Shown: positions 1-42,292 of the stretch, in pieces
How the letters are laid out: each line of letters begins with the position of its first letter
How positions within the stretch are numbered: position 1 is the stretch's first letter
DNA from: a virus
Lineage: Duplodnaviria; Heunggongvirae; Uroviricota; Caudoviricetes
IMG/VR virus record: IMGVR_UViG_2651869755_000015
Coordinates: 1-42,292 of that record
Reading direction: 5' to 3' (one strand)
Length of the DNA stretch: 42,292 bases
Translations under genes and position numbers: made by a program
The notes under the pieces: generated by a model
Told to the model about the DNA's origin: nothing
What the model saw: the letters and a program-made list of their open reading frames with translations, nothing else
Database searches by the model: none

Positions 1-1257
1 GTGCTTACCGATACAAAATTAAAAAACCTCAAGCCGCAGGACAAACTGTACAAGGTCTCCGATCGTGACGGGCTGTATGTAGCTGTGCTTACGTCAGGTA
101 CGGTCTCGTTTCGCTATGACTACCGTATCAACGGTCGCCGCGAAACACTGGTAATCGGGCAGTATGGGCGTGACGGTATCAGCCTGGCAGAAGCGCGGGA
201 AGAACTGATTGCTGCAAAGAAGCTGCTTAAAGCAGGCCAGTCGCCGGCTGCGGCTAAACGTGACGGTATCAAAAAGATTCGTGGTGCCGAGACGTTTGCG
301 GTACATACCGACAGTTATATGAAACACGTCATCCTGGCTGACAGTACCCGCGCAATGAAGCAGGCGGTGATCGACCGTGACATACTTCCGGTTCTTGGCA
401 ACAAAATGATGGCTGAAATTACCACATCGATGGTTCGTGATTTGTGTGACCGGATTGTCGAACGCGGCGGCCGGGCAACAGCAGTGCAGGCCAGGGAGAT
501 CATCAGCAGCGTATACCGTCATGCCAATGACCGTGGTCATGGTTTGTTTAATCCTGCTGCTGACATTAAACCTTCGTCTATCGCCATATTTAAACCACGA
601 GAGCGAACACTGACACCAGAAGAAATTGGTCTGTTCTTCCGCACGCTGGATGCCATTGGTGCTATGGGCACTATGAAAATGGCTTTAAAGTTGGTGCTTA
701 TCACTATGGTTCGTAAAGGCGAATTCACCAATGCAACGTGGGATGAAATAGATTTTAAAAAATGGACATGGACAATTCCTTCAGACCGCATGAAAGGAAG
801 CCGGGCGCACGTTATTTACCTGCCTAAACAGGCACAGGATATATTGGTCGGGTTGCAGATGTGCGCTGGTGGAAGTGAATACCTGGTTCCTGGTCGTTAC
901 AATTTCCGGAAGCCATTATCTAATGCCGCGTTGAACTCTCTGATCGACAGAACGGTGAAAATAATAAATGAAGATGGTGAGCATATTCAGGACTTCACCG
1001 TACACGATATGCGCCGTACAGCCAGTACGTTGTTGCATGAGGCTGGTTATCCTTCAGACTGGATTGAAAAGGCTCTGGCACATGAGCAGAAAGGTGTGCG
1101 CGCCGTATATAACAAAGCGGAATACGCCAGACAGCGCGCCTACATGTTGCAGCAGTGGGCAGATATGATTGATTCCTGGATTGACGGGGAGCATACGGAT
1201 CTGATTCCGTTCTCCCCGTCGAAGTTTGAGAAGTGGATGGAAGACAGTAATAAATAA
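1..1257 (+). CDS. int: Tyrosine-type phage integrase; true start may lie just upstream of the window
   Basis: 418-aa ORF beginning with GTG at base 1; N-terminal LTDTKLKNLKP...YKVSDRDGLYV arm-binding-type region typical of P4/CP4-57-like integrases; C-terminal catalytic-type motifs (VHDMRRTASTLL; AVYNKAEYARQRAY). Confidence 0.85.
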   Translation: MLTDTKLKNLKPQDKLYKVSDRDGLYVAVLTSGTVSFRYDYRINGRRETLVIGQYGRDGISLAEAREELIAAKKLLKAGQSPAAAKRDGIKKIRGAETFAVHTDSYMKHVILADSTRAMKQAVIDRDILPVLGNKMMAEITTSMVRDLCDRIVERGGRATAVQAREIISSVYRHANDRGHGLFNPAADIKPSSIAIFKPRERTLTPEEIGLFFRTLDAIGAMGTMKMALKLVLITMVRKGEFTNATWDEIDFKKWTWTIPSDRMKGSRAHVIYLPKQAQDILVGLQMCAGGSEYLVPGRYNFRKPLSNAALNSLIDRTVKIINEDGEHIQDFTVHDMRRTASTLLHEAGYPSDWIEKALAHEQKGVRAVYNKAEYARQRAYMLQQWADMIDSWIDGEHTDLIPFSPSKFEKWMEDSNK

Positions 1258-1259
1258 TT

Positions 1260-1919
1260 CTATCCTTCCTGGACTTTGGTAAGCGTCAGATTTCCGCAGA
1301 ACACTGCGCCGGTGTCGATGTACATTTGGTTTGCATACACCAGTGGGTGATGTGCTGGCGTATGACCGAAGATGAACAAATCGGCACCGGTTATCTCCGA
1401 GACAATACCGTCCTGCGCGTCGCTAACCCGCTCACGATTCCATATCACCATTTCTTCCGGTACTGGCTTATCGAATGCGTATTCGTTGTGCGGGTAGTCT
1501 GCGTGGCAGATGACGACCTTCTTATTGCCGGTAACCAGTTCGATAATCATCGGGAGGTTGGTAACCTTTGGCAGAAGGTATTTGAGTTGCACATCCTGCT
1601 CAGAATCAAGTTGGTGCCACCATCCACCGCCGTTTGACATCCAATGTCCGAAACTTCCGCCGTTGACCAGTGCATCCAGCATCATCTGCTCATGGTTGCC
1701 ACGAACAGCTCGGAACCACGGCATAGTAATCAAATCCAGGCATTCGACGTTTTCAGCGCCGCGGTCAACAAGGTCACCAACGGAAATAAGCAAATCGCGC
1801 GCCGGGTCGAATGAAACTTTGTCGAGTTCGTTCATCAGCAGCGTGTAGCACCCATGCAGATCGCCGACGACGAAGATATTGCACCAGTCAGCGCCATTGA
1901 TGCGTTGATATAGGTTCAT
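1260..1919 (-). CDS. Ser/Thr protein phosphatase, calcineurin-like metallophosphoesterase (lambda PPase family)
   Basis: ATG at 1919 (ORF track extends upstream to 2039); motifs GDLHG, GDLVDRG, GNHE characteristic of PPP-family phosphatases. Confidence 0.85.
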
Positions 1920-2566
1920 GCTGCACGCTCCCGCCCCTGGTTGTCTGTTGGTGACAGCGGAGCATTGCTGAATGCATTTGTTAATCCGCCGATATCCAAC
2001 GCGTATCCAGGGTGTAGTTGTACTGCCGGATCTTCGCACTGATTACCCCAAACATCGAAGCCATGAGACGGCTGGCGGGCGAACAGTTCAATGCGAGAAA
2101 CATCTCCTAACAATTGCACAAGTTTTTCACGAACGACATCTGGTTTTCTTGAGTGCTCAAGCCGCGGTGCGGTAAATGACTGAACGATCCCTGCATTAAT
2201 GCGCGTAGGTAGTTTTCCCTTTACCGCAAACAGGCAATCTTCACTATTGGCGCGAGTCATGTGACCCATACCCATAACCAGTTTATCTGGTTGTCGACTA
2301 CCACATTTTATCCACGTGAAGCCCTTCATGGTCATAAGACGGAATTCCCAGGCTTCAACAACTTTTAGTGCTTCGAGTGGTTGTGTTGGCACCCACCACA
2401 TGGCCAACAGACAGTTTTCATCGGCCAAATCCCACACAGGAAGGCGGCAGATATCCAGCACACTCATAACCGGATATTTAAAACCGGCACCGCGATTACC
2501 ATCTGTGGCTTTGTCCCGGTATACCCAGGGTGGATCTGCATAGATTAGTGTGTATTTCTTAGTCAT
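1916..2566 (-). CDS. MT-A70 family DNA N6-adenine methyltransferase
   Basis: ATG at 2566; N-terminal YADPPW (DPPW) catalytic motif; 4-nt overlap with the downstream phosphatase gene. Confidence 0.75.
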
Positions 2567-2858
2567 AAACCACCCCACAACATCCTATGCCGCTATAGTC
2601 GCCACGGCGAAGGCCGTTACCTTTTGTGATACATTGGTCCCTGCGAACCGCGATCCTTGCACGCTCAACATCACCAGAAGCAACATCCATACACTGAAGC
2701 CAAAGGTGGGCGGCAATGCGGAACTGCCCTTTTTTCTCTCTTTCAATCGCGCGTTTTTCGATCTCTATCGCCGCAGGAGTAACGGCAACAACCTTTGAAG
2801 GGCTGCGCATTGAAACCTTGTTCATGTGATATTTTTCAAGTCGGCTTAACTTTCTCAC
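2559..2858 (-). CDS. Hypothetical protein (99 aa)
   Basis: ORF overlapping the methyltransferase start by 8 nt, consistent with operon membership; no motif recognised. Confidence 0.35.
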   Translation of the reverse strand: MRKLSRLEKYHMNKVSMRSPSKVVAVTPAAIEIEKRAIEREKKGQFRIAAHLWLQCMDVASGDVERARIAVRRDQCITKGNGLRRGDYSGIGCCGVVYD

Positions 2859-2967
2859 TTAATCCAACCCTCTCTGAAAATTAATGCCAGCAGATAAAGC
2901 CATGCTGAAACAGAGGCCAGGAATAAGTACCATCCTGACCATTTGCTCCAGTGCCTTAGCAGCGCAC

Positions 2968-3216
2968 TCATGCAGCGTTGCTCACAGGACGATATACACG
3001 TTGCTGAACAGGAGGTTTTTTACCCTGGAACTCTGCCGGGCTTGCTGCCTGACGTTCATCAAGCCAACGCTCAACTTCATCACGGTTCCATGCGCAGCGT
3101 TTATCGGTGATATACCAGCGTTTAGGAAATTCCCCTGCGCGCTCCATACGGTCGATAGTGCTCCATGACAGTGGCACCACCGCCAGGAGTTCCTTCTTAC
3201 CTAATGCACCTTTCAT
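2968..3216 (-). CDS. AlpA/excisionase-like HTH DNA-binding protein (possible Xis)
   Basis: 82-aa protein with winged-HTH-like segment LSWSTIDRMERAGEFPKRWYITDKRCAWNRDEVERWL resembling AlpA/Xis family proteins. Confidence 0.55.
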   Translation of the reverse strand: MKGALGKKELLAVVPLSWSTIDRMERAGEFPKRWYITDKRCAWNRDEVERWLDERQAASPAEFQGKKPPVQQRVYRPVSNAA

Positions 3217-3265
3217 AAATACCTCTCTTGGTTGCAGTGCGGCGCGCGTGGCGCCGCGGTGGTGG

Positions 3266-4147
3266 TTACATAGATGTTTCGTTTAATTCTTCCCGACGAA
3301 CGCTGTAAACGTCGGTGGCTTTTGCCAGCAGTTCGTCATCATCTGAAAGTTTTTGTGCAATGTATTTGTAAGCCTTATCCAGTTCGGAGACAGTGCTGTA
3401 ATTCATCGCTGCGCTGGTAAAGGCCATCAGCATTTCTTCTGGATCACGGCTATCCGCTTTACGCGTTTGCTCATCAGGCTTTTTCGCTGGTTTAGCGTTG
3501 ATCAGACTGTTCATTCCCGCAGCAGTGGTCGTTTGCGGAGTAATGTCTCGCTCAACGCGCGGTGCCGTTTCCTGTAATTCGTCAGGGGTGTAAACACCGA
3601 GAAGTACATCAGGAGCGTGCAGGCGAGCCCATCGTTTCGTGCAAAGATAGGCAAGCTGCTGGCGCGGATCCTGTTCCCACAATGGAGAGTTACGCACTCC
3701 GGCTTGCGCCATACTGATGGTAAGCTCACGTGGTTCTGCTTCTCCTTTAAGGACTGCTGACACAGTTACCGTCAGATTCGGTGATTTATCTGTTTTGCCG
3801 TTAACATTCGACCAGTCACCGCTCCAGCGATAATTCAGGCGTGTCGCTAGCAGGCTGGAAGAGGATACGACCGCGTTTACCAACTGTGCTTCGTAGCCTA
3901 ACGTTCCGTTTACCACATGCGTTTTCTGCGCCACGGCGAAAGGGTTCATTCCCCACTGTGCCGCCTGCATGGTCACCGCCAGGCAATCGGCAGGTTTGCC
4001 TTCAAGATGTTTCGGTACAGTCGCTTTGCTTTGTGACATCAACTCAGCGAAACGCACCAGTTGATTCATGCCCTCGGGGCTGAAGATTGCCGCAGCAGTG
4101 CCTACAGTTGCGCCTGGTTGTGATGTGATTGCGATATCATTGCTCAT
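3266..4147 (-). CDS. Red-beta/RecT-family single-strand annealing recombinase
   Basis: 293-aa protein; segments MQAAQWGMNPFAVAQKTHVVNGTLGYEAQLVNAVV and ERDITPQ resemble lambda Bet (recalled sequence); ATGA overlap with the upstream exonuclease gene. Confidence 0.7.
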   Translation of the reverse strand: MSNDIAITSQPGATVGTAAAIFSPEGMNQLVRFAELMSQSKATVPKHLEGKPADCLAVTMQAAQWGMNPFAVAQKTHVVNGTLGYEAQLVNAVVSSSSLLATRLNYRWSGDWSNVNGKTDKSPNLTVTVSAVLKGEAEPRELTISMAQAGVRNSPLWEQDPRQQLAYLCTKRWARLHAPDVLLGVYTPDELQETAPRVERDITPQTTTAAGMNSLINAKPAKKPDEQTRKADSRDPEEMLMAFTSAAMNYSTVSELDKAYKYIAQKLSDDDELLAKATDVYSVRREELNETSM

Positions 4148-4965
4148 ACGTACATATCCTGTTTACGTGCCCAGTCAGGGCGTTTAATAATTTCCACTCC
4201 GCCCCATTCATCGTTGATGCGGCATTCGTGATAGGTATTCAGATCCCGGCGGAACAGAGCGTGCCCGGCATCGACATCTGGTGCATCCAGCTCGAACACG
4301 CGTACCGGATACCGACCACAATCAATGCTTTCGCTCACGGCAAGAAAGAAAAAACCATGCGGCTGACCAGTAACCCTCATTGCGCCTTCGCGGTACATTG
4401 CGTCCTGCACGTGGTAGCGGAATTCCTCGATGTGGCGTGCAAAACGGTCCATATCTGCAACCTTTTTCACGTCGACGATCACGTTGTGCTCGTTCAGCCA
4501 TTTGTCTGGACGAATTCGGCACAACTCACCCGTCTCTTCATCGTTCCAGTACATTGATGCTTCGCAGTAACCAGGTGCTTCCAGCATCCAGCGTGCCGCC
4601 GGATGAGCCATTGCGCTATCACGCATCAGCTCCAGTTTTCGCCACTGCTCGACATCAAGTACCGTAATACCCATATCCGCCACATCACGAAGAAATGCTT
4701 CTTCGTCAGCTTTACCTTGTTTTGTCCGACGATCGAACTTCGGTGAAACAATGAAGCGTTTGTCGAATTCTCCAGGCTCCAGAAGCAGACAGTGCAATGC
4801 GGTTCCCATATCCAGTGCAGACTTTTTCTCTTCGTCTTCTGGTGCTGCCTGAACCCATTTAAGAAGCGCCGGATTCTTGGCAACCATGTCCAGTTGCGAC
4901 TTACTCACGCCGTCACCGGCGTGGTAGTCTTCGTTGCTGATGTCGAAATAAATTCCCGGTTTCAT
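4144..4965 (-). CDS. RecE-family 5'-3' exonuclease (PD-(D/E)xK-type, exonuclease VIII-like short form)
   Basis: 273-aa protein immediately upstream of and translationally coupled to the annealing protein; resembles short phage RecE-like exonucleases. Confidence 0.65.
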   Translation of the reverse strand: MKPGIYFDISNEDYHAGDGVSKSQLDMVAKNPALLKWVQAAPEDEEKKSALDMGTALHCLLLEPGEFDKRFIVSPKFDRRTKQGKADEEAFLRDVADMGITVLDVEQWRKLELMRDSAMAHPAARWMLEAPGYCEASMYWNDEETGELCRIRPDKWLNEHNVIVDVKKVADMDRFARHIEEFRYHVQDAMYREGAMRVTGQPHGFFFLAVSESIDCGRYPVRVFELDAPDVDAGHALFRRDLNTYHECRINDEWGGVEIIKRPDWARKQDMYV

Positions 4966-5261
4966 GCCGCTTCCCTCTGCCCATCAATCCGATCCGCCAG
5001 ATCCCAGCGGGCGATAATTGCCATTGCCTCGCGCCGGTAGGAATCCATCAGTTCTTCGAACTCTGGACTGTCTTTAGCGGCCTCCAGTACTTCCTGGCGA
5101 ACGCCTTTAACTGTTACAACGTCGAAAGTTGATGCCAGTTGATGAAGCCGGATACTCTCAATCAGTTCAACTTGTCGGTCATATAGCTGTTCTGACAGGC
5201 GGTAGTCCTTGTCGAATGCCAGCATGATTTTTTGAAGATTTTTCTGCTGATTAACGTTCAT
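4962..5261 (-). CDS. Hypothetical early protein (99 aa)
   Basis: ATG at 5261 preceded by GGAGGG; ATGA overlap with exonuclease start. Confidence 0.45.
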   Translation of the reverse strand: MNVNQQKNLQKIMLAFDKDYRLSEQLYDRQVELIESIRLHQLASTFDVVTVKGVRQEVLEAAKDSPEFEELMDSYRREAMAIIARWDLADRIDGQREAA

Positions 5262-5263
5262 TA

Positions 5264-5416
5264 TCAGCCCTCCCATATCTCGTTATCGTTGGCCACATCG
5301 CGAGCTTCTTTGCTGACGAAAGCCCACTTAATGCCTTCCTGTAAGGTGCGGAACTTCCAGCTCATGAATCCGCATGCAGTAACGCAGTACCAACCGTTGA
5401 TGATTTTCCACTGCAT
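5264..5416 (-). CDS. Small protein (50 aa), weak resemblance to lambda CIII N-terminus
   Basis: Hand-translated ORF MQWKIINGWYCVTACGFMSWKFRTLQEGIKWAFVSKEARDVANDNEIWEG, not in the supplied track (<60 aa); GAGGT Shine-Dalgarno 8 nt upstream; first gene of the leftward early operon. Confidence 0.3.
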   Translation of the reverse strand: MQWKIINGWYCVTACGFMSWKFRTLQEGIKWAFVSKEARDVANDNEIWEG

Positions 5417-5497
5417 AACTTGTTACCTCGGTCTGTTATCGTTGAGGTAATAATTATGCGTATCTGGTTTGATGTCAATAGATATGAGTTAAAAAAA

Positions 5498-5512
5498 TTA
5501 CCCGTTAGGTAA
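5498..5512. promoter_or_regulatory. Operator-like palindrome TTACCCGTTAGGTAA (OL-equivalent)
   Basis: Perfect TTACC-N5-GGTAA dyad between the repressor gene end and the leftward early operon. Confidence 0.55.
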
Positions 5513-5523
5513 TCAAATAGGCA

Positions 5524-5548
5524 ATAAAAAAGCCGCCAGAAGGCGGCT
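5524..5548 (-). terminator. Rho-independent terminator downstream of repressor gene
   Basis: Stem AGCCGCC/GGCGGCT with AGAA loop, followed on the minus strand by a T-run. Confidence 0.6.
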
Positions 5549-5569
5549 TACTTACTGAAAAATATGATT

Positions 5570-6154
5570 TTATTGTTTGCTTTTTTCGTTCTGGTTGATG
5601 ACAAATTCAATGTAACTTTCGATCTTTGCCTTCTCTGTTTCAGGTAACAATGCGTAGCGCGAGCGGTCATAGTTGATAGTTGCAGGGTCATGCGGATGAA
5701 TCAGTAGTTCATATCCGTGACGCCCGAATGCAGATGCAACATTCTCCAGGGTGGAAATGGAAACGCTGACCTCATTGTTTAACAGGCGGCTGATTGTCAC
5801 CTGGGCGACGCCGGATGCGCGGTGAAGTTTTCCCTGAGTTGAAAGGTCGCGGCTTTCGCTCATCCAGCGTTCCAGGTTGTGAGCCGCCAGCTGACCAATG
5901 TCGCTTGGGCCGACAGGCTGAAAACCTTCCTGAGAAAGCGAGCGATCGATATCAAGCCAGTTACGGGGTTTATTGGCGGCAGCTTCAATTTTTCGCGCAA
6001 CCTGGTCGCCGATAACCTTCTTGCCAAGAGCCCAGCGGTTTACCAGATTTGCCTGAGTTCCAAGTTTTTCAGCCATCCGCGTCTGAACACCATTGAATTC
6101 ACGGTCGATCAAGTCGTTGAGATTTTGCCTGCGGACGTCCTGGATACTTTTCAT
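5570..6154 (-). CDS. Prophage repressor, tandem HTH (XRE-type), no obvious peptidase S24 domain
   Basis: 194 aa; two HTH-like segments (VQTRMAEKLGTQANLVNRW; VAQVTISRLLNNEVSVSISTLENVASAF); divergent from a Cro-like gene with three operators between them; no Ala-Gly/Ser-Lys autocleavage signature seen. Confidence 0.65.
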   Translation of the reverse strand: MKSIQDVRRQNLNDLIDREFNGVQTRMAEKLGTQANLVNRWALGKKVIGDQVARKIEAAANKPRNWLDIDRSLSQEGFQPVGPSDIGQLAAHNLERWMSESRDLSTQGKLHRASGVAQVTISRLLNNEVSVSISTLENVASAFGRHGYELLIHPHDPATINYDRSRYALLPETEKAKIESYIEFVINQNEKSKQ

Positions 6155-6209
6155 TTTCTGGAAAATCGCCTCATATCTGAATCAGAAGATGATTCAATTT
6201 AAAGCAATA

Positions 6210-6272
6210 TTACCCAACAGGTAAATGCACCTCATGGGTAACTATCCTTGATTTTTGTTACCTTATAGGTGA
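6210..6272. promoter_or_regulatory. Divergent immunity promoter region with three operator-like dyads (OR-equivalent)
   Basis: TTACCCAACAGGTAA (6210-6224), partial CACCTCATGGGTAA (about 6229-6242), TTACCTTATAGGTGA (6258-6272) between the repressor and cro-like start codons. Confidence 0.6.
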
Positions 6273-6308
6273 ATATTTATTATCTGAAATAAATATCAGG
6301 CAATAGCT

Positions 6309-6539
6309 ATGAGCGATAACGGACATTTCGATTTCAAAAAGCACTGGCTTGCACTTACTCCGGATGAGCGTGAAGCCTTCGCACAGGAAGCCGGAACGAC
6401 GAGTCACTATATCCAGACTCACTTAACAGGTAAGCGCAAAATGCCAGGTAAGGTATTGATGGATGGGCTTTTTAAAGCCTGTAAATCAAGACAATGGCTG
6501 CGCTCAAAAGCAGAACTGGCATACTTCTTCTACTCATGA
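6309..6539 (+). CDS. Cro-like small HTH regulator
   Basis: 76-aa protein divergent from the repressor; followed by a terminator hairpin. Confidence 0.55.
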   Translation: MSDNGHFDFKKHWLALTPDEREAFAQEAGTTSHYIQTHLTGKRKMPGKVLMDGLFKACKSRQWLRSKAELAYFFYS

Positions 6540-6560
6540 TATCCAGCCACAACCCTCTGT

Positions 6561-6584
6561 AGACCGCCATCCGGCGGTCTTTTC
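6561..6584 (+). terminator. Rho-independent terminator after cro-like gene
   Basis: Stem AGACCGCC/GGCGGTCT, loop ATCC, followed by TTTT. Confidence 0.55.
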
Positions 6585-6594
6585 ATATCTATTC

Positions 6595-6609
6595 GTACCT
6601 CAAAGGTAA
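6595..6609. promoter_or_regulatory. Operator-like dyad GTACCTCAAAGGTAA (one mismatch)
   Basis: Near-perfect copy of the TTACC-N5-GGTAA dyad upstream of the gene at 6690. Confidence 0.4.
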
Positions 6610-6689
6610 TAAAAAACCAAATATGGTTGATCTTTTTTTTGTGTCAGCACAAAATAACCGTAATCCCAATACTAATAACAGGGCTTACC

Positions 6690-6890
6690 ATGGAAATCAT
6701 TACACGTATTGATGCCGCAAAGCGCGGACTTAAACGCTACTACACCGGAAAAACATGTAAGCACGGACATGACAGTGAACGCTGGGTTTACAACGGACAC
6801 TGTGTTGAGTGCACCATGGAATCAAACCGTCGTATCAGGGCAGAGATTAAGCAGATCATGATTAATTCCTCCCCACAACATTCAAGCTGA
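6690..6890 (+). CDS. Hypothetical Cys/His-rich small protein (CII-position gene)
   Basis: ATG at 6690; CKHGHDSERWVYNGHCVEC cluster suggests metal binding; sits where lambdoid phages carry cII. Confidence 0.4.
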   Translation: MEIITRIDAAKRGLKRYYTGKTCKHGHDSERWVYNGHCVECTMESNRRIRAEIKQIMINSSPQHSS

Positions 6891-6905
6891 TAGCGGAGAT
6901 TAATC

Positions 6906-7721
6906 ATGAGCAGACATGCAACAGATTGGGCCTGGGAGACAGATCCAGGTAGCTCGTCATTAAAGCTCATACTGCTCTCGATGGCTGACAGAGCCGATGA
7001 ATATAACCTCTGCTACCCCAGCATAGAACGCCTCGTTAAAGACACTTGCCTGAATAAAAAAACCGTGCAGGCCGGGCTTATATCGCTCATGAAAATGGGG
7101 CTTATTTCAGATACCGGAGAGAGAAAGGGAGCGACGAAAAGAGTGCGGGTTTTCTCTCTTAATATAACCAAAAACGGGAACATTAAAGGCAACCGGGAAG
7201 GGGGTAATGAACCCGAAAACGGTAATGTTACCGAAAACGGGAATATACCCAAAAACGGGATGTTGAATGATCCCAAAAACGGGATGTTGAATGATCCCAA
7301 AAACGGGATCCAGAACCAGTCATATAACCAGTCATTTAACCAAGAGAGGGAGAGCAGGACAAAAAGCGGGGATTCTGTGCCTCATGACCCCGGCGCAAAC
7401 AACGCCGTGATGAATAACTTTGTTCCTCCTGGTGGGCCAGGGCAATTAGGCAAATTTGTCATGCATGAACAATGGCAGCCATCAGATGACTTTCTTCGGA
7501 AAAGCTCATTGCAGGGAATCTACCTGGACAGTCTGCCAACGGCACAGGAACTTGCAGAGTTCAGAATTTACTGGATGGCTGAGGGTAAGGCATACCATCA
7601 GGCACAGTGGGAGCAGAAGCTGGCAAGGCGGCTGCAGATTAGCAGACAGAAGCAATCAACATTACCTGATAACAACGTTCCGCACTGGAACAGCCCTGAA
7701 GCATGGGAGGATTTCTTGTGA
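6906..7721 (+). CDS. Replication initiator, lambda O-like (N-terminal HTH, repeat linker)
   Basis: 271 aa; central Asn/Gly/Pro-rich repeat (ENGNVTENGNIPKNGMLNDPKNGMLNDPKNG) encoded by direct DNA repeats; immediately upstream of the P-like gene. Confidence 0.7.
   Translation: MSRHATDWAWETDPGSSSLKLILLSMADRADEYNLCYPSIERLVKDTCLNKKTVQAGLISLMKMGLISDTGERKGATKRVRVFSLNITKNGNIKGNREGGNEPENGNVTENGNIPKNGMLNDPKNGMLNDPKNGIQNQSYNQSFNQERESRTKSGDSVPHDPGANNAVMNNFVPPGGPGQLGKFVMHEQWQPSDDFLRKSSLQGIYLDSLPTAQELAEFRIYWMAEGKAYHQAQWEQKLARRLQISRQKQSTLPDNNVPHWNSPEAWEDFL
7168..7308. repeat. Iteron array (candidate origin of replication) inside the O-like gene
   Basis: Six copies of CC(A/G)AAAACGG(G/T)A at 7168, 7213, 7231, 7249, 7273, 7297 (18- and 24-bp spacing; two identical 24-bp units CCCAAAAACGGGATGTTGAATGAT), followed by AT-rich AACCAGTCAT(A/T)TAACC repeats. 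Confidence 0.6.
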
Positions 7722-8503
7722 ACAACGTTTTTACCGCGATACAAAACCGTGACGGAGAAGCCCTTTCTCGCATGTCAGGTTATGAGCATCAGTACACCAA
7801 CAATGACAACGTGGTGAACATGTCAGCAGAGAGGCTTGTTGATGCCCTTTTCAAACAGCTGAAACAACTGTTTCCGGCGGCAGTGGTAACCAACCTGAAG
7901 ACGCCAGAGCAGGAAGTTGCTGCAAAACAGCAGTGGATTGCTGCGTTTGCCGAAGGGGGGATCCGAACCCGTGAACAGGTTTCTGCTGGTATGCGCCACG
8001 CCCGCGCCAGTGAGTCTCCGTTCTGGCCGTCGCCAGGGCAATTCATCAAGTGGTGTAAAGACAGCAAGATGGTTCTTGGCGTCACCATTGACGATGTGAT
8101 GGCGGAGTTTCACCGGTACAGCAAGGAAAAAAGTTTATATCCTGGTGGTCCCGAAAGATTCCCGTGGCGACATCCGATTATGTACTGGGTCGTATGTGAT
8201 ACCCGCCGTGCAATGTATCAGCGCCAGCTTAGCGAGATTGAGGTTGAGAAACACGCGCGCAGGCTGCTCGATGATTGGGCGAAAAAGGTGGCTTCCGGAC
8301 AGCAGATACCCGATCCGGTGATCAGCATACAGGCAAAGCCAGAACCCATGAGTACACCTCCGGACACAGGGAGAGACGTTTACCATCCACCAGGGCGAAG
8401 TTTCGGGTGCATGCCTAACGCCGCCACCCTGGGGGGAATAACACCGGCGCAGTGGCTGATGGAGGAATACAGGCGGGGAAAGGCGTCAGGATTTATCAAG
8501 TAA
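7703..8503 (+). CDS. Replication protein P-like (helicase loader)
   Basis: QQWIAAFAEGGIRTREQVSAGMRHARASESPFWPSPGQFIKWC closely parallels the recalled lambda P segment RQWVLAFRENGITTMEQVNAGMRVARRQNRPFLPSPGQFVAWC; overlaps the O-like gene end. Confidence 0.8.
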   Translation: MGGFLVNNVFTAIQNRDGEALSRMSGYEHQYTNNDNVVNMSAERLVDALFKQLKQLFPAAVVTNLKTPEQEVAAKQQWIAAFAEGGIRTREQVSAGMRHARASESPFWPSPGQFIKWCKDSKMVLGVTIDDVMAEFHRYSKEKSLYPGGPERFPWRHPIMYWVVCDTRRAMYQRQLSEIEVEKHARRLLDDWAKKVASGQQIPDPVISIQAKPEPMSTPPDTGRDVYHPPGRSFGCMPNAATLGGITPAQWLMEEYRRGKASGFIK

Positions 8504-8540
8504 TACCAGCGCGATAGCGCATTTTTTTACGTCTCGATAA

Positions 8541-8617
8541 TTACCTTAGAGGTAATAAAATATTCTAAAATCTATTGATTTCGTGTCTTATGTGGTTTTT
8601 AATTACCTAAGGGGTAA
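8541..8617. promoter_or_regulatory. Two operator-like dyads upstream of the 8621 gene
   Basis: TTACCTTAGAGGTAA (8541-8555) and TTACCTAAGGGGTAA (8603-8617); CTTATGTGGTTTTT motif between them. Confidence 0.55.
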
Positions 8618-8620
8618 ATC

Positions 8621-8968
8621 ATGAAAAAACAGATGCAGGCTCTTGGTCGACTCAAAACAGGCCAGATGAACAAAACAGAATCTGCGTATTGCCAGCACCT
8701 TGAGCTGCGTAAACGTGCAGGAGAAATCGTCTGGTATCGATTTGAGGGTATCAAGCTGCGGTTAGCTGACAACACGTTCTATACGCCAGATTTTGCTGTG
8801 ATGCTCGCCACCGGCGAGATGGAACTGCACGAAGTGAAAGGGGGATTCTGGACCGATGACGCCAGAGTGAAAACCAAAGTCGCCGCAGATCAGTATCCGT
8901 TCCGAATCATCGGGGTAACGGTTAAGCCAAAGAAAGCAGGTGGTGGCTGGAACATCGAAGAGTTCTGA
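8621..8968 (+). CDS. DUF1064-like phage protein (putative PD-(D/E)xK-type nuclease)
   Basis: 115 aa; pattern YTPDF...ELHEVKG typical of small phage nuclease-fold proteins; family assignment is by recall. Confidence 0.45.
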   Translation: MKKQMQALGRLKTGQMNKTESAYCQHLELRKRAGEIVWYRFEGIKLRLADNTFYTPDFAVMLATGEMELHEVKGGFWTDDARVKTKVAADQYPFRIIGVTVKPKKAGGGWNIEEF

Positions 8969-9029
8969 ATCGACGATCTTTTTAGTTATCAATGTAATCA
9001 ATAAGTTATGTGGATAAGCGAGGGTAAAG

Positions 9030-9467
9030 ATGGAAAGTAATATCAAATGGTTAGTTGCCGCCGGGCATGAGATGGCTTCGGAACTGAAAGCAGAATGTGG
9101 TGCCGTTGATATGCGCAGTGTGGCAAAGCTGATCAGCTATTTGGCAACGCAACTGGAAGTGCAACTGGTGCGTGCTAATGCGCTGGCTGCGGAGAATGCG
9201 CTGGCTCGTAAAGCAGTTCAGGCATTTTGCGATGTTGTTGGCGACAGCACCGAGGTTATCTGCGAGGAGATTGGGCGAGATGGCGTTCTGGTTATTTTGG
9301 AGGCAATGAAGGCAACAGGAAATATGCCAGCCACCGATGCTTTCCTGTCTGAAGTGCGGGCGCAGGGGGTAGAGATGATGCGCGAACATCCATCAATCAA
9401 ACTTTGTTCTTTGACGCACATATGTGATGAGTTAGCCGCCCAGCTTCGCAAAGGAGGCAGCCAGTGA
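9030..9467 (+). CDS. Hypothetical early protein (145 aa)
   Basis: ATG with GAGGG Shine-Dalgarno; 4-nt overlap with next gene. Confidence 0.45.
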   Translation: MESNIKWLVAAGHEMASELKAECGAVDMRSVAKLISYLATQLEVQLVRANALAAENALARKAVQAFCDVVGDSTEVICEEIGRDGVLVILEAMKATGNMPATDAFLSEVRAQGVEMMREHPSIKLCSLTHICDELAAQLRKGGSQ

Positions 9468-9952
9468 GCAAGATTGACTATCAAAAGCTTCGTGAAATCG
9501 CTGAAAAAACAAAAATTGCTGGTGAAGCACCTGTAATGCCTTTCGATCAGCGAATTAATGCGCTTAACGATTTTATGAAGCACTTTTCGCCAGATATCGT
9601 GCTGGCATTGTTGGATGAGATCAACGCATTAGAGGAAACGCGTATCAACGATGTTTGCCGTATTGCGGAACTAACAAAACAACTGGAGTTGGCAAAATCA
9701 AAACTCAACGAGCAGCGTGAGTATTACGAGGGCGTTATCTCGGATGGAAGTAAGCGCATAGCAGAGTTAGAAAGTGATTCTCAGGCACAAAAGTTAGTTG
9801 AAGCAATCATTGTTGCGATAGAAAACGAACAGGAACGTCTTTTTGATGAAGATTACCTAATGGATTCGAAAGAATGCATTGACGTAATTCGTGAAGAAGT
9901 AAAGCGATGGAATGATTCCCGCGCCGCTGGCATTCGCATCAAAGGAGAGTGA
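9464..9952 (+). CDS. Ead/Ea22-like coiled-coil protein
   Basis: GTG start after AAAGGAGG; N-terminus MSKIDYQKLREIAEK and coiled-coil character typical of Ea22-like proteins. Confidence 0.5.
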   Translation: MSKIDYQKLREIAEKTKIAGEAPVMPFDQRINALNDFMKHFSPDIVLALLDEINALEETRINDVCRIAELTKQLELAKSKLNEQREYYEGVISDGSKRIAELESDSQAQKLVEAIIVAIENEQERLFDEDYLMDSKECIDVIREEVKRWNDSRAAGIRIKGE

Positions 9953-9953
9953 G

Positions 9954-10709
9954 ATGATTCACTACCACGGTGGGCCTATTACTCCTGATACGTGCGCAAT
10001 GAGAGCATGGAAAGGGCGACATGCGTTTATCAGTTTTGCGCATTCAGGCCAGATCAATCTCGCGGCTGAATACTGTCAGTCGTTCGCGCTGGACAACGGT
10101 GCATTCACCGCCTGGAAAGCAGCTGGCAAAAACAAAATCGACTGGAGCGATTACTACGAGTTTGTTGCTCGCTGGAAGAATCACCCAGGATTCGATTTTG
10201 CCATTATCCCGGATGTTATTGATGGCGGAGAGGAGGAAAATGATGCGCTTCTGAATGAGTGGCCTCACGGAAAACTAGCTGGCGTTCCAGTGTGGCACAT
10301 GAATGAAAGTGACGAGCGATTTATTCATTTGTGCAATGAGTTTCCGCGAGTGGCTATCGGTAGTTGTGGCGACTATGACGTAAAGCGCCCAACTCTTGCG
10401 GTAGCCAGAATGAAAGACCTGATTCGTCACATTGTTGATGGGCATGGTCAGCCGGTTACGAAACTACATGGATTGCGCATGTTAAATCCGCTGATATTCA
10501 CAAAATTACCCTTAGCCAGCGCAGATAGTACGAACGTCGCTCGAAACATCGGTATTGATAAAGCCTGGTCTGGGGCTTATGCACCTGCAAGTAAAGAGAC
10601 ACGCGCAGCATTAATGGTAGAACGGATTGAGGCACACAATAGCCCTGGTTCTCTTGCGTATTGTGAACAACGCGACCGCTTTGAAATGCAATTGCAACTA
10701 GCAGTTTAA
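9954..10709 (+). CDS. Candidate tRNA-guanine-transglycosylase-like (DpdA-like) TIM-barrel protein
   Basis: ATG at 9954 after AAAGGAGAG; segments FALDNGAF, FAIIPDV, VAIGSCGDY, KLHGLRMLNP parallel E. coli Tgt segments LTDSGGFQ, VMIFDEC, YAVGGLAVGE, YLMGVGKP (recalled). Confidence 0.45.
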   Translation: MIHYHGGPITPDTCAMRAWKGRHAFISFAHSGQINLAAEYCQSFALDNGAFTAWKAAGKNKIDWSDYYEFVARWKNHPGFDFAIIPDVIDGGEEENDALLNEWPHGKLAGVPVWHMNESDERFIHLCNEFPRVAIGSCGDYDVKRPTLAVARMKDLIRHIVDGHGQPVTKLHGLRMLNPLIFTKLPLASADSTNVARNIGIDKAWSGAYAPASKETRAALMVERIEAHNSPGSLAYCEQRDRFEMQLQLAV

Positions 10710-10719
10710 GGACTAACAA

Positions 10720-11580
10720 ATGACCACTATTACCAAAGAACGTATTGAATTGTTCATTAAAAATCCGCTTGAAAACGGGCTTACTCGTGGCGAACAAATG
10801 GAACTGGCACGAATTGCACTGGCATCGCTGGAAGGCGAGCCGATAGGTTTCCGTTGCAGGCGCAATGATAACCTTGGTGATTGGAGTTACGTATATCATC
10901 GAGAGCCAGATGATTTTGAGCGCAAACATTTAGTGATAGAGGGCATTTACGCCGCCCCTCCAGCGCCGGTAGTACCGGAAGAAAAACCAATGCCTAATCC
11001 TCTTAGCATGTACGCGGTTGATGCTGTTGCCGCTATTGCAGAGGTGAGAGGCTGGAATGCCCGCCGCGCCGCCATGCTTCAGTCCGGAAACTTTCGGGAA
11101 AACAAGAATTCGTCAACCAATAATTTTCGGGAAATCGCGGAAACGTCAACCAACTATCCGGTAATTCCTAGTGAGGTGTTGTCCGCAATCCAGAAGGTTG
11201 CCAAGATTCGTGCCGATTTCGATGATTTTGACGGTGACAGGCGAGGTATCGGTGATTGTCTGGATGAGGCTGAGCAAGAGCTTATCGTTACCATTAACAA
11301 ATATGCCAGTCAGTTGGCAGCAGAACCTATAGCGCCTAATGACGTTCGAGAGCAGACAGCCATTCCGCAAGTTCCGGTAATTCCGGATGGTTGGATAAGC
11401 TGTAGTGAGCGAATGCCGAACGACGCGCAGTGGTGCGTAGTGAACACAGAATACGGGTATTACGTGCAATGCTGGTCTGAAGGTCAAGGGTGGCTTGGTG
11501 ATGATATCAGCATACCTGAATGCGATGTAATCAATTGGATGCCTCTACCAGAACCGCCGAAGGAGGTTAACCGTGGCTAA
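10720..11580 (+). CDS. DUF551-domain phage protein
   Basis: C-terminal WISCSERMPNDAQWCVVNTEYGYYVQCW...VINWMPLPEPP resembles DUF551; internal direct DNA repeat at 11090-11160. Confidence 0.5.
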   Translation: MTTITKERIELFIKNPLENGLTRGEQMELARIALASLEGEPIGFRCRRNDNLGDWSYVYHREPDDFERKHLVIEGIYAAPPAPVVPEEKPMPNPLSMYAVDAVAAIAEVRGWNARRAAMLQSGNFRENKNSSTNNFREIAETSTNYPVIPSEVLSAIQKVAKIRADFDDFDGDRRGIGDCLDEAEQELIVTINKYASQLAAEPIAPNDVREQTAIPQVPVIPDGWISCSERMPNDAQWCVVNTEYGYYVQCWSEGQGWLGDDISIPECDVINWMPLPEPPKEVNRG

Positions 11581-11610
11581 CATGCAACTTATCCTTAAAG
11601 GTGAAAAGAT

Positions 11611-11832
11611 TTGAGGATTCGCATCATTAATAACACCGACAAGCATCCGGAAGATTATTTGGATTGCTCGTTAGCAGAGTGCGGTATTTCCGTATGGGAT
11701 GAGTTCGATGTGATGCGTAAAACCGCTTACGGCTATGTCGTAATTCATAACGGAGACGAATTATTTGTTCGTCGGTCAGAATGCGTGGAATTGATAGAAG
11801 AGAATCTCCGCACATCGGCAACACACAGCTAA
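11611..11832 (+). CDS. Hypothetical protein (73 aa, TTG start)
   Basis: ORF with non-ATG start and AAAGG upstream; weak support. Confidence 0.3.
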   Translation: MRIRIINNTDKHPEDYLDCSLAECGISVWDEFDVMRKTAYGYVVIHNGDELFVRRSECVELIEENLRTSATHS

Positions 11833-11859
11833 GTATGTTCGCAATAAAGGTGAATATTG

Positions 11860-12198
11860 ATGGCTAAATCAGCAGCAGAGCGCAAAGCCGCTCAGAGAGC
11901 CAGACAAGCTGAATCCGGTGTACGTAAGCTGGAGATTGTGCTTGATGCTCAGGAAATTGAAATGCTGGAGCGTAACTGTGCCACGCGTCGCCCCGGGCGT
12001 GCGCCTTACGAATTTGGTGAGTATATAGCGTTACTGATCCGCCAGGATGATGCACGCGTGCGCGGGCGTATAAAATCGATCAGCAGAAAACGTTGCGGTA
12101 AGTGCGGCGAGAGAGTTCCTGTGAATTCATGCCCGTGTAATGGTGACTCGCAATGCTGGGTGACTAAAGGCTGGCATGAAACGAAATTAATAGTGTGA
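11860..12198 (+). CDS. Hypothetical DNA-binding protein (RHH-like N-terminus, Cys-rich zinc-ribbon-like C-terminus)
   Basis: ATG at 11860 after AAAGGTGAA; C-terminal CGKCGERVPVNSCPCNGDSQC; stop codon lies inside the 14-bp palindrome at 12194-12207. Confidence 0.45.
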   Translation: MAKSAAERKAAQRARQAESGVRKLEIVLDAQEIEMLERNCATRRPGRAPYEFGEYIALLIRQDDARVRGRIKSISRKRCGKCGERVPVNSCPCNGDSQCWVTKGWHETKLIV

Positions 12199-12207
12199 CA
12201 TGTCACG
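12194..12207. repeat. 14-bp perfect palindrome TGTGACATGTCACG (copy 1)
   Basis: Exact 14-mer shared with 14598-14611 and, in reverse complement, with 32009-32022. Confidence 0.85.
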
Positions 12208-12215
12208 AAGGTGTT

Positions 12216-12428
12216 ATGCCAAAAATACGCTACGACCTTGAAGATATGAGAGATAACTCAGCAAATTTTCCGAAAGAGGTTAAATTTCTCATGCATAAGT
12301 ATGGTTGCGCCAGGAGGGATATAGTTATCGACAGTCAGCACCCTTGCGGCGAGGATGTAATTTTCATTCGCGGTAAATGGGAAGGGTATCTTGACGAGAG
12401 TTTTTACGATGAATTTGATGGACTTTGA
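12216..12428 (+). CDS. Hypothetical protein (70 aa)
   Basis: ATG at 12216 preceded by GAAGGTG; last gene before the terminator ahead of terS. Confidence 0.4.
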   Translation: MPKIRYDLEDMRDNSANFPKEVKFLMHKYGCARRDIVIDSQHPCGEDVIFIRGKWEGYLDESFYDEFDGL

Positions 12429-12433
12429 ATACT

Positions 12434-12459
12434 GCCGCCAACTATGGCGGCTTTATTTT
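12434..12459 (+). terminator. Rho-independent terminator between early genes and terS
   Basis: Stem GCCGCC/GGCGGC, loop AACTAT, then TTTATTTT. Confidence 0.55.
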
Positions 12460-12470
12460 GCATGTTACTA

Positions 12471-12503
12471 TTACCACAACGGTAACTATTACCACGGTGG
12501 TTA
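12471..12503. promoter_or_regulatory. Operator-like dyads immediately upstream of terS
   Basis: TTACCACAACGGTAA (12471-12485) and a degenerate copy TTACCACGGTGGTTA (12489-12503) within ACTATTACCAC direct repeats. Confidence 0.5.
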
Positions 12504-13099
12504 TGATGCCTGCTGAACCTAAAACCTATAAACGCAAATCAACGCAATTTAAGCCGCTCACAGCAATGCAGGAGGCTTATTGCCAGTCATACATCAAAAC
12601 GCCTGAAAACCAGACTCAGGCAGCGATTAACGCAGGATTCTCCCCAAATACAGCGGCAGTTAAAGCCAGTGTCATGATGCGCGATGAACGCATTCAAAAA
12701 CGGATTGCCGAGTTGATGGAGGAGCGCAACAAACGAATGCGCGTCAGTGCTGATTACGTTCTCATGCGCCTGGTGGAGATCGACCAGATGGACGTGATTG
12801 ATATCCTCAACGACGATGGGAGCCTTAAGCCAATCCGCGAGTGGCCGAAAATCTGGCGCACTACGCTTAGCGGCTTTGATCTGTCATCGACCATCATGAA
12901 CATGAACGAGGATTCGATAGAGACAATCCTCAAAAAAATTAAATGGCCTGACAAGGTGAAGAACCTTGAGCTGATTGGTAAGCACGTCGATGTCAATGCA
13001 TTCAAAGAACGCCTGGATGTTAATGTGAATGTGACAATTGCTGATCGCATAGCGGCAGCCAGGAAGAGACTGAAAGAACGTCAGGATGGCAATCAGTGA
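12503..13099 (+). CDS. Terminase small subunit
   Basis: ATG at 12503 (track ORF starts upstream at 12425); HTH-like N-terminal region LTAMQEAYCQSYIKT...AAINAGFS; 4-nt overlap with terL. Confidence 0.65.
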   Translation: MMPAEPKTYKRKSTQFKPLTAMQEAYCQSYIKTPENQTQAAINAGFSPNTAAVKASVMMRDERIQKRIAELMEERNKRMRVSADYVLMRLVEIDQMDVIDILNDDGSLKPIREWPKIWRTTLSGFDLSSTIMNMNEDSIETILKKIKWPDKVKNLELIGKHVDVNAFKERLDVNVNVTIADRIAAARKRLKERQDGNQ

Positions 13100-14571
13100 C
13101 AGATGCAGCGTTATCTCCTGAAGAGCAGTTGATCGAGGATATTGCAGGGTTCACTCACGATCCGCTTGGCTATGCCCTCTATGCGTTCCCGTGGGGGGAA
13201 GAGGGGACTGAACTGGCACATGCCACCGGTCCACGTCAGTGGCAGGCTGATGCGTTCCGAGAGATACGTGATCACCTGCAGAATCCAGAGACGCGCTATC
13301 AGCCGCTTATGCTGGCACGCGCTTCTGGTCACGGTATTGGTAAATCCGCATTCATCTCAATGCTGATCAACTGGGGCATGTCCACTTGCGAGGATTGTAA
13401 GGTCGTGGTGACCGCCAACACCGACAACCAGCTACGAACGAAGACCTGGCCGGAAATTATCAAGTGGTCGAACCTTGCTATCACGAAAGACTGGTTTACC
13501 TGTACCGCTACCGCGATGTACAGCAATGATCCTGGGCACGACAAGCGGTGGCGAGCTGACGCAATCCCCTGGTCTGAGCACAACACTGAGGCATTCGCCG
13601 GATTACACAACGAGCGCAAACGCATCATCGTGGTATTCGATGAAGCGTCGAACATTGCGGATCTGGTGTGGGAAGTTGCTGAGGGTGCGCTTACGGACGA
13701 AGACACTGAGATTATCTGGGTGGCGTTCGGAAACCCGACGCGTAATACCGGGCGATTCCGTGAATGTTTCCGCAAGTATAAACACCGCTGGAAAACTGCG
13801 CAGATTGACAGCCGGACGGTGGAAGGCACCAACAAACAGCAGTTGCAGAAATGGGTTGATGACTACGGGGAAGACAGCGACTTCGTTAAAATCCGTGTGC
13901 GCGGCATATTCCCGGATGCATCTGAATTGCAGTTTATCCCTACCGGTCTTACTGACGAGGCAATGAAACGGGTGGTAACCGCTGCGCAGGTGGCACATGC
14001 TCCGGTGATAATCGGCGTTGACCCGGCATACTCCGGTGTTGATGACGCTGTGATATACCTGCGGCAGGGGCTGCACAGTAAGGTGCTGTGGACTGGCAAC
14101 AAGACCACTGACGATCTGATTATGGCGAAGCGTATCGCTGACTTTGAAGACCAGTATCAGGCTGACGCGGTGTTCATCGACTTCGGTTACGGAACCGGTT
14201 TGAAGTCAATCGGTGATGGCTGGGGTCGTACATGGCAACTTGTTCCGTTCGGTGGCGCGTCTACTGACCCGCAGATGCTCAACAAGCGTGGGGAGATGTT
14301 CAACTCATGCAAGACATGGCTGAGGCTCGGCGGCATGCTGGATGACCAGGAAACAGCGGACGACCTGTCGACGGCAGAGTACAAAGTTCGCGTGGACGGT
14401 AAAATCGTTATCGAACCGAAGGAAGATATCAAAGAGCGACTTGGGCGTTCTCCTGGTAAAGGCGATGCGCTACTGCTGACGTTTGCGTTCCCTGTGTCGA
14501 AGCGTCTGCGAATTCCCGGGCAGCAGAACCAGCAAGGCAAAGCCATCACAGACTATGATCCTTTTGCATAA
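13096..14571 (+). CDS. Terminase large subunit
   Basis: 491 aa; Walker A-like ASGHGIGKS; size and position after terS. Confidence 0.9.
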   Translation: MTDAALSPEEQLIEDIAGFTHDPLGYALYAFPWGEEGTELAHATGPRQWQADAFREIRDHLQNPETRYQPLMLARASGHGIGKSAFISMLINWGMSTCEDCKVVVTANTDNQLRTKTWPEIIKWSNLAITKDWFTCTATAMYSNDPGHDKRWRADAIPWSEHNTEAFAGLHNERKRIIVVFDEASNIADLVWEVAEGALTDEDTEIIWVAFGNPTRNTGRFRECFRKYKHRWKTAQIDSRTVEGTNKQQLQKWVDDYGEDSDFVKIRVRGIFPDASELQFIPTGLTDEAMKRVVTAAQVAHAPVIIGVDPAYSGVDDAVIYLRQGLHSKVLWTGNKTTDDLIMAKRIADFEDQYQADAVFIDFGYGTGLKSIGDGWGRTWQLVPFGGASTDPQMLNKRGEMFNSCKTWLRLGGMLDDQETADDLSTAEYKVRVDGKIVIEPKEDIKERLGRSPGKGDALLLTFAFPVSKRLRIPGQQNQQGKAITDYDPFA

Positions 14572-14574
14572 AAA

Positions 14575-14594
14575 AGCCCGCGAATCGGCGGGCT
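14575..14594 (-). terminator. Hairpin terminator (mainly minus-strand) between terL and moron
   Basis: Stem AGCCCGC/GCGGGCT with T-run on the minus strand; adjacent to palindrome copy 2. Confidence 0.5.
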
Positions 14595-14597
14595 GAT

Positions 14598-14611
14598 TGT
14601 GACATGTCACG
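14598..14611. repeat. 14-bp perfect palindrome TGTGACATGTCACG (copy 2)
   Basis: Identical 14-mer to copy 1. Confidence 0.85.
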
Positions 14612-14614
14612 GCG

Positions 14615-15037
14615 TTAGAAGGTTATTTTATCGAATGCGGCGTTGATTGCCTTGGCGTCCTGCTCAGCACCAACCACATCAAGTAAAGATCTTTTACTAA
14701 GCACTTCAGCCAGGCATTGTAACTTCATGTTGTATAAGTTTTCGCGCATGTAATCATCATCACTTTTTTCTTTGGCGTATACAGCGCGAGAAATATCAAA
14801 CACATTGCCTTTTTCCATTTCAGTTTTCTGCGCTGAAATCCAGTCATGGCAAGTAACTCCTATTCCATGGTCATCGCTAAGCGTTAACCCGGCAAGTCGC
14901 TCACCTGGAATTGCTTCACAAAGCATTTCATTTCCTGCAAAAACACCATAAAAAATTGAGTCATCACCCTGAACAATGCGTACATATTTGCACGGCCATT
15001 CATTTAGATATTTAGCTAGCATGTCGGCTGTTTTCAT
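14615..15037 (-). CDS. Hypothetical moron protein (140 aa)
   Basis: Opposite-strand gene inserted between terL and portal, bounded by terminator hairpins on both sides. Confidence 0.5.
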   Translation of the reverse strand: MKTADMLAKYLNEWPCKYVRIVQGDDSIFYGVFAGNEMLCEAIPGERLAGLTLSDDHGIGVTCHDWISAQKTEMEKGNVFDISRAVYAKEKSDDDYMRENLYNMKLQCLAEVLSKRSLLDVVGAEQDAKAINAAFDKITF

Positions 15038-15060
15038 GATCTCACCTTAAAAAAATGCCC

Positions 15061-15084
15061 GGCGAACCGGGCTGTACTGGTTTA
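15061..15084 (-). terminator. Rho-independent terminator downstream of tRNA
   Basis: Minus strand GCCCGGTTCGCCGGGC followed by ATTTTTTT. Confidence 0.5.
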
Positions 15085-15202
15085 CAGCATGAAGTCATCG
15101 CAATGGCGTCCTGCTGTAAAAAGGGCGGTGATAGTTCTTCAAGGGAAACCATCACCGCCAAGCCCCTGGAACTTCTGGCATCACGGTCCTCAGGCGTGAT
15201 TC

Positions 15203-15279
15203 TGGCGTGGCATGCAGGATTCGAACCTGCGACCAACCGCTTAGAAGGCGGTTGCTCTGTCCAACTGAGCTAATGCCAC
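15203..15279 (-). tRNA. tRNA-Arg (anticodon UCU)
   Basis: Minus-strand 77-nt sequence GTGGCATTAGCTCAGTTGGACAGAGCAACCGCCTTCTAAGCGGTTGGTCGCAGGTTCGAATCCTGCATGCCACGCCA folds as a cloverleaf (7-bp acceptor stem, GTTCGAATC T-loop, anticodon loop CTTCTAA, 3' CCA). Confidence 0.85.
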
Positions 15280-15601
15280 AACGCTGAGAGCACTTAGCCT
15301 GTTAAGGCGCCACACTTTGTCGCGGCTCCATAAATGCTCTCATCGTTGTACCCTCGTCTCTTCCGAGGCGTCACACCGAATCGCCGGGATGGTGAATCCC
15401 CGTGCGCGGAATAAAACCGCTCGACTTGCACATTCCGGCTACCTGGTTCGTTTGCCCGAGCAAGGGAGGGTGCCCCTTAAACGTATCCAGACCGCTATCG
15501 TCGCATGTGCCATACGCCGTACTGCTCAAAATAAAAGCTCACTCCACCTGTTCAATTTAACGACAAGCCAGTCAGGTTAGTAACCGGAATGAACTCTTTA
15601 G

Positions 15602-15616
15602 TTACCTGAAAGGTAA
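15602..15616. promoter_or_regulatory. Operator-like dyad TTACCTGAAAGGTAA upstream of the structural operon
   Basis: Perfect dyad, identical to the site at 35706-35720; followed by CATATGTGGTTAAATTGGTAAT. Confidence 0.55.
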
Positions 15617-15706
15617 TAATTTGTGCGTTAAATGTCAACTGTCTACGATAAATAAATCATATGTGGTTAAATTGGTAATAATTTAATTGCGTACGGAGTC
15701 ATTGAT

Positions 15707-15913
15707 ATGTGCATGGGTAGCTCACCATCAGTGCCTGCAACACCAGAAGTTCAGGCAGCACCACAGGAGCAGGATGCCGCCGTTGTTGATGCCCGCGACG
15801 AAGAAACACGTCGCCGTCGCGCTGCTGCTGGTCGTAGTTCTACGCTGCTTACCGGTTCTCAGGGCGACACATCAACCGCTAATACCAGCGGTAAAACGCT
15901 GCTTGGTCAGTAA
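15707..15913 (+). CDS. Hypothetical small protein (68 aa) preceding portal
   Basis: ATG preceded by CGGAGTCATTGA, the same initiation context as the portal gene; low-complexity sequence. Confidence 0.35.
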   Translation: MCMGSSPSVPATPEVQAAPQEQDAAVVDARDEETRRRRAAAGRSSTLLTGSQGDTSTANTSGKTLLGQ

Positions 15914-15927
15914 CCGGAGTCATTGAA

Positions 15928-17607
15928 ATGGCGGAAACAACTAAAGAGCGATTGAACAAACAGTTCGCACAACTTGAAAGCGAGCGTCAGTCGTTCGAGC
16001 CGCACTGGCGCGAGTTGAGTGATTACATCAACCCGCGTGGTTCCCGCTTTCTGACTTCTGAGGCCAACCGTAACGATCGGCGCAATACACGCATTATTGA
16101 TTCGACCGGGACTATGGCGGCGCGCACTCTCGCCAGCGGCATGATGTCAGGCATCACAAGCCCCGCGCGTCCGTGGTTTCGCCTGGCTACGCCAGATCCT
16201 GAAATGATGGATTATGGCCCTGTTAAGTTGTGGCTTGAGGCAGTTCAGAACCGCATGAACGATATGTTCAATAAGTCGAATCTCTACCAGTCTCTTCCGC
16301 AGTTATACGGAAGCCTCGGCACATACAGCACTGGTGCAATGGCAGTGCTGGAGGATGACGAGGACATCATTCGCACAATGCCATTCCCGATAGGCAGTTA
16401 CTACCTGGCTAACTCACCTCGTGGCAGTGTTGACACCTGTTTTCGCAAGTTCTCTATGACTGTTCGTCAGCTTGTTCAGGAGTTCGGGCTAAATAACGTC
16501 AGCGAATCCGTAAAAAGCATGTGGGAAAGCGGCACCTACGAGAAGTGGATCGAAGTGATGCATTCGGTTTACCCGAACATTGACCGCGATACATCGAAGC
16601 TGGATAGCAAGAACAAGCCATTCAAATCGGTTTATTACGAGGTTGGTGGAGATAACGACAAGTTGTTGCGTGAGTCCGGATTCGATGAGTTTCCAATTAT
16701 GGCTCCGCGCTGGGAAGTTAACGGCGAAGATGTTTATGGATCATCATGCCCGGGTATGCTGGCGCTTGGGCCTGTTAAGGCATTGCAGCTTCTCCAGAAG
16801 CGCAAGTCGCAGTTGATTGATAAAGCCACCAATCCGCCGATGGTTGCTCCGACTTCCCTCAAGAATCAGCGCGCCTCCCTTCTTCCTGGCGACATCACGT
16901 ATATCGATCAGATTACTGGTCAGGATGGCTTCAGGCCTGCTTATCTGGTTAACCCCAGTACAGCAGATTTGGTGGCAGACATTCAGGACACTCGTCAAAT
17001 CATTAACAGCGCCTACTTTGTCGATCTGTTCATGATGTTGCAGAACATCAATACCCGCTCGATGCCTGTTGAAGCGGTGATCGAAATGAAAGAAGAAAAA
17101 CTTCTGATGTTGGGGCCGGTTCTGGAGCGTCTGAACGACGAATGTCTTAATCCTCTCATTGACCGCGCTTTCTCGATGATGGTGCGCAAAAACATGCTGC
17201 CGCCACCGCCTGACGCGATGGAAGGCATGCCCCTGAAGGTCGAATACATTTCCGTCATGGCTCAGGCGCAGAAGTCTATCGGCCTGTCCAGTCTGGCGTC
17301 CACGGTTAACTTCATTGGTCAACTTGCGCAAGCGAAACCAGAAGCTCTCGACAAACTCAACGTTGATCAGGCGATCGATGCATTCGCTGATATGTCCGGA
17401 GTGTCTCCAACCGTCATTGTTCCGCAGGAACAGGTTGAGCAGGCTCGCCAGCAACGGGCACAGCAACAACAGCAGCAACAAATGATGGCGATGGGGATGG
17501 CGGCGGCACAGGGGGCCAAGACGCTAAGCGAAGCTAAAACTTCGGATCCGAGTGTGTTGTCAGCTATGGCGAATGCAGTTAGTGGTCAGGGTGGGCAATC
17601 ACAATGA
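15928..17607 (+). CDS. Portal (head-to-tail connector) protein, podovirus/T7-like
   Basis: 559 aa; Gln/Ala/Met-rich C-terminus (QQRAQQQQQQQMMAMGMAAAQGA) resembling the recalled T7 gp8 C-terminus; position after terminase. Confidence 0.8.
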   Translation: MAETTKERLNKQFAQLESERQSFEPHWRELSDYINPRGSRFLTSEANRNDRRNTRIIDSTGTMAARTLASGMMSGITSPARPWFRLATPDPEMMDYGPVKLWLEAVQNRMNDMFNKSNLYQSLPQLYGSLGTYSTGAMAVLEDDEDIIRTMPFPIGSYYLANSPRGSVDTCFRKFSMTVRQLVQEFGLNNVSESVKSMWESGTYEKWIEVMHSVYPNIDRDTSKLDSKNKPFKSVYYEVGGDNDKLLRESGFDEFPIMAPRWEVNGEDVYGSSCPGMLALGPVKALQLLQKRKSQLIDKATNPPMVAPTSLKNQRASLLPGDITYIDQITGQDGFRPAYLVNPSTADLVADIQDTRQIINSAYFVDLFMMLQNINTRSMPVEAVIEMKEEKLLMLGPVLERLNDECLNPLIDRAFSMMVRKNMLPPPPDAMEGMPLKVEYISVMAQAQKSIGLSSLASTVNFIGQLAQAKPEALDKLNVDQAIDAFADMSGVSPTVIVPQEQVEQARQQRAQQQQQQQMMAMGMAAAQGAKTLSEAKTSDPSVLSAMANAVSGQGGQSQ

Positions 17608-17900
17608 CAGATTACGAAGACGATCAACTGAAAGAAGAAAACGCCCGTAAGCAACGTGACATGGCGCAGCGTGAAATTGATGACATTCGCTTTGTCATGA
17701 GCAGTGAACAGGGGCGTCGCGTTGTCTGGTCGGTACTGGAGAAAGGCCGTGTGTTTTCCGCTATCTCACCGATGGACGCTATGGCAATGGCATTTAATGA
17801 GGGGCAACGCAATCTGGCGCTGGAACTGTTTCAGCGCGTTATGGCGCATTGCCCTGAACAGTATTTGAAGATGGCCAAAGAGGCCAGTGAACAGGAGTGA
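17604..17900 (+). CDS. Hypothetical head-assembly protein (98 aa)
   Basis: Small acidic ORF between portal and scaffold, 4-nt overlap with portal. Confidence 0.45.
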   Translation: MTDYEDDQLKEENARKQRDMAQREIDDIRFVMSSEQGRRVVWSVLEKGRVFSAISPMDAMAMAFNEGQRNLALELFQRVMAHCPEQYLKMAKEASEQE

Positions 17901-17902
17901 TC

Positions 17903-18598
17903 ATGAATTTATTTGAGCGTTTGCTGTATCGCCGTCTTTGCAATGAGCAACCAGTCGATGGTGGAGCAGCTCCGGCTGCGTCAGAACCGTCAGCGCCTGC
18001 AGGTGATAACCATGCTCCAGTTGGTGATCCATCACAACCGGAAGGTGATAAGTCACAACCTGTTGCTGATGGCGATAAACCGGCTGATGACAAAAATCCT
18101 GAAAACGATAAGCAGGATGAAAAAAAGGACGGCGATAAACCAGAGGGTGCGCCTGAGAAGTACGAGTTTCAGGCTGCCGAAGGCGTAGAGCTGGATACAG
18201 AAGCGTTGAAGGAATTCGAGCCGGTGGCGCGAGAACTAAACCTGACCAACGAGCAAGCGCAAAAGCTGGTTGATGCTTATCCGAAGATTCTGGCAGGTGT
18301 TCAGCAGCGCCAGGCAGAAGCCTGGCAGAAAACAACCGAGCAGTGGGCTGCGGATGTAAAAGCTGATAAAGAAATCGGTGGCGACAAGTTGATTTCTAAC
18401 CTTAGCGCCGCACAGCGTGCGCTTGACCAGTTCGGGACACCTGAACTCAAAGAATATCTGAACACCACCGGGCTGGGTAATCACCCTGATCTGGTCAAAA
18501 CGTTCGTGAAAATCGGAAAGGCGATGTCTGAAGATGGCATGGTCACCGGTGGTAATGAAGGCCAGCGTAGTGCGGCCGAAGTGCTCTATGGCAAATAA
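17903..18598 (+). CDS. Scaffolding protein
   Basis: ATG at 17903 after CAGGAG; highly acidic, Pro/Asp/Lys-rich, low-complexity N-terminal half and helical C-terminal half; located between portal and capsid. Confidence 0.6.
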   Translation: MNLFERLLYRRLCNEQPVDGGAAPAASEPSAPAGDNHAPVGDPSQPEGDKSQPVADGDKPADDKNPENDKQDEKKDGDKPEGAPEKYEFQAAEGVELDTEALKEFEPVARELNLTNEQAQKLVDAYPKILAGVQQRQAEAWQKTTEQWAADVKADKEIGGDKLISNLSAAQRALDQFGTPELKEYLNTTGLGNHPDLVKTFVKIGKAMSEDGMVTGGNEGQRSAAEVLYGK

Positions 18599-18612
18599 GA
18601 GAGGAAATAACA

Positions 18613-19599
18613 ATGGCTGTTAAAGGCTTAACTGCGCTAACGCTGGCTGACTGGGGTAAGCGCGTCGATCAAAACGGGAAAGTCGATAAGATTATCGAGC
18701 TTCTCGGTCAAACTAACCCGATCCTTCAGGATATGCCTTTTGTCGAAGGGAACCTTCCTACCGGACACCGAACCACCATTCGTTCTGGTTTACCTTCAGC
18801 TACCTGGCGTTTGCTGAACTATGGCGTACAGCCAAGCAAATCAACCACAGTGCAGGTAACCGATTCCGTTGGCATGCTGGAAACCTATGCTGAAGTCGAT
18901 AAGTCACTGGCTGATCTGAACGGTAATACCGCCGAATTCCGCCTGTCTGAAGACCGCGCATTTATTGAAGCGATGAATCAGCAGATGGCGCAGACGCTGT
19001 TTTATGGTGATTCCAGCGTTAACCCTCAGCAGTTTATGGGACTGTCCTCCCGCTATTCCAGCCTGTCTGCAGGTAATGCTCAGAACATCATTGATGCTGG
19101 TGGCACGGGTACAGATAACACCTCAATCTGGTTAGTAGTGTGGGGCGAAAACACCGTGCATGGCATCTTCCCGAAAGGGCAGAAGGCTGGCATCCAGATG
19201 GAAGATAAAGGCCAGGTGACACTGGAAGATGCGAATGGCGGCAAGTACGAAGGCTACCGTACCCATTACAAATGGGACAACGGACTTACTCTGCGTGACT
19301 GGCGTTATGTTGTTCGCATTGCAAACATCGATGTCAGAAATCTTTCAGAACCTTCCTCTGCCGCAAATATTGCGAAGTTGATGGTTAAAGCACTGCATCG
19401 CATTCCAAACCGTGGCATGGGTCGCCCGGTGTTCTACATGAACCGCACTGTAGGCCAGGCTCTTGATCTGCAGTCTCTGGAGAAAACATCTCTGGCGATT
19501 AGCGTAAAAGAGACTGAAGGCGAGTGGTGGACGTCATTCCGTGGTGTACCAATCCGTGAAACTGATGCGCTTCTGGAAACAGAAGCCCGCGTGGTGTAA
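18613..19599 (+). CDS. Major capsid protein
   Basis: 328 aa following scaffold; followed by stem-loop GTGGGTC/GACCCAC (about 19608-19629) as often seen after capsid genes. Confidence 0.75.
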   Translation: MAVKGLTALTLADWGKRVDQNGKVDKIIELLGQTNPILQDMPFVEGNLPTGHRTTIRSGLPSATWRLLNYGVQPSKSTTVQVTDSVGMLETYAEVDKSLADLNGNTAEFRLSEDRAFIEAMNQQMAQTLFYGDSSVNPQQFMGLSSRYSSLSAGNAQNIIDAGGTGTDNTSIWLVVWGENTVHGIFPKGQKAGIQMEDKGQVTLEDANGGKYEGYRTHYKWDNGLTLRDWRYVVRIANIDVRNLSEPSSAANIAKLMVKALHRIPNRGMGRPVFYMNRTVGQALDLQSLEKTSLAISVKETEGEWWTSFRGVPIRETDALLETEARVV

Positions 19600-19650
19600 C
19601 GCCTGTTATTAACCTGTGGGTCGTAACAGACCCACTAATGGAGAAAGAAG

Positions 19651-20088
19651 ATGATCACCGACAAACTGTTGATGTTCTCCGAAGCACAGGCGGTAACTGA
19701 TACCGCGGCTTCTACTGACGTAATCGATCTCGGTCCAATTGATGGAAACCGTCGCGATATCGGTGTGGGTTACCCGCTTGAGTTTTGGGGGCTGGTTAAC
19801 GAAGCCGCCACGGCAAGTGGTGAGGCAACTGTAAACATCCAGTTGCAGACGAGTGAGAATAACAGCTCTTGGACCACTATTTATGATAGTGGTGCGTTGG
19901 CAAAGGCCACCCTGACAGCAGGTAAGCGAGTTGTTTCTGCAAAGGTGCCAGCCGGTGTTCAGCGATATCTGCGTGTTAACTACTCCGTCGCAACTGGCCC
20001 ACTAACGGCCGGCAAATTCACTGCGGGTATCAGTCTGGATGTTGATGCCAATACGCCGTACCCGATCCGCTCAAAAGTAACTGGTTAA
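19651..20088 (+). CDS. Hypothetical virion protein (possible capsid decoration/accessory)
   Basis: 145 aa directly downstream of capsid gene with good Shine-Dalgarno (GGAGAAAG). Confidence 0.45.
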   Translation: MITDKLLMFSEAQAVTDTAASTDVIDLGPIDGNRRDIGVGYPLEFWGLVNEAATASGEATVNIQLQTSENNSSWTTIYDSGALAKATLTAGKRVVSAKVPAGVQRYLRVNYSVATGPLTAGKFTAGISLDVDANTPYPIRSKVTG

Positions 20089-20098
20089 GGTGATATCG

Positions 20099-20434
20099 AT
20101 GTCAGGTGAGAAACCAAGATACCGCGTTCTGCGCCTCTCTCATATCCATAACACACTGTGGCCGGAGGGGGCAGAAATCGAATACGAAGGTGAGCCTGGT
20201 AGCGCACTGGAACCTGTTAACGATGCAGCCAGACAGGCAAAAGCAAAGGTAGCAGGAAAGGTGTCTATGGCAGCAACCAGCACCAAAATCATCAACGATG
20301 TGTCAGATGATGGTGAACTGGATAAGCTCCGTGAAGAGTACGAATTGCTCTTTAACGAGAAGCCACACCATAACGCCAAAGCCGAAACGCTCCGCGAGAA
20401 GATCGCAGATAAGCGTAAAGAACTGGGCGTGTAA
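20099..20434 (+). CDS. Hypothetical protein (111 aa)
   Basis: ATG at 20099 (track starts at GTG 20090); followed by terminator. Confidence 0.4.
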   Translation: MSGEKPRYRVLRLSHIHNTLWPEGAEIEYEGEPGSALEPVNDAARQAKAKVAGKVSMAATSTKIINDVSDDGELDKLREEYELLFNEKPHHNAKAETLREKIADKRKELGV

Positions 20435-20450
20435 GCCTCGCGAATCAGAC

Positions 20451-20472
20451 AAGGGGCTTCGGCCCCTTTATT
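20451..20472 (+). terminator. Hairpin terminator after capsid module
   Basis: Stem AAGGGGC/GCCCCTT, loop TTCG, then TATT. Confidence 0.45.
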
Positions 20473-20490
20473 GCAGGAGTATAGAAACTT

Positions 20491-21096
20491 ATGGCCTCTG
20501 TAGTAGAGATCTGCAATCGTGCGCTGTCCAATATTGGCAACAGCCGCAGTATTAACAGCCTGACGGAAGCCAGCAAGGAAGCGGGGGAATGTTCGCTGCA
20601 CTTTGAGGCCTGCCGTGATGCTGTGCTTTCTGATTTTGACTGGAACTTTGCTACCAAACGCGTGGCGCTTGCAGATACGAACAATCCACCGCCTGACTGG
20701 GAATATGCGTACCAGTACCCGTCCGATTGTCTGCGCATTACTGAAATTATGCTTCCTGGTGTACGCAATCCAACAGCAGCAATGCGCGTTCAGTACGAAG
20801 TTGGTGCAGACACCAACGGAACAGGAAAGTTGATCTACACAGACCAGCCGCAGGCATGGCTCAAGTATGTATCTCGCGTTACAGATGTGAACATGTTTGA
20901 TGCCATTTTTATGGAGGCGTTGGCCTGGCGTCTTGCGGCAGCTATTAACATGGCGCTGACTGGGAATGCAGACCTCGGTACGTTTGCCCTCAATATGTAC
21001 AATCGCGTGATTCTTAGTGCTGGCTCGCATAGCCAGAATGAATCACAGGAACCACTGCCACCGGTTGACGAGTTTACCATTGCGAGGTTGTCCTGA
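20491..21096 (+). CDS. Tail tubular protein A-like / head-tail adaptor (T7 gp11-position)
   Basis: 201 aa preceding an 823-aa protein, mirroring the T7 gp11/gp12 size pair; weak direct similarity. Confidence 0.45.
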   Translation: MASVVEICNRALSNIGNSRSINSLTEASKEAGECSLHFEACRDAVLSDFDWNFATKRVALADTNNPPPDWEYAYQYPSDCLRITEIMLPGVRNPTAAMRVQYEVGADTNGTGKLIYTDQPQAWLKYVSRVTDVNMFDAIFMEALAWRLAAAINMALTGNADLGTFALNMYNRVILSAGSHSQNESQEPLPPVDEFTIARLS

Positions 21097-23567
21097 TGGC
21101 TATCAGTTGGATCCAGCCCAGCTTTGCCGGTGGTGAGATTGGACCGTCGTTGTACGGTCGTATTGACATGGCGAAGTACCAGGTGGCATTGCGCAAGTGC
21201 GATAACTTTATCGTGCGGCAGTATGGCGGAGTTGAGAATCGACCTGGTACGCGTTTTGTCGGTGCCGCCAAATACCCAAATCGGAAATGCCGCCTGATCC
21301 CGTTCCAGTTCTCGACGGTTCAGACTTATGCTCTGGAGTTCGGACACCAGTACATGCGCGTTATCAAAGATGGTGCGTTGGTGCTGAACAGCAGCAATGT
21401 TATTTATGAAATTTCCACGCCATATACTGAAGCCGATCTGTTCCGAATTAAATTCACGCAAAGCGCCGACGTGCTTACGCTTGTTCATCCGGCATACCCG
21501 CCGAAAGAGTTGCGTCGCTATGCGCATGACAACTGGCAACTGGTTGATGTGGTAACGAAGAACGGGCCATTTGAAGATATCAATATTGACGAGTCAGTGA
21601 CGGTTTATGCCAGCGCCAGCACCGGGACAATTACGTTAACGGCAAGCGCCTCTATTTTTGGCGCGGAGCAGGTAGGCAAATTGTTCTATCTGGAACAGCC
21701 TGCAGTGGATTCTGTGCCGGTATGGGAAACCAGTAAGAGTACGTCAATTGGCGATATTCGCCGTGCAGACAGTAACTACTATCGCGCCGTTACAGTAGGC
21801 AAAACAGGCACTTTGCGCCCTTCGCATACAGAAGGCACATCATGGGATGGCTGGGGCGGATCCGGTGATGATGATACCGGCATTGAGTGGGAGTATCTGC
21901 ACAGTGGTTTTGGCATTGCCCGTATCTCTGCTGCAAATGGAACTACTGCAACTGCCGAGGTGATTTCCTATATCCCTTCGCAGGTAGTTGGCGAGGATAA
22001 TGCCAGCTATAAATGGGCTAAATATGCCTGGAACAGTGTTAATGGTTATCCTGGCACTGTTGTTTATTATCAACAACGTCTTTACTTCGCCGCATCGACT
22101 GCGTTCCCTCAGACTATCTGGGCCAGCCGTACCGGGGATTATAAGGATTTTGGCAAAAGCAATCCTACGCAGGATGACGACAGAATTATCTACACCTATG
22201 CCGGGCGTCAGGTTAATGAGATCCGCCACCTGATTGATGTTGGTTCTCTGGTGGCGCTGACTTCCGGAGGTGAGTACGTCATCACCGGCGACCAGAACAA
22301 AGTGTTAACCCCATCATCATTTGCATTCAGCTCTCAGGGATCAAATGGCTCAAGCAACGTCCCGCCAATTGCCGTGGCGAATATTGCTCTGTTCGTCCAG
22401 GAGAAAGGCAGCGTTGTCCGTGATCTGGCCTACTCATTTGATGTTGACGGCTATCAGGGGAACGACCTGACCATCCTTGCCAATCATCTTTTTCAGAAGC
22501 ACAGCATTGTTGACTGGTGCTTCTCGATTGTCCCTTACTCCAGTGCCTTTTGCATTCGTGATGACGGTAAATTACTGGTGATGACCTATTTGCGTGATCA
22601 GCAGGTTTTTGCATGGGCACCACAATCCAGTACCGGAAAATATGAAAGCACATGCAGTATCAGCGAAGGCAATGAAGATGCGGTGTATTTCGTCGTTAAC
22701 CGAACCGTTAACGGGCAAACAGTGAGATACATCGAGCGACTGTCCAGCCGTTTATTTACCAGCGATGAAGATGCTTTCTTTGTTGATTCTGGCCTTAGCT
22801 ATGATGGAAGAAATACGTCTGACAGAACGATGATCATCACTGGTGGTTCTGGCGAATGGGATTACCGCGAGGAATATACAATCAGTGTTTCTGGTGGTGC
22901 GTACTTCACCAGTAGTGATATCGGTGCCCAACTACAGTTCCCTTATACCGGAATTGATCATGATACTGGCGATGAAGTGTCAAAAGAATTACGTTGCGAC
23001 ATCATTTCTGTAACCAGCAATACCGCTGTAGTGGTTCGTGCTAACAGGAACGTCCCGCCACCCCTCAGGAATGTGGCCACCACGAACTGGCAGATGGCGC
23101 GCCGGACATTTGGAGGCCTGTCTCATCTTGAAGGCCAGACCGTAAACATTCTCTCTGATGCGAACGTGGAACCACAGAAAGTTGTTTCCGGAGGTGCCGT
23201 CACGCTGGAATCTCCGGGGGCTGTTGTGCACATCGGCCTGCCAATAACTGCTGAATTCGAAACACTGGATATCAACATTAACGGACAGGAAATGCTGCTG
23301 GACAAAAAACAGGTGATCCCCTCCGTTACTCTGGTTGTGAATGCCAGTCGCGGCATCTGGGCGACTACGCCCGGCGGTAAATGGTACGAATATCCACAGC
23401 GTGAATTCGAGTTCTACGATGATCCTGTTGATGATGCTACCGGAAAAGTAGAAGTGAAACTGGACAGTAACTGGGGCAAAAACGGACGTGTAAAAATCCG
23501 TCAGCTTGATCCGTTGCCGCTGTCTGTTCTTGCCGTTATTCCTCGTCTTACTGTTGGGGGATTCTGA
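21096..23567 (+). CDS. Tail tubular protein B-like (large tail/nozzle protein)
   Basis: 823 aa; size and order as for T7 gp12; 1-nt overlap coupling with flanking genes. Confidence 0.5.
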   Translation: MAISWIQPSFAGGEIGPSLYGRIDMAKYQVALRKCDNFIVRQYGGVENRPGTRFVGAAKYPNRKCRLIPFQFSTVQTYALEFGHQYMRVIKDGALVLNSSNVIYEISTPYTEADLFRIKFTQSADVLTLVHPAYPPKELRRYAHDNWQLVDVVTKNGPFEDINIDESVTVYASASTGTITLTASASIFGAEQVGKLFYLEQPAVDSVPVWETSKSTSIGDIRRADSNYYRAVTVGKTGTLRPSHTEGTSWDGWGGSGDDDTGIEWEYLHSGFGIARISAANGTTATAEVISYIPSQVVGEDNASYKWAKYAWNSVNGYPGTVVYYQQRLYFAASTAFPQTIWASRTGDYKDFGKSNPTQDDDRIIYTYAGRQVNEIRHLIDVGSLVALTSGGEYVITGDQNKVLTPSSFAFSSQGSNGSSNVPPIAVANIALFVQEKGSVVRDLAYSFDVDGYQGNDLTILANHLFQKHSIVDWCFSIVPYSSAFCIRDDGKLLVMTYLRDQQVFAWAPQSSTGKYESTCSISEGNEDAVYFVVNRTVNGQTVRYIERLSSRLFTSDEDAFFVDSGLSYDGRNTSDRTMIITGGSGEWDYREEYTISVSGGAYFTSSDIGAQLQFPYTGIDHDTGDEVSKELRCDIISVTSNTAVVVRANRNVPPPLRNVATTNWQMARRTFGGLSHLEGQTVNILSDANVEPQKVVSGGAVTLESPGAVVHIGLPITAEFETLDININGQEMLLDKKQVIPSVTLVVNASRGIWATTPGGKWYEYPQREFEFYDDPVDDATGKVEVKLDSNWGKNGRVKIRQLDPLPLSVLAVIPRLTVGGF

Positions 23568-24031
23568 TGATCGATGTTCGAGTTATTCCCGCCACCGAAG
23601 AGCATCTTCAGATGATTTTGCCGGATGTTCGTCAGGCTGATATTGACGAACTGTATGCGGTATCGCTGATGACTACCGAAGATGCGCTGCGTGTTGGTCT
23701 TCGCACTGCGACTATGGCCTGGTCAGGGTTCGCGAACGGAGAACTGGTAACCATGTTTGGTGTATCTCCGGCGTCAATGATCGGTGGCAATGGTACACCC
23801 TGGCTGGTCGGAACCAGCCGTATTGAAAAATATCAGAAGACATTTCTTCGCCACTGCCGACCTGTATTGCAGCAGATGCTGGCAGTTTATCCGCGCCTGG
23901 AAAACTACGTCGACGAGCGAAACCATGTTGCCAAAGCATGGCTGCACTGGCTTGGATTCAGGCTTGAAGAAGCCGCGCCTTATGGTGCTCTTGGTCTTAA
24001 TTTCCACAGATTTCACATGGAGAGAAAATAA
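23567..24031 (+). CDS. Internal virion protein (gp13/14-position)
   Basis: 154 aa, coupled to neighbours; function by synteny only. Confidence 0.4.
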   Translation: MIDVRVIPATEEHLQMILPDVRQADIDELYAVSLMTTEDALRVGLRTATMAWSGFANGELVTMFGVSPASMIGGNGTPWLVGTSRIEKYQKTFLRHCRPVLQQMLAVYPRLENYVDERNHVAKAWLHWLGFRLEEAAPYGALGLNFHRFHMERK

Positions 24032-24576
24032 TGTGCGATCCGGTTATTGCTGGTGGCGCAATGCTCGCCATGAGTGGCATTCAGGCATACACCCAGTACC
24101 AACAGGGAAAGTATGCCTCGAAGGTTGCAGAAGCGAACGCAGATATAGCCACTGCTCAGGCAAATGATGCAATAAACAGAGGTAACGCTGAAGCTGAGCA
24201 ACGGCGCAGAGAGACCCGACAGCGGCTTGGTACTCAAGCGGCGACAATGGGGGCGACCGGCGCCGATTTATCTACCGGTAACGCGCTGGATATATTTGGC
24301 GACACTGCCCAGTTTGGCGCTCTTGATTCGCTGACGACGGTGAATAACGCGCAACGCGAGGCTTACGGTTATCAGGTTCAGGCTGCCAACTATAAAGCAG
24401 AAGCCAGTTCAGCCCGTAAACAGGGGAATGTGGGAGCAGCAACAACATTGCTCACTGCGCCTCTGAAGGCATACGGTGCGTACCAGATGTTTGGTGGGAC
24501 GTGGAGTCCGTTTACTCAAAGCACTCCTGCGCCAATCGGGGCAGCAGCAGGAACCAGATTACCCGGAGGATTATAA
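24031..24576 (+). CDS. Internal virion protein (Gly/Ala-rich)
   Basis: 181 aa, Ala/Gly/Gln-rich, TAATG coupling to next gene. Confidence 0.4.
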   Translation: MCDPVIAGGAMLAMSGIQAYTQYQQGKYASKVAEANADIATAQANDAINRGNAEAEQRRRETRQRLGTQAATMGATGADLSTGNALDIFGDTAQFGALDSLTTVNNAQREAYGYQVQAANYKAEASSARKQGNVGAATTLLTAPLKAYGAYQMFGGTWSPFTQSTPAPIGAAAGTRLPGGL

Positions 24577-27197
24577 TGCCAGTCGTACCAACAGTATCCG
24601 GACGTCAGGTTGAGAGCCGTGGAGTTCAGTCAGCAGGCTTACAGACGTTTTCTCAGCCAGGTATTGGTGATGCTTTTGTTCGGGCAGGGGCAGAGGCAAT
24701 TGATGTTTTTGGTCAGGCAAAACAGCGTGCCAATATTGCCTTGGTTCAGGAGGCATCCCTTAAACTCAGTCAGACAGGCAGTGATCTGCTGAATAATCCT
24801 GAAACAGGATTGCTTAACCTGAAAGGGAAAAATGCTATTGGAAAAGGCCATGAGTATACACAGCAGTTTGATGCTCAGATCGAACAACTGGCTATGTCGC
24901 TGCCGGATGAACAGGCTCGTAATGCTTTCATGCAGCAGGCGCAGCAGCAGCGTATTCAGTTCGCTACGCAGGCCGGGAGGTACGAAATAGGACAGGTTCG
25001 CCAGTATGAGGCGGATATGCAGGATGCGACACTAAAAAACCTATCGATGCAGTTCCGTCACCCGACAATGGCAAACCAGGCAGGATTGAAGGCATATCAT
25101 AGCATCATCGCTTACGGCGAAGCCCACGGCCAGAGTCAGGAAGAGATCGAACAGAACTGGGTTTCGTGGCGCGAGAATGCCGCGAACGGTGCGGCGGAGG
25201 CGTGGTATGTGCCGATGTATCAACAGATGATGGGTCCGAACGGCAAGATTGAGGTAACCGATACACCGAGTGAGGCGCAGTTATTCTCTGCAATAATCTG
25301 GCAGGAGAGTGGCGGAAATCAGTACGGAAAGGACGGAACACCTCTGGTGTCGCCAAAAGGCGCTGTTGGCGTAGCGCAGGTGACGGAAGATACTGGCCCC
25401 GAAGCTGCCCGCCTTGCTGGCGTGCCGTGGGACCGAGATAAATGGTTGAATGACCCGCGCTATAATGCCCGCTTGGGGCAAGCTTATTTCGGCGCGCAGA
25501 TGAAGAAATACGACAATAACCCGGTTCTGGCAGTAGCTGCCTATAACGCTGGCCCAGGAAAGGTTGACGGCTGGATTAAACAGATTGGCGATCCGCGCAC
25601 AGGCGAAGTCAGTAACGCCCAGTTTGCCGCAGCTATCCCATACGACGAGACGCGCAATTATGTGGCAAAAGTAACTGGCAGTGCTGGAGCTATTCCTGGA
25701 TCTGCGACGATGGAAAACCTCATCGCACAGCCATTCTGGAACGCCATGAGTCCGGACAAAAAGTCGCAGATGATGAGCAAGGTTGCTGGCATGTACGACA
25801 TGCAGGCTTCAGCCGGTCGCGTTGCGCTACAGAGTCGAATGCAGGACGACCTATCCAAAATTGAGGCCGGTAAGCAGGTGACGCCTATTTCAGCGCACGA
25901 ATGGGCCGCCGTTATGCCGCTTCAGGCAGCGCCTGCCGAGCGCCTGCAGATGGAAAAAACCTTCCAGCAATACCAGCAGGCAATGACGCTACAACCTGTT
26001 TATCAGACCATTATGCAGGGCAACGTCCAGCAGGGTACCGCCGCCGTGCAGGCAATGGCACCGCAGGAAAACGACCCTGACTTTAAATACAAAGCAGAGC
26101 TTTATGCATCGGCAAAGGTCAAGCTTGGGCAGGTACTGAAGGCGCGGGAAGCGGATCCGGGGGCATGGCTGCAACAAAACTCTCCGGTTGTGCAGGCTGC
26201 ATTCCAGCAGTACCTGAATGACCCTTCATCTGGTGAATACCTAGTTTCCCGCATACAGTCTGAAAAAGACCGCCTGGGGATAATGAGCAAAAAAGTTTTA
26301 CCGGAGTCCATGGTCAACGACGTACTGCAGCGTATTGACAACACGCAGGAATCTAGCGTAAAGGCCATTCAGTCGGTGGCGCAGTCGTTCGGCAAATACT
26401 CGGATAAGGTGATGCAGCAGGTTCAGAAGAGCGCTTATCCTGCGTTGCAGGTTGTCATGGCTACCGAGAACCCGCGCGCGGCAAATGCGCTCTGGCAAAA
26501 CCGTAGCGTTAAAACTGCTGACTTACGCGGCAGTCTTGAGAAAACCGACGCGGATAGCGCCGACTCGTCATGGAATGACCAATCGAAAGATTTTGCTGGC
26601 ACGATGGTTGTTCAGCCTGGTGGCACTGCCGTGTGGAATAACTTCAACGAGCAGGGAAAACGACTTACTTACATCAACATGCAGCGCGGAATGTCGGCGT
26701 CTGATGCAGCAAAACAGGCGTATCAGGACATCCTCGGCGAGCAGTACCAGACCAATGGCACTTGGCGGCTACCTAAGCGTGCAGGGATAGATATTCGTGA
26801 CGTTAACGATGGTGCCAATGCGTATCTGAAAAACCTGTCAGCAGATCAGATTATGCCGCTTATTGGTGACCCAAGGCTACCTGATGAGGTCAACCGTGAG
26901 CAGAGTATCTCCCGCATTCGTGATAATGCGCAGTGGGTTACCAACAGCGACGAAACAGGACTTACCCTGATGCTCAACGGGCTGATCGTCAACGGTGCCG
27001 ACGGCAACCCGATTACGGTGCCGTTCAACGATCTGGCGAAACTGGGAACAACCAACCGATCAGTATGGAACAGCATTACCAAGTTCATTGATACTCCGGT
27101 GAAATATACTCCCGGACAGTCTAAGGAATACAGCGCAGAAAGTCAGCGCGACAACCTGATTAACATTTTCCAGAACGGCCAGCAATCAGGACGATAA
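24576..27197 (+). CDS. Internal virion/ejection protein with lytic transglycosylase (SLT) domain
   Basis: ATG at 24576 after GGAGGA; SLT-type motifs WQESGGNQ...GVAQV...AAYNAGPGKV. Confidence 0.75.
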   Translation: MPVVPTVSGRQVESRGVQSAGLQTFSQPGIGDAFVRAGAEAIDVFGQAKQRANIALVQEASLKLSQTGSDLLNNPETGLLNLKGKNAIGKGHEYTQQFDAQIEQLAMSLPDEQARNAFMQQAQQQRIQFATQAGRYEIGQVRQYEADMQDATLKNLSMQFRHPTMANQAGLKAYHSIIAYGEAHGQSQEEIEQNWVSWRENAANGAAEAWYVPMYQQMMGPNGKIEVTDTPSEAQLFSAIIWQESGGNQYGKDGTPLVSPKGAVGVAQVTEDTGPEAARLAGVPWDRDKWLNDPRYNARLGQAYFGAQMKKYDNNPVLAVAAYNAGPGKVDGWIKQIGDPRTGEVSNAQFAAAIPYDETRNYVAKVTGSAGAIPGSATMENLIAQPFWNAMSPDKKSQMMSKVAGMYDMQASAGRVALQSRMQDDLSKIEAGKQVTPISAHEWAAVMPLQAAPAERLQMEKTFQQYQQAMTLQPVYQTIMQGNVQQGTAAVQAMAPQENDPDFKYKAELYASAKVKLGQVLKAREADPGAWLQQNSPVVQAAFQQYLNDPSSGEYLVSRIQSEKDRLGIMSKKVLPESMVNDVLQRIDNTQESSVKAIQSVAQSFGKYSDKVMQQVQKSAYPALQVVMATENPRAANALWQNRSVKTADLRGSLEKTDADSADSSWNDQSKDFAGTMVVQPGGTAVWNNFNEQGKRLTYINMQRGMSASDAAKQAYQDILGEQYQTNGTWRLPKRAGIDIRDVNDGANAYLKNLSADQIMPLIGDPRLPDEVNREQSISRIRDNAQWVTNSDETGLTLMLNGLIVNGADGNPITVPFNDLAKLGTTNRSVWNSITKFIDTPVKYTPGQSKEYSAESQRDNLINIFQNGQQSGR

Positions 27198-27198
27198 C

Positions 27199-28896
27199 AT
27201 GCCAATTTACACAGATGATCCGGGACAGGGAATTAACCAGCCAATTGGCAACGCGCCAGCAGGGCTTGGCGAATCGCTGCTTTCTTCCCTTAAGCAGGGA
27301 TTTGAAGAGGGGCCGGTCATGTCCGGCTACCGCTTTGCGCAGGCCGACTCGCTGGCGAATGACCAAAACTCTACAGTTATCAGTAAGCAGGAAGCGGATG
27401 AGCTCCTGAAGCAGTACGGCGTAAAGAGCATAAACGTGCCAGATTCTGGCGTTACGCAGGCTTTTCTCGATCATGTTATTGCCGAACGCAAAGATTCTCT
27501 GGCACGCCAGCAGATCGCGATGTCGGCACCGAGCGGGTGGGTAGCCACGCCGCTTAATTTCGCAGCCAGCCTAGCTGGTTCAATGGCAGATCCTGGTAAC
27601 GTGGCGCTGGCGCTGGTTCCGTTCGCTGGAGAAGCAAAGGCGGCTTCTGTGCTTGGCCGATTTGGCGAGCGATTTGTTGCTGGTGCACGCATGGGGGCAG
27701 CGCAGGCGTTGGTGACCGTGCCGCTTACCGGGCTGGCAGCGGCGGCGGAAGGTGACGACTTCACCTATAGCAACGCGTTGGAAAGTACTTTCTTTAACAC
27801 GATGGCTGGCGGTCTAATACATGCCGGCGGCGGCCTTATCGCCGATATCGTGCGACCGCGTCGCGTTCCCGATGCTGCAACGGGAGAGTCCCCGGCGTTT
27901 TCTGGCGATGCGCAGCCAACCCCGGTGATAACGCCTGACAACATTCCGGCGGGCGTGAATATCCCTGAGGTTGGCGCTAACGCAGATCTGGCGGCGGCCA
28001 TTTCCAGTGAAGCGGAGAGCTACGCATACAGCCGGGCTTATGACGACGTGGTTCCTGACTATATGGCGCGCCAGCAGGAGTTACAGAGCGGGCAGATCGG
28101 TAACGTTGCCGACCTGCGTGCCGAGCTTGCGGCTAATCAACGTCATGCTGACTCGCTTGATGCGACGCTGCAGCAGCGCACCAAAAAGTATCAGGGGCAG
28201 CGGATGAAGTTTAAGGATGCGCGCTCTAGGGCACTGAAAGAGATTCAGGCCGAGAAAGACGCCATCGCTGCACGCAATCAGGAGATCAACACATCGCTGG
28301 AGCAGAACGCGACAGCAGAGCAGGCGCGCTGGCGCCAGTCTCAGATTTCCCGCGGCGAGATCCCCGACGACCTGAAAGTCACCATTTCCGAGCGTGCGCA
28401 GCAGATCCTGGACGGCATGCAGATGTCGCCGGTCGCTGGCGCAGTTCGCACTGCCGCAAGCGCCATCAGGGATGCTGACTGGAACGTGAACCAGCAGGCG
28501 TATCGCGCTGCGCTGGCACACATGATGGAAGGACGTAGCCCAGATGTTGAGCCCTTCTATGAACTGCACAAACCAGCACTGCGTGAACGCGCCATCCATC
28601 GCATACAGAACCCGGCACGGCAGGTTGATGAAACGGCTCGCCCAGCAAGCGAAACAGCCGATCGGGTTTATCAAGAAACGCAAAAGGCAGATCATGAAAT
28701 TACCGCTGCCGCTGCAGACCTTGATAACGAGCTCAACCTGAGTAACGCCCTGCTTGACGATATCGCTGTCGATAACCCTGATCTTGCGACCACGTTGCGC
28801 CAGAAACTCAATGATATTCGTGCCGACGCCAGCGACAATAGTATGAGCAACGCTTTCCGGGCATTTGCCGCCTGTATGATTAACCGGGGGATGTGA
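27199..28896 (+). CDS. Internal virion/ejection protein
   Basis: 565 aa Ala-rich protein in the ejection-protein block. Confidence 0.45.
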   Translation: MPIYTDDPGQGINQPIGNAPAGLGESLLSSLKQGFEEGPVMSGYRFAQADSLANDQNSTVISKQEADELLKQYGVKSINVPDSGVTQAFLDHVIAERKDSLARQQIAMSAPSGWVATPLNFAASLAGSMADPGNVALALVPFAGEAKAASVLGRFGERFVAGARMGAAQALVTVPLTGLAAAAEGDDFTYSNALESTFFNTMAGGLIHAGGGLIADIVRPRRVPDAATGESPAFSGDAQPTPVITPDNIPAGVNIPEVGANADLAAAISSEAESYAYSRAYDDVVPDYMARQQELQSGQIGNVADLRAELAANQRHADSLDATLQQRTKKYQGQRMKFKDARSRALKEIQAEKDAIAARNQEINTSLEQNATAEQARWRQSQISRGEIPDDLKVTISERAQQILDGMQMSPVAGAVRTAASAIRDADWNVNQQAYRAALAHMMEGRSPDVEPFYELHKPALRERAIHRIQNPARQVDETARPASETADRVYQETQKADHEITAAAADLDNELNLSNALLDDIAVDNPDLATTLRQKLNDIRADASDNSMSNAFRAFAACMINRGM

Positions 28897-31445
28897 TGGC
28901 AGCAAACGAATTTTTGACGCAGTGCGAGCGCAGTGTAAATGCTGCCGCTGGTCGCGAGCTTTCTTCCGATGAGATGGAGTCGCTGGTGCGTGACATGAAC
29001 GACACCACTAGGCGAATTCTGGCGACCAATGAGGCGCTGTCTCTGGAAGAGGCCGCGATGCGCGCAGCGGAAGAACTGAGCAATGCCGATATGCTGGCAA
29101 AACAGATTGAGGCTCGCAATAAGGCAATCAACGCCCGTATTGCCGCACAACGACTTAGAGAGCTTCGTACTATCTGGAAAGACCGCCCGGATATCGGGCT
29201 TGAAGCAATGCTGGTTGGCCGCAACGATGCGCGTACCGGCGCCCGCCGGTCGGTATCTTCGGAGGTGGCGCAACTGCGCGGCAAGTATCATTCCGGTATC
29301 AACTACGATTTTGACCGTGCCGGGCTGGTGCAATTCATCGCCAGCGGCAGCAATGACCGGGAAATTGCCGATGCAATGTGGCGCATAGGGCGCGGGCAGT
29401 CAACTGACGGTATGACAAAGCAATCCGTAAGCGCTGCACAAATCATCATGAAATGGCAGGAAACTGCGCGCATTGATGAGAACCGCGCCGGGGCATGGAT
29501 ACGCAAAGAGCCGGGCTATATAGTGCGCCAGTCACACGACATCATGAAGATCCGCGCCGCAGGTTATGAAGCATGGCGAAATGCTATTCTCCCGCGCCTT
29601 GATGAGCGCACTTTTGACGGCGTGGCTGACCGCGAGCAGTTCATGCGTAACATTTATAACGGGCTGGCTTCCGGCGTGCATCTTACATCTGAAAAGCCCG
29701 ATTGGATGAATGGCTTTAAGGGATCGGCGAACGCAGCTAAACGCGCCAGCCAAGAGCGAATTTTGCACTTCAAAGATGGTATCTCGTGGCACGAGTACAA
29801 CCAGCAATTCGGCACCGGCAGCCTGCGAGAAGCGCTGTTTGGTGGCTTAAACAGCGCTGCCCGCACAACGGGCATGATGCGCGTACTGGGCACTAACCCA
29901 CAGAACATGTTTAAGTACCTGACGGACGCCATTGCTGAAGATATCAGCAAATCCGGAAGACCGGCAGCGTTGGCTGACTACATGACGAAGGTGCGTCGCA
30001 TTAACCGTACCGTAATGCCGCAGGTTGACGGCTCGCTAAATATTCCTGGCAGCGTAGGCTGGGCCAATGCGTCGGCGGCTGTACGCGGCTGGTTGCGTAT
30101 GAGCCAACTTGGTGGCGCGGTAATCTCATCGTTTAACGACGTGCCTATCGCCGCTACCGAGATGCGCTACCAAGGGCAGAATTTTATGCAGGCGTTGCTT
30201 GGTGCTATGAGAGGCCGCTTCACGCGTTACAACAGCGCGGAGCAGAAAGAGATCCTTTCCTCTATCGGAGTTTATTCCGACTCCATGACGCAGGAAATCA
30301 TCCGGCGCATATCTGGTGATGACACGCTGAATGGAAAGCTTGGTCGCGCGCAGCAGCTTTTCTTTAAGTACAACCTCATGAACTTCTGGACCGAGAGCGG
30401 TCGCAACAGCAACGCCATGATGATAACCAACTGGCTTGCAAAGAATGCTGACCAGTCTCATGCGCGGCTACCGGAAGACCTGCGACGCGTGCTGGATCTG
30501 CACGGTATTGGCGAACGTGAGTGGGAAATTTTTCGCAACATGGACATGGCCGATAGCGAAGGTCGTAAGTTCATGACGACCAGCGGCATCCGCGGCGTGC
30601 CTGACGAAGTGATTGCCGGTTATGTAGAGAGTAAGGGGATCAAACCAACGCAGCGCGCTATCGCTGACGCACGCGATCAATTGGAAGGGCAGTTGCGCGG
30701 CTACATCCTTGACCGCCTGAATATCGCCATGTCAGAGCCTGGCGATCGCACGCAGGCGTTTATGAAGATGGGCACGGTGCCAGGAACGGTGGCTGGGGAA
30801 GCAATACGATTCGCTGGTCAGTACAAATCGTTCACTGCAAGCTTCATGCAGAACGTACTAGGACGCGAAGTATTCGGGCGTGGTTATATTCCTGCTGGGC
30901 TTGGTGAGTCGAAAACCGGATCGCTGACGAATGCGCTGCTACGTAACGGGAAGGGGGCTTTCCTTGGTGCTGCAAACCTCTTTGTCTGGGCGACTATGTT
31001 TGGTTATATCTCCATGCAGTCAAAACTCATGCTGAAAGGGCAAACACCACGCCCGGCAGATGCCAAGACGTTTCTCGCAGCCGCATCTCAGGGGGGCGGT
31101 CTTGGCATCTTGGGTGACTTCATGTTTGGTGAGGTCAACCGCATGGGGGCCGGGCCGGTTACGTCGCTAATGGGGCCAGCAGCATCGAACGCTGACAGCA
31201 TTATCACGCTGCTCCAGCAGACCACGAGAGGGGATGCAGATTTGGGTGACTGGTATCGCACGGCACTTGACAATACGCCATTCCTCAACGTGTTCTGGCT
31301 TCGTACGGCGATGAATGGTTTAATATTGAACCGGATACAAGATGCCCTTGACCCAGGCTCTCTTGAGCGTTATCAGCGCCGTGTTGAGCGTGAGCAGGGG
31401 AACGACTTTCTGATCCCACCATCGCAGTTCATGCTAGGTAAATAA
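28896..31445 (+). CDS. Large internal virion/ejection protein
   Basis: ATG at 28896 overlapping the previous stop; 850 aa; last gene of the high-GC structural block. Confidence 0.5.
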   Translation: MAANEFLTQCERSVNAAAGRELSSDEMESLVRDMNDTTRRILATNEALSLEEAAMRAAEELSNADMLAKQIEARNKAINARIAAQRLRELRTIWKDRPDIGLEAMLVGRNDARTGARRSVSSEVAQLRGKYHSGINYDFDRAGLVQFIASGSNDREIADAMWRIGRGQSTDGMTKQSVSAAQIIMKWQETARIDENRAGAWIRKEPGYIVRQSHDIMKIRAAGYEAWRNAILPRLDERTFDGVADREQFMRNIYNGLASGVHLTSEKPDWMNGFKGSANAAKRASQERILHFKDGISWHEYNQQFGTGSLREALFGGLNSAARTTGMMRVLGTNPQNMFKYLTDAIAEDISKSGRPAALADYMTKVRRINRTVMPQVDGSLNIPGSVGWANASAAVRGWLRMSQLGGAVISSFNDVPIAATEMRYQGQNFMQALLGAMRGRFTRYNSAEQKEILSSIGVYSDSMTQEIIRRISGDDTLNGKLGRAQQLFFKYNLMNFWTESGRNSNAMMITNWLAKNADQSHARLPEDLRRVLDLHGIGEREWEIFRNMDMADSEGRKFMTTSGIRGVPDEVIAGYVESKGIKPTQRAIADARDQLEGQLRGYILDRLNIAMSEPGDRTQAFMKMGTVPGTVAGEAIRFAGQYKSFTASFMQNVLGREVFGRGYIPAGLGESKTGSLTNALLRNGKGAFLGAANLFVWATMFGYISMQSKLMLKGQTPRPADAKTFLAAASQGGGLGILGDFMFGEVNRMGAGPVTSLMGPAASNADSIITLLQQTTRGDADLGDWYRTALDNTPFLNVFWLRTAMNGLILNRIQDALDPGSLERYQRRVEREQGNDFLIPPSQFMLGK

Positions 31446-31447
31446 TA

Positions 31448-32008
31448 ATGAAGGCAATTATATTTTTTGTTTCAATATTGATGTCTGCATTTTCTTTTGC
31501 AGGGCAAAATGTTAAATGCGAACTTCAATACTTTGGAGATAGCGATAAATTTAAGGTAACTCAGTTTTCTTTTATGGGGATTCCATCTGATTCATACCTT
31601 TATACCTGTGCCGACTGTGGAGGCATCCAGATAAACGTGTTCCCATCTATTCAGACTGTTGCCTCCTACTCATTTGAAAACAACATTGATTTCGAAAGGA
31701 AAATCAATGCTGAATACAACAGAAAAGACATAGCTAAACTTGAGATGGAAAACGTTACTCAAGGCGGGAGAATAAAATATTCAATCACCGATACTGGTTT
31801 GGCAGAGTTTTACCCAGAGGGCAAAAAGATAAGCTACCTCTACTTTTTAGCCAAGCAACAAAATGGTAAAGAACAAGTAGGTTATTCAGGATTTGTTACC
31901 TCTAACGGGGATAAGTCATGCTCAATTATTGCGACATATCCAGGAAAAGAAATTTCTTTTCTGGGAAGTAAATCTTTAAGCTACTTTATGAATCATATAT
32001 CAATGTAG
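31448..32008 (+). CDS. AT-rich secreted protein (signal peptide), accessory
   Basis: N-terminal MKAIIFFVSILMSAFSFAGQ signal-peptide-like; visibly AT-rich codon usage; followed by palindrome copy 3. Confidence 0.55.
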   Translation: MKAIIFFVSILMSAFSFAGQNVKCELQYFGDSDKFKVTQFSFMGIPSDSYLYTCADCGGIQINVFPSIQTVASYSFENNIDFERKINAEYNRKDIAKLEMENVTQGGRIKYSITDTGLAEFYPEGKKISYLYFLAKQQNGKEQVGYSGFVTSNGDKSCSIIATYPGKEISFLGSKSLSYFMNHISM

Positions 32009-32022
32009 CGTGACATGTCACA
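32009..32022. repeat. 14-bp perfect palindrome CGTGACATGTCACA (copy 3, inverted orientation)
   Basis: Exact reverse complement of the 14-mer at 12194 and 14598. Confidence 0.85.
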
Positions 32023-32123
32023 GGCCGCTTTCGCGGTCTTGTTTTTAACGGATGCCACCGCCACCCGGGCGGGAATCCGCAGAACGCCCACCGCAGCGGG
32101 AGCCGTCAGCAGCAGTGTCGCTG

Positions 32124-32627
32124 TTATACTATTGAGTTAAATGATATCTTGTCCTTAATATCATTAAGTTTGCCATATATCTTTTTTGCATAAAAATCAG
32201 CTTCCTCAATAAACTTCGACTTCTCATTATCAGGCATATTTTTGAAGGTATGTGCACATGTATATTGAGAGTAGTAATTGTGAAACTTGTTATACATATT
32301 ATTGAGTTCTTGTAAGTCTTTTTTATACTCAGGAAGGTATATGTTTATTAGCATTTCCATCGTTTGCAACGGATTGACTTTTGATGTGTCAAATTTACTA
32401 TCAGAGTGGTAACTGGCATTGTTAACAAAATTGAGAATAGCCATTTTGTTTGAAGCTATGACTTTTTCAGTAAGTATGCAATTTGTGAATAATTGCTCAC
32501 GTTTATCTCTTAATATTTTTTCGCGCTCTAATTTTATGCTGTTTTTGTATCCTTGCCTTGCACTTATGTAAGTAGAAACTATAGCAATAACTGCACCTAT
32601 CAATGCGCCTAAGATAGTATTATCCAT
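32124..32627 (-). CDS. AT-rich membrane-anchored protein (1 predicted TM), accessory
   Basis: ATG at 32627 after AGGTGG; N-terminal hydrophobic helix ILGALIGAVIAIVSTYI; Lys/Asn/Tyr-rich soluble domain. Confidence 0.5.
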   Translation of the reverse strand: MDNTILGALIGAVIAIVSTYISARQGYKNSIKLEREKILRDKREQLFTNCILTEKVIASNKMAILNFVNNASYHSDSKFDTSKVNPLQTMEMLINIYLPEYKKDLQELNNMYNKFHNYYSQYTCAHTFKNMPDNEKSKFIEEADFYAKKIYGKLNDIKDKISFNSIV

Positions 32628-32652
32628 ATAAGCCACCTAAACTGCGTAAAAA

Positions 32653-33516
32653 TTATTTCCTGCCACTTCTGTAGTATATGTTGCGACCATTTTTGGTCAC
32701 ATTAACAACATGACCCTTTGTTTCTACTTTGTTATTGGTTGCCTTATATACTTCAAAGTCAAACCATGATATATGACTTATTTCGTCTATAGATACCATA
32801 ATTTCTAGACCTTGAACTTTCTTTTTGCTTATCCCTTTTATCGCAGCACTGCGCTTAATTTGGATTTCACCTGGGTAAGCGTTTGTAAATGTAACAGATA
32901 AATTTTCTTTGTTTCTGTACCCTGACATTAAAGGAACAAAAGATATGTGTTGGTGTGGCCCTTGATTTTCCGTTGGCTCACCAGAACCATTTATTATTCC
33001 AACGTATACTTTATTTGATGATAAAGTAATTAACATTGGTTTCTTAGGATCTGATTCGATTGCATCAAGCAATAGCAAATCTAAAGAACCCTGGGAGTAC
33101 GTTTTTCGCAATACTCTAGCTTTCATTGCCTCTGATATTTTGTCATAAATATCACGTTTATAAAAACAACCTAAAAGAAGATCTTTTAGCCAAACAAAAG
33201 ATACATAACACAAAGAGAAGCAAATTGATGTGACTGACAGAAGAAGTAGCCACATGTAAATTCTATCTGTTTCTGGTTTTGACGTTACATTAAAAGTTTC
33301 CACCATGTCGTGAACTAGGTGAAAATCAGGATATTTACATTTTATAAATGCGGCAATTATTACTGAAGCAACAAGGCAATATGTACCTAATGCAGCTACT
33401 TTCATATAAAGAAGCTGGCCTTCATGTCGGTATAAACGGAAATAATGATACTGGTTAGCGGTTATCATAATATAACCACTAACCAGAATGGGGATAATTA
33501 GAAGAGCTAACAACAC
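32653..33516 (-). CDS. AT-rich multi-pass membrane protein, accessory
   Basis: 287 aa; about 3 hydrophobic helices in the first ~110 residues then a soluble domain; GTG start overlapping the upstream stop (TAGTG). Confidence 0.55.
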   Translation of the reverse strand: MLLALLIIPILVSGYIMITANQYHYFRLYRHEGQLLYMKVAALGTYCLVASVIIAAFIKCKYPDFHLVHDMVETFNVTSKPETDRIYMWLLLLSVTSICFSLCYVSFVWLKDLLLGCFYKRDIYDKISEAMKARVLRKTYSQGSLDLLLLDAIESDPKKPMLITLSSNKVYVGIINGSGEPTENQGPHQHISFVPLMSGYRNKENLSVTFTNAYPGEIQIKRSAAIKGISKKKVQGLEIMVSIDEISHISWFDFEVYKATNNKVETKGHVVNVTKNGRNIYYRSGRK

Positions 33517-33725
33517 TATTTCCTTACAGTGGCAAGATCCTGTTTAACAATTGCAGCAGCGAGACGACGCATCTCTTTAACCTCAGGAAGCTCAGAAATT
33601 TGCTGTGATGAGATATATACTCCACCACGCTTGTTAACCTGCGCTGACGCCGGAACTTCTGCATTTTTTGCCTGAGGGCTGGGTGCATTATCCCTCGTTT
33701 TTGTACGAGCGAACCAAAATCCCAT
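33516..33725 (-). CDS. Hypothetical small protein (69 aa), first gene of the accessory operon
   Basis: Normal-GC ORF translationally coupled to the membrane protein; operator dyad upstream. Confidence 0.4.
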   Translation of the reverse strand: MGFWFARTKTRDNAPSPQAKNAEVPASAQVNKRGGVYISSQQISELPEVKEMRRLAAAIVKQDLATVRK

Positions 33726-33751
33726 ATCTCCTCCTCATGTAAACACATGGT

Positions 33752-33766
33752 TTACCTTTAGGGTAA
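33752..33766. promoter_or_regulatory. Operator-like dyad TTACCTTTAGGGTAA
   Basis: Perfect dyad in the 113-bp spacer upstream of the accessory operon; preceded by ACACATGGTT. Confidence 0.55.
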
Positions 33767-33838
33767 TAGTACGCTATTCACTCCCAGTCTGCAATCTGTA
33801 CAGAATTATTTAAAGGCACATCCCTGTGCCGCCGCCCG

Positions 33839-34573
33839 TCAGAAGAACCCTGCCTTGTCGTTGATGTACTCCGCGTGGGTCTGGATATCACGCAGGCATT
33901 TGCTCACACCGACGATGTAGCAGAACATGGTGGTCAGCTCCGCCGCCGCGCCCGATACGTCGTGCCCGTCTTCCTGTAACTGGTTCAGCAGATTCATCAG
34001 CAGTGAGTTCTCCGTCAGGCCGAGAACACCAGACGGCGAATGAATCAGGCTGCGGTAGCCGGGCTTCAGTGGGGCACTGTATTCTTTTTTGTCTTCCAGC
34101 TTGATCGCCTCCATAATGGCGGGCATGAATTTTTCAATTACCTGAGTGGCCTTTGATAAATCAGCTCCACCTGAGAGACGAACATCTCCACTGACATTTG
34201 CGGGTTTTCTGTCGAAGTAGCAATCTTCCAGTTTTTCGAAGACCTCCCACGCTTTTTCAGTCTCAAGAATTTTCGCATGTCGTGCTGCACCGCGAGCGGT
34301 CCATAAGAAAAGATGACTTACTTTTGGTGCAATATTAAGCAAACCTCTTTGAGAGGACTCGTTCTTAAATGCTCGTAATTCTTCGCCTATCAGCTTGAAA
34401 CAATGTTTTCCCTCAATGAATCGATCTGCATTTCGTTGATAGTTTTGACGAATCAGTTTGGGTTCTGTGTCATACAAATCAGCAAGCATTTCTGTAGTCA
34501 TTACAGGGATGTTGCAATGAGTTGTTATCGGCAACTTATCAATAGCTATATTACGCATTTTCATTGCCTCCAT
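33839..34573 (-). CDS. Antirepressor-like protein (ORF6N/Ant N-terminal domain plus C-terminal domain)
   Basis: N-terminal VMTTEMLADLYDTEPKLIRQNYQRNADRFIEGKHCFKL matches the ORF6N/Ant pattern; C-terminal ~70 aa homologous to the 35372-35629 product. Start may be 34558 or 34564. Confidence 0.65.
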   Translation of the reverse strand: MEAMKMRNIAIDKLPITTHCNIPVMTTEMLADLYDTEPKLIRQNYQRNADRFIEGKHCFKLIGEELRAFKNESSQRGLLNIAPKVSHLFLWTARGAARHAKILETEKAWEVFEKLEDCYFDRKPANVSGDVRLSGGADLSKATQVIEKFMPAIMEAIKLEDKKEYSAPLKPGYRSLIHSPSGVLGLTENSLLMNLLNQLQEDGHDVSGAAAELTTMFCYIVGVSKCLRDIQTHAEYINDKAGFF

Positions 34574-35057
34574 CTTTCACGACGAAATAGCAATTATCTT
34601 TATAATCTAACTGGATGAACTTTATGTTTTCAGGGAGTTTTACAGAAAGAGTTTTTGCACAAGCAAAACCAAAATCTGCGCCAGAAGCATCCATATACCT
34701 TAATAATTGTTTTAATGCTGAAGGAGAAAAAGTATCTACCTTCACCTCAACAGGGTAACCATCTTTTGTTTTTAGGTCTGGTTGACCTGGTCCACCAAGT
34801 ATTTCAGCGTTAAGGTATTTTGCTATTTCTGGATAAGCGTTGTATTCAGAGCGTAGTTTTGCCTTGTTATCGACTGCTAGTTGCATAAGATGATCAAACA
34901 AATTGGTATCTAAATCTGCCCCTTCATCCCACATTCTATTTCTACAGCTAATCAATTCACTGACCAGTGGTGCACTTTCTTGCCTTAGCATAAGAAGGAG
35001 TGGAGAATTAGAAATTAACCAATACAGATCGTCGTTTGAGATTTTTTGGCCTGGCAT
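34551..35057 (-). CDS. Hypothetical protein (168 aa) co-transcribed with antirepressor
   Basis: ORF with stop overlapping the ant start region. Confidence 0.45.
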   Translation of the reverse strand: MPGQKISNDDLYWLISNSPLLLMLRQESAPLVSELISCRNRMWDEGADLDTNLFDHLMQLAVDNKAKLRSEYNAYPEIAKYLNAEILGGPGQPDLKTKDGYPVEVKVDTFSPSALKQLLRYMDASGADFGFACAKTLSVKLPENIKFIQLDYKDNCYFVVKDGGNENA

Positions 35058-35211
35058 AGCGATACCTCTACTAGTAAGTTACCCACCACCGCAACGCCAA
35101 TTGCTGGTGGTGAACTGGACAAGGTTGGCGTACCGGCCTAGTAGGTACCGGCGCACCTTTCGGTGCCCCTGCCCAGCCCACCATAATTCGGATATGACTG
35201 TGCTATACGCA

Positions 35212-35235
35212 TAAAAAAACCACGTCTGGCGTGGT
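35212..35235 (-). terminator. Rho-independent terminator downstream of small antirepressor gene
   Basis: Minus strand ACCACGCCAGACGTGGT followed by TTTTTTT. Confidence 0.55.
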
Positions 35236-35325
35236 ATGCGCCTACTAGTAATCCGGGACGCCAATCCCGGCACTGGATTTTGCCAGTGCCTGATTACTAT
35301 GGCACAAGAGGAGTGCGATGTAAAT

Positions 35326-35340
35326 TTACCGCAAAGGTAA
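35326..35340. promoter_or_regulatory. Operator-like dyad TTACCGCAAAGGTAA
   Basis: Perfect dyad in the structured noncoding spacer 35058-35371. Confidence 0.5.
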
Positions 35341-35371
35341 ATATAAGCACTCCACTTGGTAATTGCAAACC

Positions 35372-35629
35372 TTATCTGGTTTGCTTTCGTAATTGTTCGG
35401 CACAATAGTCGAGATGTGTTTGCAGATCCTGCATAGACATCTGTGAGCTGGTGACGTAGTTAATCAGTGCAGTCAGTTCGGCAAGTGGGCCATCGACATT
35501 AAATCCATCCTTATCGAGATCCCGGAGTAATTTCATCAAGTGCGATCCCTCCACCAGTGACCTGACGCCTCCCGGCGTGTGAATCCTTTCGGTAAATCCG
35601 TCTTCCAGTGGATAGTGATACTGCTGCAT
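35372..35629 (-). CDS. Small antirepressor-like protein (homolog of Ant C-terminal domain)
   Basis: ATG at 35629 after GGAGAAG (track uses TTG at 35647); IHTPGGVRSLVEGSHLMKLLRDLDKDGFNVDGPLAELTALINYV aligns with IHSPSGVLGLTENSLLMNLLNQLQEDGHDVSGAAAELTTMFCYI of the 244-aa Ant; LexA box 22 bp upstream. Confidence 0.5.
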   Translation of the reverse strand: MQQYHYPLEDGFTERIHTPGGVRSLVEGSHLMKLLRDLDKDGFNVDGPLAELTALINYVTSSQMSMQDLQTHLDYCAEQLRKQTR

Positions 35630-35650
35630 CTTATCTTCTCCATGCAATAA

Positions 35651-35666
35651 CTGTATATTTATACAG
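35651..35666. promoter_or_regulatory. LexA (SOS) box CTGTATATTTATACAG
   Basis: AACTGTATATTTATACAGTA matches the E. coli LexA consensus TACTGTATATATATACAGTA at 18 of 20 positions, with perfect CTGT-N8-ACAG. Confidence 0.7.
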
Positions 35667-35705
35667 TATCAAATAATTTGTTTGCTATCCAGCACGTTTC
35701 GCAAA

Positions 35706-35720
35706 TTACCTGAAAGGTAA
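35706..35720. promoter_or_regulatory. Operator-like dyad TTACCTGAAAGGTAA upstream of tailspike
   Basis: Identical to 15602-15616; followed by CCATATGTGGTTTTTCAGGTAAT. Confidence 0.55.
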
Positions 35721-35824
35721 TATCTGTTCGTATTCACACCATTTCTATCCATATGTGGTTTTTCAGGTAATAGAATAACCAGATATGCGGCGCAACGGGT
35801 GCTGCGACTATCTGGAGATTTAAC

Positions 35825-38800
35825 ATGACGGTCTCAACCGAAGTTGACCACAACGAATACACAGGTAACGGCGTTACGACATCATTTCCGTATACCTTTA
35901 GGGTTTTCAAGGAATCTGATCTGGCAGTACAGGTGGTTGACCTTGACGAAAATATCGCTGTGCTGGCTCTTGATACTGATTACACTGTCACTGGGGCTGG
36001 TGGATATAATGGCGGTAATGTAATTCTGTCGAAGGCGTTAGCTAACGGTTATCAGATTTCTATATCACGAGAGCTACCAGTTACGCAGGAAACTGATCTG
36101 CGAAATCAGGGAAAGTTTTTCGCTGAGGTGCATGAAGACGCGTTAGATAAGCTGACGATGCTGATACAGCAAGTCCGCGGTTGGTTTAGCCTGGCGCTGC
36201 GCAAGCCATCATTTGTGGCAAACTATTACGATGCTTTGAATAATTACATCCGCAATTTGCGCGATCCTTCCAAGCCTCAAGATGCAGCTACAAAGAATTA
36301 TGTTGATAATATTGTTAATGTGAATATTAACAGGACATTACGGGTTCCAGATAATTTTATTGAACCACTTCCTCCAGTTCATTTACTGGAAGAAACTGTC
36401 ATTGGTATCGTCAATGGTAAACCTATAGGTGTACCTGTGCCTTCTGGCAGTGCCGCAGATGTTCTTCTGCAATTATCTAGCGCAGGAGAAGGAAAAGGTG
36501 ATGCATTAATTGGTGTAAGGCAGCCATTTGCCGGGGCTGTAACTATAACTCAGCATGAAAACAATGCTCTTTTCTTAAATGTAAAACAATTCGGAGCAAT
36601 TGGGGATGGGAAATATCATCCATTATCTGAGAGGTTTTCTTCAATTTCTGAAGCAAAATCCTTATATCCTTTTGTTGACTCATTATCTCAGTCAATAGAC
36701 TGGGCCGCGTGGCAAGCTGCCATTAACACAGGAAAGGTTATTTATGGTACTGATAATGCGTATGTAATAACGGATACGTTAACACCTGTTTCTGGTGGTG
36801 GGATAATTGGTCTTGGTGTGGGCAAATGGGTCTCCGGATATACTGCAACATTTGCTCCTGATATTACCACAGGGACCACATTCCTGATGTACGGTGTAGG
36901 AAATAAAAAATATACTGTAGATTGTGTTTCTAATATGGATGTTAGTGGTGGTGTGGTTTCTAATCCATCTTCCGAAGACCCGTATACAACAACGGCACCT
37001 GCGTCATCATATGATTTATTGGATTTTACTAACGGTGATGCTAATGGGGCTACAAGAGCCACGCTTAAACCATTCTCTGCCGCAATATTGATGCCAGAGA
37101 CAGGGTGTGTTCGCCTTGAGAACTTTCGTATTGTTCCATATTTCAATGGGCTGGATGGTTATAAAGACATTGCAAATACCGGTCTTGGCGATGAGTGGGA
37201 TGTAGGTATTTGGTCACGTGCGTCTTTTGGCAATGAATACCGCAATTTGCAGGTGGTTGGATACTGGCGCAAGACGGCACTTTTAAAAACGAACATTCCT
37301 GTATCTGGCACGCTGGCCGCTCAGGGCGAGGATGAAAACTATTATCACTGTAGATTCCAGGGATTCAAGGGTGTTTCGATCCGCGCCCATGATGTATTCC
37401 GAATTACAGCGGTAACGTCCAGCACTATCGAAATCCCATGGTCAGCAAGCCACACCTTCGAAACGTCCGGGGTTTTAAGATCGGGAGGCAGGAATTTCAC
37501 TTATTCAGGATTATCCGTATCCGGTGATAAGTTAGTATTTACTGGAGTGTCTAACGCTTCTGAGGCAACAGTAGGTTCTACTATACGGCGAAATGACATA
37601 GATAACTTTGGTATGGCGGGAACGCAATTTTTCGATTGCTACATTACCAGCCTGTATCACCACACACATCTGCTTGCCACATCGCAATACCTGTCTCAGC
37701 CATTCAGCCGGCCATCAGAGTGTATGGAGGTTTCAGGGGAACCAGTTCGCGGTGTACAGGTACATGCAGGAACCATTCAGGGATGGGATGATGTTCTTAT
37801 TCATCTACATGACTGTGGAAATATGAACTTTTACAGTACATATTTCGAAAGCCAGCCAGCATATGTAACTATAAATGGTGGTAATGCTATTGGTTATGGA
37901 GCACGTATGATAGCTTCCCGGCAATCAACAAGCTCATTACCATATGCAGCAGGGAATACTCGAGTGCTTAGAATGGTCGGGTGCTCTGAAGGCAATGGCG
38001 TTGACTGGGGTCCTGTATTTAACAACTATACAGGAGGAAGATATAATTCTGGAGACGGTGTATTTAACCCCCGCGATGCATTTATAGACCATAAATCTCT
38101 TCCTGAGCAGTCAGGAGGTGAGTCAAGACTCGTATCACAAAAAGGAAATGCCAGAGTAGTATGTGGTGTTGGTAAAACTGTACTGCTTGGACCAACGTCA
38201 GGAGATTGTAATTTACAGAGCAATACTGGAAGTTTAAATATTAGAAGTGGGATAAGAGTAAGAATCGGTCACGCTGATGGAACAGACTGGTGGTTGGCAG
38301 ATGCTAATAAAATAGCTCCTGTTGATGATAATGTTAAAGCTATTGGACAGCCATCAAACAGATGCTCTGTTATCTATGCAGGAACCGGGTCAATCAATAC
38401 GTCAGATGAAACTCTTAAAACAAGATATGATATTCTTAATGCAGAGCGTAATGCCGCTATTGAAATAAAGTCAGTCATCTATAAATTTAAATTTAATGAC
38501 TCAATTAATCACAAAGGAATTGAGTCGTCCAGGTATCATTTTGGCGTTGGCGCTCAAACCGTAGGGGATATTCTTAGAAAGCATGGTTTAAACCCGGAGC
38601 AATATGCTTTTTGGTGTTACGATGAATGGCCTGACGTATGGGATGAAGAGGTGATAACTGAAGAGAGCACAGATCCTGATACAGGTGAGAAAATTTATTC
38701 TCAATATAAAACAGGAGATATGATTCTTGTAAAAAAAGCAGGAGGACGCTACGGAATTCGTTATGACGAATTAGCCATGTTTATATTAATGTCAATGTAA
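35825..38800 (+). CDS. Tailspike/tail fibre with T7 gp17-like N-terminal adaptor and C-terminal intramolecular chaperone-like domain
   Basis: 991 aa; N-terminus TGNGVTTSFPYTFRVF...DTDYTV parallels the recalled T7 gp17 N-domain; Gly/Thr/Ser-rich central region; C-terminal ~150 aa resemble auto-cleaving chaperone (S74-like) domains. Confidence 0.75.
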   Translation: MTVSTEVDHNEYTGNGVTTSFPYTFRVFKESDLAVQVVDLDENIAVLALDTDYTVTGAGGYNGGNVILSKALANGYQISISRELPVTQETDLRNQGKFFAEVHEDALDKLTMLIQQVRGWFSLALRKPSFVANYYDALNNYIRNLRDPSKPQDAATKNYVDNIVNVNINRTLRVPDNFIEPLPPVHLLEETVIGIVNGKPIGVPVPSGSAADVLLQLSSAGEGKGDALIGVRQPFAGAVTITQHENNALFLNVKQFGAIGDGKYHPLSERFSSISEAKSLYPFVDSLSQSIDWAAWQAAINTGKVIYGTDNAYVITDTLTPVSGGGIIGLGVGKWVSGYTATFAPDITTGTTFLMYGVGNKKYTVDCVSNMDVSGGVVSNPSSEDPYTTTAPASSYDLLDFTNGDANGATRATLKPFSAAILMPETGCVRLENFRIVPYFNGLDGYKDIANTGLGDEWDVGIWSRASFGNEYRNLQVVGYWRKTALLKTNIPVSGTLAAQGEDENYYHCRFQGFKGVSIRAHDVFRITAVTSSTIEIPWSASHTFETSGVLRSGGRNFTYSGLSVSGDKLVFTGVSNASEATVGSTIRRNDIDNFGMAGTQFFDCYITSLYHHTHLLATSQYLSQPFSRPSECMEVSGEPVRGVQVHAGTIQGWDDVLIHLHDCGNMNFYSTYFESQPAYVTINGGNAIGYGARMIASRQSTSSLPYAAGNTRVLRMVGCSEGNGVDWGPVFNNYTGGRYNSGDGVFNPRDAFIDHKSLPEQSGGESRLVSQKGNARVVCGVGKTVLLGPTSGDCNLQSNTGSLNIRSGIRVRIGHADGTDWWLADANKIAPVDDNVKAIGQPSNRCSVIYAGTGSINTSDETLKTRYDILNAERNAAIEIKSVIYKFKFNDSINHKGIESSRYHFGVGAQTVGDILRKHGLNPEQYAFWCYDEWPDVWDEEVITEESTDPDTGEKIYSQYKTGDMILVKKAGGRYGIRYDELAMFILMSM

Positions 38801-38813
38801 TAATAAATGCAAT

Positions 38814-38845
38814 AACCCCGAATAAAACAGCGGGGTTATTGTTAT
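38814..38845 (+). terminator. Rho-independent terminator after tailspike
   Basis: Stem AACCCCG/CGGGGTT followed by T-rich tract. Confidence 0.55.
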
Positions 38846-39206
38846 TATAATAATGCTCTTAACTTCTTAAATGATATTTATATGCACTTAGATTATTAAA
38901 TCTATATTATGCCTGTTATTTATGTGTTCTGTTATATGTTTTGCAGGCACTGTTGGCAGCATTAAAGGAAATTGTATTTATGGCGAAATAGCTGGTATCG
39001 TGTTTTTATTGTGCGTAAAAATAACAGACTGCATATATTATTGTATAAAGTTTTGGAAATGAAAACACTCAAACTTACCGCTGTGGATATGTTTTGACCA
39101 TCGCGAATTGGATTGGTAATATTGGGTAACAAAAAACCATAAATGGTTTATCATGCGTAATGCTTTACTGTTCAGGAGGTAGTTATGCATATAAACGGTG
39201 GAAAAC

Positions 39207-39611
39207 ATGTCAGCTCAACTAACCAGTGAAACTTTAAATCAGTGGCTTAGCATGAGTTCTTTGGCGGCAGTGATAGCAGGAGTTCCTCCTGAGGTTGCTT
39301 TGGGGTCTTTGGCTGGGGCGGTGATTTTTGTTACCTCTGCGGTAGAGTATCCCATTCGTCGTCGCGTGCTCTTGTCGATGCTTAGCTTTCTCTGCGGACT
39401 TCTATTCTACAAACCAGCAGCATCAATTCTTATCGGCATAGCCAGCCTGATCCCTACAATCACACAGGATTCTTTCGAGAAAGGGATTGTTTTCTCTGCC
39501 GGTGCATTTGTGTCAGCAATCGTCGCTGTGCGAATTGGGATCTGGCTCTATCACCGTTCCGATAATCCACGCGAGTTAATTCCGGGGAGAAAAGACGATG
39601 GTAACTCATGA
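39207..39611 (+). CDS. Multi-pass membrane protein (holin/antiholin candidate)
   Basis: About 4 hydrophobic segments; first gene of the lysis cluster; start uncertain (GTG 39198 or ATG 39207). Confidence 0.4.
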   Translation: MSAQLTSETLNQWLSMSSLAAVIAGVPPEVALGSLAGAVIFVTSAVEYPIRRRVLLSMLSFLCGLLFYKPAASILIGIASLIPTITQDSFEKGIVFSAGAFVSAIVAVRIGIWLYHRSDNPRELIPGRKDDGNS

Positions 39612-39906
39612 GCTTTTTTTGCTTATCACCAATGCGGTTATTTGCGCCGGTATAGCAGTTCGAGTTGCCACATTTCGGAGAAACGGTTCTCAACACAGGC
39701 GATGGGGTGGGTGGCTTGCTTATTTCCTGATTGTTGCTGCGGCCAGCATTCCAGTTCGTGTCGCTTATGCAATCTGGTTACGCACGCCAATGGCTGTGGA
39801 TTTATCTGAGGTCATTATCAACGCTGTCATGCTTGCCGCGGTTATTAAAACACGCGGTAACGTTGTTCAGATTTTCAAAATATCGAGGTCTAAACATGGA
39901 GATTAA
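39598..39906 (+). CDS. Holin-like membrane protein
   Basis: 102 aa with about 3 TM segments, basic C-terminus; overlaps endolysin start by 11 nt. Confidence 0.5.
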
Positions 39907-40525
39907 ACAATTCCAGCGAGCTGCTGGTATTAGCGAGGCGCTGGCCGCACGCTGGTTCTCGCATATAACTTCTGCGATGAAAGAGTTTGGTATCAGCAAA
40001 CCAGAAGATCTGGCAATGTTTATTGCTCAGGTCGGGCATGAGTCTGTGGGCTTCACCCGGTTGCAGGAGAATTTCAACTACAGCGTCAGCGGACTGGCTA
40101 ACTTCGTTCGGGCTGGGCGTCTCACTCAGGGGCAGGCTAATGCACTGGGGCGACGTGCTGGTGAGCCACCATTGCCACTCGAGCGCCAGCGAGCGATCGC
40201 CAATCTGGTGTACAGCAAACGCATGGGGAACAATGCCCCTGGTGACGGCTGGAACTACCGTGGGCGCGGACTTATCCAGATTACCGGTTTGAATAACTAT
40301 CGTGACTGTGGAAACGGTCTTAAGGTTGACCTGCTGGAGAGTCCTGAACTGCTGGCGCAGGACGAATACGCGGCTCGTAGCGCGGCGTGGTTCTTCTCCA
40401 GCAAAGGCTGCATGAAGTATACCGGAGATATTGCACGTGTAACTCTGCTTATCAATGGTGGCCGGAACGGCATTGATGACCGGCGCGCGCGATACATAAC
40501 TGCCAGTAAGGTGCTGGCGGTATGA
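39896..40525 (+). CDS. Endolysin, glycoside hydrolase family 19 (chitinase-like lysozyme)
   Basis: ATG at 39896 after GAGG; GH19 signature [15 protein letters not shown]. Confidence 0.8.
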
Positions 40526-41004
40526 TCTGGGCATTCGCAAAAGCATACTGGAAACAGTTGGTTATCATGGCGATGCTTGCTGTTCTGGTCATATCAGGAG
40601 TTGTAGCCTGGAATGCACACGGCAGTCGTCAGTACGATGCCGGGTATGCGCAGGCGAAGGAAGACCGCAAAGCTGAAGATGAGATAGTTCGTCAGCACTA
40701 CGAACAGGAGAAATCGATCAATGAACGTGAAGCGCAGCAGAGGATCGACCAGGCGCGCAATGATGCTCTTGATGCTGCCGCTCGCGCTGGCCGGTTGCAG
40801 CAACAACTCTTTGCCATCCGTGAGCAGCTCAGGCAGTATAACGCCATTGTCGGCGCTGGGACGTCAGCCGCAGACACCGGAGTTTTGCTTGCCGACGTGC
40901 TCAGCAAATCTCTCGAGAGAAACAGACAACTGGCAGAGTATGCTGACCGGGCAGCCGAAGCCGGAAGAGTCTGCGAAAAACAATACGACACCCTGACCAG
41001 ATAG
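40522..41004 (+). CDS. Rz-like inner-membrane spanin (i-spanin)
   Basis: N-terminal TM ([18 protein letters not shown]) then coiled-coil periplasmic domain; 4-nt overlap with endolysin. Confidence 0.65.
40760..40996 (+). CDS. Rz1-like outer-membrane lipoprotein spanin (o-spanin), embedded in Rz in another frame
   Basis: Lipobox [11 protein letters not shown] followed by a short Pro-containing peptide; entirely inside the Rz-like gene. Confidence 0.6.
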   Translation: MMLLMLPLALAGCSNNSLPSVSSSGSITPLSALGRQPQTPEFCLPTCSANLSRETDNWQSMLTGQPKPEESAKNNTTP

Positions 41005-41153
41005 CATGGCATTTTTCATGGTACTGATTTCCGGTGACGGTATATAAAACGGTACTAGAAAAATGAAGTTTTGGAAAAATGTTATCACTCAATTAGTTAT
41101 GATTGTCGTAAATAATTGAGTGGGAATGATTTGACCCTGCACTATGAATGAAC

Positions 41154-41183
41154 AAAACCCTCTGTTACTACAGAGGGTTTTTT
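41154..41183. terminator. Bidirectional rho-independent terminator at right end of lysis cassette
   Basis: AAAACCCTCTG-TTACTA-CAGAGGGTTTTTT: A-run, 7-bp stem, T-run. Confidence 0.6.
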
Positions 41184-41221
41184 ATCTTCAAGAATTATAG
41201 GATTGAAGTTACTAACATCGA

Positions 41222-41761
41222 TTAATTAAACCAGCTGTCCGATTTGTTCTCTTCTGCTTTGCCCACGCTTTTCATCAGATCGCGACCGCCTTCAGTCATA
41301 TTTCTGTTGGCGTCAGCTTCAGATTGCACCACATCGGTTTGCGCAGCTTTGTGCTTCAGTTCCTGATCGATAAATTCGTTTTCTCGCTTAACGCGGGCTT
41401 CTTCTTTCGCCAGCGCCAGTTTTTGTTTCTGAATCTCTAAGCTGCGTAGCTCATCTTCATAACTTTGATCGCGTTTTTTGTCCGCAGAGGCTTCGGCGTC
41501 CAGTTTATCCTGACGAGCTTTCTTATTTGCCGCTGCCGTTGCCGCTCTTTTGTTAGCGGCGGCCTGGGCATTTGCGCGACGTTGCTTCTCTTGCTGGATT
41601 TCCCTGTTGCGCTCCGCGACCCATTCGTCATGCTGCCTTTGCTCTTCATTTTTACCTTGCTGTTCCGCTTCTGCGACAGCAGAGAGTTGATCCTGCAATG
41701 ATGAGGCGATAGCCGGATAGCTTAAGGAGGCTAAGATGGCGCAAAGAAAAACTTTCTTCAT
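41222..41761 (-). CDS. Secreted coiled-coil protein (signal peptide), cargo or host-flank gene
   Basis: MKKVFLCAILASLSYPAIASS signal-peptide-like, then highly charged Ala/Lys/Glu/Gln-rich helix-forming sequence. Confidence 0.5.
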   Translation of the reverse strand: MKKVFLCAILASLSYPAIASSLQDQLSAVAEAEQQGKNEEQRQHDEWVAERNREIQQEKQRRANAQAAANKRAATAAANKKARQDKLDAEASADKKRDQSYEDELRSLEIQKQKLALAKEEARVKRENEFIDQELKHKAAQTDVVQSEADANRNMTEGGRDLMKSVGKAEENKSDSWFN

Positions 41762-41776
41762 GACTCCTCCTGATTA

Positions 41777-42292
41777 TTAGCTCTTTTCAGGACATTTGGT
41801 ATTTGGCTGAATACGCGTTTCGTTATACGTCGTGGTAATAACAACGGCTAAACCTGTCGTAAACTGGCACTCTTTACCCACCTGGGTAGAGGTATACACT
41901 TTGGTGCCTTCCTTATAGGTTAAAGAAACACCTTCCACTAAGGTTTTATCATTCACCATAGAACCCGCTGCCGCGCCTACAGCTCCGCCGCCAACTGCAC
42001 CTGCCGTCGTTCCGGAATTGCTGCCAGACCCGACGTTGTGGCCGATAACACCGCCAGCGACTGCGCCAATAAGCGCGCCGAAGGCTTGTGCGTTCCGTTT
42101 ATTTTGGGAGTTGTCTACGGCAACTTTTGCGGGAAGAATGGAAATAATATTAACGGTTTTAGTTTCTTGTTTGGTATTCAGTTGATCGGTTTGATAAACA
42201 TCGGCAGCATGATCGTCAGCATTTGACTGGCATCCTGCCAGAGTGAATGACGCTAACATTGCCACAGGCAGAAGACATTTTTTAAATTTCAT
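41777..42292 (-). CDS. Lipoprotein with glycine-zipper motif, cargo or host-flank gene
   Basis: Lipobox FTLAGC; GALIGAVAGGVIGHNVG...GAVGGGAVGAAAG glycine zipper; start codon at the last base of the window. Confidence 0.55.
   Translation of the reverse strand: MKFKKCLLPVAMLASFTLAGCQSNADDHAADVYQTDQLNTKQETKTVNIISILPAKVAVDNSQNKRNAQAFGALIGAVAGGVIGHNVGSGSNSGTTAGAVGGGAVGAAAGSMVNDKTLVEGVSLTYKEGTKVYTSTQVGKECQFTTGLAVVITTTYNETRIQPNTKCPEKS

Follow-up and report, generated by a model that had tools for sequence, protein, structure and literature searches.

What the tailspike encoded in the 42,292-nucleotide viral DNA analysed here (the window) is built from, and which surface polysaccharide of Escherichia coli it is directed at, are the two questions raised by the gene at 35825..38800 (+). 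According to the ORF list of the window, this interval is exactly one long ORF with an ATG start, encoding a protein of 991 aa (107.9 kDa precursor), and in the profile search the protein is covered over its full length by PHROG 1171 ‘tail spike protein’ (E = 0). A spike of three parts had been proposed in the original prediction, and independent tests bore out all three modules; an architecture of anchor, beta-helix and self-removing folding domain is thus very probably correct.

The Tailspike Gene and Its Prophage Setting

The gene is preceded by the Shine-Dalgarno sequence GGAGA (35814..35818, +), read from the sequence 6 nt 5′ of the ATG, and is followed 3′ of its stop codon by a terminator-like hairpin (38809..38842, +) with a 12-bp stem, a 10-nt loop and a weak U tract. 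Strand folding gave this hairpin −18.1 kcal/mol (z = −4.9); the consensus terminator scan made no call on it, because its loop is 10 nt long. The prophage occupies the site between guaA and yfgI in E. coli, and its gene set comprises portal, capsid, a T7 gp14-like core, two holins and a GH19 endolysin, with the tailspike gene located 3′ of the virion genes and directly 5′ of the lysis genes. This gene order agrees with the genus Uetakevirus, to which both the genomic position and the anchor of the spike correspond. The phage is a temperate podovirus of the Uetakevirus (epsilon15/phiV10) type, with this gene encoding its only tailspike. Copies 99–100% identical to it occur in more than 100 sequence clusters from E. 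coli and E. marmotae, under the database labels ‘tail fiber domain-containing protein’, ‘Peptidase S74 domain-containing protein’ and ‘hypothetical protein’. The low-GC block 5′ of the tailspike gene, which was considered for anti-phage defence, holds an ORF6N protein, for which weak PDC-S05 matches were the only ones obtained.

The N-Terminal Anchor and the Exchangeable Neck

The tail anchor (aa 1–165; 35825..36319, +), delimited by DNA, PDB and Foldseek matches, consists of a beta-sandwich at aa 8–87, modelled as a monomer at pLDDT > 90, and a subsequent helix at aa 100–125. At the DNA level, nt 1–483 are 80–88% identical to the 5′ ends of the tailspike genes of phiV10, PAS61, TL-2011b and E15. 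The closest solved N-terminal domain, and the closest PDB sequence match of the N-terminus, is that of the Dpo31 fibre of the marine phage Carin-1 (28lx, 8ck1; E 5e-25), and by Foldseek the anchor model matches 8ck1_B with an E-value of 7e-12. The N-terminus had also been called T7 gp17-like. The model does match the N-terminus of T7 gp17 by Foldseek (7ey9, 1.3e-5; 7boz, 1.2e-4), with a probability of 1.0, a target TM of 0.5 and an identity of 15–18%; the protein itself, however, misses the cut-off (25.2) of Pfam Phage_T7_tail (PF03906), scoring 10.8 bits as the full protein and 15.6 bits for aa 1–260, while 8 of 16 members of the N-terminal family match PF03906 at E <= 0.1 (best 3e-8). Because of these relatives and the 7boz and 7ey9 matches, ‘gp17-like’ is right at the fold level. 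The resemblance of aa 1–165 to T7 gp17 exists solely at the level of fold and remote homology, and the more precise name is a Uetakevirus (phiV10/epsilon15-type) anchor.

The anchor is followed by a neck or linker (aa 166–250; 36320..36574, +), recognised from the alignment, from low pLDDT in the model and from a P22-type relative. In the alignment with 15 relatives the neck carries an insertion and is longer than in most of them, and its matches to the Sf6/P22 tailspike linker are weak. It contains the recombination joint, at aa ~206–224, from which point the module is common to P22-type tailspikes: the alignment with P0109, a protein of the P22 type, starts at aa 206 and shows 97% identity, and in four genomes the DNA match begins at nt 669. 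The receptor-binding part (aa ~206–991) is also found, 97–99% identical, on the P22 head-binding domain (PF09008), and these copies reside in Lederbergvirus-type prophages at argW. Among 150 family representatives, the N-terminal module is common to only 15 and the C-terminal module to 56. This is classic module swapping, in which a receptor-binding cassette is exchanged between phage types.

The Central Beta-Helix

The central region (aa 251–816; 36575..38272, +) has the fold of a right-handed parallel beta-helix and is the putative depolymerase and receptor-binding domain. Its earlier description as a Gly/Thr/Ser-rich region of the polysaccharide-degrading tailspike type agrees with this fold and with the composition, since G, S and T make up 30% of aa 251–820 versus 19.5% of aa 1–165, a moderate enrichment; an enzymatic activity may be inferred. 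The strongest fold matches of the helix are lyases, hydrolases and depolymerases. At the sequence level, Pfam and NCBIfam gave no central-domain match for the protein, and PF12708 is matched by fragments of four relatives. Among solved structures, the helix cap is closest to gp49 of the Pseudomonas phage LKA1 and gp27 of phi297 (PDB 4ru4, 4ru5), which have other C-terminal domains and, outside the cap, no detectable sequence similarity to the helix; past its first ~85 residues, no solved or characterised enzyme matches the helix in sequence. A relative in phage LF31P3 is 41% identical, and the preprint of Gaborieau et al. held no data on this phage.

The polar residues conserved in the helix family are D405, R435, Y446, D459, R482, Q512, R520, D523, H612, E635, R642, E675, D727 and R739. 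Among them, D459, R520, D523, H612, E635 and E675 are 95–100% conserved in a family that overall is just 25–45% identical. Active sites typically show such a pattern, and the six residues are candidates for catalysis.

The C-Terminal Stalk and Chaperone

The helix passes into a stalk (aa 817–859; 38273..38401, +), which includes R846 (38360–38362) and is defined by the match to Pfam End_tail_spike (PF12219) and by the alignment with 3gw6. The End_tail_spike match is confined to aa 825–859, which correspond to profile positions 126–160 of 160. After the stalk comes an intramolecular chaperone of the Peptidase_S74 type (aa 860–991, 15.3 kDa; 38402..38797, +), recognised by PDB and Foldseek matches and by motif. 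As a single sequence it matches 7y5s (6e-23), 3gw6 (9e-14), 4uw8 (1e-11) and 3gud (4e-9) in the PDB, and with the family profile these searches give 1e-36 to 4.5e-55; in Foldseek, 3gw6 is matched at 9e-9 and 3gud with a TM of 0.74. The single-sequence score against Pfam Peptidase_S74 (PF13884) is 21.9 bits, 0.1 below the cut-off of 22.0. Homology to the chaperones of endoNF, T5 pb1 and GA-1 places the domain with the endoNF CIMCD type, and aa 860–991 are, judged by sequence, an endosialidase-type intramolecular chaperone.

The motif SDETLK at aa 860 holds the putative nucleophile S860 (38402–38404, +) and the putative base K865 (38417–38419, +), five residues apart at the start of the domain, and R846 lies 14 residues upstream. 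These three residues align with R897, S911 and K916 of endoNF (S911 is Ala in 3gw6), whose roles are stated in PMC8326128. In a 74-sequence alignment, T859, S860 and K865 are the majority residues, with shares of 75%, 78% and 84% once sequences gapped at the respective column are set aside. Because R846, S860 and K865 match the endoNF residues, cleavage at T859|S860 is predicted, which would yield products of 92.6 and 15.3 kDa. The Ser-Lys dyad that had been suggested as a check on this domain is present; of the proposed self-cleaving C-terminus of ~150 aa, the chaperone homology stands, with the last ~170 aa matching solved domains, but the predicted fragment is 132 aa long.

On one NCBI record the protein is labelled ‘putative endo-N-acetylneuraminidase’, that is, an endosialidase (GH58). 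This label is unjustified, because the similarity is limited to stalk and chaperone and the central, catalytic fold is a beta-helix and not the beta-propeller of such enzymes: the endoNF entries 1v0e, 3gvj, 3gvk and 3gvl match solely at the C-terminal end, where the profile covers chain residues 602–670 and the single sequence the final ~34.

Proposed Assembly and Action of the Spike

In the proposed working of the spike, three chains would form a trimer, the beta-sandwich and helix of aa 1–165 would plug it onto the tail, and the beta-helix of aa 251–816 would bind and cut a surface polysaccharide, so that the virion could work down to the outer membrane. The chaperone (aa 860–991) would nucleate the trimerisation of stalk and helix; once the correct trimer has formed, Ser860, activated by Lys865 and aided by Arg846, would cut the T859–S860 bond, freeing the 15.3-kDa fragment and leaving a mature chain of 92.6 kDa. 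The receptor-binding cassette (aa ~206–991) passes from one phage chassis to another through recombination within the neck.

Association of the Receptor-Binding Module with a Capsule Locus

K13, K20 and K23 of E. coli are group 2 capsules with the common backbone →3)-β-D-Ribf-(1→7)-β-D-Kdop-(2→, and krkA is the polymerase of this ribofuranose–Kdo backbone. The receptor-binding module is carried by 15 complete E. coli genomes, O6 and O102 strains both included, and krkA is present in 11 of the 15 versus 65 of 5426 complete genomes overall. This corresponds to a ~60-fold enrichment with a hypergeometric P of 4e-19, a statistic that ignores shared ancestry; EC21Z-144 and EC21Z-151 are isolates of one patient. 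When lysogenisations assumed to be independent are counted instead, 4 krkA-positive events out of an estimated ~8 still give P ~1e-6. Moreover, both phage chassis are found in both K-locus subtypes (K13_K23 and K20-like), at two attachment sites.

The O types of the carriers are mixed. DLL7555 (ST73) has the O6 wzx/wzy genes, and YDC107 is of serotype O102:H6 (PMC6035167); their tailspikes are 99.3–99.6% identical, and kps region 2 contains krkA and an acetyltransferase in both strains. KrkA of DLL7555 is WP_001336789, which is the KrkA characterised from the K13 strain NCTC9022 (PMC12887879). From krkA in 11 of the 15 carriers together with the mixed O types, it is therefore predicted that the spike is probably a K13/K20/K23 capsule depolymerase. 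The original prediction that receptor specificity is unreadable holds for the sequence alone, but the comparison of host genomes gives a prediction that can be tested.

The four carriers in which krkA is absent are XH992, LS45, 23CRST013 and AHB29 (OZ547246). XH992 and LS45 are alike in kps region 2 (glf, a sugar dehydrogenase and two GT2 genes), 23CRST013 has yet another kps type, and AHB29 shows a rearrangement at the expected kps position. HS4 has a large inversion relative to the K-12 gene order. A prophage is a record of past infection, not of present susceptibility.

The O-antigen is a less likely target than the K13/K20/K23 capsule. If the spike were O-antigen specific, the link to the capsule locus would be a by-product of clonal descent, and what is known of related phages lends this some weight: phiV10 targets O157, PAS61 targets O146 and HK620 targets O18, most of the tailspikes so far characterised from Uetakevirus and Lederbergvirus are specific for O-antigens, and many serogroup-specific receptor-binding proteins were found in both genera in a survey (PMC10408124). 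The helix-cap relatives LKA1 gp49 and phi297 gp27 likewise cleave the O-specific antigen of Pseudomonas (PMC5701251), and the four carriers just described have other K loci or none. Such a specificity is nevertheless unlikely, given nearly identical spikes in an O6 and an O102:H6 strain and a krkA enrichment that is seen with either chassis, at either attachment site and in both K-locus subtypes. The related YZ1 subtype of receptor-binding protein also speaks against it, having been reported in prophages of O102, O6, O1 and O153 strains; the same survey flagged the protein as probably not O-antigen specific and suggested a K antigen as the receptor of this subtype (PMC10408124). As a replicate test of the capsule link, the YZ1 receptor-binding domain was compared by megablast with complete E. 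coli genomes, none of which matched.

A target among other shared surface glycans (colanic acid, ECA or the LPS core), or a receptor outside those considered, would fit carriers from several lineages, some of them lacking krkA; it is improbable, however, in that near-universal glycans of E. coli would not predict a 60-fold enrichment of a rare capsule locus. That the helix binds polysaccharide without cutting it, or modifies it (e.g., by deacetylation) instead of depolymerising it, has an equally slight chance, as the strongest fold matches are lyases, hydrolases and depolymerases, the six conserved residues form an active-site-like pattern, and the Pfam search of the protein found no SGNH esterase domain.

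Comparison with Known Tailspikes

The tailspikes of the Uetakevirus phages phiV10, epsilon15 (gp20), PAS61 and TL-2011b share the anchor, the genome position and the anchor–neck–helix plan with the 991-aa spike, while the receptor-binding part is unrelated in DNA past nt ~485–527. They target O-antigens (O157, O146 and Salmonella O:3,10), whereas the 991-aa spike is predicted to target a capsule. Coliphage K1F endoNF has the same chaperone type, the same Arg/Ser/Lys cleavage centre and a gp17-like anchor fold, and it is likewise a capsule-specific spike on a podovirus, the capsule target of the 991-aa spike being predicted. The difference lies in the catalytic domain, which is a beta-propeller sialidase in endoNF and a beta-helix here, and End_tail_spike is matched at its last 35 profile positions alone. 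That a temperate phage of the P22-like kind can be directed at a group 2 capsule has a precedent in the K1 prophage CUS-3.

Single modules are shared with two further solved proteins. The type I tail fibre gp51 of Klebsiella phage Kp7 (7y5s) combines a beta-helix with the closest solved chaperone, and Carin-1 Dpo31 provides the N-terminal domain mentioned above; the C-terminal domain D4 of Dpo31 (~18 kDa) is missing from the mature form in crystals. Each has one module in common with the 991-aa spike, but hosts and substrates differ. The lytic Kayfunavirus YZ1 (MG845865) has a receptor-binding protein that belongs to the same central-domain and chaperone family (as do P0121/P0122) and is 77.5% identical in amino acids over aa 224–830, which makes it the sole cultured-phage relative above 45% identity. 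Unlike the 991-aa spike, it sits on a T7-like chassis with a T7-like anchor.

Significance of the Predicted Capsule Specificity

The architecture is a textbook one and therefore brings no conceptual change. Cross-tabulation of the spike module with the surface-glycan loci of the hosts offers a way to infer the receptor class of a prophage tailspike, and the O-antigen specificity of Uetakevirus and Lederbergvirus spikes should not be taken for granted.

Virion-associated ‘KDO glycanase’ activities were described biochemically for K13/K20 coliphages in the 1980s–90s. It is conceivable, as a tentative proposal, that the helix family is the first phage glycanase defined by sequence whose substrate is an E. 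coli capsule containing Kdo. If true, the family would correspond to these activities, its endo-enzyme would cut the β-Kdo-(2→3)-ribofuranose or the Ribf-(1→7)-Kdo linkage of the K13/K20/K23 backbone, and the conserved D459/R520/D523/H612/E635/E675 set would characterise a new family of glycoside hydrolases or lyases. A literature search for a cloned or described depolymerase of K13/K20/K23 coliphages returned none, its matches concerning Klebsiella K types. The enzyme, if confirmed, would be a rare example of one cleaving polymeric β-Kdo linkages, and could serve as a typing reagent, as an anti-virulence tool or as a receptor-binding cassette for engineered phages or tailocins. K13_K23 is one of the K types of E. 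coli with the strongest association with invasive disease (PMC13171606). Strains with the K20-like locus include one of ST131 (O25b:H4) and several of serotype O102:H6.

Domain organisation of the tailspike

The ORF listing gives a single long ORF at 35825..38800 (+) of the window, starting with ATG and encoding 991 aa, which are exactly the coordinates of the original prediction, and a ribosome-binding site (GGAGA) can be read in the sequence 6 nt 5′ of this ATG on the plus strand. The match to PHROG 1171 ("tail spike protein") spans the product end to end. In E. coli and E. marmotae, over 100 sequence clusters hold the same or nearly the same protein; their annotations read "tail fiber domain-containing protein", "Peptidase S74 domain-containing protein" or "hypothetical". 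Since the first 483 nt of the gene share 80-88% DNA identity with the tailspike 5′ ends of phiV10, PAS61, TL-2011b and Salmonella E15-type phages, the chassis is that of a Uetakevirus.

The N-terminal anchor (aa 1-165) had been called a gp17-like adaptor. Against a Pfam Phage_T7_tail cut-off of 25.2 bits, the tailspike scores 10.8 bits over its whole length and 15.6 bits when aa 1-260 alone are used, and so falls outside this family on strict criteria; the same model is matched by 8 of the 16 members of the N-terminal family (best E 3e-8). Among solved proteins, the one closest in sequence is the Dpo31/Carin-1 spike of a marine podovirus, through its domain D1 (E 5e-25), which the authors describe as a β-sandwich with a coiled coil after it (PMC13317679). 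The AlphaFold model of the anchor presents the same picture, with aa 8-87 at pLDDT >90, a helix at aa 100-125 and the remainder disordered. When this model was submitted to Foldseek, the best match was the Carin-1 fibre (7e-12), followed by the tail-bound N-termini of the LME-1, PhiM1, T7 gp17, Kp9, HRP29 and E1004 fibres, all with probability 1.0 (T7 gp17: 7ey9, 1.3e-5; 7boz, 1.2e-4). The family matches and the Foldseek results thus make the name correct at the level of fold and remote homology, though not at the Pfam cut-off, which this protein misses.

The neck (aa 166-250) exceeds that of most relatives in length, has low model confidence and contains a recombination joint: from aa ~206 (nt 669 of the gene) onwards, the receptor-binding module is common to P22-type tailspikes. 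From there to the end, the identity is 97-99% to the C-terminal 790 aa of ~901-aa tailspikes, which carry an N-terminal P22-type head-binding domain (PF09008) and are found in P22-like prophages adjoining argW/yfdC. SBF22 (NZ_CP067235.1) has the module twice, on a Uetakevirus anchor and on a P22-type head-binding domain (901 aa). The N module recurs in only 15, and the C module in 56, of 150 central-domain family representatives. This pattern is the familiar exchange of tailspike cassettes. In CH10508 (L002, 5603-8308), the P22-type copy adjoins intS/argW, with an Arc-family repressor gene in front of it.

The central module (aa 251-816) is moderately rich in Gly/Ser/Thr, as had been expected (30% vs 19.5% in the N-terminal part). 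Its sequence likeness to solved proteins is confined to the first 60-85 residues, which match LKA1 gp49, phi297 gp27, GH55 glucanases, phi29 gp12 and Sf6 TSP. The family is large all the same, with 1346 cluster representatives at E <= 1e-3, of which 154 reach E <= 1e-30. AlphaFold, run on aa 224-991 with a 74-sequence alignment, gave a confident model (mean pLDDT 89.4, pTM 0.79); the outcome that would have counted against the earlier reading, a model lacking a glycanase fold, was therefore not obtained. In a family of only 25-45% overall identity, conservation reaches 75% or more at fourteen polar residues. In the family alignment it is complete for R520 and E675 and 95-97% for D459, D523, H612, E635 and R642. 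These conserved polar residues are putative active-site and substrate-binding candidates.

The C-terminal region (aa 817-991) proved to be chaperone-like, as predicted. The single sequence lies 0.1 bit below the cut-off of Pfam Peptidase_S74. Among solved chaperone domains it hits those of Kp7 gp51 (6e-23), E1004 (1e-14), endoNF (3gw6, 9e-14), T5 pb1 (1e-11) and GA-1 gp12 (4e-9); with the family profile, the E-values against solved chaperone domains are 1e-36 to 4.5e-55. Foldseek with the C-terminal model agrees with these matches (3gw6, 9e-9; 3gud, TM 0.74). The Ser-Lys dyad that was to be looked for is present in the motif S860-D-E-T-L-K865, where S860 is aligned to the endoNF nucleophile S911 (Ala in 3gw6) and K865 to K916, while R846 is aligned to R897; in endoNF these residues serve as the Ser-Lys dyad and the stalk arginine (PMC8326128). 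From this alignment we infer that the tailspike cleaves itself, and the predicted cut at T859|S860 would yield a mature chain of 92.6 kDa and a freed domain of 15.3 kDa.

Association of the receptor-binding module with the krkA capsule

The O-antigen is the usual receptor for tailspikes of Uetakevirus- and P22-like genera. For the subtype of the lytic Kayfunavirus YZ1, found in prophages of O102, O6, O1 and O153 strains, the K antigen has been suggested as the receptor (PMC10408124); the YZ1 receptor-binding protein is 77.5% identical to the tailspike over aa 224-830. The receptor-binding module is present in 15 complete E. coli genomes, 11 with a Uetakevirus chassis and 4 with a P22-like one only, SBF22 having both. 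The carriers include YDC107 (O102:H6, ST964; PMC6035167), DLL7555 (ST73; PMC13494036), which carries O6 wzx/wzy, and EC21Z-144 and EC21Z-151 (ST2003). Since both O102:H6 and O6 strains are among them, one O type does not explain the distribution.

DLL7555 and YDC107 have group 2 kps loci, whose serotype-specific region consists of one 1114-aa "HAD family hydrolase" and an acetyltransferase. In DLL7555 this hydrolase has the accession WP_001336789 and is exactly KrkA, known from the K13 reference strain NCTC9022 as its bifunctional Kdo/ribose polymerase (PMC12887879); the backbone that it builds, ->3)-β-Ribf-(1->7)-β-Kdop-(2->, is common to K13, K20 and K23 (PMC12887879; PMC13171606). YDC107 KrkA differs at 48 of 1114 residues, and just three of these changes (R3K, A62S and N352S) fall within the Kdo-transferase domain. 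The acetyltransferases of the two strains share only 36% identity; as these differences fit the published description of K20, the YDC107 locus is tentatively named K20-like.

krkA was found in 65 of 5426 complete genomes, all 65 of which were listed. Two forms of the locus were seen (DLL7555, L006 15453-19753; L007 23733-28137). In the first, counted in 11 genomes with the K13 type strain NCTC9022 among them, krkA is followed by one acetyltransferase. The second was counted in 49 genomes, among them those of an O25b:H4 strain and two O102:H6 strains; its KrkA is 95.7% identical, with the differences mostly within the last 85 residues, and its acetyltransferase only 36% identical. In four more genomes the krkA alignment stops at nt ~3062, and a further genome has a fragment.

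krkA is present in 11 of the 15 carriers (SBF22, HS4, E22, EC21Z-144, EC21Z-151, YDC107, 702/18, DLL7555, CH10508, UPEC_U013 and CS5L) against ~0.18 expected by chance (hypergeometric P = 4e-19, kinship ignored), and each of the two K-locus subtypes has both chassis types. If 4 krkA-positive events are counted among ~8 independent lysogenisations, a number that is our assumption and not a measurement, P is ~1e-6.

The remaining four carriers are XH992, LS45, 23CRST013 and AHB29. XH992 and LS45 have in common a different kps region 2, one that includes glf, a sugar dehydrogenase and two GT2 genes, and the identity of the KpsU protein in XH992 and YDC107 suggests that XH992 is a related lineage with swapped capsule genes; 23CRST013 has a third K type. 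AHB29 (L014, NZ_OZ547246.1, 26624-44000) retains the kps-flanking island of DLL7555 (L006, 30145-44777) with identical protein accessions, joined to cadC via a partial integrase; krkA is absent from the genome and the tailspike prophage is still there, which suggests that the capsule locus was lost, relocated or rearranged. Because such lineages often exchange or lose their capsules (PMC13171606) and a prophage records past infection, the four exceptions weaken the capsule inference without overturning it.

Proposed mechanism and relation to known tailspikes

In the proposed mechanism, three chains would fold from the C-terminal chaperone, which would nucleate the stalk and β-helix; Ser860/Lys865, aided by Arg846, would then remove the chaperone, and the mature trimer would dock on the tail via the gp17-like anchor. 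[quoted passage not shown] Biochemical work of the 1980s-90s described virion-associated glycanases that cut β-Kdo linkages in the polysaccharides of K13/K20/K23; no cloned gene for such an enzyme was found in the literature searched.

The tailspike belongs to the Uetakevirus group by its anchor, to the β-helix depolymerases by fold class and to the endosialidase type by chaperone family; its identity as an endosialidase was rejected on Pfam and fold evidence. The architecture is already well known. The central-domain family is without a characterised member and the predicted substrate is new. The closest functional analogue is CUS-3, the K1 prophage: the spike of this temperate P22-like phage is directed at a group 2 capsule and bears the same chaperone.

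Prophage setting

The prophage lies between guaA and yfgI of the E. coli chromosome. Next to guaA is the integrase; genes for recombination and replication come next, then terminase, portal and capsid, and after these a T7 gp14-like core protein and the large internal proteins of the virion. A tRNA-Arg gene (anticodon TCT; 15203-15279, minus strand) is located between the terminase and portal regions, and the HS4 prophage also has an annotated tRNA-Arg (anticodon TCT). Between the internal virion genes and the tailspike there is a low-GC block (37-46% GC vs ~51-57% in virion genes) with five ORFs on the minus strand (32124-35647) and one segment on the plus strand (31448-32008). Its sole domain is ORF6N at 33839-34573, with weak matches to the PADLOC candidate family PDC-S05, and the other ORFs had no match in Pfam or PADLOC; the block could be a moron or accessory island.

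Folding of the region 3′ of the tailspike stop codon gave a stable hairpin at 38809-38842 (-18.1 kcal/mol, z = -4.9) that went uncalled in the consensus terminator scan. Beside the tailspike gene there is no gene for O-antigen or capsule modification, and the ~400 nt at 38800-39198 hold no ORF of at least 60 aa. Then come the lysis cassette at 39198-41004, made up of two holin-family genes (Phage_holin_8 and Phage_holin_3_7), a GH19 endolysin and a DUF2514 protein, and the host genes yfgI and yfgH at 41222-42292, the prophage end falling between 41004 and 41222.

Identity between the window's prophage and the HS4 prophage is 96-98% over the early and head genes and 99.4% from 35372 up to the window's end, a stretch with the tailspike, the lysis genes and the host flank. 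For 24991-35372, where the internal virion proteins are encoded and the low-GC block lies, blastn gave no match; phages that are otherwise mosaic therefore have the tailspike-lysis cassette in common. The HS4 chromosome has a large inversion relative to the K-12 gene order, with the torS-csg-mdoGH region at the expected place of gnd (NZ_CP142035.1, 2010001-2060000).
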